DNA of 64,000 nucleotides, from contig JBHGAY010000024.1 of the NCBI GenBank assembly GCA_041946735.1, positions 6,114-70,113 on the forward strand, written 5' to 3'. The notes beneath the pieces are model-generated. The model was not told where the DNA came from. It saw only the letters and a program-made list of their open reading frames with translations, and made no database searches. This DNA comes from Candidatus Eiseniibacteriota bacterium (GTDB taxonomy: Bacteria > Eisenbacteria > RBG-16-71-46 > CAIMUX01 > VGJL01). How positions within the stretch are numbered: the first letter of the stretch is position 1; each line of letters begins with the position of its first letter. A program made the translations under genes and the position numbers. This document shows, in pieces, positions 1 through 64,000 of the stretch.

Positions 1-110
1 TGGAAAGCCGAAGTCGACGGGAAAGTCGACGGGAGAGCCAACGGGAGAGTCGATGGTGGAGTCGATCGGTGGAGTCGATGGTCGAGTCGATCGGTGGAGT
101 CGAACGGCTA
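1..110. repeat. imperfect tandem repeat, ~12-nt unit (approx GGAGTCGAYGGT) x ~8
   Basis: Read directly: successive units gaagtcgacgg/gaaagtcgacgg/gagagccaacgg/gagagtcgatgg/tggagtcgatcgg/tggagtcgatgg/tcgagtcgatcgg/tggagtcgaacgg. Lies 3' of the transketolase-like gene at the window edge. Confidence 0.6.
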
Positions 111-192
111 AAGCGACGACGCGGCGCCGCTGCCCGGGATCGACTCCCGGCAGTGGCGCCGCGCCGTTTTTCGAGGGCGATCCGTTCCGCGC

Positions 193-2583
193 TTACCCGC
201 GCTTCGCGAACGCCTCCGCGTAGCGCTTCACGGCCGCGTATTGCGAGGCGCCGTCCAGTCCCGCCTCCTCGAGCACCTTCGCCGCCTGCCCGCTTCCCGG
301 ATAGCGGCCCTTCCAGAAGGCATGCAGCGAGTGCGCCCGCCCGAAGTCGGATCCGACCCAGCGGTACATCGTCGGCATCGTGAAGCCGGTGATCCCCATC
401 GCCTCCGCCGCCCGCTCGGGCGGGAAGATCTTGTGCTGCTCCTCGATCGGGAGCAGATCGAACAGTTCCGCGCTGGTCACGAGGTAGACGTTCATGCGCA
501 GGCCGTCGGCGTGGAGCTTCGGCAGCACCTCGTCGACGAACGCGTACGCGACGCCGCTCTCCTGCAGGACAATGGTGCCGTGGTACGGCTTCCCCTTCGG
601 GTCGGCCGTCCGAAGCGCGTAGATCCCCTTCGCCGCCATCGTCGCGGGCGGAATCCCGAGCGCGCCGCGATCGGGGACCTTCTCGGTCGGCCGCGTCACG
701 AATGGAGCGAGCACGGCAGGCCGCGCCGCCAGTCCCGCGATCGTGAGCGGCCAGAGCTCCTGCGGCTCCCACGGCGTGAGCGTGATCGCGACGCCCTTCG
801 GGAAGTTCTCCTGCAGGAGCTGGAGCGCCTGCGGATCGGCGTGCGTCGGACCGTCCTCTCCCGTCTTCAGCCCGGCATGCGCGCACACGATCATCATCGT
901 CTTCATCGGATCGCCCGACATCTCGTGGCGCGCCTGCTGCCCGATCCCATGGAGCCGGCCGGCGACGTGCTGGAGAGCCGCGATGAACGCGGCGTACGAG
1001 GAGCCGACTCCGATGTGGGCGCCGTACGTCGATACTCCGGCGAGGAAAGCGCCCATCGTGTCTTCGCAGATCCCGCCGGTCGCGACGAGACGCGCTCCCG
1101 GATTCGTCTGCGAGTTGTAGAAGCCTTCGGCGAATCCCTTGCCTGCGTTGCTGACGCTCGTCGATCCGAGGAGATCGGCGGCGGCGGCGAGGATCGCCCC
1201 CTTCGTCGCCTTGTTCAGGTAGCTGAGCGTGTCGCCGAGCGCGCCGCGCAGGGTCGAGTCGCTTCCCGGCTTCAGAGTCAGCTCCGGCGGGATGGCGTTG
1301 GCCTGGATCGATCCGGCATAGAGCGGACCGAGATCCGGCTTCTCGGGGCGCGGGACGCGACGGGCGCGCGCCAGGGACTCCTTCCGCTCGAGGAGCGAAG
1401 CGGCGAGCGTCTTGCCCAGCCCCTTCTCGACGATCCCCCGGAACACGAGCAGCGTCTTCCAGAACGCCGCCTCCGCTTGCTCATCGTCCATCTTCCCCTC
1501 GAAGTGCGGGAAGTTGACGCCGAAGCGCTCCTCACACTCCTTGAGCGAAGCGTAGAACTCGGGCGAGCAGAACTTGTGCCCGGCGCCATGCGAAGCGCGC
1601 CCCTCGATCCCGTAGCGCCATCCCTTCGTAGTCCGGTAGACGATCGCCGTCGGCTGCCCGTTGCCGAGCGCCTTCGCCGCCTGTTGCGCGGCCAGGATCT
1701 GACGCCAGTCGCGTCCGTCGTCGACGCGGAGAGCGTTCCAGTCGTGCAGGTACGCCATCTCGAGCGGATTCCACTGCACGTAGTCGCCCGGCGCGTCTCC
1801 ATCCCGGCAGACGCGGTTGGAGTCGATGCTCGCCTGGTTCCAGTCGACGTGCAGGAACGCGTTGCCGAGGCTGGCGGACGCGGCGGTCGCGAGCGCTTCG
1901 CTCACGCGTCCCGGCGTCATGCCGCCTTCGCCTTCGAGCAGGTGCACGCGCGGCGCGGCCTGCGGGCCGTAGGCGTCCATCGCGCCCATCGCGAGGCCGA
2001 GACCGGCGGGAACGCCGACGCCCGAGGCGCCGGTCGCGATCCGGACGCCTGGCGTCGTCGGCGTCGGGTGGCCGTCGAGCGCCTTCGAGCGGAACTCGCG
2101 GAACAGAGGGGTGCGGGTGGTCGGATTGCGGCGGAAGCCGAGCAGATCCTCGAGGCGAAGCTGCAGGCGATCCTCGCGCGGCAAGAGCTGCGGAGCGCCG
2201 GCGCGCGCAACCTCGTTGCGAAGCGCCCACATGGCATAGAGACCCATCGCCTTGTGCCCGGCCGCGTAGACGAGCAGGTCGTTGGCGGGATCGTCGGGAC
2301 TTGCGAGGTCGTAGTCGAGTCCGCCGAAGAGCAGAGAGGTGACGATCCGGCCCGAAGAGATCGATCCGCCCGGATGCCCGGAGGTCGGGACGTAGTTGTA
2401 GAGCACGCCGCATAGAGCGCGGTAGAGGCAGTCGTAACGCTCGAGAGCATCGATCTGCTCGGCCGGCGGGTCGCGAAAGGCGAGCTTGCCCTCGGCGAGA
2501 GCGGCGGTCACCGGAACGTAGACGGCGCGGCGGGCGCCGAAGGAGAGCTTCTGCGCGGCGGGATGGCTGGCGCTCATCATCAT
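193..2583 (-). CDS. transketolase-family thiamine-diphosphate enzyme (796 aa, longer than the ~665 aa of classical Tkt)
   Basis: ORF translation has an SGHPGG...L TPP-binding N-terminal motif, GLGLAMGA and HLLEGEGGMTPGRVSEA...FLHVDWNQASID blocks typical of transketolase PP/Pyr domains, and a C-terminal transketolase-like domain. No competing stop-free frame shows homology. Confidence 0.6.
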   Translation of the reverse strand: MMMSASHPAAQKLSFGARRAVYVPVTAALAEGKLAFRDPPAEQIDALERYDCLYRALCGVLYNYVPTSGHPGGSISSGRIVTSLLFGGLDYDLASPDDPANDLLVYAAGHKAMGLYAMWALRNEVARAGAPQLLPREDRLQLRLEDLLGFRRNPTTRTPLFREFRSKALDGHPTPTTPGVRIATGASGVGVPAGLGLAMGAMDAYGPQAAPRVHLLEGEGGMTPGRVSEALATAASASLGNAFLHVDWNQASIDSNRVCRDGDAPGDYVQWNPLEMAYLHDWNALRVDDGRDWRQILAAQQAAKALGNGQPTAIVYRTTKGWRYGIEGRASHGAGHKFCSPEFYASLKECEERFGVNFPHFEGKMDDEQAEAAFWKTLLVFRGIVEKGLGKTLAASLLERKESLARARRVPRPEKPDLGPLYAGSIQANAIPPELTLKPGSDSTLRGALGDTLSYLNKATKGAILAAAADLLGSTSVSNAGKGFAEGFYNSQTNPGARLVATGGICEDTMGAFLAGVSTYGAHIGVGSSYAAFIAALQHVAGRLHGIGQQARHEMSGDPMKTMMIVCAHAGLKTGEDGPTHADPQALQLLQENFPKGVAITLTPWEPQELWPLTIAGLAARPAVLAPFVTRPTEKVPDRGALGIPPATMAAKGIYALRTADPKGKPYHGTIVLQESGVAYAFVDEVLPKLHADGLRMNVYLVTSAELFDLLPIEEQHKIFPPERAAEAMGITGFTMPTMYRWVGSDFGRAHSLHAFWKGRYPGSGQAAKVLEEAGLDGASQYAAVKRYAEAFAKRG

Positions 2584-2686
2584 CCTCCCTTCCCCATGCC
2601 AGGCGGCTGTTGAAGAATCCCTTATGCAGCGTAGCCGAGCTTCGCTTCCGGGACAAGCGGGAAGCGACCGCGCGGAGGTTGTCGGC

Positions 2687-4252
2687 TCAGCCGTTCGGGT
2701 CGTGGGGCGCGGAAGCCGGCCGCTCCCCCGCGATCGGCTCGCGGCGCCACGCGCCGTCGCCGGAGATCCAGTTCGCGGCCAGATCCGTAGCGTCCTTCAC
2801 GCACTGGTTCACGGCGACCCCGCGATACGCGTTCCCGAGGAGGCCGAGGCGGCGTCCACCGCCCGGATCGAGGCGCGCGAGCCTGCCCGCGATCCTCTCC
2901 AGCCGGGCGCCATGTCCGATCTCGTACTGCGGAATCCCGAGCGGATGGCGGAAGAGATGCACCCGCCGCGGGGGCGCCTCGATCCCCATGCTCTTGCGCA
3001 ACTCGTCGCGGACGATCGCGACGATCTCTTCGTCGGGCAGCGAAGCCGCCTGCGGATCGTGCGCGCCGCCGAGCATCGCGCGGACGAGCACCCATCCCTC
3101 CGGCGCGCGGTGCGAGAAGACGGAGGAATCCCAGAGGCAGCCCAGGATACGCAGTCCCTGCCCGCGCGGAACGAGGAAGCCGAATCCGTCGGGAACGGAC
3201 GCGAGATCGGACACCGGCCAGGCGAAGGCGGCGACGGCGAGCGGCGCCGAAGCGATCCCCGCGAGATCGGTGGCCATCGGCTCGTCGAGCGGGCGCAGGA
3301 TCCGCGCGGCCGCGCCGGCGGGGACGGCGATCACGACCCGCTCTGCCTCGAACGATTCCCCGTCCTGGGTGGCGAGGACGAATGCGCCCGAGCCTTCGAC
3401 GCGTGAGATCGACGCCACCGGGCGGCCGAGGCGGACCCGGTCGGCGCCGAGACGCTCGCCGAGGCGCTCGATCAGGGTTTCCATGCCGTCTCGAAACGAG
3501 GTGAGGACTCCCGAGGGACCCGATGGGCCGCCGCGCCCGTTCTTCTTCCGTCCCCCGCCCTCGCGCTCCCGTCCTTCGCGCGCCCGTCCGTCGCGCGCCC
3601 GTCCGTCGCTGGCCCGTCCGTCGCGGGCCCGTTCGTCCCGCGCCCGCCGCGCCTCGCTCCGCCTGGCGAGCATCGCTCGCACGAGACTGCCGTGGTCGCG
3701 CTCCATCGCCGCCATCTTCGGGAAGGTGCTGGCGAGCGAGAGCTTCCTCGCATTGCCGGCGTAGACGCCCGACACCATCGGATCGACGAGGAACTCCGCC
3801 GCTTCCCGCCCGATGCGCCGCGCCGCGAAGTCGAAGACCGTTTCGTCTCCTTCGGGACGGCGAGGCGCAAACGGCTCCCACAGCACCCGGAGCCGCCCGC
3901 GCACCGAGAGGATGTCGGAACGAAGGAAGCGGGGTGGCGCAAGAGGGATCTCGCGAAGCCGTCCCTCTCGCCAGAGAAAGCGCCGGCCGGCTGCGTCGCG
4001 CGCCCGCTCGAGCTCCGCGTCGAGGCCGAGATGCGAAACGAGCGCGAGCGTCTCCGGGACGGAGTCGAGAAAGCCGTTCACGCCCCACTCCACGACGAAG
4101 CCGTCCTCGCGCAGGGAGCGGATGTTGCCGCCGAGCCGCGACGCGCCCTCCAGGACGAGGAGGTCCGTGCTCGGCCTCCGCCGGAGGATCTCGAAGGCGC
4201 TCGCGAGCCCGGCGATGCCTCCGCCCGCCACGACAACCTCGAGCTTCCTCAC
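2687..4252 (-). CDS. hemY: protoporphyrinogen oxidase (FAD, HemY/PgoX class)
   Basis: The LEVVVAGGGIAGLASAF dinucleotide-binding fold follows a GTG at codon 49 of the track ORF (GAGGAAG Shine-Dalgarno just upstream). PPOX-like body with FGFLVP and GNAYRGVAVNQCV C-terminal motifs. The track N-terminal 48 aa are Arg-rich filler. Last gene of the hem operon. Confidence 0.75.
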   Translation of the reverse strand: MRKLEVVVAGGGIAGLASAFEILRRRPSTDLLVLEGASRLGGNIRSLREDGFVVEWGVNGFLDSVPETLALVSHLGLDAELERARDAAGRRFLWREGRLREIPLAPPRFLRSDILSVRGRLRVLWEPFAPRRPEGDETVFDFAARRIGREAAEFLVDPMVSGVYAGNARKLSLASTFPKMAAMERDHGSLVRAMLARRSEARRARDERARDGRASDGRARDGRAREGREREGGGRKKNGRGGPSGPSGVLTSFRDGMETLIERLGERLGADRVRLGRPVASISRVEGSGAFVLATQDGESFEAERVVIAVPAGAAARILRPLDEPMATDLAGIASAPLAVAAFAWPVSDLASVPDGFGFLVPRGQGLRILGCLWDSSVFSHRAPEGWVLVRAMLGGAHDPQAASLPDEEIVAIVRDELRKSMGIEAPPRRVHLFRHPLGIPQYEIGHGARLERIAGRLARLDPGGGRRLGLLGNAYRGVAVNQCVKDATDLAANWISGDGAWRREPIAGERPASAPHDPNG

Positions 4253-4262
4253 CGGAGCTTCC

Positions 4263-5333
4263 TCACCGGCGGCGCTCTCCTTCCCGCGCTTCCGTTCCTC
4301 CCCGTCCCGCCCGCGCGCCTGCTCCCCCTTCCGCTCGCGCCCCGGCTCTCTCCTCCGCCGCCTCGAACGCTCCGATTGCGATCGCGGCGAGCGCATCCAG
4401 GAAGGCCGGGTCGCTGTTGAGCGACGGCACGCGCGCGAAGCGCGCGATCCCGGCGCGCCGCGCCTCCTCTCCGAAGAGCATGTCGATCTCGTAGAGCGTC
4501 TCGATGTGGTCGGAGACGAATGCGACGGGGATCGCGAGGACGCAGCGCCGCCCGGCGAGCGAGCGAATCACCTCGTCGGTCCCCGGGCCGACCCACCGTA
4601 CCGGTCCGACGCGGCTCTGGAATCCGAGCCGGTGCTCCGGGCGCCGCCCCAGCGTTCCCTCGAGCGAATGCATCACGGCGTCGACCGTCTCGCGGATCTG
4701 CCGCACGTACGGATCGCCGCGCCGCGCGAGCCGCTCCGGCACCCCATGGGCGCTGAACAGCAGCACCGCCTCCGCGCGGTCCTCCTCGTCGAGTCGGTCG
4801 AGCGCCTCCACGATCCGTCCGACGAGCGCCGCGACGTAGCCCGGATGCTCGTGATAGCTATGGACGATGTCGATCGTCATCGCCGGCGCCACCCGGTCCC
4901 GGGCGGCGCCGAGATCGGCGAGGCTCGAGCCGGTCGTGGCGCGGCACTCGTGCGGATAGAGAGGCAGAGCGAGCGCCCGCTTCTCGCCCGCTTCGACGAG
5001 CCGCGCGAGCGCCTCCTCGGCGAACGGCGGCGCGTAGCGCATCGCCACCTCGACCCGTACGCCGGGCTTCCCGCGTCGGGCGAGCGCGCGCTCGAGGCCG
5101 CGCGCCTGCTCGCGCGTGAGACGCAGCAGCGGCGATCCCCCGCCGATCCGCGCGTAGAGCTTCCGCACCCGAGGCGCCCGCGCCGCCGTGATCGCCCGCG
5201 CGAATGCCGGCTGCACCCACCGCCCGCCCGGCAGCGCGATCAGCATCGGATCGGAGAAGAGCCGGAGCAGGAACGGCCGCACGTCGTCGAGCGTCTCCGG
5301 CCCCCCCATGTTCAAGAGGACGATCGAAGCCAC
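4263..5333 (-). CDS. hemH: ferrochelatase
   Basis: MASIVLLNMGGPETLDDVRPFL start, HSYHEHPGYV, LLFSAHGVP and SDHIETLYEID motifs typical of HemH. The stop lies 10 nt before the hemY start. Confidence 0.85.
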   Translation of the reverse strand: MASIVLLNMGGPETLDDVRPFLLRLFSDPMLIALPGGRWVQPAFARAITAARAPRVRKLYARIGGGSPLLRLTREQARGLERALARRGKPGVRVEVAMRYAPPFAEEALARLVEAGEKRALALPLYPHECRATTGSSLADLGAARDRVAPAMTIDIVHSYHEHPGYVAALVGRIVEALDRLDEEDRAEAVLLFSAHGVPERLARRGDPYVRQIRETVDAVMHSLEGTLGRRPEHRLGFQSRVGPVRWVGPGTDEVIRSLAGRRCVLAIPVAFVSDHIETLYEIDMLFGEEARRAGIARFARVPSLNSDPAFLDALAAIAIGAFEAAEERAGARAEGGAGARAGRGGTEAREGERRR

Positions 5334-5336
5334 GCC

Positions 5337-6734
5337 CTAGACCGTCCTCGAGAAGACCGGCTGCCCCGACGCCTGCTTCGCCGCGAGGTAGGCGTCGAAG
5401 AGCATGCAGACGTTCCGGACGAAGAGGCGCCCGGTCTGCGTCACCCGCACCCGGTCCGCCTCGACCTCGACGAAGCCGTGCTCCTCGGGGACCTTCAGCT
5501 CCTCCAACTCGCGCGCGAAGTAGGCGCGGAAGTCGATGCCGAAGCGCTCCTCGATCCCCGCGAGGCGGACCTCGAAGTTGCACATCAAGCTCGCGATCAC
5601 GACCTGCCGGATGCGGTCGTCCACCGACAGCTCGTATCCCTTCTCGATCGGCAGCCGCCCTTCGTCGAGCGCCGGGTAGTAGGTGGAGAGCTTCTTCACG
5701 TTCTGCGCGAACGCGTGCCGGACGTTGCCGATCGAGCTGATCCCGATCCCGACCTGGTCGGCCGCCGGCATGACGGTGTACCCCATGAAGTTCCTGTAGA
5801 GGCGCCCCTCCGCCTGCGCGATCGACAGCTCGTCCTCCGGCAGAGCGAAGTGGTCCATCCCGATCTGCCGGTACCCCGCCGCCGTGAACGCCTCGAGCGC
5901 CTGCAGGAACAGCTCGAACTTCACCTCCGGCGGCGGCAGCGTCGCCGGGTCGGTCTTCTTCTGGTTGCCCCGGATCCAGGGAACGAACGCGAAGCTGTAG
6001 ACGGCGACCCGGTCGGGACGCATCGCCACCACCTGCTCCAGATTCTTGCGGAAGGTCGCGACCGTCTGCATCGGGAGCCCGTAGATCAGATCCACGTTGA
6101 TCGACGAGAAGCCGATCCCGCGGCAGTATTCGTACAGCTCGACCGTCTGCTCGAGCGACTGGTTGCGGGCGATCGCGGCCTGCACCTCCGGCGTGAAGTC
6201 CTGCACCCCCATCGAAAGCCGCCCGAAGCCGATGTCGCGCAGCGTGTCGATCTGCTCGCGCGATGTGACGCGCGGGTCGACCTCGATCGCGATCTCCGCC
6301 TCCGGCGCGATCGTGAAGTGGCGCCGGATCTCGGACATCAGGTCCCGCATCTCCTCGGACGTCTGATAGGTCGGCGTCCCGCCCCCCCAGTGCACCTGAT
6401 TGACGAGCCGGCGGTGGGGCAGGCGGGAGGCGACGAGAGCCGTCTCCTTCTTCAGGTACTCCAGATAGCGGCGCGTGATCTCGTGCTTGTGCGTAATGAT
6501 CACGTTGCATCCGCAGAACGTGCAGCGCTCGTGACAGAACGGCAGATGGAAGTAGAGCGAGAGCGGCTCGCCCGAGCGCGCATCCGCCTCCGCCAGCTTG
6601 CGCTCGTAGGCGGCGGAGTCGAACCGTTCGTGGAACTCGACGGCCGTCGGATAGGACGTGTAGCGCGGGCCCGGCCTGTCGTAGCGCCGCAGCAGCTCGG
6701 CGGTCACGCGCCTCGGGGTCGTCTCTTCGATCAT
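5337..6734 (-). CDS. hemN: oxygen-independent coproporphyrinogen III oxidase (radical SAM HemN)
   Basis: Starts MIEETTPRR. Has the RYDRPGPRYTSYPTA HemN signature, the CHERCTFCGC 4Fe-4S motif and GGGTPT. 465 aa. GGAAGGAAG Shine-Dalgarno upstream. ATGA overlap with the hemE stop. The 327-aa N-terminal extension in the track ORF is spurious. Confidence 0.9.
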   Translation of the reverse strand: MIEETTPRRVTAELLRRYDRPGPRYTSYPTAVEFHERFDSAAYERKLAEADARSGEPLSLYFHLPFCHERCTFCGCNVIITHKHEITRRYLEYLKKETALVASRLPHRRLVNQVHWGGGTPTYQTSEEMRDLMSEIRRHFTIAPEAEIAIEVDPRVTSREQIDTLRDIGFGRLSMGVQDFTPEVQAAIARNQSLEQTVELYEYCRGIGFSSINVDLIYGLPMQTVATFRKNLEQVVAMRPDRVAVYSFAFVPWIRGNQKKTDPATLPPPEVKFELFLQALEAFTAAGYRQIGMDHFALPEDELSIAQAEGRLYRNFMGYTVMPAADQVGIGISSIGNVRHAFAQNVKKLSTYYPALDEGRLPIEKGYELSVDDRIRQVVIASLMCNFEVRLAGIEERFGIDFRAYFARELEELKVPEEHGFVEVEADRVRVTQTGRLFVRNVCMLFDAYLAAKQASGQPVFSRTV

Positions 6735-7906
6735 CGGCTTCTTCCTTCCGGCCGGCCTGCTTCCTTCTCGCCGCGCCCCGCGGGCGGGCCCGCCGCGGCG
6801 CCGCCGGGGTTCCGTGCGGCACCGCCCGCGCTCGACGCGGCATGCGCCGCCTCGACGAATGCCTGCGCGTTCTCGACCGGGGTCTCCGGCAGGATGCCGT
6901 GCCCCAGATTCAGAACGTGCCCCTTCAGCCCGCGCGCCTGCTCGAGGATCTCGCGCGTCCGCGCGACGATCGTCTCCGGCCGCCCCAGCAGGATGCCGGG
7001 GTCGAGATTCCCCTGCAGCGCGAAGCGATCCTGCAGGACTTTCCGCGCCTCGGCGAGCGAGATCCTCCAGTCGATTCCGATCACGTCCGCCCCGACCGTC
7101 GCGATCCGCTCGAGCGCCCCCATCGCGCCCGGCGCGAAATAGATCCTCGGAACGCCGTCGCGCCGCACCCGCTCCAGCACCTCGCGCGCATACGGCAGCG
7201 CGAACGCCTCGTAGTCCTCCGGAGAGAGGATCCCCGCCCAGGAATCGAAGAGCTGGACGGCCTGCGCGCCCGCCGCGATCTGCCGCTCGAGCGAGACGAC
7301 GGCGGCGTCGGTGATACGCCGCAGCAGGCGGTGGGCCGCCTCCGGATCGCCGAAGAGCAGCGAGCGCATCTCGACGTGGTTGCGCGAGCCTCCTCCGCCG
7401 GTCGCGTAGGCGGCGACCGTGAACGGGGCGCCGGCGAATCCGATCAGCGGCACGGCCCCGTCGAGCGCGCGCCGGATCGATCGGACCGCGTCGTCCACGC
7501 GATCGAGGATCGGGCTGCCGGACGGATCGCGGAGACGATCGACGTCGGCGGCGACGCGGATCGGGTCGCGAATCTCGGGCGCCGGATGGAACTCGATCGA
7601 CAGCCCCATCGCGGCGAGCGGCACCAGGATGTCGGAGAACAGGATCGCCGCGTCGACTCCGAGCCGCCGCACCGGCTGCAAGGTCACCTCGGTCGTCAAC
7701 TCGGGAATCGTGCACATCTCCCAGAACGTGTGCTTCTCCCGAAGCGCCCGATACTCAGGCAGGAAGCGCCCGGCCTGCCGCATGATCCACACGGGGGCCG
7801 CGTCGACCGGCAGGCCCCGGCAAGCGCGCAGGAATCGCTCGTTCTTCGTGGGGCTCGGAATGCCTGGCGTGCCTGCCGCACCGACCCCCGCGCCGGTCCC
7901 GCTCAT
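6731..7906 (-). CDS. hemE: uroporphyrinogen decarboxylase
   Basis: From Met89 of the track ORF: FLRACRGLPVDAAPVWIMRQAGRFLPEYR is the canonical HemE N-terminus, and the fold matches to the end. The low-complexity C-terminal tail overlaps the hemN start. Confidence 0.85.
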   Translation of the reverse strand: MSGTGAGVGAAGTPGIPSPTKNERFLRACRGLPVDAAPVWIMRQAGRFLPEYRALREKHTFWEMCTIPELTTEVTLQPVRRLGVDAAILFSDILVPLAAMGLSIEFHPAPEIRDPIRVAADVDRLRDPSGSPILDRVDDAVRSIRRALDGAVPLIGFAGAPFTVAAYATGGGGSRNHVEMRSLLFGDPEAAHRLLRRITDAAVVSLERQIAAGAQAVQLFDSWAGILSPEDYEAFALPYAREVLERVRRDGVPRIYFAPGAMGALERIATVGADVIGIDWRISLAEARKVLQDRFALQGNLDPGILLGRPETIVARTREILEQARGLKGHVLNLGHGILPETPVENAQAFVEAAHAASSAGGAARNPGGAAAGPPAGRGEKEAGRPEGRSR

Positions 7907-7919
7907 GCTCTCGTCCCGC

Positions 7920-9218
7920 TCATGCTCTCTCCCCCTGCGCGACCGCCAGCGACTCGCGGGCCGCCGCGACGACGCGATCGATCTCCTCTTCCGTGTGCGC
8001 GGCCGACAGGAACCATGCCTCGAACTGCGATGGCGCGATGTAAATCGACCGCCGCAGCATCTCGCGGAAGAAGATGGCGAAGCGCCCGGTGTCCGCCTCG
8101 CGCGCCTCGTCGGCGTTCTGCGGGAGGAACGGACGGAACCACAGCGTCCCGAGCGAGGCGATCCCGACATAGGAGGACTCGCCGCCGAGATCGGCGACGG
8201 CGCGGTTCAGTCCTGCCGCCAGGCGCGCGCCCAGCGCCTCGAGACGCCGGTAGACCGCGCCGTCGCGCAGCATCTCGAGCGTAGCGCGTCCGGCCGCGAC
8301 GGCGAGCGGATTGCCGGACAACGTCCCGGCCTGGTAGATCGGTCCCTCGGGGGCCAGGTAGCGCATCCAGTCCCTCCGTCCCCCGTACGCGCCGACCGGA
8401 AGGCCGCCGCCGATCACCTTCCCGAGCGTCGTCAAATCGGGCAGGACGGAGAAGCGCTCCTGCGCGCCGCCCCATCCGAGCCGGAACCCGGTGATCACCT
8501 CGTCGAAGATCAGCGCCGCCTTCTCGCGATCGCAGATGTTCCGCAGTCCCTGCAGGAACCCGTGCGCGGGGAGCAGGCAGCCGATGTTCGCCGCGACCGG
8601 TTCGACGATGATCGCCGCCAGCCGCCCCGGATTGTCGGCGACGATCCGCTCGACCGAGGCGAGGTCGTTGTAGCGGGCGACCGCCGTATCCCGCGCCATG
8701 CCCGCCGTCACACCGGGACTGCTCGGATAGCCGAGCGTCGCTGCGCCCGAGCCGGCCTGGATCAGGAAGGAATCGGCGTGGCCGTGATACCCGCCGTCGA
8801 ACTTGATCAGGAGATCCTTGCCGGTCACGCCGCGCGCCAGGCGCAGCGCGCTCATCGTCGCCTCGGTGCCGGAACTGACCAGCCGCACGCTCTCGATCGA
8901 GGGCACCGCCTCGACGATCGTCTCGGCCATCTCGATCTCCGTGACGGTCGACGCTCCGAAGCTCGTGCCGTCGCGGGCCGCCCGCGTGATCGCCTCCACG
9001 ACCGGCTCGGGCGCGTGGCCGAGGATCAACGGCCCCCACGATCCCACGAGGTCCAAGTACTCCCGCCCCTCCTCGTCCCAGACATGCGATCCGGCGCCGC
9101 GCCGCAGGAACGGCGGCCCGCCACCGACCGCGCGGAACGCTCGTACCGGCGAGTTGACCCCTCCCGGGATCACCCGCAAGGCGCGCTCGAAGAGCGACGC
9201 GTTGCTCACCGCAGCCAT
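7920..9218 (-). CDS. hemL: glutamate-1-semialdehyde 2,1-aminomutase
   Basis: C-terminal 432 aa of the 799-aa track ORF: [28 protein letters not shown] plus a class-III aminotransferase body. The upstream 367 aa are spurious and overlap hemB in another frame. Confidence 0.9.
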
Positions 9219-10177
9219 CGGGCCGCCTCCTTCGCGAAGTAGGTGAGGATCAGATCCGCTCCGGCGCGGCGGATCGCGGTCAGCGTCTCGAGCGCCGCCG
9301 CGCGCCGGTCGATCCAGCCCCGCTCGGCGGCCGCGCACAGCATCGCGTACTCGCCCGATACGTTGTAGGCGGCCACCGGCAGGTCGAACTCGCTGCGCAC
9401 GCGCAGGATCACGTCGAGATAGGCAAGCGCCGGCTTCACCATCACGATGTCGGCCCCTTCCTCGACGTCGAGCGCGACCTCGCGCAGCGCCTCGCGCGCG
9501 TTCGCCGGATCCATCTGGTATCCCTTCCGGTCGCCCGAACGCGGCGTCGATTCGGCCGCTTCCCGAAACGGACCGTAATAGGCGCTCGCATACTTGGCGG
9601 CGTAGGAGCAGATCGCCGTCTGCTCGAAACCCGCCTCGTCGAGCGCGGAGCGGATCGCGCCGACCCGTCCGTCCATCATGTCGGACGGAGCGACCACGTC
9701 GGCGCCGGCGCGCGCATACGCGAGGGCCGCGCGCGCGAGCAGGTCGAGCGTCGCGTCGTTGTCGACCGTCCCGTCGCGCAAGACGCCGCAATGTCCGTGG
9801 TCGGTGTACTCGCAGAGGCAGACGTCCGCCCAGATCGAAAGCCCCGGCAGCGACTCGCGCAGCGCGCGGATCGCCCGCGGCACGATCCCCTCGTCGTCGT
9901 AGCCCTCCGTGCCGGTGGCATCCTTGCGCTCCGGAATCCCGAAGAGGATGACCGCCGGGACGCCGGCGGCCTGCGCCTCGCTGCACTCCTCGACGAGACG
10001 GTCGATCGAGAGCCGCTCGACCCCCGGCATCGAGGAGACCGGCTCGCGGAGCCCGCTCCCATGCCTCACGAACAACGGCAGGATCAGATCGTCGACCGAG
10101 AGACGCGTCTCGCGGACCATTCGCCGTATCGTCTCGTTGCGCCGCAAGCGCCGGGGGCGCTCGGCCGGAAAGCTCAT
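9206..10177 (-). CDS. hemB: porphobilinogen synthase (ALA dehydratase)
   Basis: [18 protein letters not shown] start, Cys-rich Zn site [15 protein letters not shown], and active-site Lys region [16 protein letters not shown] overlap with the upstream gene's stop. Confidence 0.9.
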
Positions 10178-11766
10178 CGCAAACCTCCCTCGATCCGGTC
10201 CCTCGTGATCGGACGGCCGGCACCGGCGGGGGCGGCGCCGCTACCGCCGCCGCCATCGCCGATTGCCTCCCCGGTCGCCTCCCTGCCGCTCGCCGGCTGC
10301 GCGTGACCGAGCAGCGCACGCTCGACCGCCTCCGCCATCCCTTCGTTCGAAGCCTCCCGCGCCTCCGCGTCCGGAGCCATGCCGAGCGAGCGCATCGCGG
10401 CCGCCGTCGTCGGACCGATCGCCACGACGCGGGGCCGCGGAGCGGGCGCTTCCCGCCACGCGCGGCCGAGCAGCGCCTCGAACGCGCGCGCCCCCGACGG
10501 GCTCGTCAGGCAGATCGCGTCGATCCTGCCCGCGAGGAGATCCGCCTCGATCGCTTCGAACGCGACGCCGCCGGAGAGCTCCGTGCGGTACGCGACGACC
10601 TCCGTCACCTCGACGCCGGCCGCGCGCAACCGCGCCGGCAACTCGGGCTGCGCCTGCTCGGCCCGCGGCAGGAGCGCGCGGAGTCCCGCAGGCCGATCGA
10701 CTCGCGCGAGCAGCGCGCCGGCGAGCGCGCCCCCGGTGGCGGTGGCCGCCACGAGATCGCACCGGCCGAAACGGTCACGCGCGCGGGCCGCCGTCGCCTC
10801 GCCCACCGCGCCGATCGCGGGACGATTCCCGGACAGCGGCCGGCCGGCCCCAGCCGGCGCCGCGCCGCCTTCCGTCGCGTCGGCGAACGCATCGACCCCG
10901 CGCGCGCTCGTGAAGAGGACCCAGTCGTACGAGGCCGCCCGGGCCGCAGCCTCCTCGAGCGGACGTCGATCCCGCGGGGGCTGCGTCACGAGCAGGGGCA
11001 GGTGGAGCGCAACTCCCCCGCGCCGCTCGATCGCAGCCGCCAGGCCGTCCCCCTCCTCGCGCGTCACGAGAATCCGCGCTCCCCGCAGCGTTCCGGCGAT
11101 CCCGCTCCCCGCCGCGGCGCCTCCTGCCCCGAGGCCGCGCCACACGAAGTCGAAGAGCTGCTCGGGCTCCGCGTTGCCGCGTTGCGCGGCCTTCCCCTCG
11201 GCGAGACACCGCAGCGCCGCTCCCTCCAGCGCGCCGAGCACCAGATCGGTCGCCATCTCGACCGGCATCGCGCGCACGCTTCCTTCCGCAAGCCCTCGCT
11301 GCAGCTCTTCGCGCAGCAGGGAGCGGAGCCGGTCCCATCGGGGCGCCGCGCCGCCCTCCACCGCGCTGCCGATCGGGCAGGCCTCCTCCTTGCGCATCAT
11401 GCGGAAGAAGTTCGGGTAGCGGAGCAGGAACAGGAGGACGTGGACGAGGATCTTCCTCAAGCGGAGCTTCGAGCTCTCCTCCCCCTCGAACGCCGCGCGC
11501 AATCCCTCCATCAGGTGATCCATGCGCGAGTCGAGGATCGAGAGGTAGAGGTTCTCCTTCGAGGGGAAGTACAGGTAGAGCGTCCCCTTCGCCACCCCGG
11601 CGCGTTCCGCGAGCTCTTCCATCCGGACCTGGGAAAGCTCGCGCCCGGCGAAGAGCCCCGCCGCCGCTTCGAGGATCTCCTCGCGCCGGCTCCGGCCTCC
11701 GCCGCCGGCAGCGCCGTTGCCGTTCGCGCTCCTCGCGCGCCCGCCTCCCGCCTCCGCCGCCATCAC
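10174..11766 (-). CDS. hemD: TetR-family HTH regulator fused in frame to uroporphyrinogen-III synthase
   Basis: The N-terminal ~200 aa match a TetR HTH plus TetR_C domain ([46 protein letters not shown]). From about aa 230 the sequence matches HemD ([11 protein letters not shown]...[15 protein letters not shown]...[11 protein letters not shown]). There is no stop codon between the two parts. ATGA overlaps on both sides, with hemC and hemB. Confidence 0.6.
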
Positions 11767-12803
11767 GGCTCCCCCGGCTGCGCCGCTCCGCGCGCCCGCG
11801 CCTCCGCGAGAAGCTCCTTCGCCCCGGAGGCGAGAAGCTCGGCGGCCAGCGCGACGCCGGTCGCCTCGGCCTCCGCGATCGTCCCCTCGCGCGCGCCTCG
11901 AAGCAGCTTCCGCCCGTCGGGATCGGAGACCATCGCCTCCAGCCGCAGCCGCGGCCCTTGCCCCTGCCCCTTCCCCTGCCCCTGCCCCTGCGGATCTTGC
12001 GGGACGATCCGCGCCAGCGCCCCCACCGGAACCTGGCAGCCTCCCCCCAGCGCGTGCAGGAAGGCTCGCTCCGCCGTCACCGTCGCCCGCGTCACGGGAT
12101 CCTCCAGGCGCGCGAGAAGCGTCGCCGCCCAGCCGTCCGCCTCGCGGATCTCGACGCCCAGCGCCCCCTGCGCCGGCGCCGGCAGCAGCAGGGAGGCCGG
12201 CAGGACTTCCGTCACGTGACGAAGCAGGCCGAGCCGCGCAAGACCGGCGTGCGCGAGGACCACCGCGTCCAGCTCGCCCCCGAGCGCCTTCTCGAGTCGC
12301 GTGGGGACGTTGCCGCGCAGCGGCAGGATCTGCAGATCGCCGCGCGCGTGCAGCAGCTGCGCCCGCCGCCGCAGGCTCGAGGTCCCGACCCGCGCCCCCT
12401 GCCGCAGGTCCGCGAAGCTCGACGCCCCGCTCGCGACGAGGACGTCGGCCGGCTCTTCCCGCGACAGGATCCCGCCGAGCGCGAGCCCGCCGGGCAGCTC
12501 GGTCGGAAGGTCCTTCAGGCTGTGCACGGCCAGGTCGATCGAGCCGGCGAGCAGAGCGCGCTCGATCTCCTCCGTGAACAGTCCCTTGCCACCGATCTCG
12601 GCGATTGGCTGGTTGAGGGCTCGATCCCCGCGGGTCGAGAGGATCTCGATCCTCACCTGGAGATCCGGCTCCAGCTCGCGCAGTCGCGCCGCGACGTGCT
12701 CCGCCTGCCAGCGCGCGAGCGCGGATCCGCGCGAGCCGATCGTGAGCTGCCGGCCGGCGCCGGGAGCAGGACCGCGCGCGCCCGCGTCAGCCGGCGTTTC
12801 CAT
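11763..12803 (-). CDS. hemC: hydroxymethylbilane synthase (porphobilinogen deaminase)
   Basis: LTIGSRGSALARWQAEHV, KGLFTEEIE, HSLKDLP and the dipyrromethane cofactor Cys in GGGCQVPVGA. Contains an in-frame Gly-Gln repeat insert (QGQGQGKGQGQG). Confidence 0.9.
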   Translation of the reverse strand: METPADAGARGPAPGAGRQLTIGSRGSALARWQAEHVAARLRELEPDLQVRIEILSTRGDRALNQPIAEIGGKGLFTEEIERALLAGSIDLAVHSLKDLPTELPGGLALGGILSREEPADVLVASGASSFADLRQGARVGTSSLRRRAQLLHARGDLQILPLRGNVPTRLEKALGGELDAVVLAHAGLARLGLLRHVTEVLPASLLLPAPAQGALGVEIREADGWAATLLARLEDPVTRATVTAERAFLHALGGGCQVPVGALARIVPQDPQGQGQGKGQGQGPRLRLEAMVSDPDGRKLLRGAREGTIAEAEATGVALAAELLASGAKELLAEARARGAAQPGEP

Positions 12804-14067
12804 CGTGCCCTCCCAGTCCGAAGAGATGGCGGATCGTTTCGAGCGGCGCGAATCCGTCCGGACCGAGCCGCTGATATCCCCGGATCCGCACGCTCGGCTC
12901 GTGCAAGAGCTTGTTGACGATTCCGCGCGTGAGCGCGTCGAGCTGCTCGCGATCCTTCTCGCAGAACTTCCTGCCGAACCGTTCGACCTCCTGCGCCCGC
13001 ACCTCCTCGAAACGATCGCGAAGCGCCTTCAAGATCGGCGCCGCCCCGAGCGACTCGTACCAGCGCAGATACTGCTCGGTCTCATGGCGGATGATGCTCT
13101 CGACCTTCGGGATCTCCTTCGCGCGCCGCTCCAGGTTCTTCTGCACGAGGTCCTGCAGCGAGTCGACGTCGTAGAGAAACACGTTCGGCAGATCGCGCAC
13201 GGCCGGCTCGACGTCGCGCGGCACGGCGATGTCGAGGATCAAGAGCGGTCGATTGCCGCGGGCGGCGAGCGCGCGCTTCACCGTCTCGTAGCGGACGATC
13301 GGGACGGGAGAAGCGGTGGCGCTGACGACGATGCTCGCGATCGTGAGCGCCCCCTCCAGCTCGGCGAAGGGAATCGCCCGGCCGCCCAGCATCCCGGCGA
13401 GCGAGGCCGCATGCTCCGGCGTGCGATTGGTCACGAGAAGCTCGCCGATCCCCTGGTCGCACAGGTGCCGGGCGGCAAGCGCCCCGGTCTCTCCCGAGCC
13501 GATCAGCAGCGCCGTCTGCTGGCCCATGTCGGAGAAGATCCGCGAGGCGAGGGCGACGGCGGCGAAGCTCACCGACACCGCCCCGGACCCGATCTCCGTC
13601 TCGGTCCGCACCCGCTTGCCGACCCGGAAGGCGGCCTCGAGGAGGCGATGGAACAGCGGCCCGGCCGTCCCCGCGCGCCGCGCGATCTCGAACGCCTCGT
13701 GGACCTGTCCCAGGATCTGCACCTCTCCGACGACCATCGAGTCGATCGACGACGCCACCCGGAAGAGATGGCCGACCATCGACTCCCCGCAATAGCGGTA
13801 GAGGCTGTCCGCGTGCGCCGCGAGGTCCACGCCGCGCTTCTGCTGGACGAGCGCGCGGAAGTGCCGCTCGAGCGGCTCGCTCCCCTCGGCCAACGCGTAC
13901 ATCTCGGTTCGGTTGCAGGTGGAGAGGAGCATCCGCTCGAAGATCGGCTCTCGATCGCCGAGCGGAACGCGCAGCGTCTCCTCCGCCTCGGCCGGAGTGA
14001 AGGCGACACGCTCCCGCAGCTCGATCCCGGCGGTGCGATGGTTCAGGCCGACGACGATGAGCTCCAT
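12787..14067 (-). CDS. hemA: glutamyl-tRNA reductase
   Basis: From Met150 of the track ORF: MELIVVGLNHRTAGIELRERVAF, the catalytic-Cys region LSTCNRTEMY, and the NADPH domain GSGETGALAARHL. The 149-aa N-terminal extension is spurious. Confidence 0.9.
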   Translation of the reverse strand: MELIVVGLNHRTAGIELRERVAFTPAEAEETLRVPLGDREPIFERMLLSTCNRTEMYALAEGSEPLERHFRALVQQKRGVDLAAHADSLYRYCGESMVGHLFRVASSIDSMVVGEVQILGQVHEAFEIARRAGTAGPLFHRLLEAAFRVGKRVRTETEIGSGAVSVSFAAVALASRIFSDMGQQTALLIGSGETGALAARHLCDQGIGELLVTNRTPEHAASLAGMLGGRAIPFAELEGALTIASIVVSATASPVPIVRYETVKRALAARGNRPLLILDIAVPRDVEPAVRDLPNVFLYDVDSLQDLVQKNLERRAKEIPKVESIIRHETEQYLRWYESLGAAPILKALRDRFEEVRAQEVERFGRKFCEKDREQLDALTRGIVNKLLHEPSVRIRGYQRLGPDGFAPLETIRHLFGLGGHDGNAG

Positions 14068-14894
14068 GCCGGTCCCGCGAAGTGGTGGAAGCTGTGAAGG
14101 AATGCCCCGACGAGGAGAAGCGCGATCCCCATCAGGAGGAATCCGGAGATCGACAGGTAGATCGCGCGCTTCCCTCGCCATCCCAGCCGGTAGTACGCCA
14201 GCACGCATGCCAGATAGATGCACCAGACGGTGACGGTGAGCAGGAACATCGGATCGCGCGTGAAGCCGTGCACCAGGCGACTCGCCCAGAAGATCCCCGC
14301 CACGATCGCGACGGTCAGCGACGCGAGGCCGAGCACCGCCGCGCGGATGTTCATCCGCCCGAGGACGTCGAGCGGCGGGAGCCTCCGGTAGACGAGGCCG
14401 AAGCGCGAGGCCTTCAGCTCGTGATAGAGCAGGAGGAACAGGAAGCCGTAGATCGCCGAGACGGCGAACGCCGCATAGCCGAGGATCGCGAAGCCGGTAT
14501 GCAGTCCGAACCACGGCAGCCGCAGCAGCTCCGGCACCTCCGCATCGAGCGCGATCCGCCCCGAGGAGGCGAACTGCAACAGGGTCGAGAACGCGAGCAG
14601 GAAGAAGCCGGTCGAGAGGTTCTTCGTGCGCGTCTCCACGTAGAAGTATGCGACCGCCGTAGCGAAGGCGATCACCGAGAGGAACTCCGGCGCGTTGGCG
14701 AGCGGCATGCGCCGGTGCGCGAGCACGAACGAGACGAGATAGAGGAGGTGGACCGAGAGCGTTGCCATCAGCGCAGGACGCGCCATGCGCCCGATACGGT
14801 CCCCCCGGCCGAAGAAGACGTATCCATAAAGGAGGAAGGTCGCCACGTAGAGCGTGGGGACCGCGCAGCGAAGGACGGCGAGCAGAGTGCTCAT
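14043..14894 (-). CDS. CcsA-like cytochrome c assembly family membrane protein (HemX-like), first gene of the hem operon
   Basis: 283 aa with about 8 predicted TM helices and a Trp/aromatic-rich segment. The position immediately upstream of hemA mirrors Bacillus hemAXCDBL, where HemX is a CcsA-family protein. Confidence 0.65.
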   Translation of the reverse strand: MSTLLAVLRCAVPTLYVATFLLYGYVFFGRGDRIGRMARPALMATLSVHLLYLVSFVLAHRRMPLANAPEFLSVIAFATAVAYFYVETRTKNLSTGFFLLAFSTLLQFASSGRIALDAEVPELLRLPWFGLHTGFAILGYAAFAVSAIYGFLFLLLYHELKASRFGLVYRRLPPLDVLGRMNIRAAVLGLASLTVAIVAGIFWASRLVHGFTRDPMFLLTVTVWCIYLACVLAYYRLGWRGKRAIYLSISGFLLMGIALLLVGAFLHSFHHFAGPAWSSSSSA

Positions 14895-15204
14895 TGGGGG
14901 ACCGAGCGCGTCACGGCGGCAACCTCCTGGTTCGGCGCCCCGCAGCCTCCCGCGGCTGCCGAACGCGCGGCGCGGCCTGCACTGACCGGTCAGTTCATCG
15001 CGAATCGTAACGAGACCGTTCTGCGGGGGTCAATGACCATTGGGTAATCGTTCTAACGTTGCGAGAAAGAGAATCTGGTGGGTTGGCCCGGCGGCCGGGA
15101 GGGTACGACCTCCCGTGAGCCCGCGCCTGCGCGGCGCGGCCCCTCGCGGGATCTGGCTCGACTTTCGCGATTTGCGGACCTGCGATCCGGATGTTCCGGA
15201 GGAC
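14895..15204 (-). promoter_or_regulatory. probable promoter/leader of the hem operon: locally lower-GC segment with small dyads (AACGTT-type, GCAGCCTCCCGCGGCTGC) and a GGGAGG-N7-CCTCCC hairpin that may terminate parA
   Basis: It is the only lower-GC stretch near the operon start (cagttcatcgcgaatcgtaacgagaccgttctg...ggtaatcgttctaacgttgcgagaaagagaatc). No -10/-35 elements were confidently assigned. Confidence 0.3.
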
Positions 15205-15954
15205 CTAGAAGGGCCTCTCCTCCTTGTCGAGGAACGCCTTCACCAGCTCGCTGAAGTCCTCGGCACCGCTGCTGCCGGGGGCGGTCACCTGGATCGGCGC
15301 ATGGAATCCGCCCGCCTCGGCGAGCCGCGCGTTCTCACGGATCGGCGGCAAGACGGAGGCGCCGTACACCTCGCGGAGCGTCGCCTCTACCTTCCCGCTG
15401 AGCCGTGTGCGCACCGTCCGGTTAGGGACGATTCCGGCAATCCGCAGGCGAGGATTGCGGTGCCTCTGCACCTGCTCCACGACCTCGATCAGAAGCCCGA
15501 GGATCTGGAGGTCCAGTTCGCGGGTCGTGACCGGCACGATGACGCCGTCGACCGACGAAAGGCTGGCGACGAGGAGCGATCCCCAGGTCGGCGGCGTGTC
15601 GATCAGGACGTAGTCGATCTCGGGGTCGACCTGCCCCACGAGATTCGCAAGCCGCTCCCGCGTCGGATGCGCGCCGTTGTCGAACGGGGCGAGCATCCGG
15701 TTCCCCGGGGCGATCGTGAGGCCGGTGACCAGGGTGCTGGTCAGAACGTCGGCCAGCCGCTTCTCGCCGGCGAGGCTGTCCGCCAGGTTGCCGTTACAGG
15801 ACCGGGGAAGCAGATGGAAGCTGCTCGATCCCTGCGGATCGAGGTCGAAGAGCACGACGTTGCGTCCAGCCAGGGCCAGCCCGGCCGCGAGATTGACGGC
15901 GATCGTGGTCTTGCCCGATCCGCCCTTGATGTTGGCGATCGCGTACGATCTCAT
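15205..15954 (-). CDS. ParA/Soj/MinD-family P-loop ATPase
   Basis: MRSYAIANIKGGSGKTTIAVNLAAGLA is the deviant Walker A KGGxGKT motif. 249 aa. Confidence 0.8.
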   Translation of the reverse strand: MRSYAIANIKGGSGKTTIAVNLAAGLALAGRNVVLFDLDPQGSSSFHLLPRSCNGNLADSLAGEKRLADVLTSTLVTGLTIAPGNRMLAPFDNGAHPTRERLANLVGQVDPEIDYVLIDTPPTWGSLLVASLSSVDGVIVPVTTRELDLQILGLLIEVVEQVQRHRNPRLRIAGIVPNRTVRTRLSGKVEATLREVYGASVLPPIRENARLAEAGGFHAPIQVTAPGSSGAEDFSELVKAFLDKEERPF

Positions 15955-16153
15955 CGCCCCTCCTTCTTTCGTAAGGTCGACGTCGCCAAAATGTCAGCCG
16001 CGAGGATAACAGCGAATTCATGCTGGGTCTAGCGGAAAGCGCGAGCGACGCGACGAAATGTCCGGCGGGACGGGCGTGCGGCAAAAGGATCACTCAAATG
16101 GAGCGGGACGATCCGGCCGGCGGGCGTGCCTGACGCCCGTGGTTCCTGAGGCT

Positions 16154-16684
16154 TCAGGCGCTCCGCGGCACCCAACCGGAGGGGTATCGGCGGGCGAGGT
16201 CGACGTACGTCTCCTTGAATCGGGTCCACTCCGCCTTGTACGCCTCGTCCACCTCACGATCGAGGACGCGCGCAGGGATACCGACCGCGATCCGCCCCGG
16301 CGGGATCTCCTGGCGCTGCTTGACCACCGCCCCCTCCCCGATCGCGGCCCACCGCCCGACCTTCGCCCAGTCGGAGACGATGGCGCCCATGCCGACGACC
16401 GCCCAGTCGTCGATCCGCGCCGCGTTGTGGATGATCGCTCCATGGCCGATCGTCACCCAGTCGCCGATCGTGCAGATCTCTCCCGGGCGGGCATGGATCA
16501 CGCAGTTGTCCTCGACGCTCGACGCCTCGCCGATCCGAATCGCGCCGTAGTCGCCGCGAAGCCGCGCGCCCGGACCGATCCAGCAGCGCGCGCCGATCAC
16601 CACGTCGCCGAAGACGTCCGCCGACGGATGGACCCACGCCCCTTCGCCGATTCTCGGATGCTTCCCTTCGAAGCTCGCGATCAC
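16154..16684 (-). CDS. gamma-carbonic-anhydrase-like / hexapeptide-repeat (LbH) protein
   Basis: Left-handed beta-helix hexapeptide repeats (IGARCWIGPGARL, IGEASSVEDNCVIH, IGDWVTIGHGAIIH) typical of the gamma-CA / PaaY / YrdA family. GTG start after a GGAGGAA Shine-Dalgarno. 4-nt overlap with the radical SAM gene's stop. Confidence 0.7.
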   Translation of the reverse strand: MIASFEGKHPRIGEGAWVHPSADVFGDVVIGARCWIGPGARLRGDYGAIRIGEASSVEDNCVIHARPGEICTIGDWVTIGHGAIIHNAARIDDWAVVGMGAIVSDWAKVGRWAAIGEGAVVKQRQEIPPGRIAVGIPARVLDREVDEAYKAEWTRFKETYVDLARRYPSGWVPRSA

Positions 16685-17559
16685 CGCGTTTCCTCCGGGA
16701 CTTCGGCAGCTCCGTAGACCGCGTCCGGCCCCAGCCTCTCCGGAAACCGCCCTCGAAGCTCCCTGCGCGCGAGGAAGCAGAGATGGCAAGCATCCGCGAA
16801 GCGGCCGCGCAGGGGCAGACCGTGCTCCTCGACGAGGGCTGCCGGACCGCCCCGCGCGAGAGGCCCGAGGACCGGATCGGAGTCCGGGTCATAGCCGTGC
16901 ACGAGGTCGGCAAGGCTGTTCCACCAGAGGCTGCCGATCAGGACGCCATGGCAGAGGTGGACGTTGCCGAATGGGTCGACCCAGACCGCACGGGGATCGC
17001 GCACGCGCCCGTGCGCGCACGAGGTCCAGGCGCTCCAAGGGCGCGTGCCGGGAAGCGTCTTGCCCCCGAGCGCAAGTCCCAGCGCGAGCGCGGCGCGGCC
17101 GTTGTGCTCGAGCGCCTCGCTCGCCGGCTCCGCCTCGATCCCGATGTTCGCGGCGACGGCCAGCGCGCGGTCGGCGCGCGAATGATCCCCGCGGAAGATG
17201 TGGAACCGATCCCGGCTGACGACGAGCCGGTCGAGGCGAGCCTCGCGCAGCGGGTCGAGCCAGGCGACGGCCGCAGCCTCGTCGCTCGCCCAGTCTCCGT
17301 TGGTGTGGGCCGTGACACGGAAGCCGAGCGCCTTCGCCTCGCGAACCCCTTCGAGCAGCACCGGGAAGTAGAGGAACGGCTCCCCGCCGTCGAAGTGCAC
17401 CTCCTCGACCGTCCCCAGCTCCGCCGCGTCGGCGAGGATGCGGCGCACCTCCGCGCAGCCCATCGCCCCCTGCTGCTCGGGAGAGCCGAAGACGTAGCAG
17501 TGCTCACAACGGTAGACACAGCGGTACGTGAGCAGGAGACCGAGAGATTGGAGACGCAT
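16681..17559 (-). CDS. radical SAM domain protein (~292 aa)
   Basis: From Met90 of the track ORF: MRLQSLGLLLTYRCVYRCEHCYVFGS carries the CxxxCxxC motif. GGAAGGAG Shine-Dalgarno upstream. Several C-terminal Cys/His residues (LCHG, CHLCF). Confidence 0.65.
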   Translation of the reverse strand: MRLQSLGLLLTYRCVYRCEHCYVFGSPEQQGAMGCAEVRRILADAAELGTVEEVHFDGGEPFLYFPVLLEGVREAKALGFRVTAHTNGDWASDEAAAVAWLDPLREARLDRLVVSRDRFHIFRGDHSRADRALAVAANIGIEAEPASEALEHNGRAALALGLALGGKTLPGTRPWSAWTSCAHGRVRDPRAVWVDPFGNVHLCHGVLIGSLWWNSLADLVHGYDPDSDPVLGPLARGGPAALVEEHGLPLRGRFADACHLCFLARRELRGRFPERLGPDAVYGAAEVPEETR

Positions 17560-17805
17560 CGTCTCGCTCCTTCCATCGGCAAGCAGAACGAGGGCCGGCC
17601 GTCGCAGTTTAGTCGAGCGCGCGCGCGTCGCGCAAGGACCGCGCCGGCGCTGCCGAACCCCGCGGGAGCCCGGCGGGAGCGCCGCGGGGGCAGCGCGGGA
17701 GGCCTGGTTGCGCGACGTCCGTCCGGGGCCGAGAATCGGCGGCGACCGCTCCACGCCGGCGGCGTGCCGGCGCCACGTATCCGACTCGCGCCGAGGGAGG
17801 TTTCC

Positions 17806-18858
17806 GTGAGATCTCTCCGCTTCCACGGAGTCGTTCGGGCCGCTGCCCTTTTCGCCTTCGCCGCGTCGATCGCCGCCGCTCCCGTTCGGGCGGCCGATCC
17901 GGTGAGCACCTTCTCCTGCGTCGGCTACGACCCGGAGACCGGCGACCTGGGCGTCATCGTCCAGTCGAAGTTCTTCGCGGTCGGGGCCGTCGTTCCGTGG
18001 GCGCGAGCGGGGGTCGGCGCGATCGCGACCCAGGCGTTCGCGAACACGACCTTCGGACCCCGGGGCCTCGACCTGCTCGCGGAAGGCAAGAGCCCCCAGG
18101 AGGCGATCGAAGCGCTCACGCGGCCCGACTCGCTACGCGATCGGAGGCAGGTCGGCATCGTGGACGCGACCGGCCGCAGCGCGACCTACACGGGTCCCGA
18201 ATGCCAAACCTGGGCCGGCGGGACGGCCGGCGCCGGCTTCGCCGCGCAGGGGAACATCCTCGCGGGCGAGGAGGTCGTGCGACGGATGGCGGCGGCGTTC
18301 CAGTCGACCGCCGGCATGCTGGGCGACCGCCTGCTCGCCGCGCTGGAGGCGGGACAGTCCGCGGGCGGGGATTCGCGCGGCATGCAGTCCGCCGCGCTGC
18401 TGATCGTCCGCAAGAACGGCGGCTACGGGGGCTACGACGACCGCTATTGCGACCTCCGCGTGGACGACGCGGCCGATCCGATCGCCGAGCTGCGGCGCCT
18501 CTATCAGATGTGGAAGCCCAACGCCCTGGTGACCGAGGGCTACCGGCTCGTCGAGGAGCGGCAGTTCGCGCGCGCGTACGACCTCGGCCAGGAGGCCGTG
18601 GCGCTCCAGCCGGAAGCGGGCGAGTACCGCTACCATCTCGCCTGCTACTACTCGCGTGGCGGGGAGCGCGAAAAGGCGATCGAGACTCTCGGCGAGGCGC
18701 TTCGCCGGGACTCCTCGCTGGCGCAGAACGCGGTCCGCGATCCGGACCTCGCCCCCTTGAAGGACGATCCGCGATTCGGCCGGATGCTGGAGGCGGCGAC
18801 GAAGGCCCGCTCAGGAGACGCGAAGGGATCGAAGGAGCCCGAGCAAGGTGGGAACTGA
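17806..18858 (+). CDS. secreted DUF1028-family (Ntn-hydrolase-like) protein with a C-terminal TPR-like tail
   Basis: GTG start after GGGAGG. Signal peptide VRSLRFHGVVRAAALFAFAASIAAAPVRA, then TFSCVGYDPETGDLGVIVQSKFFAVGAVVPWARAGVGAIATQAF...DLRVDDAADPIAELRRLY matching DUF1028. The tail is YRYHLACYY... Confidence 0.6.
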   Translation: MRSLRFHGVVRAAALFAFAASIAAAPVRAADPVSTFSCVGYDPETGDLGVIVQSKFFAVGAVVPWARAGVGAIATQAFANTTFGPRGLDLLAEGKSPQEAIEALTRPDSLRDRRQVGIVDATGRSATYTGPECQTWAGGTAGAGFAAQGNILAGEEVVRRMAAAFQSTAGMLGDRLLAALEAGQSAGGDSRGMQSAALLIVRKNGGYGGYDDRYCDLRVDDAADPIAELRRLYQMWKPNALVTEGYRLVEERQFARAYDLGQEAVALQPEAGEYRYHLACYYSRGGEREKAIETLGEALRRDSSLAQNAVRDPDLAPLKDDPRFGRMLEAATKARSGDAKGSKEPEQGGN

Positions 18859-18987
18859 TGCGCGGCCCCTCGGGCCGCGGTCTCCCGCGTGCGGGAGTTG
18901 CCGCGAGACGAAGCTGCAGCTTACGCGCGCCGGAGCTGCCGCGCGCCGGAGCTGCCGCGCGGCGGCGGCGCCGCCGCCATCTCTATA

Positions 18988-20409
18988 TCACATCTGCTCG
19001 AGCAGCTCGCGAAGCGCCGGGCCGATGCTCACCTTATATACGTGCGGGTGGAGAAGGCGCCGGGACGTCGGGTGGAGCCGCTCGAGCTGCTCGCGCAGGA
19101 CGCCCCGGATCTCCTGCAGCCCGGGCAGCGCGGTCACCAGACTTCCACGGCGCAGCACCGGCCGGAGCAAAGGCTCGACCCTCGCGACCGGCTCGTAGCG
19201 CTTCTCGAGCTGCGCCAGGATCGGATGACGTCCCACGATCCCGCCGGAAGGATCGGGCGGCGCCGACTCCAGCTCGACCAGATCGCCCATCATGTACCCG
19301 TCGGCGCCGTGCAGGCGGTAGACCTGCTTGATCCCCGGAAGGTTCGACTTCTCGGGCGCGTCGGTCCGTTTGCGCTTCGGAAGCCATGCTCCGGTCTCGT
19401 CCTGGATGGCGGCGAGCTTGTACACGCCGGTCAGCGCGCCGTCCCCTTTGCCGGTCACGATGCTGGTCCCGATTCCCCAGGAGTCGATCGCCGCCCCCTG
19501 CGCCCGCAGATCGTGCACGATCCACTCGTCGATCTCGTTGGAGGCGAGGATCCGCGCGTCCGTGAGGCCGGCGGCGTCGAGCATCCGTCGCGCCTCGCTG
19601 GACAGGTAGGCGAGGTCGCCGCTGTCGAGCCGGATCCCGAGGAGGCGCTCCCCGCGCTCGCGCATCTCGAGCCCGACACGGATCGCGTTCGGGACTCCGC
19701 TCGCGAGCGTGTCGTAGGTGTCGACGAGCAGGACCGCGTCGTCCGGATAGATCGCCGCGTAGGCGCGGAAGGCGGCGATCTCGTCGTCGAATGCCGTGAC
19801 CCAGGAATGCGACATCGTTCCCCGCACGGGAATGCCGAACATCCTTCCCGCCTCGACGTTCGACGTCGCCGCGCAACCGCCTGCGAACGCGGCGCGCGTC
19901 GCCCGGAACCCTCCGTCGGGACCGTGGGCGCGACGCAAGCCGAACTCGACGACGCTCTCCCATCCCGCCTCGCCGCAGACCCGGGCCGCCTTCGTCGCAA
20001 CGAGCGTTTCGAAGTTGACGAGGTTCAAGAGCGCGGTCTCGACGAGCTGTGCCTCGCCGATCGGCGCGGTCACGCGCAGGATCGGGGCCCAGGGGAAGAC
20101 GAGAGTTCCCTCCGGCACCGCATCGAGGTCGCCATGAAAGCGAAACTCCGAGAGCCTCCGCAGGAACGGCTCTCGGAACAGGCCCAGGCCGCGGAGGTAG
20201 GCGATCTCCTCGGGGAGGAAGCGCAAGCCGGTCAGGAAGCGGACGACGTCCTCGAGACCGGCCGCTACTGCGTAGCCCCCCTCGTACGGGAGGCGGCGCA
20301 GGAAGAGATCGAAGACGGCCAGGCGGTCGGGAATGCCCGACAGCTCGTAGCCCTGCATCATCGTCAGCTGGTAGAGGTCGGTGAAGAGAGCGGACGGCTC
20401 GCGCGTCAT
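18988..20409 (-). CDS. pncB: nicotinate phosphoribosyltransferase
   Basis: From Met47: MTREPSALFTDLYQLTMMQGY and the NAPRTase body. Confidence 0.85.
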   Translation of the reverse strand: MTREPSALFTDLYQLTMMQGYELSGIPDRLAVFDLFLRRLPYEGGYAVAAGLEDVVRFLTGLRFLPEEIAYLRGLGLFREPFLRRLSEFRFHGDLDAVPEGTLVFPWAPILRVTAPIGEAQLVETALLNLVNFETLVATKAARVCGEAGWESVVEFGLRRAHGPDGGFRATRAAFAGGCAATSNVEAGRMFGIPVRGTMSHSWVTAFDDEIAAFRAYAAIYPDDAVLLVDTYDTLASGVPNAIRVGLEMRERGERLLGIRLDSGDLAYLSSEARRMLDAAGLTDARILASNEIDEWIVHDLRAQGAAIDSWGIGTSIVTGKGDGALTGVYKLAAIQDETGAWLPKRKRTDAPEKSNLPGIKQVYRLHGADGYMMGDLVELESAPPDPSGGIVGRHPILAQLEKRYEPVARVEPLLRPVLRRGSLVTALPGLQEIRGVLREQLERLHPTSRRLLHPHVYKVSIGPALRELLEQM

Positions 20410-20413
20410 CGTG

Positions 20414-21085
20414 TCAGCGACGCGCGCCGCGCTCGATCGCCCGCTCGAGCGATCCCGAACGCACCCGGGCGACCCCGGCGTCGTCCATCTCGCGCCAGGC
20501 CGCCTGCAAACTGCCATCGAGATCGATCGCCCCGCAAGCATCTTCAACGACGACGGCTTCGAGGCCGAGGCGCCGCGCGTCGATCGACGAGTACAGGACG
20601 CAGAAGTCGGTCGCCAATCCGGCGAGGAACAGCCGCCGGATCCCCCGCTCCCGCAACGCCCCGCCGAGCCCGGTCGGCGTCTTGCGGTCGTTCTCGAAGA
20701 AGGTGGAGTAGGAGTCGATCTCGCGGCGGTATCCCTTGCGCACGATCATCTCTGCGCGGGTCGCTTCGAGCATCGGATGGAACTCGGCCCCCGGAGTCCC
20801 CTGCACGCAATGGTCCGGCCACAGGACCTGCTCGCCGTACGGGAGCCGGATCGTCTCATACGGGTCGCGGCCGTGCTGCGAGGCGAAGGAAACGTGGTCG
20901 CGCGTGTGCCAGTCCTGGGTGAGGATGACATGCGGGAAGATCGCGATCAGCCGGTTGACGACCGGAACGATCGCGTCCCCTTCGGGAACGGCGAGGGCGC
21001 CACCCGGACAGAAGTCGTTCTGCACGTCGACGACGAGAAGCAGGTCGCCGTCCTCGATCCTCGAGGTGTCGGATCGCACGCTCAT
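20414..21085 (-). CDS. pncA: nicotinamidase/pyrazinamidase (isochorismatase family)
   Basis: LLLVVDVQNDFCPGGALAV, the catalytic Cys in TDFCV, and metal-site DWH...H. Adjacent to pncB. Confidence 0.8.
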   Translation of the reverse strand: MSVRSDTSRIEDGDLLLVVDVQNDFCPGGALAVPEGDAIVPVVNRLIAIFPHVILTQDWHTRDHVSFASQHGRDPYETIRLPYGEQVLWPDHCVQGTPGAEFHPMLEATRAEMIVRKGYRREIDSYSTFFENDRKTPTGLGGALRERGIRRLFLAGLATDFCVLYSSIDARRLGLEAVVVEDACGAIDLDGSLQAAWREMDDAGVARVRSGSLERAIERGARR

Positions 21086-21236
21086 GACCCGATCCTAACG
21101 TTTCCGCTCCGGCAGGGGGGACACTGCTCCGGCATCCGGGAGGACACCGGACGTCCTGCCGTATCCGTGGTGACGGCAGCGGGCGCGCGGTCCGGCCGCA
21201 CGCGGGCACCCGCGATCCTCGCCCGCCGGCGCGCGG

Positions 21237-21689
21237 CTACAGAGCGGCGAGCACCTGGTCGACGTGCCCGTCGACCTTCACCTTCCGGAACGCCTTCTGG
21301 ATCTTCCCCGTCTCGTCGATGACGAAGGTCGATCGCTCGATCCCCATCGATTTCTTCCCGTAGAGCGTCTTCTCTACCCACACGCCGTACGCCTTTGCGA
21401 TCTCGTGATCCGGATCGGAGAGCAGGGGGAAGGAGAGGTCGAACTTCTCCGCGAACTTCGCGTGCGAGGCGGCGCTGTCGGGGCTCACGCCCAGAACGAC
21501 CGCCCCCTTGCGCTTGACGCGGGCGAGGTTGTCGCGGAAAGCGCACGCCTCTCGGGTGCACCCCGGCGTGTTGTCCCTCGGATAGAAGTACAGGACGACC
21601 TTCTTGCCGCGGAAATCGCGCAGCGACACGCTCTCCCCCGATCCGGTGGCGGCGGTGAAGTCGGGCGCCTTGTCCCCCTCGCTCGGCAT
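21237..21689 (-). CDS. bcp: peroxiredoxin (Bcp-type thiol peroxidase)
   Basis: KAPDFTAATGSGESVSLRDFRGKKVVLYFYPRDNTPGCTREACAFRD matches the Bcp active-site region. Confidence 0.85.
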   Translation of the reverse strand: MPSEGDKAPDFTAATGSGESVSLRDFRGKKVVLYFYPRDNTPGCTREACAFRDNLARVKRKGAVVLGVSPDSAASHAKFAEKFDLSFPLLSDPDHEIAKAYGVWVEKTLYGKKSMGIERSTFVIDETGKIQKAFRKVKVDGHVDQVLAAL

Positions 21690-21908
21690 CGTCTTGCCTC
21701 CTTCCTGCTTGCCGCGCGTCCGGACTCCCCTCGCCGGCCGGCGAGCGCCCCGGGCGCAAGGGACGAAGGTGCGGGCGAGGGGGCGGCTCTGTCAATCCCG
21801 CGCCGCGCCCTTTCCCGGCACGACCGGCCAAGGTAGACTCGGGCGGTGTTTTCGGAGCGCAGGCGGCGCGGGCGCCTGCAGGCGTCGGAGCAGCGAGGAG
21901 GGAGTCCG

Positions 21909-24701
21909 ATGACCGAGGGATCGAGGAGCGGCGGGAGCAGCGGGAGCGGCCGAAGCGGCGAAGAGAGGATGGTCTGCGGGCACCGGCGTTTCGCCGCCGG
22001 AAAGTGGACGCTGCGCGAGGAGACGCCGAAGTACGCGCCCGATCGCACGTGCGACGTCGAGCATCTGCGCCTCGAGGCGACGGTCGATCTGCCGGGGCGG
22101 CATCTCGACTGCGTCTGCAAGCAGCGCCTCCGCGCCGCCTACGGCCCGTTCGACTCGATCACCCTCGACGCCGTCGACCTGAAGATCCGTTCCGTCCGCG
22201 ACGGTTCCGGGCGCGATCTCTCCTACAGCTACCTCGACCGCAAGCTGACCGTCCGCTTCCCGGAAAAAGTGGCGGAGAGCGCGGAGCTCGAGATCTCCTA
22301 CGAGGTGGACCATCCGGTCCTCGGGCTCTACTTCTTCGGGCCGACCGAGGACGAGCCGGAGGCGACCTTCCAGCTCTGGAGCCAGGGGGAGGACGAGGAG
22401 ACGCGCTTCTGGATCCCCTGCCATGACGCGCCCCACGAGCGGATGACGACCGAGATGGTGATCACCGTCGAGCCCCGCTACACCGTCCTCTCCAACGGCG
22501 CCTTGCAGGAGGTCACGGAGAACGTCGGGCGCAAGACATTCCACTGGCTCGAGTCGGTCCCGCATCCCTCCTACCTGATCACGCTCGTCGTGGGCGAGTT
22601 CGTGCGGGTCGTCGACGAGTGGAACGGCGTCCCGGTCGACTACTACGTCGAGCCGGGCCGCGAGGAGGAGGCCCGCCGCTCCTTCGGCAAAACTCCGCGG
22701 ATGATCGACTTCTACTCGCGCAAGTTCGGAGTTCCGTACCCGTACGAGAAGTACAGCCAGGTGGCCATCCGCCACTTCCACTTCGGCGGGATGGAGAACA
22801 CCTCCGCGACGAGCCAGACGGACGGCACCCTCCACGACGAGCGGGCGGCGCTCGACTTCACGAGCGACGAGCTGGTGTCGCACGAGCTGGTCCACCAGTG
22901 GTTCGGAGACCTCTTGACCTGCAAGTCGTGGGCGCATGCGTGGCTCAACGAAGGGTTCGCGACCTACTTCGAGGCGGTCTGGAAGGAGGAGGATCTCGGG
23001 CGCGAGGAGTTCGACTACGAGATGCTGGCAAACGCCGCCTCGTACATGAGCGAGCCGTACCGCCGTCCGATCGTGACGAATCGCTACGCCTATCCGCACG
23101 ACCTCTTCGACATGCACCTCTATCCCAAGGGCGGATGGGTCCTCCATATGCTGCGCCGGCGCATCGGCGACGAGACGTTCTGGAAGGCGATCTCGCTCTA
23201 CACGAACCGTCACGCGCGCTCCGGCGTCGAGACGATCGACCTGATCCGCGCCTTCGAGGACGCCTCGGGGAAGAACCTCGCGGGTTTCTTCGACCAGTGG
23301 GTGATGAGCCCGGGCCACGCGGAAGTCGAGGGCTCCGCCGAGTGGGACGCCGAAGGCAAGCGCGTCAAGGTGGCGCTCAAGCAGACGCAGAAGACCGACG
23401 ACGGCACGCCCGTCTTTCACATTCCGGTCCGCATCGAGTGCCGCACGAAGTCGGGCGGGACGGTGGGCCAAACATTCGAGATGGATCGCGCCGAGCAGAC
23501 CTTCTATCTCCCGAGCGACAGCGAGCCGGTCTCCTTCGTCATCGATCCGGAGCTGGCGGTCCTCGCCACGTGGAAGGTGACGCGGCCGGTGGAATGGATC
23601 GAGGGAACGCTGCTCGGGGACGCGCGCGATCCGCGCGTCGCCGCCCGCGTCGAGACGGTGCGCCAGCTTGCGGAGAAGCCAACCTACAAGGGGGAGGAGA
23701 TTCTCGGACGCGTTCTGCGCGAGGACCCATTCTGGGGCGTGCAGGCGCAGGCGGCACGTGCGCTCGCCCGCACCCGCACCCCGCATGCCCGGCAGATCCT
23801 GCTCGAGGCCACCGGCCTTCCGCATCCCAAGGCGCGGCGGGCCGTGGTCGAGGGGCTCGGCGCCTTCCAGTCGGCCGACGTCGCCCGCTCGCTCACCCGG
23901 ATCATCGAAGAGGGAGACCGGAGCTACTTCGTCGAATCCGCCGCCGCCTCCGCTCTGGGCGCGACCCGGCAGCCGGGGGCCGTCGAGACGCTTCGCCGCG
24001 CCCTGGGCAAGCGCACCTGGCACGACCTCCTCACCTTGGGAGCGGTGGAGGGGCTCGCGGCGACACGGGACGAGTCGGTCGTCGAGAACCTGCTCGCGGT
24101 CGCGAACGACCGCCGGCGCTACTGGAGCTGCCGCCTCGCCGCGATGCGAGGACTCGCGAATCTCGGCGCCGCCCGGCCGCAGCTCGCGCCGCGCATCGCC
24201 GAGGAGCTGATCCGCTTCCTCGAGGATCCCGAGCGGCTGATCCTCGAGCGCGTCCGCGGCCCGATCGTTCAGCTCGGACACGAATCGGGCGTCGCGGCGC
24301 TGCACCGCGCCGCATCGGCGACTCCCGATCCCCGCATGGCGAACGAGTACCTGATGGCCGCCGAGGAGCTGGCCGGCGGACGCAAGCGCGGCGAGGACAT
24401 CGACCGGCTGCGCGACGAGCTGCAGAAGGTGCGCGACGAAGCGAAGGAGATGCGCGAGCTGCTCCACGCCCTGCAGCAGAAGGTGGACGGCCAGACGCCG
24501 GAAGGAACCGGCGGCGGCAACGGAGCGCGCCCGCGCGCGGCCGCCAAAGAGGCCACCAAAGAGGAGAAGCGTCGCCGTCCGGAAACCGCGCCGGCGAAGA
24601 CCAGCAAGAAGAAGACCGCGGCGAAGGGGACGAAGGCAGCGCCGAAGCTACCCGCGACCCCGCGCCGTGGCGACGTTCCGAAGGAGCGCAAGCGGCGCTG
24701 A
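21909..24701 (+). CDS. pepN: M1-family aminopeptidase N with C-terminal HEAT/ARM repeats and a Lys-rich tail
   Basis: From Met22 (GGAGGGAG Shine-Dalgarno): GGMEN exopeptidase motif, HELVHQWFGDL...NEGFATYFE zinc site (HExxH...E), then PBS-lyase/HEAT-like repeats. Confidence 0.85.
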   Translation: MTEGSRSGGSSGSGRSGEERMVCGHRRFAAGKWTLREETPKYAPDRTCDVEHLRLEATVDLPGRHLDCVCKQRLRAAYGPFDSITLDAVDLKIRSVRDGSGRDLSYSYLDRKLTVRFPEKVAESAELEISYEVDHPVLGLYFFGPTEDEPEATFQLWSQGEDEETRFWIPCHDAPHERMTTEMVITVEPRYTVLSNGALQEVTENVGRKTFHWLESVPHPSYLITLVVGEFVRVVDEWNGVPVDYYVEPGREEEARRSFGKTPRMIDFYSRKFGVPYPYEKYSQVAIRHFHFGGMENTSATSQTDGTLHDERAALDFTSDELVSHELVHQWFGDLLTCKSWAHAWLNEGFATYFEAVWKEEDLGREEFDYEMLANAASYMSEPYRRPIVTNRYAYPHDLFDMHLYPKGGWVLHMLRRRIGDETFWKAISLYTNRHARSGVETIDLIRAFEDASGKNLAGFFDQWVMSPGHAEVEGSAEWDAEGKRVKVALKQTQKTDDGTPVFHIPVRIECRTKSGGTVGQTFEMDRAEQTFYLPSDSEPVSFVIDPELAVLATWKVTRPVEWIEGTLLGDARDPRVAARVETVRQLAEKPTYKGEEILGRVLREDPFWGVQAQAARALARTRTPHARQILLEATGLPHPKARRAVVEGLGAFQSADVARSLTRIIEEGDRSYFVESAAASALGATRQPGAVETLRRALGKRTWHDLLTLGAVEGLAATRDESVVENLLAVANDRRRYWSCRLAAMRGLANLGAARPQLAPRIAEELIRFLEDPERLILERVRGPIVQLGHESGVAALHRAASATPDPRMANEYLMAAEELAGGRKRGEDIDRLRDELQKVRDEAKEMRELLHALQQKVDGQTPEGTGGGNGARPRAAAKEATKEEKRRRPETAPAKTSKKKTAAKGTKAAPKLPATPRRGDVPKERKRR

Positions 24702-24723
24702 GATCCGCCGCTCCGGCGGTCTC

Positions 24724-25980
24724 CTACTTCGTGAGGCTCGGCGTCCGCAGGACGTAGCCGTGCGCGTCGCGCGGTAGCTTCTCGATCAGATCGAGGCTCG
24801 GGCCGCCCAGGACCGACGCGAAGCCGAAGCGGTCGCGTACGCGATCGAGGCCCGCCTCGAGATCGGCTTGGCGCGTCGCCGCGCCGGCGTCGAGCAGGTC
24901 GAGCTGCTCCCCCGCCGCCGGTCCGAAGTGCGAAAGCTCGACCCCGACATTGCGGACGGCGGCCCGCCTCGTGAACAGCTCCTCGAGCAGCCGCATCGCG
25001 CGCGCGTAGAGCTGCGCATCGACCGCCGTCGGCGACGGGAACGAGGAGGCGCGCGCGCACGCCTCCCCATCGTTGTAGCGGAGATGGACGCGGACCGTCC
25101 GGCACGCGAGCCCGAGCCGCCGCGTCTCTCGCCCCGCCCGGCTGGTCAGGTAGTGGAGCATCGCGGCCAGCTCGCGTCTCTCGATCGTCGGATGATGGAA
25201 GGTCGTCTCCCGCCGCACCGAGCCCGGGATTTCCCGCGCCGAGACGACCCGAGTGTCCCTCCCCCACGCCCGCTCCCACAGCGCGTGCCCGAGCGAGCGG
25301 CCGAACAGGCCGTGCAACGCCTGCTCCGGAAGCTCGCGAAGCTGCGCGACGGTGCGGACGTTCAGCCGCTCGAGCACCGGCCCGACGGCATGCCCGATCC
25401 CCGGCAGATCGCCGATCGGGCGCGAGAGGACGAACTCCTCCTCCGCCCCGGGCGGCAGCAGCCCCAGCCCATCCGGCTTCACCGTCTTCGTCACCATCTT
25501 CGCGATCATGCGGTTGGAGCCGATGCCGATCGAGACCGGCAGGCCGGTCTCCTCACGGATGGCCACCCGCAGCGCGGCTCCGGCGCCGCCGAAGCTGCCG
25601 TGCAGCCTCTCCGTCCCGCTCAGATCGAGGTACGCCTCGTCGAGGAACGTCTCCATGGAAGGCGCGAAGCGCGCGGCGATCTCGAAGATCCTCTCCGCGA
25701 AGCAGCGGTAGATCTGCGCGTGGCCGTCGAGGAAGACCGCTTCGGGGCAGAGGCGGCGCGCCTGCGCGAGTGGCATCCCCGCCTTGCAGCCGCGCCGGCG
25801 CGCCTCGTAGGAGCAGGAGGCGATGACGCCGGCGCCCACGATGACAGCGCGCCCGCGCAGCCTCGGGTTACGGAGCTGCTCGACCGACGCGAAGAAGGCA
25901 TCGATGTCGACGTGCAGGATGGCGGGGTGGTCGCCCCAGGCGGCGGGGGACGGCTCGACGGTCCGCGGCGCGCTCTGCAT
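24724..25980 (-). CDS. dinB: DNA polymerase IV (Y-family)
   Basis: ILHVDIDAFFASVEQ, SCSYEARRRG, SIGIGSNRMIAKM and FVLSRPIGDLPGIG are the Y-family palm/finger motifs. Confidence 0.85.
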   Translation of the reverse strand: MQSAPRTVEPSPAAWGDHPAILHVDIDAFFASVEQLRNPRLRGRAVIVGAGVIASCSYEARRRGCKAGMPLAQARRLCPEAVFLDGHAQIYRCFAERIFEIAARFAPSMETFLDEAYLDLSGTERLHGSFGGAGAALRVAIREETGLPVSIGIGSNRMIAKMVTKTVKPDGLGLLPPGAEEEFVLSRPIGDLPGIGHAVGPVLERLNVRTVAQLRELPEQALHGLFGRSLGHALWERAWGRDTRVVSAREIPGSVRRETTFHHPTIERRELAAMLHYLTSRAGRETRRLGLACRTVRVHLRYNDGEACARASSFPSPTAVDAQLYARAMRLLEELFTRRAAVRNVGVELSHFGPAAGEQLDLLDAGAATRQADLEAGLDRVRDRFGFASVLGGPSLDLIEKLPRDAHGYVLRTPSLTK

Positions 25981-26060
25981 GACGCTCTCCTCTCGTGTGC
26001 CGGCCGGATCGCGGCTCCACGGGAGGAAGGTACCGAACTGTCGTTCGTGTCGTCAAGGGG

Positions 26061-27161
26061 TCACGCGCGGATCGTCCTTCCGGCACGGGCGACGGCCGAG
26101 GGGCTCGCCGGCAGGGCCGCGGCCGCCGCCTCGAGTGCCCGCCCGACCGTGACCGAATCGGGCGCCGCGAGAAGCAGCATCTCGCGATTCCGCAGGTGGG
26201 AGACCTCGCCCACCCGCTCCCCCTTCGGGTTGTAGATGCCGATCCGGGCGCCGACGTAGCGGCGGTAGTCGACCTCCAGGCACCCGACCGTTCCCCACCG
26301 CGCGAGCCTCCTCGCCACCTCCCCCGCGTCGAGGTACCCCTCGTCGTTGCAGGAGAAGAGAACGGTCCGGGCGCGCAGCCCGTCGAGGAGGTCGTCGAGC
26401 GCGGGGGCGAAGCCCCTACGCGAGTTGTAGGCGCTCTTGTTCTCACGGCAGTCGACGCGCTTGCAGGCGACGCCGTAGACGGCGGGACGGTCGTTGCGGA
26501 CGAGTGTCTCCCAGACGTGGTAGTTGCCGAAGAAGGAGTGCTGGTTGTAAGGCGGATCGAGATAGGCGAGGTCCTGCTCGGGCAGATCGCGGACGAGCGC
26601 GTTGGCGTCGCGCCGGCTCACCGTGCCGGTCCCCGGCAGCAGCCGCGGCATCCGAAGCTCGAGATCGGCGAGCGCCCGCGGCGCCCACCGCTTGAGGTAC
26701 GCCATCTGCAGACCGGTCGTCGAATCGACCCGGTCGGCCGCCTCGAGGAGGCTCGTCAGCGCGATCGCCCGCAGATCGCCGGCGAGCCGGAGGGCCTCGA
26801 TCTCCTCGCGGATCGCGTCGATCCTCGCCCCGTTCTTCGGATGGAAGTAGCGCGACCGCACGCAGAACGTCTCGGTGAAGTAGCCGGCCCGCGGCGGCAG
26901 CGAGGAGAGATGCGCGAGCAGCTCCTGCGCCTCGGCGACGGGAATCGACCGCGCGTCGGCCCGGACGTAGCACTCCGCCAGCACTTCGCTATAGCTCGCC
27001 GTGTCGTTCGCATGGACGGTGAGGCCGCATTGCTTGAGCGCCTGCGACACGCGCGTCGTTCCGCAGAACGGATCGACGGCCGTGGCGGCGCCGGGCAGGG
27101 AACGAGCCACCGCGGCGATGGCCGGGACGAGCAGCCGCTTCGACCCGATGTACTTGATCAT
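26061..27161 (-). CDS. D12-class (Dam-like) N6-adenine DNA methyltransferase, orphan
   Basis: MIKYIGSKRLL (Y-G-K N-terminal motif), VDPFCGTT (AdoMet motif I) and LAYLDPPY (motif IV DPPY) in alpha-class order. No restriction endonuclease gene adjacent. Confidence 0.75.
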   Translation of the reverse strand: MIKYIGSKRLLVPAIAAVARSLPGAATAVDPFCGTTRVSQALKQCGLTVHANDTASYSEVLAECYVRADARSIPVAEAQELLAHLSSLPPRAGYFTETFCVRSRYFHPKNGARIDAIREEIEALRLAGDLRAIALTSLLEAADRVDSTTGLQMAYLKRWAPRALADLELRMPRLLPGTGTVSRRDANALVRDLPEQDLAYLDPPYNQHSFFGNYHVWETLVRNDRPAVYGVACKRVDCRENKSAYNSRRGFAPALDDLLDGLRARTVLFSCNDEGYLDAGEVARRLARWGTVGCLEVDYRRYVGARIGIYNPKGERVGEVSHLRNREMLLLAAPDSVTVGRALEAAAAALPASPSAVARAGRTIRA

Positions 27162-27487
27162 CGGCCTTGCCGTCCCGGCTCGAGGGCGGCGGCGAGACGG
27201 AGCCGCAACGCCTCGGGCGCCAGCCCCTCGATCTGTGCCGCCTTGTCCCGGGAGGTCTCCCCCGCCGCGATCGTCACAGCGGCGGCCGGAAGGCCGAGCG
27301 CCCCGGCGAGAAGCGCGCAGATCGCCCGGTTCGCGCGTCCCTTCTCCGGCGCCTCTCTCACCTGCAGCTTCAGCGCATCTCCGTGGACTCCGAGGAGCGC
27401 ATCGGTCGCCGCCTTCGTCTTCACGCGGAGGCGCAGCCGCGCGCCTCCCTCCACGGGGTGGATCGACAGGCAGGAGAGATCGATCAT
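27158..27487 (-). CDS. DUF167 (YggU-family) protein
   Basis: 109 aa, LRLRVKTKAATDALLGVHGDALKLQVREAPEKGRANRA resembles YggU. ATGA overlap with the methyltransferase start. Confidence 0.55.
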   Translation of the reverse strand: MIDLSCLSIHPVEGGARLRLRVKTKAATDALLGVHGDALKLQVREAPEKGRANRAICALLAGALGLPAAAVTIAAGETSRDKAAQIEGLAPEALRLRLAAALEPGRQGR

Positions 27488-27591
27488 CGGCTGCAGTCTA
27501 GCGGCGCGCTTGCCGCCCCGCCACCGCTCTCCGGCCGCTCCGGCGCAGCCGTTCGCCGATGACGCCGCCGCCCCGTGTCAGGAGCCGCTCT

Positions 27592-28041
27592 CTAGTTCCC
27601 GCCCTTCGGGATGATGGAGATCCCGCCGTTGCTCTCGAGCACCGCCCAGCGGATCTGGTCGAGCCTCTCCAGCCCTTGCAGCTTCCGCGCCGCCGCAAGG
27701 ATGTCGGTCTCGTCGACGCGCGCCTTCCGCATCCGGTCCTCGAGAAGCCTGCCATCGTCGACCAGGATCGTCGGCACCCCTTCGAGCACCTTCTGCACGC
27801 CGCGCCAGCGCCGCTTCGCGCCGGAGAGGAGCACGTCGGTCCCGACGAGCGTGAGGATCACGATCATGGCGTTCGTCATGGAGAAGTCCCGGCCGATCAT
27901 CGCCTGCTGCGTCGCCTCGGCGATGATCAGGATCAGCACGAAGTCGAAGCTCGTCATCTCCGAGAGCGTCCGCCGGCCCGCCAGTCGGAAGACGACCATC
28001 AGGAAGACGTAGATCCCGAGCGGCCGCAGCAACGACATCAT
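27592..28041 (-). CDS. DUF421 (YetF-like) membrane protein
   Basis: 149 aa: two N-terminal TM helices plus GRRTLSEMTSFDFVLILIIAEATQQA and a DUF421-like C-terminal domain. Confidence 0.55.
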   Translation of the reverse strand: MMSLLRPLGIYVFLMVVFRLAGRRTLSEMTSFDFVLILIIAEATQQAMIGRDFSMTNAMIVILTLVGTDVLLSGAKRRWRGVQKVLEGVPTILVDDGRLLEDRMRKARVDETDILAAARKLQGLERLDQIRWAVLESNGGISIIPKGGN

Positions 28042-28151
28042 CGCCTGCCTCCCCCTCGTTTTTCGCCGGCGCTATCGCCCGCGCTATCGCCCGCGTGCGC
28101 TCGCGGCTTCCGGCTCGCCGCTTCCCCCTCGGACGGCTCGCAGCTCGCATC

Positions 28152-28670
28152 TCACGGGAGGATCCACAGCCGGATCGTCACCTCGTCGCCGGCGCCGTCC
28201 CAGGCCGGGACATCGAACCGGCCGGTGCGCCGCACAAGCGCGTCGACGGTCACCGTCAGGGGCTGCTCGGCGTCGCCCAGCGAAAACGCGTAGACCATCC
28301 CTCGTCCCGAAAGCTCCGTGCGGACAGGCTCGGGCGTGATGCGATCGATCTGGAACAGTTCCGAAAAGCGTTCCCCGATCACGATCTCCGGCTCCTCGTC
28401 GACGGCCGCGTCGGGACTCAGATGGAACCGGAATGTGGCGGGAGCGGAGGCGCGCAGGACCTTCTCGTGCTCGACCCACAGTCCGCTCTCGCGGGAGCCC
28501 GCCACCGCATGGCTGATCGGACCGTTCCCGAAAAGTCCCGCCAGGGCGGCGAGCAGGGCAAGAGCGCCGATCGCCCAGGCGATCCGCTCCGCGCGCCAGG
28601 TCTTCTTCTGGAACGAGAGGTCTTCGTCGATCGAGAGAGACTCGATCTGCTTTGCGCCGCCGTCCGACAT
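28152..28670 (-). CDS. hypothetical single-pass membrane protein (172 aa)
   Basis: C-terminal 172 aa of the track ORF from Met (MSDGGAKQIESLS..). Has a TM helix WAIGALALLAALAGLFG. The upstream Arg-rich part is spurious. No family recognised. Confidence 0.4.
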   Translation of the reverse strand: MSDGGAKQIESLSIDEDLSFQKKTWRAERIAWAIGALALLAALAGLFGNGPISHAVAGSRESGLWVEHEKVLRASAPATFRFHLSPDAAVDEEPEIVIGERFSELFQIDRITPEPVRTELSGRGMVYAFSLGDAEQPLTVTVDALVRRTGRFDVPAWDGAGDEVTIRLWILP

Positions 28671-28881
28671 GCCGCTCCGCTTCCCGGCCGCTTGCACATT
28701 TCGCGCTCTCCGGTTGGTACTTGCACCGTAGGGACGGCGGCGCCGCTCCGTCAACCGGCCCCCGACGTCAAAAGCGTCACTTGGAACGTGTCGGGACCCG
28801 CTACGATGGATCCAACGGCGCTCGCCGCGGCGCCGCCATTGGAGTCGCGGCCATCCGTCCGGCGGCGTCCGCCACGACGGG

Positions 28882-31851
28882 GTGCCGCGCGCCGGTTCGC
28901 TCCGCCGCAAACGATCCGACGTTCGACACGGCCGGCCGATCGCAAGGGAACCTCGCAGGCGCCGCAGGCGTCGAGAGGACCAGGTCGAGAGGACCGGGGC
29001 GAGAGAACTGGAAGGAGACGAGCGAAGGTTGGCTCTGGAGACGTATCGCAAGAAGAGGGACTTCCGCCGGACGCCCGAGCCTCGCGGCACCGTCCGTCGC
29101 CCGCGCGGTTCGCTCCTCTTCGTCATCCAGAAGCACGCGGCCCGCCGGCTCCACTACGATTTCCGTCTCGAGATGCACGGAGTGCTGAAGAGCTGGGCCG
29201 TTCCCAAGGGACCGAGCTACGACCCGAACGAGAAGCGCCTCGCTGTCCACGTCGAGGACCACCCGATCGAGTACGGCGACTTCGAGGGGATCATCCCGAA
29301 GGGGGAGTACGGAGGCGGCACCGTCCTCCTCTGGGACCGAGGAACGTGGACGCCGCTGGGCGACCCCGAGGAAGGCTACCGCGCGGGGAAGTTCGCCTTC
29401 ACGTTGCACGGCGAGAAGCTGCAGGGCGACTGGGCCCTCGTCCGCATGAAGGGCCGCGACGACGAGCCGGGCAAGGAGAACTGGCTCCTCATCAAGGAGA
29501 AGGACGACCGGGTGATCCCGCAGTCCGAGTGGGACGTCACCGCAGAGCGCCCCGAAAGCGTTGCGACCGGACGCAGCATGGAGCAGATCGCGGCGGACGC
29601 CGACCGCGTGTGGGACAGCCAGACCGGCGAGCGCGAGCCGGAGCCTGCCGGCAAGCGGCGCGCCGCGGCGCCGCCAAAGACCCCCGCGCGCGCCACGGCC
29701 GGGCGAGATGCCGCCGCTCGCGCCGCGGCCAAGCCGCGCGCCGCGAAACAGGCCGAGCGCAAGACGGTGCACGCGAAGGGCGACTTTCGCCTCCCCGTCC
29801 CCGAGCCGACGGCGATCCCCGGCGCGCGACGCGCCGCGCTCCCCGCCTTCGTCGAACCGGCGCTCGCGACCCTCGCGAAGGAGGCCCCGCAGGGATCGGA
29901 CTGGCTCCACGAGATCAAGTTCGACGGCTACCGGATCCTCTGCCGCATCGACGGCGGGCAGGTCCGCCTGTTCTCGCGCAACCGTCACGACTGGACTTCG
30001 CGCCTCCCGTCCGTCGTCCGGGCGGCGGCGGATCTGCCGGCGCGCAGCGCGATCCTCGACGGAGAGGTGGTGATCCTGCGTCCCGACGGCACGACCTCCT
30101 TCCAGGACTTGCAGAACGCGATCGCCGAGGGAGGCCGCGGCGCGTCGATCCTTTACTACGCGTTCGACCTGATCCACCTGGACGGCTACGACCTGCGCGC
30201 GGTCCCCCTGGTCGAGCGCAAGGAGGCGCTCGCCGGCCTCGTCAGCCGCCGCGAGGGCGGCCAGGGGACGATCCGCTTCAGCGACCACATCCAGGGACGG
30301 AGCGAGGAGTTCTTCCGCCACGCCTGCCGCTATTCGCTCGAAGGGATCGTCTCGAAGCGGGCTGACTCCCCCTATCGATCCGGGCGCAGCAAAGACTGGC
30401 TGAAGATCAAGTGCGTCCAACGGCAGGAGTTCGTCATCGCCGGCTACACCCGTCCCGAGGGAAGCCGCGAGGGGTTCGGCGCGCTGCTGCTCGGCGTCCA
30501 CGACCGGCAGGGACGCCTCCACTATGCGGGGCGCGTCGGCACCGGCTTCACCGACGCGACGCTCAGCGACCTGATGCGCCGCATGCGCCCGCTCGTGACC
30601 GCTTCCCCCGCCTTCGTCGACCCGCCTCGGGGGGCCGCCGCGCGTGGCTCCACCTGGCTCCGCCCGTCGCTCGTCGGCGAGGTCGAGTTCACCGAGTGGA
30701 CGAGGGACGGACAGCTCCGCCATCCCTCCTTCAAGGGATTGCGCGAGGATCGCGACCCGAAGGAGGTCGTCCGCGAGGAGATCGGCCTCCCGGTCGAGGT
30801 CGGAGGCGACGAAGCGGAGCCGGAGGAGCCGGCGCAGCCGGGCCATAAGGCGAAGGCGCCCGCAGCCGCGCGCGCGCGTGCCGGTGCCCGCCGCGCTCGC
30901 GTTCCCGCTCCCGCGAAGGCTCCCGCCGCTTCCGGCGCAACAACCCCTCCGTCCGACCCGGTCGTCGCCGGCGTCCGCATCACGCATCCGGATCGCATCC
31001 TCTGGCCGGAGCAGGGAATCGAGAAGATCACGCTCGCGCGCTACTACGAGACGGTCGCCGGCTGGATGCTTCCCCACCTCGCCAACCGGCCGATCATGCT
31101 GCGCCGCTGTCCCGAGGGCCGTCACCGCGCCTGCTTCTACCAGAAGCACGCGACCGACGGCACGCCCGAGGCGATCGGCCGCGTCGAGATCCGGGAGCAG
31201 GACGGCGTCGACACCTCGCTCTACATCGACGATGCCGCCGGCCTGCTCTCCGCGATCCAGCTCGGCTCCCTCGAGATCCACCATTGGACCGCGCGCATCG
31301 ACAAGATCGAGCAGCCGGACCAGATGATCCTCGACCTCGATCCGGACCCGAGCGTCGTATGGCCCCGCGTCGTCGAGGCGGCGCACCTGCTGCGCGTCCG
31401 CCTCGAGGACCTCGGCCTCCGCTCCTTCCCGAAGACGACGGGCGGCAAGGGCCTGCACGTCGTCGTCCCGCTGGCCCGCCGTCACGGTTGGGACGAAGTG
31501 AAGTCGTTCTCGCGCGCCGTGGCCCAGTCGATCGTCGCGCTCGATCCCACCCGCTTCACCGCCACGGTCTCGAAGCGCGCGCGGGGCGGGAAGATCTACA
31601 TCGACTACCTCCGCAACGCGCGCGGGGCGACGGCGATCGCCCCCTACTCGACACGGGTCCACCCGGCGGCGCCGGTCGCCACGCCGCTCGCGTGGGACGA
31701 GGTCCGAGAGGAGATCCGCTCCGACACGTTCCACATCGGCAACGTCCCCGACCGGCTTCGCCGCCTCCGGAAGGATCCCTGGGAGGACATCGGCAAGCTC
31801 CGCCAGTCGATCACCGCGCCGATGCAGCGCAAGCTCCTCGGGCGAGGCTGA
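28882..31851 (+). CDS. ligD: multidomain ATP-dependent DNA ligase LigD (phosphoesterase - ligase - polymerase/primase order)
   Basis: PE domain (KRDFRRTPEP...FVIQKHAARRLHYDFRLE). Ligase (EIKFDGYRIL with the KxDG adenylation Lys, then SLEGIVSKRADSPY). Pol/primase (ITHPDRILWP...GGKGLHVVVPL). The true start is probably downstream of the track GTG, near a TTG at about 29029 just before LALETYRKKRDF. Confidence 0.8.
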   Translation: MPRAGSLRRKRSDVRHGRPIAREPRRRRRRREDQVERTGARELEGDERRLALETYRKKRDFRRTPEPRGTVRRPRGSLLFVIQKHAARRLHYDFRLEMHGVLKSWAVPKGPSYDPNEKRLAVHVEDHPIEYGDFEGIIPKGEYGGGTVLLWDRGTWTPLGDPEEGYRAGKFAFTLHGEKLQGDWALVRMKGRDDEPGKENWLLIKEKDDRVIPQSEWDVTAERPESVATGRSMEQIAADADRVWDSQTGEREPEPAGKRRAAAPPKTPARATAGRDAAARAAAKPRAAKQAERKTVHAKGDFRLPVPEPTAIPGARRAALPAFVEPALATLAKEAPQGSDWLHEIKFDGYRILCRIDGGQVRLFSRNRHDWTSRLPSVVRAAADLPARSAILDGEVVILRPDGTTSFQDLQNAIAEGGRGASILYYAFDLIHLDGYDLRAVPLVERKEALAGLVSRREGGQGTIRFSDHIQGRSEEFFRHACRYSLEGIVSKRADSPYRSGRSKDWLKIKCVQRQEFVIAGYTRPEGSREGFGALLLGVHDRQGRLHYAGRVGTGFTDATLSDLMRRMRPLVTASPAFVDPPRGAAARGSTWLRPSLVGEVEFTEWTRDGQLRHPSFKGLREDRDPKEVVREEIGLPVEVGGDEAEPEEPAQPGHKAKAPAAARARAGARRARVPAPAKAPAASGATTPPSDPVVAGVRITHPDRILWPEQGIEKITLARYYETVAGWMLPHLANRPIMLRRCPEGRHRACFYQKHATDGTPEAIGRVEIREQDGVDTSLYIDDAAGLLSAIQLGSLEIHHWTARIDKIEQPDQMILDLDPDPSVVWPRVVEAAHLLRVRLEDLGLRSFPKTTGGKGLHVVVPLARRHGWDEVKSFSRAVAQSIVALDPTRFTATVSKRARGGKIYIDYLRNARGATAIAPYSTRVHPAAPVATPLAWDEVREEIRSDTFHIGNVPDRLRRLRKDPWEDIGKLRQSITAPMQRKLLGRG

Positions 31852-32205
31852 TCCTCCCGAAGGCAGGCGGAATCCGCTGCCTCTCGTGCGCGCAGGGCCG
31901 GCGGCTCACCGCCGCCTCGCTGATCCTCTGGAGAAGCGGAAGTTCTGCTACGCGCGTGCGGCCCTCCTCGGGGGACGGACGGCCGCACGATCCTGCTTCC
32001 CCTCGCCTGCGCCAGCCCCTACTCTTCGATGCGAATCGGCAACTCCCCGAGCGCCGGTGACGAATGGGACGCCGCAGGCGGCCGACCGGCCGAATCGCCG
32101 CCCGCAGGGCCGACGGTCCATCCGAGAAGCGAAGGCGAACGGGGCAGAGAGGTGGGAACCGGCCGCGCAGACCGCGCCGCCGGTGAAGATGGGAGGACGT
32201 CAAAG

Positions 32206-32730
32206 ATGAAGATCGTGAGGTCGCTGGCCCTGATCGGCGCGCTCGCGCTCCTGGCGCTCGCCGTCGCGGTCGTGCAGAACGGGCAGGCCCAGCAGCAGGC
32301 GGACGCGCACAAGTTCATCGGCACCGAGCAGTGCAAGATGTGCCACAAGAACATCTACGACACCTGGCTCACAACGGACCACGCGAAGGCATTCGACATC
32401 CTCCCGAAGGAGTCGCAGGCGAACATGACCTGCCTCGGCTGCCACGCGACCGGCGCGGGCAAGGCGGGCGGCTACGATCCGAAGGCCGAGAAGAACCTCG
32501 GCCTGACCGGGGTGGGCTGCGAGGTCTGCCACGGCGCCGCGAGCGACTACAAGATGGTCCACATGAAGGACAAGGCGAAGGCGGCCACGCTCGGGATGGT
32601 CGTCCAGCCGACGGCCGACAACTGCAAGCTGTGCCATGCCGGCAAGGTGCCGGAGGGACACAAGCCGCTCCCGCCGTTCGACTTCACGAAGGCTTGGCTG
32701 AAGATCGAGCACCATCTGCCGAAGAAGTAG
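32206..32730 (+). CDS. tetraheme c-type cytochrome (secreted)
   Basis: From Met60 (GGGAGGA Shine-Dalgarno): signal peptide MKIVRSLALIGALALLALAVA and four CxxCH motifs (CKMCH, CLGCH, CEVCH, CKLCH). Confidence 0.8.
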   Translation: MKIVRSLALIGALALLALAVAVVQNGQAQQQADAHKFIGTEQCKMCHKNIYDTWLTTDHAKAFDILPKESQANMTCLGCHATGAGKAGGYDPKAEKNLGLTGVGCEVCHGAASDYKMVHMKDKAKAATLGMVVQPTADNCKLCHAGKVPEGHKPLPPFDFTKAWLKIEHHLPKK

Positions 32731-32760
32731 AGCCGGAGAGCGCGATCCGATTCGAGGAAC

Positions 32761-32788
32761 GGGAGGCGAGTTCTCGCCTCCCGTTTCG
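32761..32788 (+). terminator. hairpin terminator candidate after the cytochrome gene
   Basis: GGGAGGCGAG-ttct-CGCCTCCC followed by GTTTCG, about 30 nt after the stop codon. Confidence 0.45.
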
Positions 32789-32794
32789 CTTGCC

Positions 32795-32950
32795 CGCGCG
32801 TTCGCCCCGCGATCCGCTCGCGACGTCCGCAATCCGCTCGAGACGCCTGCGATCTGCTCCCCGGCGCCCCGCGATCCGCTCGCGGCGCCTCCCTCGCTCC
32901 GCTGAGCCCGCGATCAGCTCGCGGCCCCTCCCCCGCTCCGCGGCGCGGTG
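32795..32950. repeat. degenerate ~20-nt tandem repeat (CCGCGATCCGCTCGCGRCG-like) x ~7
   Basis: Read directly between the convergent cytochrome and ferritin genes. It overlaps the last ~12 codons of the ferritin ORF. Confidence 0.4.
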
Positions 32951-33444
32951 GCCCGGCGCGCCATCTTTCCGATCTCCTTGTCGACCAGGAACAGCCCGCG
33001 TCCCTCGAGCCCGGCCACGCGCATCATGTCGAGGATCGACTGGAACAGCTTCTCCTCCTCGTGCTGCTCAGCGACGTACCACTGGAGGAAATGGAAGGTC
33101 GAGTAGTCCTTCTCGCCCAAGCAGAGGTCGACGACGCGATTGATCTGCGCCGTCACCTTCCTCTCGTGCTCGAGGGTGCGCTCGAAGACATCCTGGAGCG
33201 ACTCGAACTTCGCCGGCGGCTCGGCGACAGCCGCGACCCGCCCGTGTCCGCCGGCGTCGTTCACGTAGTGGAGCAGCCGCATCATGTGCTCGCGCTCCTC
33301 CTCCGCGTGCGCGAAGAGGAAGGAGGCGGAGCCGGGAAGCCCGCCGTTCGCGCACCAGGAGGCGAGGGCGAGGTAGTAGTGAGCGGCGTAGTCCTCGTCC
33401 CGGATCTGATCGTTCAACGCCTTCTCGATCTTCGCGCTGAGCAT
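32914..33444 (-). CDS. ftn: ferritin (non-heme, FtnA-like)
   Basis: C-terminal 176 aa of the track ORF: MLSAKIEKALNDQIRDEDYAAHYYLALASWC...AHAEEEREHMMRLLHYV...FLQWYVAEQHEEEKLF, ferroxidase-centre residues conserved. AAGGAGAGA Shine-Dalgarno. The upstream 350 aa of the track ORF are spurious. Confidence 0.85.
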   Translation of the reverse strand: MLSAKIEKALNDQIRDEDYAAHYYLALASWCANGGLPGSASFLFAHAEEEREHMMRLLHYVNDAGGHGRVAAVAEPPAKFESLQDVFERTLEHERKVTAQINRVVDLCLGEKDYSTFHFLQWYVAEQHEEEKLFQSILDMMRVAGLEGRGLFLVDKEIGKMARRATAPRSGGGAAS

Positions 33445-33524
33445 CGGTCTCTCCTTCTGTCGTGCGGCCGGTCCCGCCGGCGGTCGCGGCCCCGCCCCCG
33501 GGGCGCACGCTCGGCGCCGCCGAG

Positions 33525-33553
33525 CATAGCCGGTCGGCTCGCTTCCGGCTATG
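33525..33553. promoter_or_regulatory. perfect 9-bp inverted repeat CATAGCCGG-N11-CCGGCTATG about 80 bp upstream of the ferritin start; candidate operator
   Basis: Read directly from the sequence. Flanked by a GC-rich direct repeat GCCCGCCGCSCGACACSGCCCGCC x2. Confidence 0.3.
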
Positions 33554-33686
33554 GAGCAGCCCCGGGTTCGTCGCCCGGCATCGCCCGCCGCGCGACACGG
33601 CCCGCCCGCCGCCCGACACCGCCCGCCCGCCGCGCCAGCGCCACCCGCCCCTGCCCGCGCCGCGCACGTCGCGCCGCGCCCCGCGT

Positions 33687-34889
33687 CTACTCCGCCGCCA
33701 AGGCCTCCACCGGATCGAGGGAGGCCGCCCGGCGCGCCGGCAGGATCCCGCTCGCCAGCCCGACCACGAAGCTCACGCCGAGCGCGAGGAGCACGTAGAG
33801 GAGGGGCGTCCGCACGGGAAGCGCGGGAATCGCCGCGTGGATCAGCCGCGCGAGCCCGATGCCGGCGGCGAGCCCCAGAATCCCGCCGCCCGTCGAGAGG
33901 ACGAGCGCCTCGGCGAGGAAGAGCGCGAGGATCTGCCCCGGGGTGGCGCCGAGCGCCTTCTCGAGGCCGATCTCGGCGGTCCTCTCGTTGACCGAGATCC
34001 ACATCATCGTGAGGATGCCGATCGCGCCGACGAGCAGCGAGATCGCGCCGATTCCGACGACGGCGAGGCTCACGATCCGCAGGATGCGGTCGAGCGTCTC
34101 CAGCATCCCGGTCTGGGTCGTGATCGAGAAGTCCTCTTCCCCGTCGTGACGCTCCGCGAGCACCGCCTCGATCCGCGCCGAGACCGAGTCGACGACGGAG
34201 AGGTTCGAGAAGACGACGTCGATCTCGGTCAGTTCGTCCTTGTTGAAGAGCGGCATCGCGAGGGTCACCGGAATGTACGCAGCGTCGTCGATGTCGAAGC
34301 CGAGGAACTGCCCCTTCGGCTCCATCACTCCGATCACGCGGAATCTCTGCCCGCCGATCCGCACGTGCTCGCCGAGCGCGTTCTTCTCGCCGAACAGCTC
34401 GCGCTTGAGGGTCGGGCCGAGCACCGCCTCGGCGGATCCGCCGTACGCGCCGGCGTTGGGCAGGAAGCGGCCGACACGCACCGACATCCCCCATGCGGCC
34501 GCGGCGTCCCTCGTCGCGCCGTAGACGAAGACGCTGCGCGAACGCCCCGCGTACTCGACCGGCGCCGTCCCGACCGACGCCGGCACGACCGTCTGCACTC
34601 CCCGAACGCGGGTCACGGCTTCGGCGTCGCCGATCGTCAGGGGATGGACCGTCCCGCCGATCGCGGCCGGCACCCCCGTCGTCTCCGTCCTCCCCGGGTG
34701 GATGGCGGCGAGATTCGTCCCGAACTGCGTGAACTCCGACAGGATGTAGAGGCGCGTGCCCTCCCCGATCGACGTGAGCAGGATCACCGAGGCGATGCCG
34801 ATGAGGATTCCGAGCATCGTCAGGGCGGACCGTTGGCGGTGGCCGCGCACGGCGCGCAACGCCGAGCCGACGACGTCCTCGAAGATCAT
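33687..34889 (-). CDS. ABC transporter permease, FtsX/MacB family
   Basis: ALRAVRGHRQRSALTMLGILIGIASVI N-terminal TM helix, periplasmic domain, and C-terminal FtsX 4-TM bundle (ISLLVGAIGILTMMWISVNERTAEIG). Confidence 0.8.
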   Translation of the reverse strand: MIFEDVVGSALRAVRGHRQRSALTMLGILIGIASVILLTSIGEGTRLYILSEFTQFGTNLAAIHPGRTETTGVPAAIGGTVHPLTIGDAEAVTRVRGVQTVVPASVGTAPVEYAGRSRSVFVYGATRDAAAAWGMSVRVGRFLPNAGAYGGSAEAVLGPTLKRELFGEKNALGEHVRIGGQRFRVIGVMEPKGQFLGFDIDDAAYIPVTLAMPLFNKDELTEIDVVFSNLSVVDSVSARIEAVLAERHDGEEDFSITTQTGMLETLDRILRIVSLAVVGIGAISLLVGAIGILTMMWISVNERTAEIGLEKALGATPGQILALFLAEALVLSTGGGILGLAAGIGLARLIHAAIPALPVRTPLLYVLLALGVSFVVGLASGILPARRAASLDPVEALAAE

Positions 34890-36091
34890 CCCCGCCTCCG
34901 CATCAGGGCCTGGATCGGATCGAGACGCGCTGCGCGCCGGGCCGGCAGGATCCCGAACGCGAGCCCGACCGAAGTCGAGACGGCGAGCGCGGCGACGACC
35001 GCCCAGACGGGGGGACGCGCCGGAAAGTCCGGGAAGAAGCCCTGGAAGATCCGGCCCCCGAGGATGCCGATCGCGAGGCCGAGGATCCCGCCCGCGGTCG
35101 AGAGGATCGACGCCTCGAGCAGGAACACGGCGACGATCTGGCGGGAGCCGACGCCGACCGCCTTCAGCAGTCCGATCTCGCGGGTGCGCTCGGAGACCGA
35201 GACGAGCATCACGTTCATGATCCCGATTCCCGCCACCGAGAGCGAGATCGCGGCGATCCCGGCGAGAGCGGCGGTGAGCATCCCGAGGATCTTCTGGAAC
35301 GTCGAGAGGACCGCATCCTGCGTGAGCGTCGTGAAGTCCTCCTCGCCGTCGTGGCGCTGCTTCAGGATCTCGATCGCACGCTCCCGCGCCGGCTCGATCG
35401 CCGGCGCGCTTCGCAGCTCGATCAGCACACGGAAGAGGCTCCGGGCGTTGAGCAGACGCATGCCGGTCTCGATCGGGATGTGGACGGTCTCGTCCACGTC
35501 CATGCCGATCGAGGTGCCTCGCGGCGCGAGCACGCCGATGACGCGGAAGTTCGTGTCGCCGATCCGCACCTTCTCGCCCAGCGGATTGCGATGGCCGAAC
35601 AGCTCCTGCTGCACCTTGGCTCCCAGGACGGCGAACGGCGCGTCGCGCGTGCCCGGCGGGAAGTAGCGACCGATCCGCACCGACAGCTTGCGCACCTCGC
35701 GCATGTCGTCGGTCGTCCCAAGCACCATGATGTCTCGGCTCCGGTCGCCGACGCTCGCCGCGGCGCTGCCGACGACGAGCGGAGCGGCGCGCACGATCTC
35801 CGGCATCTGGCGCTCGAGCGCGCCGACGTCCTCGAGGGTCAGGTCGTGCGGCGCGGTGTTGACGACCGGCGCTCCGCCCTGCGTCTCCGTCTTGCCGGGC
35901 AGGAGAATCAGGAGGTTCGAGCCGAGCGACGCGAACTCACCGGTCACGTAGAGCCGCGCCCCTTCTCCGAGGCTCGTCAGGAGGACCACCGAGCCGACGC
36001 CGATCGCCACGCCGAGCAGCGAGAGGAAGCTCCGGAGGCGATGCCCGCGCAGCGCGCGCAGCGCGTAGCGCGCGAGATCGCGCGCCCTCAC
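34886..36091 (-). CDS. ABC transporter permease, FtsX/MacB family (second copy)
   Basis: Paralogous to the previous permease from [35 protein letters not shown] start overlapping the ATPase stop (GTGA). The upstream 200 aa of the track ORF are Arg/Gly filler. Confidence 0.7.
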
Positions 36092-36903
36092 GGCCGCTCC
36101 GTACCGGGCGCCGGAGACGCCGGCGGCGCCGGGAATGACGCCGGCGCCTGCTCCGGCGCCGGCGCCACCGCTCCGCTCCGCTGCCGTTCGTCGGCAACGA
36201 TCGCCCCGTCGCGCAGCCGGACGCCCCGAGCCGCCCGCGCTCCGATCGCCGGATCGTGCGTGACGATCACGAGCGTGAGCCCCGCCCGGTTGCGCTCCTC
36301 CAGGAGCCCGATGATCTCGCTCCCCGAGACGCTGTCGAGGTTGCCGGTCGGCTCGTCGGCCAGCAGGATCGCCGGCTCCATCACGACGGCGCGCGCGATC
36401 GCCACGCGTTGGCGCTCCCCACCGGAAAGCTGGTCCGGCCGGTGCTCCGCTCGCGGCGCGAGACCGACCGACTCGAGCGCCCGCGCCACGCGCCGCCGCC
36501 GATCGGCCGGCTCGACGCCGGCGAACATCATCGGCAGCTCGACGTTCTCCGCGGCCGTCAGGCGGGGCACCAGATGGAAGAACTGGAAGACGAAGCCGAT
36601 CTTCTCGCGGCGCACGAGCGACAGCTCGCGATCCGAAAGCTTCGACGTCTCCTGCCCGTCGAGACGGTAGGAGCCGGACGTCGGACGATCGAGGCATCCG
36701 ATGAGGTTCAGCAGCGTGGACTTTCCCGACCCGGAAGGTCCCATGATCGAGACGTACTCGCCGGCGCCGATCGAAAGGTCGACGCCGCGCAGCGCGAGCA
36801 CCGGGCGTCCGCCGACCTCGAAGGTCCGCGAGATTCCCGACAGCAGGATCATCGGCTCCGCCATCGCCCGCGCGCTCCGCTCGCTCACCTGACCCGCCGC
36901 CAC
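36088..36903 (-). CDS. ABC transporter ATP-binding protein (LolD/MacB-type)
   Basis: Walker [14 protein letters not shown]-loop, signature [14 protein letters not shown], Walker [13 protein letters not shown]. The start may be Met14 (36864) instead of the track start. Confidence 0.8.
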
Positions 36904-36906
36904 CGC

Positions 36907-38139
36907 CTAGCGGCGGGCCGTCCGCTCCGCCACGGTGGCCCGCACTCCTGCCTTCACCTCCGGACGGTCCAGCGAGACGACGACCTCCTCCCCCTCGCGC
37001 AGCCCTCCCGTGATCTCGGCGTACTCCCAGTTGCGCAGTCCGATCCGGACGGGACGGCTCACCAGCCTGCCCTTCTCGACCACGAGCACGCGATCCCCCT
37101 CGAGGAGCGCGTAGGTCGGGATCCGCACGACGTCCTCCTGCGCCTCGAGAATCACTTCGACGTCGGCGGAGAGCCCCGGCACGAGATTCCGTGGAAGATC
37201 CTGCTGCGTGAACGTCGCCTCGACGGTCAGCGTGCGGTTCTGCTCCTGGCGCGTCTCGACGAACGAGGAGATGTAGGTCAGCACACCGGGGAACTCCTGC
37301 CCGCGAAAGGCGTCCATCGTGATCCGCACCGGCAGTCCCAGATGGACCTTCGCCACATCGGCCTCATCCAGCGGCGCGCTCACGTAGAGCGAATCGGGAT
37401 CAATCAGATCGACGACGGGCGGGATCATCACCCCGGGCGGCGAGGGGGTGATCCATTCGCCGACCTCGGTCGTCACGTCGAGGACGACCCCGTCGAAGGG
37501 GGCGCGAATCACCGTCTTGTCGAGGGCCGCCTGCGCCGCTTCGACCGACGCCTGCGCCTGGCGCGTCTGCTCCCGCGCCGCCTCGCACCCCGCCGTCGCG
37601 ACTTCCGCGTTCGTCCGCGCCTCCTCGAGGCGCTGGTCCGCGATCAACCCCTGCGTCGCGAGCTGCTCGGCCCGCTCGCCGTCACGCCGCGCCTGATCCG
37701 CCGACGCGCACGCCTGTTCCGCCGCAGCGCGCGCCGCCGCGCGCGATCGGTCCGCCTGCGCGAACTGCGCGCGATACTCGGTGTCGTCGATGCGAAGCAG
37801 CACGTCCCCCGCCCGCACCCGTTGCCCTTTGCGCACCGGGATCGCGGCGACCAGCCCAGACACGCCCGGACTCATCTGCGAGCGCCGGCGGGACTCGACG
37901 GTCCCCGCTCTCGTGTTCACCACCGTCGACTCGACGCGGCCGCGCTCAACCGTCGCCACCGTGACGGGCACCGGCTCCGGACGAAAGACCGTCCACCGGA
38001 GGATGAGGACGACGAGGACGATTCCACCGAGAATCAGAAGCCTGCGTGTCCAACGGCTCACGGGAACCTCGCGTTCGATTGGGTCCTTCGGGGATCCTAA
38101 CAGGGGGGCGCAGGGCCGCAAGGCGTGGCGCGGTCGCAT
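36907..38139 (-). CDS. HlyD-family membrane fusion protein (periplasmic adaptor)
   Basis: N-terminal TM helix LLILGGIVLVVLILRW, Ala/Gln-rich coiled coil, and beta-barrel/MPD domains (VIRAPFDGVVLDV...). Confidence 0.75.
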   Translation of the reverse strand: MRPRHALRPCAPLLGSPKDPIEREVPVSRWTRRLLILGGIVLVVLILRWTVFRPEPVPVTVATVERGRVESTVVNTRAGTVESRRRSQMSPGVSGLVAAIPVRKGQRVRAGDVLLRIDDTEYRAQFAQADRSRAAARAAAEQACASADQARRDGERAEQLATQGLIADQRLEEARTNAEVATAGCEAAREQTRQAQASVEAAQAALDKTVIRAPFDGVVLDVTTEVGEWITPSPPGVMIPPVVDLIDPDSLYVSAPLDEADVAKVHLGLPVRITMDAFRGQEFPGVLTYISSFVETRQEQNRTLTVEATFTQQDLPRNLVPGLSADVEVILEAQEDVVRIPTYALLEGDRVLVVEKGRLVSRPVRIGLRNWEYAEITGGLREGEEVVVSLDRPEVKAGVRATVAERTARR

Positions 38140-38221
38140 GCCGGGGCGCTCGCACCGCCGCCCGAGCTATCGCCCGAGCCGCCGCCCGAGCCGCCACCAT
38201 ATGCGCCGCGGCACGCGCGCT

Positions 38222-39001
38222 TCAGGGCAGAACCAGGGCCGCCGGTGGAGAGACGCGCAGGAGATCCCCGCCGGAGAGCGCCGCCACCCGGCAGAAGACG
38301 GTGGCGCCGGAGACGCCCAGACGCGCGAGACGCGCCGGGTCGAGAACCAGGCTCGTGTCCGCCGTCGTCGCCGGCCACGCGGTCTCGGCGAGCGAGTCGC
38401 CATAGAAGAGGATCCGGTAGGAGTCCGCTCCGCGTACGCTTCGCCAGGCAACGCGCACCGATCCACCGGCAATCCGCTCGAACGAAGGGGCCGGCGTGCT
38501 CGAATCGCCCGGCTCGCCGCGCAAGGCAGGCGTCGCCGGCGGGGCCGGAGAGCGCGGCTGTAGCAGCGAGCCGCCTCCCAGTTCGAGGAAGATCCCGATC
38601 ACGAGAAGCGCCGCGCCCGCGGCGAGCGCCGGCCGGAACGCGGGAACGAGAAGGCGGGCGAGCCGGCCGAGCGGCCCCGGCGGCCCCGGCGGCTCGGGCG
38701 GGCCGGACCGCCCCCGCCGGCCTGCTTCGCGCCCTTGCTCTGCGTCGCCGTCCGTCCATCCGCGCAGCGACTCCGTCACCGGCAGTCCCGCCTCCCGCCG
38801 GATCGCGCGGGACAAGCGCTCGGCCGCCTCGCGCGGCTCCGCCCCTTCCGGCACGGCCGCCGCGGGATCCAGGAAGAGCTGCAGGGAACGCCAGCGCGCC
38901 CGGCATCGCGGGCAGCCTTCGAAGTGCGCACGCGCCGGATCGGAAGCGGGAAGCCGATCGATCCGCTCGAGCGATTCGACCGGCGGGCAGATCTCGGTCA
39001 C
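38222..39001 (-). CDS. anti-sigma factor, zinc-finger (ZAS-like) N-terminus, single TM helix, periplasmic C-terminal domain
   Basis: From a GTG (GGAGG Shine-Dalgarno) giving VTEICPPVESLERIDRLPASDPARAHFEGCPRCRARW (C-x22-H-x3-C-x2-C). TM helix LAAGAALLVIGIFL. GTGA overlap with the sigma factor stop. Confidence 0.6.
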   Translation of the reverse strand: MTEICPPVESLERIDRLPASDPARAHFEGCPRCRARWRSLQLFLDPAAAVPEGAEPREAAERLSRAIRREAGLPVTESLRGWTDGDAEQGREAGRRGRSGPPEPPGPPGPLGRLARLLVPAFRPALAAGAALLVIGIFLELGGGSLLQPRSPAPPATPALRGEPGDSSTPAPSFERIAGGSVRVAWRSVRGADSYRILFYGDSLAETAWPATTADTSLVLDPARLARLGVSGATVFCRVAALSGGDLLRVSPPAALVLP

Positions 39002-39693
39002 GTTGCGCCTCCTCTTCCTTCGCCTCGCGCGCGATCGTCCGCGACACGGCGTCCGATCGGCGCCGCCGCGCCGCCGGCGTTCACGCGCCGGCCGAGCGCC
39101 GCGGCCTCGTGCTTCGCCCCGTCTTCGAGCGCCGCGCGGAGTTTCCGGCGCGCTCGCTGCAAGATCCCTCGCGCTCCCGACGCGGTGTCGATCGCGAGCA
39201 ATCGGGTGATCTCCTCGACCGGCAGCCCCTCGTAGCACCGCAGCCAGATCGCCTCGCGTTCGAGCGGATCGAGGTGCCGCCGAACGAGCGCCAGCACCGA
39301 CTCCTCGTCGAGCCTCTTCTCGAGCGTTTCGCTCGGATCGGGCGCCGGATCGGCCACGCGCTCGATCCCTTCTTCGTCCTCGTCGAACAGCGGCGAGGGC
39401 CGCCGCACGACGCTCAGGCAATGGTTGCGCGCGATCACGAAGAGCCAGGTCGCGAAGCAGCTGCGCCCTTCGTAGCCGGCGATCCCGCGGTACGCCTTCA
39501 ACAGCGAGTCCTGAGCCAGGTCGAGCGCCTGCTCGTGGTCCCGCACGATCCGGTAGCACCAGAGGTAGACACGCTCCCGGTAGCGCTCGAGGAGGACCGA
39601 GGCGGCCCGCCTCGCCTCCTCGCCCGCACGATCCTCGCGAGCGATGCAGACCAGCTCGGAGTCGTCGAGCAGCGCCAGATCTCGTTCGGTCAC
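38998..39693 (-). CDS. ECF-family RNA polymerase sigma factor
   Basis: C-terminal 231 aa of a 1273-aa track ORF: sigma-70 region 2 (LLERYRERVYLWCYRIVRDHEQALDLAQDSLLKAY) and region 4 (LDPLEREAIWLRCYEGLPVEEITRLLAIDTASGARGILQRARRKL). The start is placed at a GTG overlapping the upstream gene's TGA. Confidence 0.6.
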   Translation of the reverse strand: MTERDLALLDDSELVCIAREDRAGEEARRAASVLLERYRERVYLWCYRIVRDHEQALDLAQDSLLKAYRGIAGYEGRSCFATWLFVIARNHCLSVVRRPSPLFDEDEEGIERVADPAPDPSETLEKRLDEESVLALVRRHLDPLEREAIWLRCYEGLPVEEITRLLAIDTASGARGILQRARRKLRAALEDGAKHEAAALGRRVNAGGAAAPIGRRVADDRARGEGRGGAT

Positions 39694-42668
39694 CCCATGG
39701 GACGCTCGCTTTCTGAATCCGTCACGCGAACCGTTGCCTCCGGTCCAGGCGGCAGCGTCCGGCCCGCCGCCTCCGGCCGCTCCCCCGCCGCCGAGAATGA
39801 GCGCAACACGATGCCCAGCAGCACGAAGGCGGCGCCGCCGGCGAGGGCGAGCCGGCCCCAGGGCACAGGCCGGGCCGGTTGGATCGGGATCCGAAGGGAG
39901 CCGTCCCCCAGCACGACGAAGCCCGCCCAGAAGAACGGGTGGCGGGTGCGCGGGTCCTCGCGGATCGCCTCGCGCGCGCGCATCAGCGCGCCCGAAACCG
40001 TCGCCCCGCCGGCGAGCTCGTCGTAGAAGCATGCGGCGAAGCGTTGCGCCGCTTCGTCCTCGACCGGCCACAGGGTGGCGGCGACCGAGGAGGCGCCCGA
40101 GCAGAGGAGCGCAGTCGACAACCCCTGCATCCCCTCGCCCGAGACGATCGCCCCTCGCGCCGTGCGGCAGCACGACAGGACGGCCAGGCGTGCCGGAATG
40201 CGGGACGCGGCGATCGCCTTCGCGTGCAGCGGCCGCGCGCCGAGCGCGATCTCCGAGAGCCACGGGCGCCCGTCCTGTCCAAGCGCGTGCGCGGCGAAGT
40301 GGACGACGAGGCGCGGGGCGGCGAGATCGGCGAGGCCGAGCGTGTCGCGCGGCCCGAGGACTCGCAGATCGACCCCGCGATAGGCGCGCGCGATCCGCTT
40401 CGCCTCGCGCGCTGCGCCGGGCAGGCCGATCGTCCCTGCTTGGGGCGCGGCGACCGCCAGGATCGGTCTCGCGAGGAGCGCTTCCGCGCTGGCCGCGCTC
40501 GCGTCCGCGCCGGCCGCGCCCGCTTCCGCCGCCCGGGCTCCGGCCAGGATCGCGGGCGAGGCGATCCTCGTCCACTCGCGGTCCCGGCCGTCCCCTGCGG
40601 CATCGAACGACTCGAACGGGGCGAGGTGGGCGACGCCGTCTGCGGCGACGAGGATCCGATCGCTCTTCGCCACCCAGTCCCCCAGATCGGGGAGGAGCGC
40701 GCGGCAGAGCGCGGCGGCCGCCATCCGGCATTCGCGCACCCCGGCGCCTCGCGCGGAGTCCGGGCTCGCGAAGAGGTCGAGGACGAGCCGCACGCCCGGC
40801 TCGATCTCCCCTTCGGGAGGAAGCGAGCGGACGCAGCAGGAATCGCGCGTGAACGCGAAGAGCCAGCTCGCCCGGCCGCCGAGATGGTAGTCGAGGAGCA
40901 GCTCGCCGGGCTCGAGCGGCGGCAGGAGCGCCGACGCGGCCGCGCTGCGCGGCAACGCCGTCGCCGGCCCCGCGATCCGCTCGAGGAGCGTTCGCGCCTT
41001 GAAGACGGCGACCCGCTCGTACGCGGCGCGCACCGCGCTCGGTCCCGCCGCCTTCTCCGGATCGGCGCCGAGGAGAAGACCGGCCAGGCTCGTCGCGATG
41101 CTCCGTCCCGCGGCGCTGCGCTGTTCGCGCCACTCGGGATCGAGCGGCAGCCCGCGCTGCGCCTCCCAGACGCGAGCCGCGGCTTCGAGCGACGCGCGCG
41201 CGCTGTCCGGCCGCCCGAGATCGACGAACGCGCGCGCCAGCGCGAGGAGCGTCTCGAGCCGGACCGCATCGAGGCCCGGTCTGGCCGAGAGCCCAGCAGC
41301 GAGGCGCAGGGGCGCCAGCGCCTCCGCGGGCCGTCCCTCCTCGACACGCAGCTCGCCGAGCCGCGCTGCGAGCCTTCCTCTCTCCTCGGGACCGTCGATC
41401 TCCGCGCGCGCGAGCGCCCCTTCGAGGATTGCGATCGCCTCGGCCCTCTCCTGCGCGCTCTCGCACGTGCGGGCGAAGGCGGCGAGCGCCGCCGCCCGCG
41501 TCGCCGCCGGGGCCGGCGGATCCGCCGCGAGAATCTGACGGAAGATGCGGCGCGCCTCGCGCGTCCGGCCCTGCGACGCCCGTGTCTGCCCGAGCTGCCG
41601 TAACAGCTTCGCCCGCAGATCGCCGTATCCCTCCCGCTCGCAGATCGCGAGCATCGCCTCGAGCGAATCGCATGCCTGCTCCGGATCCCCGAGCTCCGCG
41701 GCGCAGAGGGCGAGATTCATCCCTGGGACGATCGACTCCCGCATCTCTCCGTAATCCCGATAGCTCGCCAGAGCCTCGTCGAACGCGGTCGCCGCTTTCG
41801 CCGGATCTCCGAGCCGGTACTCGAGAGTGCCGAGATTGTTGCGGGCGAGGCACGTCACCATCGGATACCGGCAGGAATCGGCGAGGACCGCCGCTCGCGC
41901 GAACTCCTCGCGCGACCGCTCGTAGGCGCCCGTTCTCCCGAGAGCCACGCCGCGCGAGTTCCGAGCCCACGCCTCGCCGCGCCGCTCCCCTCCTGCCCGG
42001 AAGAGCGCGATCGCGCGATCGAGCGTCGACGCCGCCTCCACCGCGCTGCCTCGCACGACCTGGTCCCACCCGATGCCGACGAGCGCCCAACCTTCCTGGA
42101 CGCGATCCCCGCGAAGGCGCGCGAGGACAGCAAGCGAGTCGTAGAGCGCGCGCGCCTCCTCGGTCCGTCCCTGATTGGCGACGGCGACCGAGAGCCAGCG
42201 GATCGCGACGCAGGCGGAGGCGGAATCGCCGCGTGCGCGCGCGATCGCGAGGCAACGACGGAGGATCGTCTCGCCTTCGCGCGCCGCGCCGATCGATGCG
42301 CGCAGCTCCCCCTCGCGGAGCCCGAGCCACAGCATCCGTCCCGAGTCGCCCTGCGCTTCGGCCTGCTCGCGCAGGCGCTCGATCGCGGGGAGCGCGGAGT
42401 CGGGCCGTCCGGCGAGACGGAGGCGCTCGACCCTCGCGAGATCCGGCGCGAGAGGGGTCGCAGGAGGGAGGAGCGGGCGCGGGCGCGACAACGCGCGCGA
42501 AGCCAGCGACGGCGCAGGCACCGCGGCGCAGGCGGCCCCGAAGGCGCCCGCGCAGGCGGCGGCGAACACGAGCGCGAGCGCGCAGGCGCCGCGGCGCAGC
42601 CGCAACGCTCGCTCGCCCTTCGCGATCGACCGCAGGGATCGCATGGCCGGTCGGCCGTCCAACGCCAA
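39690..42668 (-). CDS. TPR-repeat protein with C-terminal CHAT (caspase-like) domain and C-terminal TM anchor
   Basis: Signal peptide, about 500 aa of TPR-like repeats, then a CHAT domain: VVHFAAHA...LAVLSCCRTARG (His/Cys dyad), then the hydrophobic segment LALAGGAAFVLLGIVL. Confidence 0.7.
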   Translation of the reverse strand: MALDGRPAMRSLRSIAKGERALRLRRGACALALVFAAACAGAFGAACAAVPAPSLASRALSRPRPLLPPATPLAPDLARVERLRLAGRPDSALPAIERLREQAEAQGDSGRMLWLGLREGELRASIGAAREGETILRRCLAIARARGDSASACVAIRWLSVAVANQGRTEEARALYDSLAVLARLRGDRVQEGWALVGIGWDQVVRGSAVEAASTLDRAIALFRAGGERRGEAWARNSRGVALGRTGAYERSREEFARAAVLADSCRYPMVTCLARNNLGTLEYRLGDPAKAATAFDEALASYRDYGEMRESIVPGMNLALCAAELGDPEQACDSLEAMLAICEREGYGDLRAKLLRQLGQTRASQGRTREARRIFRQILAADPPAPAATRAAALAAFARTCESAQERAEAIAILEGALARAEIDGPEERGRLAARLGELRVEEGRPAEALAPLRLAAGLSARPGLDAVRLETLLALARAFVDLGRPDSARASLEAAARVWEAQRGLPLDPEWREQRSAAGRSIATSLAGLLLGADPEKAAGPSAVRAAYERVAVFKARTLLERIAGPATALPRSAAASALLPPLEPGELLLDYHLGGRASWLFAFTRDSCCVRSLPPEGEIEPGVRLVLDLFASPDSARGAGVRECRMAAAALCRALLPDLGDWVAKSDRILVAADGVAHLAPFESFDAAGDGRDREWTRIASPAILAGARAAEAGAAGADASAASAEALLARPILAVAAPQAGTIGLPGAAREAKRIARAYRGVDLRVLGPRDTLGLADLAAPRLVVHFAAHALGQDGRPWLSEIALGARPLHAKAIAASRIPARLAVLSCCRTARGAIVSGEGMQGLSTALLCSGASSVAATLWPVEDEAAQRFAACFYDELAGGATVSGALMRAREAIREDPRTRHPFFWAGFVVLGDGSLRIPIQPARPVPWGRLALAGGAAFVLLGIVLRSFSAAGERPEAAGRTLPPGPEATVRVTDSESERPMG

Positions 42669-42829
42669 AGGCCCCTCCGCGGCACGAGTGAAAACCGCGT
42701 GAACCAGTGTACGCCGGTCGGATGATTGCGCCAGCCCTCTTCCCCCGCGTCGAACTGCCTCGCCGCCGCGCCGCTGTTCCCCGGCCGCCCCGCGTCTGGT
42801 AGCTTGTCCGGTCCCCCAAGGAGGAACCG

Positions 42830-44623
42830 ATGCACGAACGGCCTGTCCTGATGGTCGTCGACGACGACAGCGAGAGTCTGCACCGCCTCTACGAGGCGCT
42901 CGACCGGCGGCTCCACGCCGACTACCGGGTCTCCGCCCACACCTCCGCAGCCGAAGCGGTCGCCGAGCTGCGCCGCATCAAGGAGCTTGGACATGCGGTC
43001 GCGCTCGTGATCGCCGATCAGTGGATGCCGGAGATGACCGGAATCGACCTGCTCGGCGAAGCGCATCTGCTCCATCCTTCGGCGCAGCGGGCGCTGCTCG
43101 TCGATTGGGGGGATCGCACCGCGTCGCCGACCATCCTGCAGGGATGCGCGCTGGGCAAGCTGGAGAACTACATCACGAAGCCCTGGTCGCCCCCCGAGGT
43201 GCACCTCTATCCGCTCGTGGACCAGTTCCTCGCCGACTGGACGCGCGCACACCGCCCACAGATGGAGCTGGTCCGGATCGTCACCGGCCATCCCTCTCCA
43301 CGCGGCCACGAAATTCGCGACCTTCTCGTGCGAAGCGGGATCCCGCACGGCTACCACCTCGTTGACTCGGAGACCGGCCATCGACTTCTCGAGCAGACCG
43401 GGCAGGACGGCTCGCGCCTCCCGCTCGTGATCCTGCTCGACGGCCACACGCTGGTCGATCCGACGAACGAGGAGATCTACGACGCGCTGGGCGCCTCGAA
43501 CATGGAGGATCGCTTCTGCGACCTGCTCGTGATCGGCGGCGGCCCGGCCGGACTCGCCGCGGCCGTTTACGGAGCGTCCGAGGGCTTGTCGACCCTCGTG
43601 GTCGAGCGCGAGGCGATCGGAGGGCAGGCGTCGACGGCCGCGCTCATCCGCAACTACCTCGGCTTCCCCGCCGGAATCAGCGGCGCCGATCTCGCGCAGC
43701 GCGCCTACAACCAGGCGTGGCTCTTCGGCGCGAAGTTCGTCTTCGCGAGAGGCGCCGTCTCGCTTCACGCGAAGGGGACGAAGAGGATCGTGACGCTTTC
43801 CGACGGCACGGAGATCACCGCCCGCGCGGTCCTGATCGCGACCGGCGCCTCCTATCGCCGGCTGAACATTCCGAGCGTCGACCGGTTCTCGGGCGCCGGC
43901 GTCTTCTACATCATCCCCTCCCGGGTCTCGCTCTTCCGCGGGCAGAACATCTACATCGCCGGCGGTGGCAACTCGGCCGGCCAGGCGGTCGTGCATCTCG
44001 CCAAGCAGGCGGACCACGTGACCTTGCTCGTGCGGGGAGACTCGCTCGAGAAGGGGATGTCCGACTATCTCGTCCAGCAGATCCGGCAGACGCCGAACGT
44101 CACGGTGCGGCTGCGGACGGAAGTGATCGGCGGCGAGGGGAACGAGACGCTCGAGCGGATCGTCCTGAGGGACCATGCGGCCGGAAAGGACGAGACGCTC
44201 GGGCTCGACGTCCTCTACGTGCTGATCGGCGCTCTCCCTCACACCGACTGGCTCGGCGCGGCGGTGCAACGCGACCGCAATGGCTTCGTCCGTACGGGCC
44301 GCGAGGTCGACACAGGCCGCGCGGCCGGCTGGCCGGCGGGGACCTGGCCGTCGAGGTTCGCCACGAGCCTTCCGGGCGTCTACGCGGTCGGCGACGTCCG
44401 GCTCGGTTCGGTCAAGCGAGTGGCTTCCGCGGTGGGCGAGGGGTCGGTCGCCGTCCAGTACATCCACGACTACCTGGACGATCCCATTTCCCTGGAGGAT
44501 GCCGGTTCGATCCTTGCCGGCGATACGGCGCGGATCGAGGGTCTCCCGACTCCGGAGCGCGTCTCGGTGGAGGCTGCAACGGCGGCGGCGAAGATGGAGG
44601 AACTGCCCCCCGGCCGGGTGTAG
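42830..44623 (+). CDS. response-regulator receiver domain fused to a thioredoxin-reductase-like FAD/NAD(P) flavoprotein lacking the CxxC redox centre
   Basis: REC: VLMVVDDDSESL...VIADQWMPEMTGIDLL...ITKPW. Flavoprotein: LLVIGGGPAGLAAAVYGASEG...IYIAGGGNSAGQAV...GVYAVGDV. At the position of the TrxR CATC motif the sequence is FYIIPSRVS, with no cysteines. Confidence 0.7.
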   Translation: MHERPVLMVVDDDSESLHRLYEALDRRLHADYRVSAHTSAAEAVAELRRIKELGHAVALVIADQWMPEMTGIDLLGEAHLLHPSAQRALLVDWGDRTASPTILQGCALGKLENYITKPWSPPEVHLYPLVDQFLADWTRAHRPQMELVRIVTGHPSPRGHEIRDLLVRSGIPHGYHLVDSETGHRLLEQTGQDGSRLPLVILLDGHTLVDPTNEEIYDALGASNMEDRFCDLLVIGGGPAGLAAAVYGASEGLSTLVVEREAIGGQASTAALIRNYLGFPAGISGADLAQRAYNQAWLFGAKFVFARGAVSLHAKGTKRIVTLSDGTEITARAVLIATGASYRRLNIPSVDRFSGAGVFYIIPSRVSLFRGQNIYIAGGGNSAGQAVVHLAKQADHVTLLVRGDSLEKGMSDYLVQQIRQTPNVTVRLRTEVIGGEGNETLERIVLRDHAAGKDETLGLDVLYVLIGALPHTDWLGAAVQRDRNGFVRTGREVDTGRAAGWPAGTWPSRFATSLPGVYAVGDVRLGSVKRVASAVGEGSVAVQYIHDYLDDPISLEDAGSILAGDTARIEGLPTPERVSVEAATAAAKMEELPPGRV

Positions 44624-44634
44624 ACTGGGCGCCA

Positions 44635-45267
44635 ATGAGCGCCCCGCTGCGACCGGAGAGTTGCCCGTGCGTGCCCACGCGCGAAAAGGGTACTCGACAC
44701 ACCCTACACGCTTTCGCGCTTCTCGGGTTCGTCGTTGTGCTCGTGCTCGCGGGCACGCCGGGCTGCTACACGCAGATCGCTCCGTCCCTGACGATTCCCC
44801 CGCCGGTCGCGGAGTCCCCTCCGGATCGGATCACCGAGGAGCAGGAGGCGGACGGAGACGGTATCGTCACCCGCTCGATCGGTCCGCTCGGCTTCACGCT
44901 TTCCGTGCAGCCGACGCGCTTCCGCGCCGGCGACCCCGTCGTCATCGAGATCACGCTCGACAACTCGAGCCCGACCTTCCCCTATGAGCGCACCTTCCCG
45001 AGCGGCTGCAACGTGGCGTTCGAGGTGCGCGACGAGGGAGGGAGGCTGATCGGGCCGTACCGTGTCTGCGACAACTACGGGAGCGAGATCGTCCTCGCCC
45101 CCGCCGAGCGCCGGATCTACCGCTACGAATACTATGGCGGCGAGCAGGGATACTTCGGCGGCGAGGGCGAGCTCGAGCCGGGCCGCTACTGGGTCACGGC
45201 CGGCTTCGTCAGCGGGTCGAGCCTGATGCCCACCGTTCCGCCCGTCGCAATCGAACTGCTGCCCTAG
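44635..45267 (+). CDS. hypothetical lipoprotein (210 aa)
   Basis: Lipobox LVLAGTPGC after a hydrophobic signal, then a beta-rich domain. No family recognised. Confidence 0.45.
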   Translation: MSAPLRPESCPCVPTREKGTRHTLHAFALLGFVVVLVLAGTPGCYTQIAPSLTIPPPVAESPPDRITEEQEADGDGIVTRSIGPLGFTLSVQPTRFRAGDPVVIEITLDNSSPTFPYERTFPSGCNVAFEVRDEGGRLIGPYRVCDNYGSEIVLAPAERRIYRYEYYGGEQGYFGGEGELEPGRYWVTAGFVSGSSLMPTVPPVAIELLP

Positions 45268-45317
45268 CTTCCGGCCCTAGCTTCCGCTCGGGCAGATTGC
45301 CCGGCTGTCCCGCCTGA

Positions 45318-45755
45318 TCAGGACGAACGATCCCGCCCGACCGCGCCAGCCCGTAGCAGCCCGATCCCGAGCAGCAGCACGGACGCCGCAAGCACGACGC
45401 CGCCCGCGTACGTGAAGCCGATCATCCCGCTCGGCGACGTCGCGTCCGGCGTGAGAACGGAGAGGAAGAATCCGAGCGGCATCAGGATCGCCGCGATCGG
45501 GATACCGTGACGTGCTACCCAGAGCCACGGGCGGCCGAGCCGCGCATGATCCACATAGCGAAGCGCGACCAGGCTCAGAACGAGTAGCACGCCGGCGTGC
45601 GCGTGCCCGGCGCGCCAGAGGTCCTGGCGAAGCGGGTTGGCCTGGTACGCCGGATCACGAATCAGAAGCGTCAGAAGGCTCGCGCCGCCGAACATGACGG
45701 TCGGCAGCACGACCAGGAGGATTCCCGCAAGGCGCCTCGACTCCCAGCTCATCGA
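45318..45755 (-). CDS. hypothetical 4-TM membrane protein
   Basis: From Met17: four hydrophobic helices (LAGILLVVLPTVMFGG...). No family recognised. Confidence 0.35.
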   Translation of the reverse strand, partial: SMSWESRRLAGILLVVLPTVMFGGASLLTLLIRDPAYQANPLRQDLWRAGHAHAGVLLVLSLVALRYVDHARLGRPWLWVARHGIPIAAILMPLGFFLSVLTPDATSPSGMIGFTYAGGVVLAASVLLLGIGLLRAGAVGRDRSS

Positions 45756-45863
45756 CGGCCCTCGCTCCGCGGCCGGCGGCGTAACGGGCGGTCGTCGTCC
45801 CATCGTCGTCGTCCTCCATCACGGCCAATCCGGATCCCGTGGTCTCCGCTGCTCGCGCACCGC

Positions 45864-46721
45864 TCAGCCGGTCGGCAGCGAGCGCGGCTTCTTCCCGCGC
45901 GGAAACGCGCGATCGATCTCCGCGATCTCCTCGGGCGACAGAACGAGATCTCCGGCGGTTGCGTTCTCCTCGACGTGCGCGGCGTTCGCCGACATCGGGA
46001 TCGTGAAGAGCGGCTCCTCACGGACGAGGAAAGCCAGCGCGACCGCCGCCGGCGTCACGCCGTGCGCCTCGCCGATCCGTCGCAGCACCCCGGCCGAAGC
46101 GCCGTCCTTCTCACCCTTCGCGCCCAGGGCGTGCCGCGCGCCGAGCGGCGTGTACCCGACGACGGCGATCCCGAGCGCGCGGCAGGCCGGGAGCAGTTCG
46201 TGCTCGATCCCGCGCTGCTCGAGATTGTACAAAACCTGATTGCACGCGATCCTGCCCGGCCCGGCGATCGCCACCGCCTCCTGCACGTCCCGCGCATCGA
46301 AGTTCGACACGCCGTAGGAGAGGATCTTCCCCTCGTTCCGCAGCTCCTCGAAGGCGCCGAGCGTCTCGCGCAGCGGGACAGAGCTGGGCCAGTGCAGCAG
46401 GTAGCAGTCGAGCCGGTCGGTCCGCAGACGCCGCAGCGAGGCCTCGCACGCGCGGCGCACGCCGTCGCGCGTGGCATTCGACGGCAAGACCTTGCTCACC
46501 AGGAACACCTCGTCGCGCCGCCCCGGAATCGCCTCGGCGATCACCTCCTCGGCGCGGCCCGATCCGTACATCTCCGCGGTGTCGAGATGCGTCATGCCCA
46601 GGTCCAGGGCGCGACGGATCGCGCGGACCGCTTCTCCACGGTCCGCCTGCTCGATCCGCCAGGTTCCCTCCCCGATCAAGGGGACGGGGACGCCGGTCGG
46701 CCCGAAGGGTCGCTTGCGCAT
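45864..46721 (-). CDS. aldo/keto reductase family oxidoreductase
   Basis: C-terminal 285 aa of the track ORF: LGMTHLDTAEMYGSGRAEEVIAEAI, catalytic tetrad context LDCYLLHWP, and IPMSANAAHVEEN. Confidence 0.8.
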   Translation of the reverse strand: MRKRPFGPTGVPVPLIGEGTWRIEQADRGEAVRAIRRALDLGMTHLDTAEMYGSGRAEEVIAEAIPGRRDEVFLVSKVLPSNATRDGVRRACEASLRRLRTDRLDCYLLHWPSSVPLRETLGAFEELRNEGKILSYGVSNFDARDVQEAVAIAGPGRIACNQVLYNLEQRGIEHELLPACRALGIAVVGYTPLGARHALGAKGEKDGASAGVLRRIGEAHGVTPAAVALAFLVREEPLFTIPMSANAAHVEENATAGDLVLSPEEIAEIDRAFPRGKKPRSLPTG

Positions 46722-46919
46722 GCCCCGCCAGTCTACGAGGATCGGGCGGCCCGGCGTCAGCGTGCGAGCGTCGGGAGGTGGGCGGGCGAGGCGGCCGAAA
46801 GCCCGGGAACATTCGCTTGGCGGCCGCGCGCCCGACGGCGATACTGGCCCGTCGGCAATCCGCGCATTCGCGCGCTCCGGTCGAGCGAGCGCCGCTTCGC
46901 CGGAGAAAGGAGACGCGAC

Positions 46920-47513
46920 GTGACGAAACGGATCCTCCTCGCCGGCCTGGCCGGCGGCATCGTTCTCTTCGTCTGGAGCAGCTTCTCGCACATGGCCCTG
47001 CCCATCGGCGAGATGGGGCTGTCGACGCTCGGCCACGAGCAGCCGGTCCTCGATGCGCTGCGCGCGAACGTGGACGCCGACGGGCTCTACTTCTATCCGC
47101 AGATGCCGCCCGGCATGGCAGGACGGAAAGCGCAGGAGCAATGGGCGCAGAAGATCCGCTCGGGACCGTCGGGACTCCTGCTGATCCACGTCGCCGGGAG
47201 CGAGCCGATGACCCCCTGGCAGATCGTGATCGAGCTGCTGACGAATCTGATCGCCTGCATCCTCGTCGCGGCCCTCCTCTGGTGGCTGCACATTCGCCCG
47301 CTCTCGGCCGGGTTCGTCGGCGCATTGCTCGGCTTCCTCGGATGGCTGAACATCAGCGCGTCGTACTGGAACTGGTACGGCTTCCCGGCCGCCTTCGTGA
47401 TCGGCGAAGGAATCGACCAGATCATCGGGTGGTTCCTCGCGGGGCTCGTGATCTCCGCCGTGCTTTGGACCGGCGCCCGCCGCTTCGCGCGCCGGGCGAC
47501 CGTGGCCGCGTGA
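46920..47513 (+). CDS. hypothetical membrane protein (197 aa)
   Basis: GTG start after AAAGGAGA. Signal/TM helix ILLAGLAGGIVLFVWS and two further TM helices near the C-terminus. Confidence 0.4.
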   Translation: MTKRILLAGLAGGIVLFVWSSFSHMALPIGEMGLSTLGHEQPVLDALRANVDADGLYFYPQMPPGMAGRKAQEQWAQKIRSGPSGLLLIHVAGSEPMTPWQIVIELLTNLIACILVAALLWWLHIRPLSAGFVGALLGFLGWLNISASYWNWYGFPAAFVIGEGIDQIIGWFLAGLVISAVLWTGARRFARRATVAA

Positions 47514-47881
47514 GCCGGCCGGCCTCGCGGCGCGCGGCCTGAGCCGCCGCCGGTCGCTCGAGCCGGGACAATCAGCGCGGCGACACCGGCGAGATCCTCG
47601 CCGGCGCCGGACCCGCTCCGGCCGCGCCGCTCGGGCCGTGCCACCCGGGCCCCCGTCCCCCGCCGCCTGATTCCCGCCGCCTGATCCCCGCCTGCCCCGG
47701 CGCTCCCCCGCCTTTCGAGAGCCCGACCGTCCCCGCGTCGACCCGGCCGTCGTCCCTGCGTCGACCCGACCGCGCCGATCGGTGTACCATCGCCGCCCGA
47801 GGCGCCGGGCGTGGCCGCCTCCCCCGTTTCGCCCGGCATCGAAGGGCGGACGGCGGGCGGGAGGCGGCAGGAAGGGAAGGG

Positions 47882-49171
47882 ATGCGAAGACGAGGCCTCT
47901 GGATTCTCCTCGGCACGGTGCTGCTCGCTGCCGCGGTCGTTCTGCTCTCCGGATTCCCGCTGACCGGCAAGGTCAAGATCCCCACGGCGAAGGTGCGGAA
48001 GGGCGATTTCCTGATCTCCCTGAAGGCGACCGGCGAGGTCCAGGCCAAGCGGGCCTACACCGTCGTCGCCCCGCGCATCCGGAACATCCAGATCACCTGG
48101 ATGGCCCCGGAGGGGAGCATGGTCAAGGCCGGCGACGCGGTCATCCGCTTCGACTCCAGCCAGCAGCAGGCCGATCTGGCGGAGAACCAGTCGTCCCTCC
48201 AGATCAGCCAGACCGCGCTCCAGCGGCAGAAGACGGAGTACGAGATCCAACAGAAGGAGCTTTCGCTCGAGCTGCGTCGCGCCCAGCGAGCCTACGACGA
48301 GCAGAAGCACGAAGCGCCGAAGGTCGCCGAGGAGGCGCGGCTCGCGCTCGAGCTCGCCGAGCTGAACGCGAAGGCGAAGCTCGACCAGATCGAGGCCGAC
48401 ATCCGCAAGGCGGAGCTCGAGGTGCAGCGCGCCGAGGACAAGGTCGACCTCGCCCAGAAGGAGCTCGACCAGATGACGCTGACCGCCCCGATCCCGGGGA
48501 TGGTCGTCTATCTCGAGATCTGGAAGGGAAGCACCATGGGGAAGGTCCAGGAGGGCGACTCTCCCTGGCCGGGACAGGGATTGATCAACCTGCCCGACCT
48601 GGGCGAGATGATCGTCAACGCGACGGTCTCCGAGGTGGACGCGAGCCGCGTCGACGCCGGCCAGGAGGCTCTCGTCACGCTCGACGCCTTCCCTGACGTC
48701 CGCTTCCAGGGGAAGGTGACCCGCAAGGGAACGCTCGCGCGCCGCAAGGAGCCCGACTCGAAGATCAACGTCTTCGACGTCGAGATCGCGATCGACGACG
48801 TCGACGAGCGCCTGAAGCCCGGAATGTCCGCTTCCGCTCAGATCGTCGTCGACAAGATCCCCGACGTCGTCTCGGTCCCGCTCGAGGCGGTGTTCGAGTC
48901 GGCCGGCTCGCCGGTCGTCTACCTCGAGAATCGCAAGCCGCACACCGTCGCGGTCGGCCGCCGCAATGACATGGAGATCGAGATCACCTCGGGACTCGCC
49001 GGCGACGAGACGATCTGCCTCGTCGACCCGAAGATCGCGCGCCACGGCCTCCCCGGGGATCGCGCCACCGAGCCGGAGCTGAACCGCGGTCGGACCGCCC
49101 CGTCTCCCGCTCCCACAACGTCCGAGCCGGCCGCGGCCCCCGCGCGACGCGGCCGGGCGAAGTCCGGATGA
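47882..49171 (+). CDS. HlyD-family membrane fusion protein
   Basis: N-terminal TM helix, long coiled coil (Gln/Ala/Glu-rich), then LTAPIPGMVVYLEI and a beta-barrel domain. Confidence 0.75.
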   Translation: MRRRGLWILLGTVLLAAAVVLLSGFPLTGKVKIPTAKVRKGDFLISLKATGEVQAKRAYTVVAPRIRNIQITWMAPEGSMVKAGDAVIRFDSSQQQADLAENQSSLQISQTALQRQKTEYEIQQKELSLELRRAQRAYDEQKHEAPKVAEEARLALELAELNAKAKLDQIEADIRKAELEVQRAEDKVDLAQKELDQMTLTAPIPGMVVYLEIWKGSTMGKVQEGDSPWPGQGLINLPDLGEMIVNATVSEVDASRVDAGQEALVTLDAFPDVRFQGKVTRKGTLARRKEPDSKINVFDVEIAIDDVDERLKPGMSASAQIVVDKIPDVVSVPLEAVFESAGSPVVYLENRKPHTVAVGRRNDMEIEITSGLAGDETICLVDPKIARHGLPGDRATEPELNRGRTAPSPAPTTSEPAAAPARRGRAKSG

Positions 49172-50475
49172 TCGACACCGGCCTGGTCTTCCGGCTCGCC
49201 ATCGAGTCGCTTGCGGTCCACAAGCTCCGCACCGCTCTCACCATGCTCGGTGTGATCTTCGGCGTCGCCGCCGTCGTCTCGATGCTCTCGATCGGCGAGG
49301 GGGCGAAGCGCGAGGCGATGCAGCAGATCTCGATCCTCGGAATCGACAACATCATCGTCGAGGCGCGCGTCCCGATCTCCGAGAAAGGGACAGACGAGAC
49401 ATTCCAGCGTTCCCCCGGCCTCGGGCTCGCGGACGCCGAGAACCTCCGCCTCTACGACGATCTGATCTCCAACGTCGTGCCGCAGCGATTCGAGACGCCT
49501 GCGACGATCCGAAGCGGGTCGATCGAGGCGCCGGTGCGGGTCGTCGCCACCACACCGAACTTCACCATCTCCTCCTCGATCGAGGTCGAGGGCGGCCGCT
49601 TCCTGACCGATGGCGACATGGCGGAGTTCGCGCAGGTCTGCGTCCTCGGCGCGAAGGCGCGTCGCGCGCTCTTCGCCTTCGACGATCCGCTCGGACGGAT
49701 CGTGCGCATCGCCGATCTCGACTTCACCGTGGTCGGCGTGATGGCGGACAAGTACATCGGCCGCGGGAAGGTCGAAGGGCTCGAGCTTAAAAACCTGAAC
49801 GAGGACGTCTACATCCCGTTCTCGACGGCGGTCAAGAAGCTCGAGCGCGCGGGAATGACGACGCGATCCGACCCGCGCCACTACTTCGGCGACCGCTCGA
49901 ACGAGCCGCAGCGCAACTACAACATTCCCGAGATCGACCAGCTCACGATCACCGTGAGCGACCTCGATTTCGTTCCCGCGGTGACGCTCCTCGTGCGGCG
50001 CGTCCTCGAGCGGCGCCACGGCGGAATTGCCGACTACGACGTGATCGTCCCGGAGTCGCTGCTCCGGCAGTCGCAGAAGACGCAGCAGATCTTCAACATC
50101 GTCATGGGCGCGATCGCCGGCCTCTCGCTCCTGGTCGGCGGCATCGGAATCATGAACATCATGCTCGCGACGGTCCTCGAGCGGACGCGCGAGATCGGGA
50201 CGCGCCGGGCGGTCGGAGCGACGCGCGGCGACATCCTCCGTCAGTTCCTGCTCGAAGCGGTGGTGATCTGTCTCGTCGGCTGCCTGGTCGGCCTCGTCGT
50301 CGGGCTCTCCCTCTCGAAGGGGATCAGCCTCTACGCCGGATGGCCGACGATCGTCTCGCCGTTCGCGATCCTGCTCGCGATCGGCGTCTCGACGGCGGTC
50401 GGGCTCATCTTCGGCGTCTATCCCGCTCGCAAGGCGGCCCGGTTGCACGTGATCGAGGCGCTCCGCTACGAGTGA
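49168..50475 (+). CDS. ABC transporter permease, FtsX/MacB-like (DevC-like)
   Basis: LRTALTMLGVIFGVAAVVSMLSIGEGA, periplasmic domain, and C-terminal FtsX bundle (GLSLLVGGIGIMNIMLATVLERTREIGTRRAVGAT). ATGA overlap with the MFP stop. Confidence 0.8.
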   Translation: MIDTGLVFRLAIESLAVHKLRTALTMLGVIFGVAAVVSMLSIGEGAKREAMQQISILGIDNIIVEARVPISEKGTDETFQRSPGLGLADAENLRLYDDLISNVVPQRFETPATIRSGSIEAPVRVVATTPNFTISSSIEVEGGRFLTDGDMAEFAQVCVLGAKARRALFAFDDPLGRIVRIADLDFTVVGVMADKYIGRGKVEGLELKNLNEDVYIPFSTAVKKLERAGMTTRSDPRHYFGDRSNEPQRNYNIPEIDQLTITVSDLDFVPAVTLLVRRVLERRHGGIADYDVIVPESLLRQSQKTQQIFNIVMGAIAGLSLLVGGIGIMNIMLATVLERTREIGTRRAVGATRGDILRQFLLEAVVICLVGCLVGLVVGLSLSKGISLYAGWPTIVSPFAILLAIGVSTAVGLIFGVYPARKAARLHVIEALRYE

Positions 50476-50581
50476 CGCGTTCGAGTCGGCCGGTCGCCGC
50501 GGTGATCCGCGACGCCGTGTCGCTGTCCTTTGGGGTCTCTGTCTCTTGGGGTCTCTGTCTCTCCTCGCGAGGTTGCACGCC

Positions 50582-52087
50582 ATGTTCGAAGCGAATTCCC
50601 TCCGCTGCCGTTTGCTCATGCTCTGCACCGTCGCCGTGGTCGCGGCCGCGGCCGCCGTCGGCTTCTCTCCCGGGCTCGGACGCGCGCAGCCGATGACGCT
50701 CGACGAGGCAATCGACCAGGCGATCCATCACTCCTCCCGCGGGGCGATCCTCGAGGAGACGGAGCGGATCGCGGAGTCGAGCTACCGGGCGAAGAAAATC
50801 AACTTCTACGTTCCGTTGATCACGATCAACGGCGCGCTCCCCTCCTACGACGTCGACCAGTCCTACAAGTTCTTCGGCGGCTCGACGCGCAAGCAGCTGT
50901 ACAAGACGAGCGATTTCCGGATGAACAGCTTCATCAAGCTCGAGCAGAGCCTGCTGACCGGTGGAAGCCTCGCGATGTCGGCGAACCTGAACCGGTCGCA
51001 GAGCCGCTACCCCGACACGAACCCGGAGGTGCCGAGCGGCAGCTTCCTCGACGAGAACGGACGGCAGGGGTACTTCGAGTTCCGGCTCACGCAGCCGATC
51101 TTCAAGCCCTCGACGCTGAAGAACGAGCTGCTCGACCGGACGGAGAACCTCGAGCTGGCGCGGATCGGACGGCGCGAGGAGGAGGCGGCGCTGCGCAAGG
51201 AGGTGGCCGAGGCGTTCCTCGGCTTGATCGAGGCGGAGGTGCAGGACTCCATGCAGGCGCTCACGCTCGATGCCGCGAGCCTCAAGGCGGAGATCGATTC
51301 GGTCAAATGGCAGGACGGTGTGATCGCGGAGGAGGCGCGGCTCGAAGCCGCCTCCGCGAAGCTCGACGCCGAGCTGGCGCGCCGGGAGGCGACCGACAAG
51401 CTGCAGGAGCAGCAGCGGGCGCTGGCGCTGCTGCTCGACAGGCCGGTCGAGGGGACGTTGCAGTTGGTGGAGCCGGAGGCGGGTGAGGCGCTGTCGGCGG
51501 AGCAGTTGTTGAAGATGAAGTCCGGCTGGGAGAAGTCGCTGCCGGTGCGGCGGGCGCTCGAGAACCGCTCGCGCTCGAAGCGGATGGCATCCTACACCGC
51601 CAAGGGAAAGAGCCTGACCGGCGACTTGACCGCCAGCTACGCCGCCGGCCGCGGCAAGGTCAGCCTCGAGGACCGTCCCGACGAGGACATCAACACGAAC
51701 GGCTGGGGCGTCTCGCTGAACCTCTCCTACCCGATCTGGGACGGTGGATCGGGGAGCGCCGCCACGCAGGCGGCCCGCGCCGAGGCGAACCGGGCCGAGC
51801 TGGAGCTGGTGCAGGCGAAGCAGGCGGCGCAGGCGGAGATTGCACGCCTCGTGCAGCAGGTGGACGTCGGGTACCGGAGGCTGGGGATTCAGCAGAGCCG
51901 GGTGAAGCTCGCTGACGACAAGCTCGCGATCGCGAGGGAGCGCTTCGCCGACGGACGGATCTCGACGCTGCAGCTCCGCGAGGCGGAGATCGACCGGCTG
52001 GAAGCACGGGCTGGGTACCTGGCGGAGCTGAAGACGTACCTCGGGAACAAGATCACGCTGGAGGGCAGCTTCGCCGGTCAGGAGTAG
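50582..52087 (+). CDS. TolC-family outer-membrane efflux protein
   Basis: From Met13: signal peptide, two OEP repeats with coiled-coil heptads (ELELVQAKQAAQAEIARL...), about 500 aa. Confidence 0.7.
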   Translation: MFEANSLRCRLLMLCTVAVVAAAAAVGFSPGLGRAQPMTLDEAIDQAIHHSSRGAILEETERIAESSYRAKKINFYVPLITINGALPSYDVDQSYKFFGGSTRKQLYKTSDFRMNSFIKLEQSLLTGGSLAMSANLNRSQSRYPDTNPEVPSGSFLDENGRQGYFEFRLTQPIFKPSTLKNELLDRTENLELARIGRREEEAALRKEVAEAFLGLIEAEVQDSMQALTLDAASLKAEIDSVKWQDGVIAEEARLEAASAKLDAELARREATDKLQEQQRALALLLDRPVEGTLQLVEPEAGEALSAEQLLKMKSGWEKSLPVRRALENRSRSKRMASYTAKGKSLTGDLTASYAAGRGKVSLEDRPDEDINTNGWGVSLNLSYPIWDGGSGSAATQAARAEANRAELELVQAKQAAQAEIARLVQQVDVGYRRLGIQQSRVKLADDKLAIARERFADGRISTLQLREAEIDRLEARAGYLAELKTYLGNKITLEGSFAGQE

Positions 52088-52119
52088 GTGGTTGCCGGCC
52101 GGCTCCTGGTTGATCGAGC

Positions 52120-52192
52120 AAGCAGGCAGGTAGGTAGGTAGGTAGGCAGGTAGGTAGGTAGGCAGGTAGGTAGGTAGGTAGGTAGGTAGGCG
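52120..52192. repeat. tetranucleotide microsatellite (AGGT)n with a few AGGC variants, about 17 units
   Basis: Read directly: gcaggcaggtaggtaggtaggtaggcaggtaggtaggtaggcaggtaggtaggtaggtaggtaggtaggcggg, immediately 3' of the TolC-family gene. Confidence 0.9.
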
Positions 52193-52260
52193 GGAACGCG
52201 AGCAGGCGAGCGAGGCAGGATTCGAGTGAAAGGGCAGTGCCGGCAGGCACGGCGCTCCTC

Positions 52261-52440
52261 GGCGGGATCGCGCCGGCGGCCTCGCCCGAGGGATCGGCGC
52301 TCGCTGGGAGAAGACGGACGGCCGTCGCTCGCGCCTCTAGTTCGCCGCGCGAGTGACTCCCTACCGGCTGCAAGGGTGGCAGCCCACGCGCGTCGAACGC
52401 GTCCCTCGGGCCGAGGCCTCACCGGGCGCTCCCCGCCGCA
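52261..52440. repeat. left arm of a ~180-bp inverted duplication
   Basis: The reverse complement of 52261..52440 aligns to 52696..52875 at about 93% identity, checked base by base. Confidence 0.8.
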
Positions 52441-52695
52441 GATCGATCCGCTGAGCACATCTCCCCCCCACACACACTATTTGGGCCGCGCGCCGTCCGA
52501 GTGACGGAAGACCGAGCGGCGCGCGCCCTCGCTCGCGCGAACAATCACCACGCAAACCGGTCGGCCTTGCCCGCGCGGCTCGACAGCCGCCGGAATCTCA
52601 CGAATGCCTCGATGAAGGTGGCACACACACGGGAGAGGGCACGGGATGCCACTACACCAGACCGCTGTCGAGTGGAAGGCGCGGCACTGCCCTAT

Positions 52696-52875
52696 GGCGG
52701 CGGGGAGCGCCCGGTGAGGCCTCGCCACGAGGGACGCGTTCGCCGCGCGGTAGCCGCCACCCTGCAGCCGGTAGGGAGTCACTCGCGCGGCGAACCAGAG
52801 GCGCGAGCGACGACCGTCCGTCTTCTCCCCGCGAGCGCCGATCCCTCGGGCGAGGCCGCGGGCGCGATCCCGCCG
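52696..52875. repeat. right arm of the ~180-bp inverted duplication (255-bp spacer between the arms)
   Basis: As above. A short direct repeat CCCGCCGCAGATCGATCC follows each arm, and a second direct repeat (CCCGCGCGGCTCGACNGCCGCCGGA) occurs in the spacer and again after the right arm. Confidence 0.8.
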
Positions 52876-52948
52876 CAGATCGATCCTCGGAAGACATCCC
52901 TTCCCACATGCGCTATTCGCCCGCGCGGCTCGACCGCCGCCGGACGCG

Positions 52949-53962
52949 TCACAGCCGCGCGCGCACCAAGGCGATCGCGTCGGCGGCGTCGGGCGGGACC
53001 GCCACGTCGGGCGCGATCCCCTCGGCGTCGACGGAGAAGCCGGGGAGCCAGCGGGCGCGGCTCATCGGGACGACGAGGATCGCGGCGCCGGACGGCAGCC
53101 GCACCCGGCGCAAGTTGGAGTAGTCGAGGGAGCCGCGGGTGTTCTCGCCGAAGAGGCGGACCTTCCCGCTCTGGCGCGCGAGGAGCGCGAACGCTTCCGC
53201 GGCGCTCGCGCAGCGCCGGTCCATCAGGATCCCGATCCGCTCGGGCAACGGGTGCAGCTCGTCGAAGGTATCGATGCGGTCCGGTGGACCGTCGACGAAC
53301 GTCCCGGGCGCGGCCTCCATGCGAGCGGCGAGGTCGCATAGATACGTCACGTATTCCGCCGGCATCCCCGGTTGCGCGGCATAGCTGCGGATGCACGCGG
53401 CGTTCGCCGGCGTCGCCCAGTAGTCGCAGCCGGTCACGCGGATCGGACCGGTCGCGATCCAAGGCAGCAGCGACTCGAACGTCGCGTCGCTGCCGCCCCC
53501 GTTGCCCCGGATGTCGATCAGGAGGACTGGCGTGCGCGAGAGCTCCTCGCGGGCGGCGGCGAGCAGCGCATCGAGCCGCTCCCGCACCGGCGCCCCAAAG
53601 GTTGGGATCGTGAGAAGCAGCGCCTCGTCGTCGAGGCGGGCGAGCGTCGGATCGAGACGCCCTGCCGCGACGTCCCGCTCGAAGCGCTCCTGACCCGTCG
53701 CCGACGAGAGGCCGAGGTGGCGGTCGCGGAAGAAGACCAGCCAGGAGCGGAGGATCTCGATCCGCTCGTCTGGTGATCCGCGTGAGGAGAGGATCGAAGC
53801 TCGGACCGACTCCGTGAGAACGCCAAGCTCCGCCTCGCGGCCGCGCACCTTGTCGCGGTAGCCGGCGTAGTTCCTCGACACCTCGTCGAGCACGCAGGCG
53901 AAGTCGGGAGGATCGCCGTCGCGGGCGAGACGATCCTCCGACCGGTGTCCGGCTTCGCTCAC
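52949..53962 (-). CDS. S41-family serine peptidase domain protein
   Basis: LLIDIRGNGGGS motif, a downstream catalytic-region-like segment, and a tail-specific-protease-like fold. GTG start overlapping the upstream gene's TGA (GTGA). Confidence 0.6.
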   Translation of the reverse strand: MSEAGHRSEDRLARDGDPPDFACVLDEVSRNYAGYRDKVRGREAELGVLTESVRASILSSRGSPDERIEILRSWLVFFRDRHLGLSSATGQERFERDVAAGRLDPTLARLDDEALLLTIPTFGAPVRERLDALLAAAREELSRTPVLLIDIRGNGGGSDATFESLLPWIATGPIRVTGCDYWATPANAACIRSYAAQPGMPAEYVTYLCDLAARMEAAPGTFVDGPPDRIDTFDELHPLPERIGILMDRRCASAAEAFALLARQSGKVRLFGENTRGSLDYSNLRRVRLPSGAAILVVPMSRARWLPGFSVDAEGIAPDVAVPPDAADAIALVRARL

Positions 53963-56733
53963 CGGAGCAGGGTCACCTTGCGGATCGCCTCCGTAGAGGC
54001 GGAGCGGATCCGAAGGAAGTAGATCCCGGGCGCGGCGGCGCGGCCCGTCGCCGTGCGGCCGTCCCACGCGGGGACGCCGCCGCTCTGCGGCCCGTCGATC
54101 GTGCGCCGCGCGACGAACCGTCCCGCCGGATCGACCACGTCGATCGTCGCCGACGCGCCGCGCGGAAGCTCCATCTCGAGATCGAACGCGCCGCGGCCCG
54201 GATTGGGAAGCGCGCGCCCGATGCGCAGCGCGAGCGCATCCGCCGGATCCTCGGGGAACGTGTAATCCCAGTCCTCATCGAGCAGCGGGATCGAGTCGTC
54301 GGCGATCCGAATCCGGTTGCCGGCGTAGGCGAGGAGGACGAACCCGCTCGTGTCTGCCGCAGCGGGGCAGGTGGACTGCGCCATCTCACTGATCGTGAAG
54401 CCGTCGCCGTCGATGACGACGCCGTCCCTCGCGATTCGATTCCCGAAGATCCCGCGTTCGGGATAGGCGCGGGACCAGGTTACGAAGTACTGGTTGCCGT
54501 CCCAGATGCCGTCGACGGCGCCGGGAGTCCCGGGCATCCGGCTCACCTCGATGCCGCCGGGATCCAGCAGGGCCCCGTTCTCGTCGAAGCGCGCCGCGTA
54601 GACGTCGTGCTCTCCCCCGCCGCCCGCTCGTTCCACCGAGAAGAGGGCGAGGCTCTGCCGGTCGCCGCGGAGCAGCCACAGGCTGCTATGCGAGAGGCCG
54701 AGCTCGGGAAACAGCGACGTGCCGGTGATCTCCTCGCCCGGCGCCGCCGGATCGACGATGGCGGCGTAAACGCGGTTGCCGGAATCGGTCGCGTGCAATC
54801 CCAAGAGGAGCAGACGGCCTCCCGTGAGCGGGGCGAGTGTCGCCGCCTGGGTCGTCGTGTCCGGCATCACCGTCCATCGACGCAGGCGCTCTCCTGCCGG
54901 ATCGATCAGGTCGACCCGGATTCCCGGGCTCTGCGTGTTGCGGTCCGGCGTGTAGTCGTACGCGAAGAAGATCGAGTCAGGTCGCTCCACGAAGTCGCAG
55001 CGACCGACGGCCGGGATGGCGCCGTATCCGCCTTGGTGCGCAACGACGGTCGAGACGAATCGCTCCCGCAGACCATCCAGGCCGATGCGATCGATGGCCA
55101 CGATGAAGTCGTTGCTGTATTCCCCGAGTTGGCCGGACCAACCCTCGCTTCGCACGTATCCGATCGAAACCCCGGTTCGGTCCGCTCGCGACCGGAGCGA
55201 GGAGGTGCGCGCCCAATCGCAGTTGTCCATCCAGTCGCAGTCGGAATGCTCCGACGGGCCGCTCCATCGGTCGGGCGTGTCGGTGAGCTGGCCCTCCGCA
55301 TCGAAAGCGAAACGGTGGTAGAAGCCTCCCTCCCGGTTCAACAGATGCGGCTCGCCGCTCCCCCAGAGCGGAATCGCATACAAAGGATGCGTCCCTACGT
55401 TGAGGCGCAAGGGCTCCGGCTCGATTGGCAGCCCTTCCAGGGGCACCCATTGCAGGAGAACCGGGTTCTCCGGGGGCCAGGGCATCGCCGGCTGGCCCGC
55501 CGGCTCCTTGCTCACCGGCAGCTCCATGGTCGTGGACCAGATCACGGCGAAACGTTCCCCGGTCCACCGGCACGCGACGTTCCGCGGATCCTCCGGCTGC
55601 GCGCAGGGAGATTCGGTCACCAGCTCGACCGGCTCGGGATCGAGGCTCTCCTGATCGAGGCCGATCCGCGTCACGAGGATCCGGCCGTCCCAGTCACGCG
55701 TGGTTCGCCACGCGAGCAGCGCGACGCTGTCGGCGGCGCAGACGTCCAGGCCCATGTCGGCGGTCGAGTCGATCGTGAGAGGACCGGGCGCGATCGGCGC
55801 GCCGGTCGCGTCGAGGAGAGCGACCTCGATCCCATCCCCGGTGGTCCACGCGGCGACCCAGCGATCCGCGAATCGCGCGACCGCTACCTCGGGAGGTCCC
55901 CACGTCCCCGTCGCTTCCCCGAGGGCAACCGGCGATCCCGCCGGCAGACCGTCCTGTCCCAGAGGTTGCGCGTGAGTTTCGCGGCCGTCTCCGACGTAGA
56001 GGACCATCCCTCCCGCATCGGACATCGCGAGGTCGAGCGCCATTTCGGGCAGATCGCTTGCGAGGACGTGCGGCGACGGATCGATCGCCTCGAGTCCGGG
56101 CGTGACGCGCGTGAGGAGCAGGCGATAGGGAGAGCGTTCGCCCTCCAGCCACGCGATCACGTGCGCCCCTTCCTCGTCGACCGCATTCGGAGCGAAGGCG
56201 ATCGACGGCATCCGGACTTCGGCGACGCCGGGCGGCACGACGTCGACCGTCGCCGTCGCCTCGAGGGTCGCGGGATCGAAGGCACGCACGCGAAGGCCGG
56301 GGAGGTCGATGTCGTACGACGGGGAGAATGCGAAAGCCATCTTCCATCCCGAGCCATCGGGATCGGAGAAGTCGATCCCGTCGATCCACCCGTCCTCCTC
56401 TCCGCGGAGAGGCTGGTGGGCGTTGTCGATCTCCTCACCGGCCGGGCTCTTGCGGTAGCCGTAAGCAGCGTCGGCGCCCTGTTCGATGAAGGCCAACAGG
56501 ACCTCGGACGGCGAAACGCCGATCGCGCACGCCGTCGGATAGTAGACGGTTTCGCCGTACCGGAAGCCATGATCGAGGACGATCTCCTCCGTCATACTCG
56601 GCGGGCTGGCGAAGGCGGCCGGCGCGAGCAGGAGCGGGAGCGCCAGTGCCACCACAAGAACGGCGAGAACGGTGAGAGCGGACGAAACGACGAAGGTCGG
56701 TACGGCGACGAAGAAAACTGCGGCCGGGCGCAT
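53959..56733 (-). CDS. large secreted repeat (beta-propeller-like) protein with C-terminal T9SS/FlgD-Ig-type sorting domain
   Basis: From Met40 (GGAGG Shine-Dalgarno): signal/TM segment, about 800 aa of W/G/D-rich repeats, and a C-terminus NPGRGAFDLEMELPRGASATIDVVDPAGRFVARRTIDG...WDGRTATGRAAAPGIYFLRIRSASTEAIRKVTLLR matching the Por-secretion CTD / FlgD Ig-like consensus. Confidence 0.6.
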   Translation of the reverse strand: MRPAAVFFVAVPTFVVSSALTVLAVLVVALALPLLLAPAAFASPPSMTEEIVLDHGFRYGETVYYPTACAIGVSPSEVLLAFIEQGADAAYGYRKSPAGEEIDNAHQPLRGEEDGWIDGIDFSDPDGSGWKMAFAFSPSYDIDLPGLRVRAFDPATLEATATVDVVPPGVAEVRMPSIAFAPNAVDEEGAHVIAWLEGERSPYRLLLTRVTPGLEAIDPSPHVLASDLPEMALDLAMSDAGGMVLYVGDGRETHAQPLGQDGLPAGSPVALGEATGTWGPPEVAVARFADRWVAAWTTGDGIEVALLDATGAPIAPGPLTIDSTADMGLDVCAADSVALLAWRTTRDWDGRILVTRIGLDQESLDPEPVELVTESPCAQPEDPRNVACRWTGERFAVIWSTTMELPVSKEPAGQPAMPWPPENPVLLQWVPLEGLPIEPEPLRLNVGTHPLYAIPLWGSGEPHLLNREGGFYHRFAFDAEGQLTDTPDRWSGPSEHSDCDWMDNCDWARTSSLRSRADRTGVSIGYVRSEGWSGQLGEYSNDFIVAIDRIGLDGLRERFVSTVVAHQGGYGAIPAVGRCDFVERPDSIFFAYDYTPDRNTQSPGIRVDLIDPAGERLRRWTVMPDTTTQAATLAPLTGGRLLLLGLHATDSGNRVYAAIVDPAAPGEEITGTSLFPELGLSHSSLWLLRGDRQSLALFSVERAGGGGEHDVYAARFDENGALLDPGGIEVSRMPGTPGAVDGIWDGNQYFVTWSRAYPERGIFGNRIARDGVVIDGDGFTISEMAQSTCPAAADTSGFVLLAYAGNRIRIADDSIPLLDEDWDYTFPEDPADALALRIGRALPNPGRGAFDLEMELPRGASATIDVVDPAGRFVARRTIDGPQSGGVPAWDGRTATGRAAAPGIYFLRIRSASTEAIRKVTLLR

Positions 56734-56921
56734 CGGAAACCTCCACTCGAAATGCACAGGAGCGACCCCGTGCGATTCACCCCTCGTGATGCGAACGGGC
56801 CCAATTGTCGCCCCGCCGGAGGCATGTGTCAAACGAAGGCTGCCGGGCACCGGAGCTGACGCGCGGTCCGCTGGCGTGGCGAGTGTCTTCTCGCGCGACT
56901 ACGCCCGGGACCCCCGTTGCG

Positions 56922-58529
56922 TCAGAAGATGAAGTCGGTCGTCAGGAAGGACGACATCCTGCCCGTGACGATCGTGGTCACCAGCTCCTTGTCAGCCTCC
57001 GTGCTGGCGATCGAGGCGACGTTACGGATCGAGAAGCAGCGCAGCGCGTCGCTGACCGACAGCGTCCCTTCAGCCGAGTCTTTGCGGCCGGTGAACGGGA
57101 AGGTGTCCGGGCCGCGCCGGCATTGCGTGTTGAGGTTCACGCGACACACCTGATTGGCGAGCGCGTCGACGAGATACGCGACGCGCTTCGGATCGCGCCC
57201 GAAGATCGAGACCTGCTGTCCATACGGGCTCGAGCGCATGAACTCGTCGATCTCCCGCTCGTCCTCGTAGGTCGCGACCGGGACGACGGGGCCGAACTGC
57301 TCCGTCCCGTAGAGGCTCATGTCCGGGCGGACCGGGTAGACGACCGCCGGTCGATAGAAGGTGCCGGTCGCGTCGCCTCCGTCGTTGACGACGCGCGCGC
57401 CCTTGGAGACTGCGTCCTGCACGAGACCGGCCAGATACTCCGGCTTACCGTCCTCCGGCAGAGGGGTGATCTGCACCCCCGACTCCCACGGCATTCCCGC
57501 CCCGAGCGCATCGACCGCCTGCGCGAGCTTCGCCACGAAGCGCTCGGCGATCGAGGCGTGCGCGAAGAAGAGCTTGAGCGCAGTGCACCGCTGGCCGTTG
57601 TAGGACAGCGCGCCCGAGACGCCCTCCTTCACTGCGACGTCGAGGTCCGCGTCCGGGAGAATCACTGCGGGGTTCTTCGACTCGAGACCGAGGATGCAGC
57701 GCAGCCGGTTGGGGCGCGGATGCTGCTTCTGTAGCGTGTTCGCGACCTTGCTCGTCCCGATGAAGGCCAGGACGTCGATGTCGCCCGAGCTCATGATCGG
57801 CCCGATGACGGTGGGACCGTCGCCCTGGATCACGTTGACGACGCCCGGCGGGAACGCCTCCTTCATCGCCTCGAGCAAGGGGAGGTGCAGCAGCGCCCCG
57901 TACCTGGGGAGCTTCGAGACGACGGTGTTCCCCATGATGAGCGCCGGGATGAGCGTCGTATAGGTCTCGTTGAGCGGGTAGTTGAACGGTCCCATGCAGA
58001 GCACGACGCCCAAGGGAGAGCGACGGATCTGCGCGATGAATCCCTGCTCCATGACGAAGCGGCTGCAGTCGCGGTCGAGCTGCTTGACCGCCTCGACCGT
58101 GTCGCGGATGTACTGCACCGTCCGGTCGAACTCGGCCTCCGCGTCCTTGCGCGACTTGCCGATCTCCCACATGAGCAGCCGGACGACCGGCTCCCGGACC
58201 TTCGGCATCAGCTCGGCGAAATGCTCGACGCAGCCGATGCGGCGCGCGACGCGCATCGTCGGCCAGGCGCCCCGGCCGTCGTCCCAAGCCTGACGCGCTG
58301 CTCGCACGGCCTCGACCGCCTCGGCCGCCGAAAGCATTGGCACCTTGCCCAGGCGCACCCGCTCGAGCGAGCTGTCCGCGTTCTGCACGCACACGGGCGA
58401 CAACACCTCGGCGCCTTCGGGCCACGTGCGAATCTCTCCGGCCACGAGGTACCGGCGCTCCCAGGCGGTGACGTCGACCTTCGCGGAATCGGGGATCTCC
58501 GTTGCGGAAGGGAAATGGAAGGACTCCAT
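56922..58529 (-). CDS. NAD(P)-dependent aldehyde dehydrogenase (GapN-like, non-phosphorylating)
   Basis: C-terminal 535 aa of the track ORF: GPFNYPLNE, catalytic GQRCTALK (Cys) and ESKNP (Glu) motifs, and a GapN-like C-terminus. GGAGGA Shine-Dalgarno. Confidence 0.8.
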   Translation of the reverse strand: MESFHFPSATEIPDSAKVDVTAWERRYLVAGEIRTWPEGAEVLSPVCVQNADSSLERVRLGKVPMLSAAEAVEAVRAARQAWDDGRGAWPTMRVARRIGCVEHFAELMPKVREPVVRLLMWEIGKSRKDAEAEFDRTVQYIRDTVEAVKQLDRDCSRFVMEQGFIAQIRRSPLGVVLCMGPFNYPLNETYTTLIPALIMGNTVVSKLPRYGALLHLPLLEAMKEAFPPGVVNVIQGDGPTVIGPIMSSGDIDVLAFIGTSKVANTLQKQHPRPNRLRCILGLESKNPAVILPDADLDVAVKEGVSGALSYNGQRCTALKLFFAHASIAERFVAKLAQAVDALGAGMPWESGVQITPLPEDGKPEYLAGLVQDAVSKGARVVNDGGDATGTFYRPAVVYPVRPDMSLYGTEQFGPVVPVATYEDEREIDEFMRSSPYGQQVSIFGRDPKRVAYLVDALANQVCRVNLNTQCRRGPDTFPFTGRKDSAEGTLSVSDALRCFSIRNVASIASTEADKELVTTIVTGRMSSFLTTDFIF

Positions 58530-58736
58530 CGCGATCCTCCAAGAGCGAAACGACCCTGAGCGAACGACCCGACGCTGAGCGAGCCATCGCAGCGTAGCGA
58601 AGGGAGGGCGAGTCCGGAAAGCCCCTGGCTGCCGATGGTTCTCCTCGCCTATAATTGGCGCGGATCCATACCGGCCCTGTCGGGGCGCTCGCATCGGCGG
58701 CGCGCATCGGGGTGGCCCGCCGCGAGGAGACGTGGA

Positions 58737-59681
58737 ATGTCCAGAACGATTCTGTTGGCCGTAGTCGTTCTGCTGTGCGCGGCATCCCGTGGCGCTGACG
58801 CGGGACGGAACAACAACGGCGCCCTCATCGTCCACACGAACGACGCCGCTGTCTACAGCGCGGACGACGACTATTGCGGGACGGTTTTCGACGAGCACGC
58901 GCCCGCGGACTGCGCCGCGGCGATCACGCGGACCGACAAAGGCGAGGAAGAGATCGCCGTGATCTGGTTCCTCGCCGCCTTCACGGAGCATCATCACCCG
59001 CAGATCAACGCGATTCAGTTCGGCGTCGATCACAACCTGCCGGCCGACGCCGGCCAGGTGAGCGCGTGGGGAGCGTGCGGCCCGACGCCGCAGGAAATCC
59101 CGGAGGAAGGCTGGCCCGCCGTCCCGAGCGGCAACATCGTCGGCTTCGGCGAGCCCATCACCGACCGGCTCTTCCCGTTCTACTGGTTCGCCGTGCGCGG
59201 CGCCGGGGCGGGGAGCCATTTCGGCACCGGGGCCGATCCGGTCAGGGGGAAGGCGGTCTTCGCGGACGATTCGCGCCCGCCGGTCGAAGACGATGTCACG
59301 AGGTTCGGCCGCGTCGACTGGTTCGGCCCGGGCTCCAACGCCTGCCCCGAGCCTCCGCTCCTGGGCGGCTGCTGCTTCCAGAGCGACGCGCGCTGCGAGA
59401 TCGTCGACTACTCCTTCTGCGCCGATTCGGCGGGCGTCTATCTGGGCGACGGAAGCGGCTGCGACCAGTGCAGCCGATGCTGCTACGCGGAGGGGGAGTT
59501 TCTGCATCGCTGCATCCTGACGACCGAGACGGAATGCTTCTCGCGCAGCCAGGACGGGTACACAGCCGTCTGGCGAGAGGATTGCCAGATCTGCGACTCG
59601 TGGCCTTGCGAAGCCTTCTACGATTGTGCGGTCCCGGCGCGCTCCCGGACGTGGGGCGAGGTGAAAGCGCTGTTCCGCTGA
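58737..59681 (+). CDS. secreted cysteine-rich hypothetical protein (19 Cys in the C-terminal ~130 aa)
   Basis: From Met35 (GAGGAGA Shine-Dalgarno): signal peptide MSRTILLAVVVLLCAASRGADA, and a C-terminal Cys cluster (GGCCFQSDARCEIVDYSFCADS...CDQCSRCCYAEGEFLHRCILTTETECF...CQICDSWPCEAFYDC). Confidence 0.5.
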   Translation: MSRTILLAVVVLLCAASRGADAGRNNNGALIVHTNDAAVYSADDDYCGTVFDEHAPADCAAAITRTDKGEEEIAVIWFLAAFTEHHHPQINAIQFGVDHNLPADAGQVSAWGACGPTPQEIPEEGWPAVPSGNIVGFGEPITDRLFPFYWFAVRGAGAGSHFGTGADPVRGKAVFADDSRPPVEDDVTRFGRVDWFGPGSNACPEPPLLGGCCFQSDARCEIVDYSFCADSAGVYLGDGSGCDQCSRCCYAEGEFLHRCILTTETECFSRSQDGYTAVWREDCQICDSWPCEAFYDCAVPARSRTWGEVKALFR

Positions 59682-59935
59682 CGTCACCCCCGCGCGCACG
59701 CCACGGCGGGCGGGACCGAGGTGAGAGCCGCCAAGCCCGGAAGAGCTTCGCGCGGCCAAGCGTTTCACTTCGCTCCTTTGTTTGAGCGGCTTTGGCAGAA
59801 TCAACCGTGCTTGACGCGGTCGCTACTGTGCTTTACTATATACACAGTGGCGGCAGAGCGTAAGCCGTGCCTGGGCGTCGCGTCCCCGACCTAGGCGTTT
59901 CTCGACCGGCCAGCGATCTGCCCGCGGAGGGTGAC

Positions 59936-60346
59936 GTGCCGCTGACGCTGACGGTGAAACTGAGCCAGGCTTCCGGGGTCCCGTACTACCGGCAGATCGT
60001 GGATCAGATCGGTCAGATGATCCGCTCCGGCCAGCTCCCCCCGCGAACACAACTCCCCTCCGTGCGAGAGCTTGCCGCGCAGCTTCTCGTCTCCCTCATC
60101 ACCGTCCGCCGAGCCTATGAGGACCTCGAGGCGGCAAAGCTGATCGTCCTGCGTCAGGGGCAGGGGAGCTTCGTCACGGATACGGTGGCGAAGGGAACGA
60201 AGCGGCAGGCGATCGCGGAAGCGCGAGCCGTTCTCGCGGAGGCGGTCGAGCACTGCAGTCGCCTGGGGCTTGACGGGGCCGCCATCCGGGCGACGTTCGA
60301 CGAAGCGATGCAGAAGGAGGAGGAGAGCCGCAATGCTGCCGACTGA
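59936..60346 (+). CDS. GntR-family transcriptional regulator (YhcF-like, HTH only)
   Basis: GTG after GGAGGG: PYYRQIVDQIGQMIRSGQLPPRTQLPSVRELAAQLLVSLITVRRAYEDLE is the GntR wHTH. Short C-terminal domain. Confidence 0.65.
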   Translation: MPLTLTVKLSQASGVPYYRQIVDQIGQMIRSGQLPPRTQLPSVRELAAQLLVSLITVRRAYEDLEAAKLIVLRQGQGSFVTDTVAKGTKRQAIAEARAVLAEAVEHCSRLGLDGAAIRATFDEAMQKEEESRNAAD

Positions 60347-61100
60347 GAGCCACGGAGACTCTTGGAGCGAGGGGGATGGGCACGATGTCGAGCCGGGAGG
60401 AACGCTCATCGCGGTCGACGATCTCCGGGTGCGACGCGGGCGCTTCGAGCTGTCGATCCCGCGCTGGTCGCTGGAGCCTGGGATCGTCGTCGGCCTCGTC
60501 GGGCCCAACGGGGCCGGAAAGACGACGCTGTTGGAGACGATCGCGGGATTGCGGCCTGCGACTCACGGCCGTGTCTCGGTCTTCGGCCACGATCCTTGGC
60601 GCGATCCGGTCCTCGTTCGCTCCGCCCTCGGTTTCATGAGCGACGACCTTCCTGTCTTCGACATGCGCGTCCGATCGCTCGTGCAGATGGTCTCCGCCTA
60701 CTACAGTAGCTGGGACGTGGGCCTCGCTGAGTCCCTCATCGACCGCTTCCACCTCGACCCGAAGGCGCGGGCCGGAGCTCTCTCGAAGGGACAGGGGACG
60801 CGGCTCCGTCTCGTCCTCGCCATGGCGTTCCGCCCCCGAGTGCTGCTGCTCGACGAACCTTCCTCCGGGCTCGATCTCGACGGCCGGCGCGGGCTGCTCG
60901 AGAGCGTGCTCGACGTCGTGCGCGATCCGAAGAGGAGCGTCGTGATCAGCTCCCACATGCTGCTCGACGTGCAACGGGTTTCCGACCGCCTGGTCGTGCT
61001 TCAAGCGGGGAAGATCCTGCGGGATGGTCCGACCGACCAGCTAGTCGGCGAGGGGCGGACGCTGGAAGAGGCGATCGTCGCCTGGGGGGCGGCAAGATGA
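60333..61100 (+). CDS. ABC transporter ATP-binding protein
   Basis: From Met22 (GGAGGAGGAG Shine-Dalgarno): Walker A GPNGAGKTTLL, signature LSKGQGTRLRL, Walker B LLLDEPSSGLD. Confidence 0.8.
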   Translation: MLPTESHGDSWSEGDGHDVEPGGTLIAVDDLRVRRGRFELSIPRWSLEPGIVVGLVGPNGAGKTTLLETIAGLRPATHGRVSVFGHDPWRDPVLVRSALGFMSDDLPVFDMRVRSLVQMVSAYYSSWDVGLAESLIDRFHLDPKARAGALSKGQGTRLRLVLAMAFRPRVLLLDEPSSGLDLDGRRGLLESVLDVVRDPKRSVVISSHMLLDVQRVSDRLVVLQAGKILRDGPTDQLVGEGRTLEEAIVAWGAAR

Positions 61101-62527
61101 GAGCGATGCTCCTTCACATGCGAATCCGGTTCTCGTGGATTCTCCGAGCGCCGCTGCCGGCGGCTGGTGTGATCGTCCTCGGACTTCTTGCGTGGGTGGC
61201 GTGGCCGGCGGCGCTCCGGCCCGACGGCTGGTTCTCGGATGCTCGCGGGCCGCGACCGCACTCCTGGAACTCCTTCGTCCAGATCCAGATGATCCTCATC
61301 GTGGGATACGCCTCGCGCTTGGTCGGTGGTCGGGCGACGGGCCGGAGCATCGTCGCCTGGAGAACCGTGCAACCCCTGCCCACACTTCCGATCGGAATCC
61401 ACGGGCGGATGATCGCCGAGGCCCTGCTCGCTCTCGTGTTGCTCCTCGTCCTCCGTCTCGCCGGACTCGCGATTGCCGGTTCGGGGGTTGGACACTTTCT
61501 GCTTCGTCATGCGGTCAGGCCGGATGGCGGTCTCGCAGCAATCTATCTCGGGATGACCGGGGTCGGGGCATGGCTCCTCTTCCCGATGCTGCTCGCCTGG
61601 GCCGTTCCCGCTGTGCAACCGGAGAGGGCGCTTGCCACTTCCGTGGCGGTCATGGCGGGGACTTTCGTCTTGATGAAACTGAACGCGCTTGCGACGCCTG
61701 CCGGATGCATCGCGTCGGGCGCCCTGCTTTCGGCGGCGGTCCTCGTTTCCACGGGCAGGAAGTTGCCGTTCCGCTTGCCGAAGTGGCCCGCCCTACTGCC
61801 GAGGGACAGGCGAACGGATTCCCGATCGACGATGATGGCCGTCCCGGCGAAATCGCGCGCCCCCCGCGCGCAGTGGAGGCACGACATCTTCCTGCGTCCC
61901 TTCCGCCTGGCCTGGATCGGGCTTCCGTTTCTCGCCCTCGGGCTCGTTCTCGATCGCACGGTCCTTTCCGGCTGGCGACTGGGAGGCGAAGAAGGGTTCA
62001 GCCCATTCGCGCTGGCCGGTGGCGGTGCTGTGATGCTCTTCGGCACGTTCCTGCTACGCGCCCCGCTCGCGATATGGGCTCCGATGCCTTCCGGCGCTCT
62101 TCTCCGTGCGGCGTCGGTCCTGCCGCTGGAACGGCGCGGGATCGTTCGGAGCCTCTACGCCTGGTTCTTCGCTGCCGGCATGCTGACCTGGCTGTTCCTC
62201 GTGGCGCTGATCCTGCTGTCCTCCTGGATGCACGGGGGACGCTCCTCGCTCGGAGCGATCGACGGGGAATCGGCCGCGCCGACTTTGCTCGGCCTGCTCG
62301 CGCTCGTCCCGGCCGCTGCCGCAGGCTCTCTGGCTCAGGCGGTCGGCGCCCGCACCGCGACCGCGATCGCCGGCGGACTCATGATCCTCGGCCTCGCAGC
62401 CATGATGGTCCTGTCGAGCGCGAGCGTCGCACCGGAGATCCTCGGCGCGGTCATGGCCGGCCTGGCACTGGCGGGCCTCGTCCTGGCGGTTCCCGTGCTG
62501 CGTCGTTCGCGAATGCCCCGTGACTGA
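61097..62527 (+). CDS. multi-pass membrane protein, probable ABC-2-type permease partner
   Basis: About 12 hydrophobic helices. ATGA overlap with the ATPase stop. A GntR/ATPase/permease arrangement is typical of YhcFGH-like modules. Confidence 0.5.
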   Translation: MRAMLLHMRIRFSWILRAPLPAAGVIVLGLLAWVAWPAALRPDGWFSDARGPRPHSWNSFVQIQMILIVGYASRLVGGRATGRSIVAWRTVQPLPTLPIGIHGRMIAEALLALVLLLVLRLAGLAIAGSGVGHFLLRHAVRPDGGLAAIYLGMTGVGAWLLFPMLLAWAVPAVQPERALATSVAVMAGTFVLMKLNALATPAGCIASGALLSAAVLVSTGRKLPFRLPKWPALLPRDRRTDSRSTMMAVPAKSRAPRAQWRHDIFLRPFRLAWIGLPFLALGLVLDRTVLSGWRLGGEEGFSPFALAGGGAVMLFGTFLLRAPLAIWAPMPSGALLRAASVLPLERRGIVRSLYAWFFAAGMLTWLFLVALILLSSWMHGGRSSLGAIDGESAAPTLLGLLALVPAAAAGSLAQAVGARTATAIAGGLMILGLAAMMVLSSASVAPEILGAVMAGLALAGLVLAVPVLRRSRMPRD

Positions 62528-62686
62528 AGCGGTGAACGTGGGAAGTTGATCGCGGAGCGGGAAGGATTGCTGCATCCTTGGACGAGCCGTGTCGGGGCGT
62601 GTGACGGCAAGAATCAGGCTGGGATCAGCTCCGCTCCTGCGTTTGAATCTCACGCAACCGTCCACCGAGCGGAGACAGCTCCGTCG

Positions 62687-62779
62687 TCAATCCTGATCAA
62701 GACCAGCGATGACTCGTTCGATCCGCCCGATCCTCTCCAACATGTCGGCGATCAGGAGATGCGCGGACCTACGCGACAT
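62687..62779 (-). pseudogene. truncated HepT-like (DUF86/HEPN) toxin fragment, 30 codons
   Basis: MSRRSAHLLIADMLERIGRIERVIAGLDQD* resembles a HepT N-terminus, and its ATG overlaps the 3' end of the upstream MNT gene as in intact pairs. It then hits a stop, and the downstream frames show no HEPN Rx4-6H motif. Confidence 0.3.
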
Positions 62780-63062
62780 CGAGCAGTTCCTCCTGGATTT
62801 CCGATAGGTGGCGCTCCGGAATCGCCCGAAGCGAGACAACGTCCGCTCGCACGCCCAGCAGCGCTTCGATTCGGTCGGCGAGGTCCACGAACCGAAGACC
62901 GATGGCAGGGTCCACGTCGACCAGAACGTCGACGTCGCTGCTTTCTGTCTGTTCCCCTCGGGCGTAGGAGCCAAACAGCGCAATTCTACGGATGGGAAAG
63001 CCCCGCTTCAGCTCAGGCAGGGCGGTACCGAGGATCGCCAGTATCTCACCGGTGGATTTCAC
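62769..63062 (-). CDS. nucleotidyltransferase-domain (MNT-type) antitoxin
   Basis: 97 aa from a GTG (GGGAGG Shine-Dalgarno): ILGTALPELKRGFPIRRIALFGSYARGEQTESSDVDVLVDVD has the GSxxRG...DxD minimal nucleotidyltransferase motif. Confidence 0.65.
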   Translation of the reverse strand: MKSTGEILAILGTALPELKRGFPIRRIALFGSYARGEQTESSDVDVLVDVDPAIGLRFVDLADRIEALLGVRADVVSLRAIPERHLSEIQEELLDVA

Positions 63063-63201
63063 GATGGAGCCTCCCTGCCTTGACAACGACTGTCCGCCGA
63101 CGTGGAGCCGAGGGAGCGGACGACCCTGCTTAGGTGAGAGGCGATCGCCGCAGGCGTCCGGTGCTGCGGCCATCGCCCCCACCCCAGCGGGAAGCTGAGC
63201 G

Positions 63202-64000
63202 TCAAGTCGAGCAAGGCTGAAAGAGTCCCAAACCGTAATGGGAGCCATAGCCGAGCGTGAGGGGCCCGGCCACCGCATCGGGGAACTCGAGCACGAAACC
63301 AAACCCCATGGCGACGGGCGGCCCCTCCACCTTGGTACGCCAACGGCGGAATTCGAGCCAGCGCGTCTTGTGTCCACGTTCCTCGAGCCAGGGCAGCGGC
63401 TCGATGCTCCGAGGATCCGGCAAAGCGCGCCGTCGCAGTTCGAGGAGGAGCTGGTCCGCCGGGCTCTCCTTTCCATTCCGCTTCGGGTGACGGGGAAGGA
63501 CGAATGGCGTAACGGACCTCCAGTGCCTCGCGGGTCCGGTCAGCTCCCCTTGATCCACCCCTTGGTCACCCAGCCCCGCAAGGACCACCCGAATGGGATA
63601 CGCCCAATCGCTCCTTTTCAGGACGCTCAGGCTTTGCAGCGCTTCGACCTCGCCTGGGCCGAAGCCGGCGGGCGCATAGATCAGCAGGGCATCGAGCCGT
63701 CCGTCGCCGTCTTGATCGTGCGGAAGATAGTGCGCATGATCGTGGCTCTTGAACGGCGTCCCATCGTCCTGCTTGCCGGAAAACACCGCCGACGATCGCC
63801 CGTCCTCAGTCCGCCCGAAGATCGCCTGCAGGGAAGCTCGCGCGAGCTCTGCAACGAGGACGGAGTCGACCACCCGCGGCAGGACACTTCCGGTAAGCGC
63901 ATACTTCGCCATGCATGGGCGCACGCGAACTGCAATAGAGCCGGTGCTCCTTGCCCGCTGCGCTTCCACCGTCCTGCAGGCGTATGTGATCCAAGCGGCA
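63202..64000 (-). CDS. partial gene (N-terminus off-window) encoding a protein with a C-terminal glycine-rich loop (LGYGSHYGLGLF), possibly RAMP/Cas5-Cas6-like; otherwise hypothetical
   Basis: The frame stays open from 63969 to the window end, so the track start is not the real start. The C-terminal GxGxxxGxG loop followed by 8 residues resembles RAMP G-loops. No other family recognised. Confidence 0.35.
   Translation of the reverse strand, partial: AAWITYACRTVEAQRARSTGSIAVRVRPCMAKYALTGSVLPRVVDSVLVAELARASLQAIFGRTEDGRSSAVFSGKQDDGTPFKSHDHAHYLPHDQDGDGRLDALLIYAPAGFGPGEVEALQSLSVLKRSDWAYPIRVVLAGLGDQGVDQGELTGPARHWRSVTPFVLPRHPKRNGKESPADQLLLELRRRALPDPRSIEPLPWLEERGHKTRWLEFRRWRTKVEGPPVAMGFGFVLEFPDAVAGPLTLGYGSHYGLGLFQPCST

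Follow-up and report, generated by a model that had tools for sequence, protein, structure and literature searches.

The gene-free interval between two convergent genes in this Candidatus Eisenbacteria genome carries two opposed copies of a non-coding, hairpin-forming repeat, an arrangement that is best read as an ordinary genome feature. The repeat unit, here called module P, is itself an imperfect palindrome of 179 nt, and its two copies face opposite ways next to two directly repeated copies of the same tail sequence (T). The object is, in other words, a discrete module flipped next to the same tail and not a plain inverted duplication of a DNA stretch. It belongs to a known class, that of palindromic intergenic repeats and template-switch products. 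The explanation favoured here, with a confidence somewhat short of even, is that a P-T unit was duplicated locally, that one P was flipped, and that the pair, if it has a function, serves both transcripts as a 3'-end hairpin or barrier. All coordinates refer to the window, the whole 64-kb stretch of DNA that was analysed, which has a G+C content of 70% and comes from a "Candidatus Eisenbacteria bacterium" MAG.

The convergent gap and its inverted arms

The gap extends from 52088 to 52948 (861 bp) between the stop codons of two genes that point towards each other. To its left lies a TolC/OEP outer-membrane efflux gene (50582-52087, plus strand; Pfam OEP, E = 2.5e-27), whose 501-aa product is NCBI MFB3909502.1. 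It is the final gene of an operon in which it is preceded by an HlyD gene (47882-49171) and a MacB-type permease gene (49168-50475). To the right, on the minus strand, a gene for an S41-family peptidase (52949-53962; 337 aa, NCBI MFB3909503.1, Pfam Peptidase_S41, P0001 being 100% identical) comes after a gene with an FlgD_ig domain. As the two accessions are consecutive, the NCBI annotation also has no gene in the gap. The mRNA of the OEP gene would continue into the first arm of the inverted repeat, and that of the S41 peptidase gene into the second. The wider neighbourhood consists of efflux, peptidase, FlgD_ig, aldehyde dehydrogenase, GntR, ABC, AKR and CHAT-TPR genes, and Pfam also assigns window ORFs to heme biosynthesis, LigD, a Dam-like methylase and a second MacB-type system. 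No tyrosine or serine recombinase and no transposase was found among the window ORFs scanned with Pfam.

Arm 1 (copy P1) occupies positions 52260-52438 of the plus strand, measures 179 nt and has the ends CGGCGGG...CCCGCCG. Arm 2 (copy P2) occupies positions 52698-52875, measures 178 nt and is inverted, its minus-strand reading being 93% identical to arm 1 on the plus strand. Trimmed to their truly matching ends, the arms differ by 11 substitutions and one indel (93.3% identity) and enclose a spacer of 259 bp, or 257 bp by the limits of the repeat-finder. These values bear out an earlier note on this DNA, which had described an inverted duplication of about 180 bp and 93% identity in a gene-free interval of about 860 bp. 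Before trimming, the repeat appears as two adjoining inverted pairs, 52253-52375 with 52760-52882 (123 nt, 93%) and 52373-52439 with 52697-52763 (67 nt, 90%), which are divided by the 1-nt indel alone. The self-inverted BLAST match of the region against the window has an E-value of 7.6e-104, and the runner-up inverted pairs within 1.5 kb, taken over the whole 64-kb window, reach at most 39 nt and 78% complementarity. Chance is thereby excluded as a source of the inverted repeat, and the arms are as unusually long as the note had held them to be.

The inverted duplication is genuine and has been confirmed independently. A 2,328-bp contig (JAUCQG010000038.1) of assembly GCA_030372885.1 aligns without gaps to window positions 50646-52958 at 99.57% identity and is collinear across arm 1, the spacer and arm 2, the arrangement and orientation being the same in both assemblies that span the locus. 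The 10 SNPs in this contig identify it as belonging to a different strain. In addition, the Logan assembly of SRR29307520 contains a contig that agrees with the window at 100% from 63962 to 52766 and covers the outer 117 nt of arm 2, variants specific to this arm included. The contig ends exactly at a 33-nt stretch common to both arms, the longest exact stretch that they share and thus the expected break point for a k = 31 graph. Fold-back joins made during assembly yield identical arms. The differences at 12 positions, together with the second assembly and the Logan contig, show that the structure is not an assembly artefact.

A palindromic module beside a direct repeat

Taken singly, each arm is an imperfect palindrome. 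BLAST aligns arm 1 with its reverse complement over 210 nt at 63% (E = 1e-6), and when folded alone arm 1 reaches -115 kcal/mol (z = -2.9), its complement -120 kcal/mol (z = -3.4). The corresponding values for the two strands of arm 2 are -122 and -124 kcal/mol. The terminal inverted repeats of P, CGGCGGG...CCCGCCG, match at seven of seven positions; the adjoining bases match in part, and the repeat is prolonged as an imperfect stem about 45 bp long. Of the four half-arms, three match a pattern of CGGCGGG, 8-14 nt, GGCCTCG, 0-1 nt and CCCGAGGGA, which is found at no other place in the window. If one transcript covered both arms, these would pair into a duplex of about 180 bp, as the earlier note had expected of the region if transcribed. 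In silico, the whole region as a single transcript folds at -515 and -546 kcal/mol on the two strands, compared with about -331 to -353 kcal/mol for the sum of the local folds.

The two copies were also compared for signs that the structure is maintained. RNAalifold renders every substitution between them compatible with a common fold. This compatibility was rejected as support for the structure, being judged a fitting bias after a randomisation test. Measured against the stems of the single-sequence MFE folds and against random placement, the substitutions of this two-copy set show no significant pattern on either strand (p = 0.05-0.9). The apical part of the MFE fold differs between the copies, the basal stem of about 45 bp being all that they have in common. 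No covariation support is claimed for the structure of P.

P does not code for protein. Two ORFs that run across the arms, of 92 and 85 aa, were considered as genes. They are ruled out by the G+C content of the arms, which is flat over the codon positions, as against a GC3 of 0.87-0.93 in real genes nearby, and by the indel, which breaks the frame. A six-frame chimeric protein query across P retrieved no homologue. ORFs in the spacer are not on record as called genes.

On the plus strand, both arms are followed on their right by directly repeated DNA, tail T. Its first part, T1a (52439-52485), recurs as T2a (52876-52921) with 34 of 46 positions identical (74%), a score matched by none of 2000 shuffles. 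Both copies begin with an identical CAGATCGATCC, and the 18 nt across the P-T junction are also the same in both; neither this junction nor T occurs elsewhere in the window. In the right-flank alignment, T1 then contains an insertion of about 84 nt relative to T2 (52486-52568), and the spacer fold places a 13-bp G+C hairpin at 52483-52529. Beyond the insertion, the repeat resumes with T1b (52569-52594), whose counterpart T2b (52919-52944) ends 4 nt before the stop codon of the S41 gene. The T-b copies agree at 25 of 26 positions and are exactly the two matches present in the window, a number reached in none of 100 shuffles. The remaining spacer (52595-52697) has no counterpart elsewhere in the window, and the fold of the spacer as a whole is no better than that of shuffled sequences (z = 0.19). 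To the left of the arms, a candidate direct repeat (TCGAGTGRAAGG...) was dismissed as not significant, its score being matched by 141 of 2000 shuffles.

The end signatures of P, GGGATCGCGCC and GGGGAGCGCCC, are exchanged between the copies up to the terminal 7 nt. Since the right flanks are direct repeats while the P copies oppose each other, P is a discrete 179-bp module that has been flipped relative to its flank. The module and its tails also differ in divergence: 11 of 178 positions are mismatched in P and 12 of 46 in T-a (Fisher p = 3.5e-4), which amounts to 6-7% for P and 26% for the tails. As the copies of P are so much more alike than the tails, P must be younger than they are, or have been converted, or be under constraint.

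No target-site duplication borders either copy (...GCTCCT before P1 and CAGATC... after it; ...CTATGG before P2 and CAGATC... after it). The composite of both arms and the spacer has none either, its outer flanks GCGCTCCT and CAGATCGA being unrelated.

The palindromic nature of each arm and the direct repetition of the two right flanks are points beyond the description in the earlier note. The short direct repeats that the note had mentioned near the arms and in the spacer are found again in T-a and T-b, and they do point to a recombination-type origin, as had been suggested there.

Origin of the flipped pair and its possible effect on transcripts

Under the favoured explanation, a P-T unit would have been duplicated locally, and one P would later have been replaced by, or converted to, its reverse complement. 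A late replacement of this kind would explain why the copies of P are far more alike than the adjoining tails. The flip itself could have come about by template switching during replication at P's own terminal inverted repeats (CGGCGGG...CCCGCCG), a route that would explain the absence of a target duplication, the absence of a recombinase and the younger age of P relative to T. A local origin looks likely because P and T occur nowhere else in the window, no target duplication is present, and no transposase or recombinase was found among the window ORFs.

Template switching is reported to create RNA hairpins (PMC8794818) and, between imperfect inverted repeats, to homogenise the arms and invert the spacer (PMC8604942). 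More broadly, switching at such repeats is described in PMC8604942, PMC8794818 and PMC7202029 as flipping the intervening DNA and as making or maintaining long hairpins. Products of this process come without a recombinase and without a target duplication, as at this locus. The described events, however, mostly involve tens of bases, whereas the flipped segment here measures 179 bp and the switch would have taken place in perfect repeats of 7 nt.

Comparison with relatives also speaks for a local origin. The closest relatives of the TolC protein, found in JGI, ENA and Logan metagenomes, are 59-63% identical and are encoded in the same HlyD-MacB-OEP operon. They lack such a gap, the next gene being 3 to 78 nt away, and no S41 gene is present. 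The gene after OEP is Rce1-like in one relative; in another it is Ada/AlkA, followed by MGMT and further genes. The nearest homologue of the S41 peptidase is only 41% identical. Relatives that lack the gap and have different neighbours imply a lineage-specific synteny breakpoint.

Two points weigh against this account of the origin. With two copies, a duplication followed by a flip is indistinguishable from two insertions of a mobile element. Furthermore, only the right side shows a clean tandem unit, the similarity of the left flanks not being significant.

As for the consequence, arm 1 on the plus strand equals arm 2 on the minus strand. Because the flanking genes are convergent, both mRNAs would carry P RNA of the same sense, beginning 172 nt past the OEP stop codon and 73 nt past that of the S41 gene. 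The P hairpin (-115 to -124 kcal/mol) could pause or stop RNA polymerase or shield the 3' end, and the duplex of about 180 bp formed upon read-through would be a plausible substrate for RNase III.

A role of P at 3' ends is plausible in view of two observations. The first is a second convergent gap in the window, at 18859-18987, where a long G+C hairpin is again present (-90.5 kcal/mol, z = -3.9), so that convergent 3' ends with large hairpins recur in this genome. The second is the low divergence of the gap between the two strains. Only 2 of its 861 sites differ (52817 and 52830, both in arm 2), compared with six synonymous and two non-synonymous differences in the adjacent OEP coding region. 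Relative to the 6 of 354 synonymous sites that differ there, divergence in the gap is lower by a factor of about 7 (Fisher p = 0.009, based on 8 SNPs in all from two strains), which hints at constraint or at a different history.

Against a 3'-end role stand the absence of a U-tract after the hairpins and a terminator scan that came back empty. A structural constraint receives no support from the substitutions, which neither avoid nor compensate the stems beyond what random placement gives. The locus may be a mere tolerated rearrangement scar.

A further-reaching version of the 3'-end role sees the flipped pair as a selected two-way transcription insulator with a dsRNA fail-safe, maintained by purifying selection. 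Each mRNA would be capped by a hairpin of the same sense and about 180 nt, and any read-through of both copies would produce dsRNA of about 180 bp and lead to its destruction. The version draws on the roughly 7-fold lower divergence of the gap relative to synonymous sites and on the far better conservation of P than of its tails, and we consider it very unlikely.

If the ordinary reading is true, the locus is of little consequence, one more pair of palindromic repeats where a rearrangement took place in a phylum that has been poorly sampled. Its weight would be greater if P were a repeat family widespread in Eisenbacteria, or a structure selected to act at 3' ends or as an insulator, for it would then show how organisms with 70% G+C and without canonical U-tract terminators end convergent transcripts.

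Mobile elements and other alternatives

The strongest competitor of a local duplication and flip is the view that P is a small non-autonomous MITE of the ERIC or Correia kind that inserted twice, in opposite directions, beside a preferred target T. P is indeed small, non-coding and intergenic, carries terminal inverted repeats and folds into a hairpin; its copies are younger than their flanks, and both P-T junctions are identical over 18 nt. The terminal inverted repeats on a short non-coding unit are a MITE trait, whereas the target-site duplication, another such trait, is absent at both copies. Besides, there is no third copy in 64 kb, T is confined to this locus in the window, and no transposase was found among the window ORFs. 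The form of P thus suits a MITE, but none of the features that define mobility is seen here, and a pair of MITE insertions is judged rather unlikely. The earlier note had proposed the remnant of a foldback mobile element. In that form the proposal is not supported: of the traits of a foldback composite transposon, an outer target-site duplication is absent, and extra copies were found neither in the window nor in the collections searched.

These searches covered a wide range of material. The 64-kb window holds no further copy of P besides the two adjacent arms. An arm 21-mer, taken from within the 33-nt exact repeat that breaks short-k assemblies, had no match in metagenome contigs or in 185,579 species-representative genomes, among which neither MAG of this species is included. 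A gapped pattern of the terminal repeats gave 9 and 6 matches in the species genomes and the JGI metagenomes. As relatives of P these were discarded, since they were single matches from unrelated G+C-rich taxa, mostly coding and without extension, and are attributed to chance. Three scans of viral contigs (IMG/VR) yielded no match or chance matches, and blastn against plasmid (PLSDB) and phage records found no match. The few matches of the junction 18-mer were likewise single, unrelated and non-extending. A one-frame HMMER search of 1.84 billion proteins matched only repetitive giant proteins, for example an HYR-like adhesin. These were rejected as P-derived ORFs because they are unrelated to P. 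Likewise, neither the six-frame query nor the one-frame HMMER search found spuriously called ORFs over P-like elements elsewhere. All these negative results speak against a MITE with a sensitivity limited to near-identical DNA or translated ORFs, which a genome-specific repeat family could escape. Publications on Eisenbacteria and on long inverted repeats of bacteria yielded nothing specific to this locus.

The best-known families of small palindromic elements resemble P in form. The ERIC/IRU elements and the ERIC-type elements of Yersinia, imperfect-palindrome MITEs of about 127 bp, are likewise non-coding, of similar scale and located in intergenic or 3' positions. ERIC elements occur in either orientation relative to the neighbouring gene and form a family with a consensus, dispersed in tens to hundreds of copies. 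P, by contrast, is seen in only two adjacent copies without relatives in the searches, the likeness claimed being one of form. Correia elements number more than 100 copies, end in terminal inverted repeats of 26 bp and duplicate a TA target, whereas P has neither a target duplication nor other copies in the window. Nevertheless, no analogue comes closer to a module flipped between unchanged flanks than the reported in-place inversion of Correia elements. In Neisseria, these elements (CREE/NEMIS) carry terminal inverted repeats and give rise to hairpin RNA that is cleaved by RNase III, and they are reported to undergo inversion in place (PMC10969869). ERIC elements are transcribed within mRNAs, where their hairpin affects the fate of the message (PMC10969869). 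The MITE view also gains from the general habits of such elements, which are reported to cluster and to sit at intergenic and 3' UTR sites, their hairpins in 3' regions being cut by RNases (PMC10969869).

Other classes fit less well. REPINs and bidirectional intrinsic terminators share with this locus the placement of inverted palindromes or hairpins between convergent genes, where they act on both transcripts. REP units measure about 20-40 nt, are closely spaced and require a RAYT transposase. The unit at this locus measures 179 nt and its spacer 259 nt, further copies are missing from the window, and neither a RAYT gene nor any other Y1-transposase-like gene was found among the window ORFs scanned. 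Intrinsic terminators combine a short hairpin with a U-tract; no such site was found here, P being a 179-nt hairpin without a T-run. P can be assigned to no family, and no function is demonstrated for it.

The locus could, alternatively, hold two convergent genes, each for a structured small RNA some 180 nt long, or give rise to one long hairpin RNA from the whole repeat. The strong folds would suit such an RNA, as would the lower divergence of the gap between strains than of neighbouring synonymous sites. Against it, Rfam gave no match in the window at gathering thresholds, and at E-values up to 10 it gave four noise matches of 15-19 bits, compared with cut-offs of 36-70. Searches for tRNA and tmRNA found nothing. 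No sigma-70-like site was detected at 51800-53200 with a model that may not represent the promoter type of this phylum, and terminator-like sites numbered zero, with no U-tract or T-run after the P hairpins. The two-copy structure test was negative, homologues that would allow an analysis of covariation are lacking, and the apical MFE fold differs between the copies. A small RNA is therefore judged highly doubtful, and the structured ncRNA proposed in the earlier note, which has no Rfam match and no significant result in the two-copy test, is not upheld.

Even less probable, and indeed barely tenable, is an invertible switch in which the arms recombine to flip the 259-bp spacer or a site-specific recombinase flips P. 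The inverted-repeat geometry would fit, and P does occur in both orientations relative to the same flank. However, the nearby tyrosine or serine recombinase that characterises an inverton was not found among the window ORFs, and a sigma-70-like scan, which is weak for this phylum, detected nothing promoter-like in P or the spacer. The two spanning assemblies share one arrangement, and the arms have diverged by 7%, a difference that would tend to disappear under frequent recombination or gene conversion. As both flanking genes face inwards, a flipped promoter would moreover make antisense RNA only. The invertible segment considered in the earlier note is not supported, given that no recombinase was found among the ORFs scanned, that no sigma-70-like promoter was detected and that both assemblies show a single orientation.

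Finally, an assembly artefact (a chimeric fold-back join, as does arise in metagenome assemblies) or the remnant of a duplicated protein-coding gene (long ORFs do cross the arms) is close to refuted, the former by the 12 differing positions, a longest exact shared stretch of only 33 nt, the same layout in the second-strain assembly and the arm-2-specific variants kept in the Logan contig, and the latter by the flat codon-position composition, the frame-shifting indel and the six-frame query without a homologue.

A tetranucleotide microsatellite, (AGGT)n, lies between the OEP stop codon and arm 1 (52124-52190; 16.8 copies, TRF score 113, 92% matches), and another Logan contig (L022) terminates within it. 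For practical purposes, caution is advised, as the arms and this adjoining microsatellite break short-k assemblies at precisely this locus.

The CGAGTG hexamer and strain divergence in the gap

The 861-bp gene-free gap (52088-52948) separates the convergent genes for TolC (plus strand) and the S41 peptidase (minus strand) and harbours five copies of the hexamer CGAGTG, versus 0.35 expected from its window-wide frequency. Four lie on the plus strand (52223, 52350, 52498 and 52669) and one on the minus strand (52780). Three of the five are located outside the arms, the two inverted copies of hairpin module P: two of these precede an arm (52223 upstream of arm 1, 52669 upstream of arm 2), and the third (52498) falls within the hairpin loop of the spacer.

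Between the window and L002, a short contig of a second strain (JAUCQG010000038.1), only 2 of the 861 sites of the gap differ, compared with 6 of 354 synonymous sites in the adjacent TolC gene (50646-52087; Fisher p = 0.009). Half of the eight coding differences in TolC (4/8) are clustered in the first 65 nt of L002. At its 3' end (2314-2328), the deposited contig terminates with CTGTCTCTTATACACA. This sequence is that of the Nextera transposase adapter, so the final 15 bases are contaminating adapter and do not belong to the genome.

Features bordering the gap

Directly 3' of the TolC stop codon lies an (AGGT)n tetranucleotide microsatellite (52124-52190; 16.8 copies, 92% match). Its copy number is the same in L002, and the Logan contig L022 (SRR25629172) breaks within it.

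The longest open reading frame of the S41 gene (372 aa) extends 109 nt into the FlgD_ig gene upstream of it (53959-54067). The annotated product of 337 aa starts at 53962, which reduces the overlap to 4 nt, a pattern typical of coupled genes.

Other repeats, hairpins and gene content of the window

Another convergent gap, between the DUF1028 and nicotinate phosphoribosyltransferase genes (18859-18987), contains a roughly 100-nt G+C hairpin. Its folding energy is -90.5 kcal/mol (z = -3.9), and it overlaps 2.6-3.5 tandem copies of the 16-nt unit CGCGCGCCGGAGCTGC. A different 16-nt tandem repeat, GTCTCTGTCTCTTGGG (2.8 copies, 50519-50562), lies between the gene for the MacB-type permease and the start codon of TolC. 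A second long gap of the window (956 bp, 32731-33686), between the genes for a multihaem cytochrome c and a MacB-type permease, contains a 20-nt tandem repeat (5.8 copies, 32806-32923) and a 21-nt tandem repeat (3.2 copies, 33582-33650); the one open reading frame tested there had no Pfam match.

The gene content recorded during the recombinase scan comprises a heme biosynthesis cluster (hemA, C, D, B, L, E, N and H with a protoporphyrinogen-oxidase-like gene, 2687-14514), a D12-class adenine methyltransferase (26061-27161), a full-length LigD with phosphoesterase, ligase and primase-polymerase domains (28882-31851), a second set of HlyD/ABC/MacB-type genes, two of which encode permeases (33687-38139), and a CHAT-TPR protein (39690-42668).
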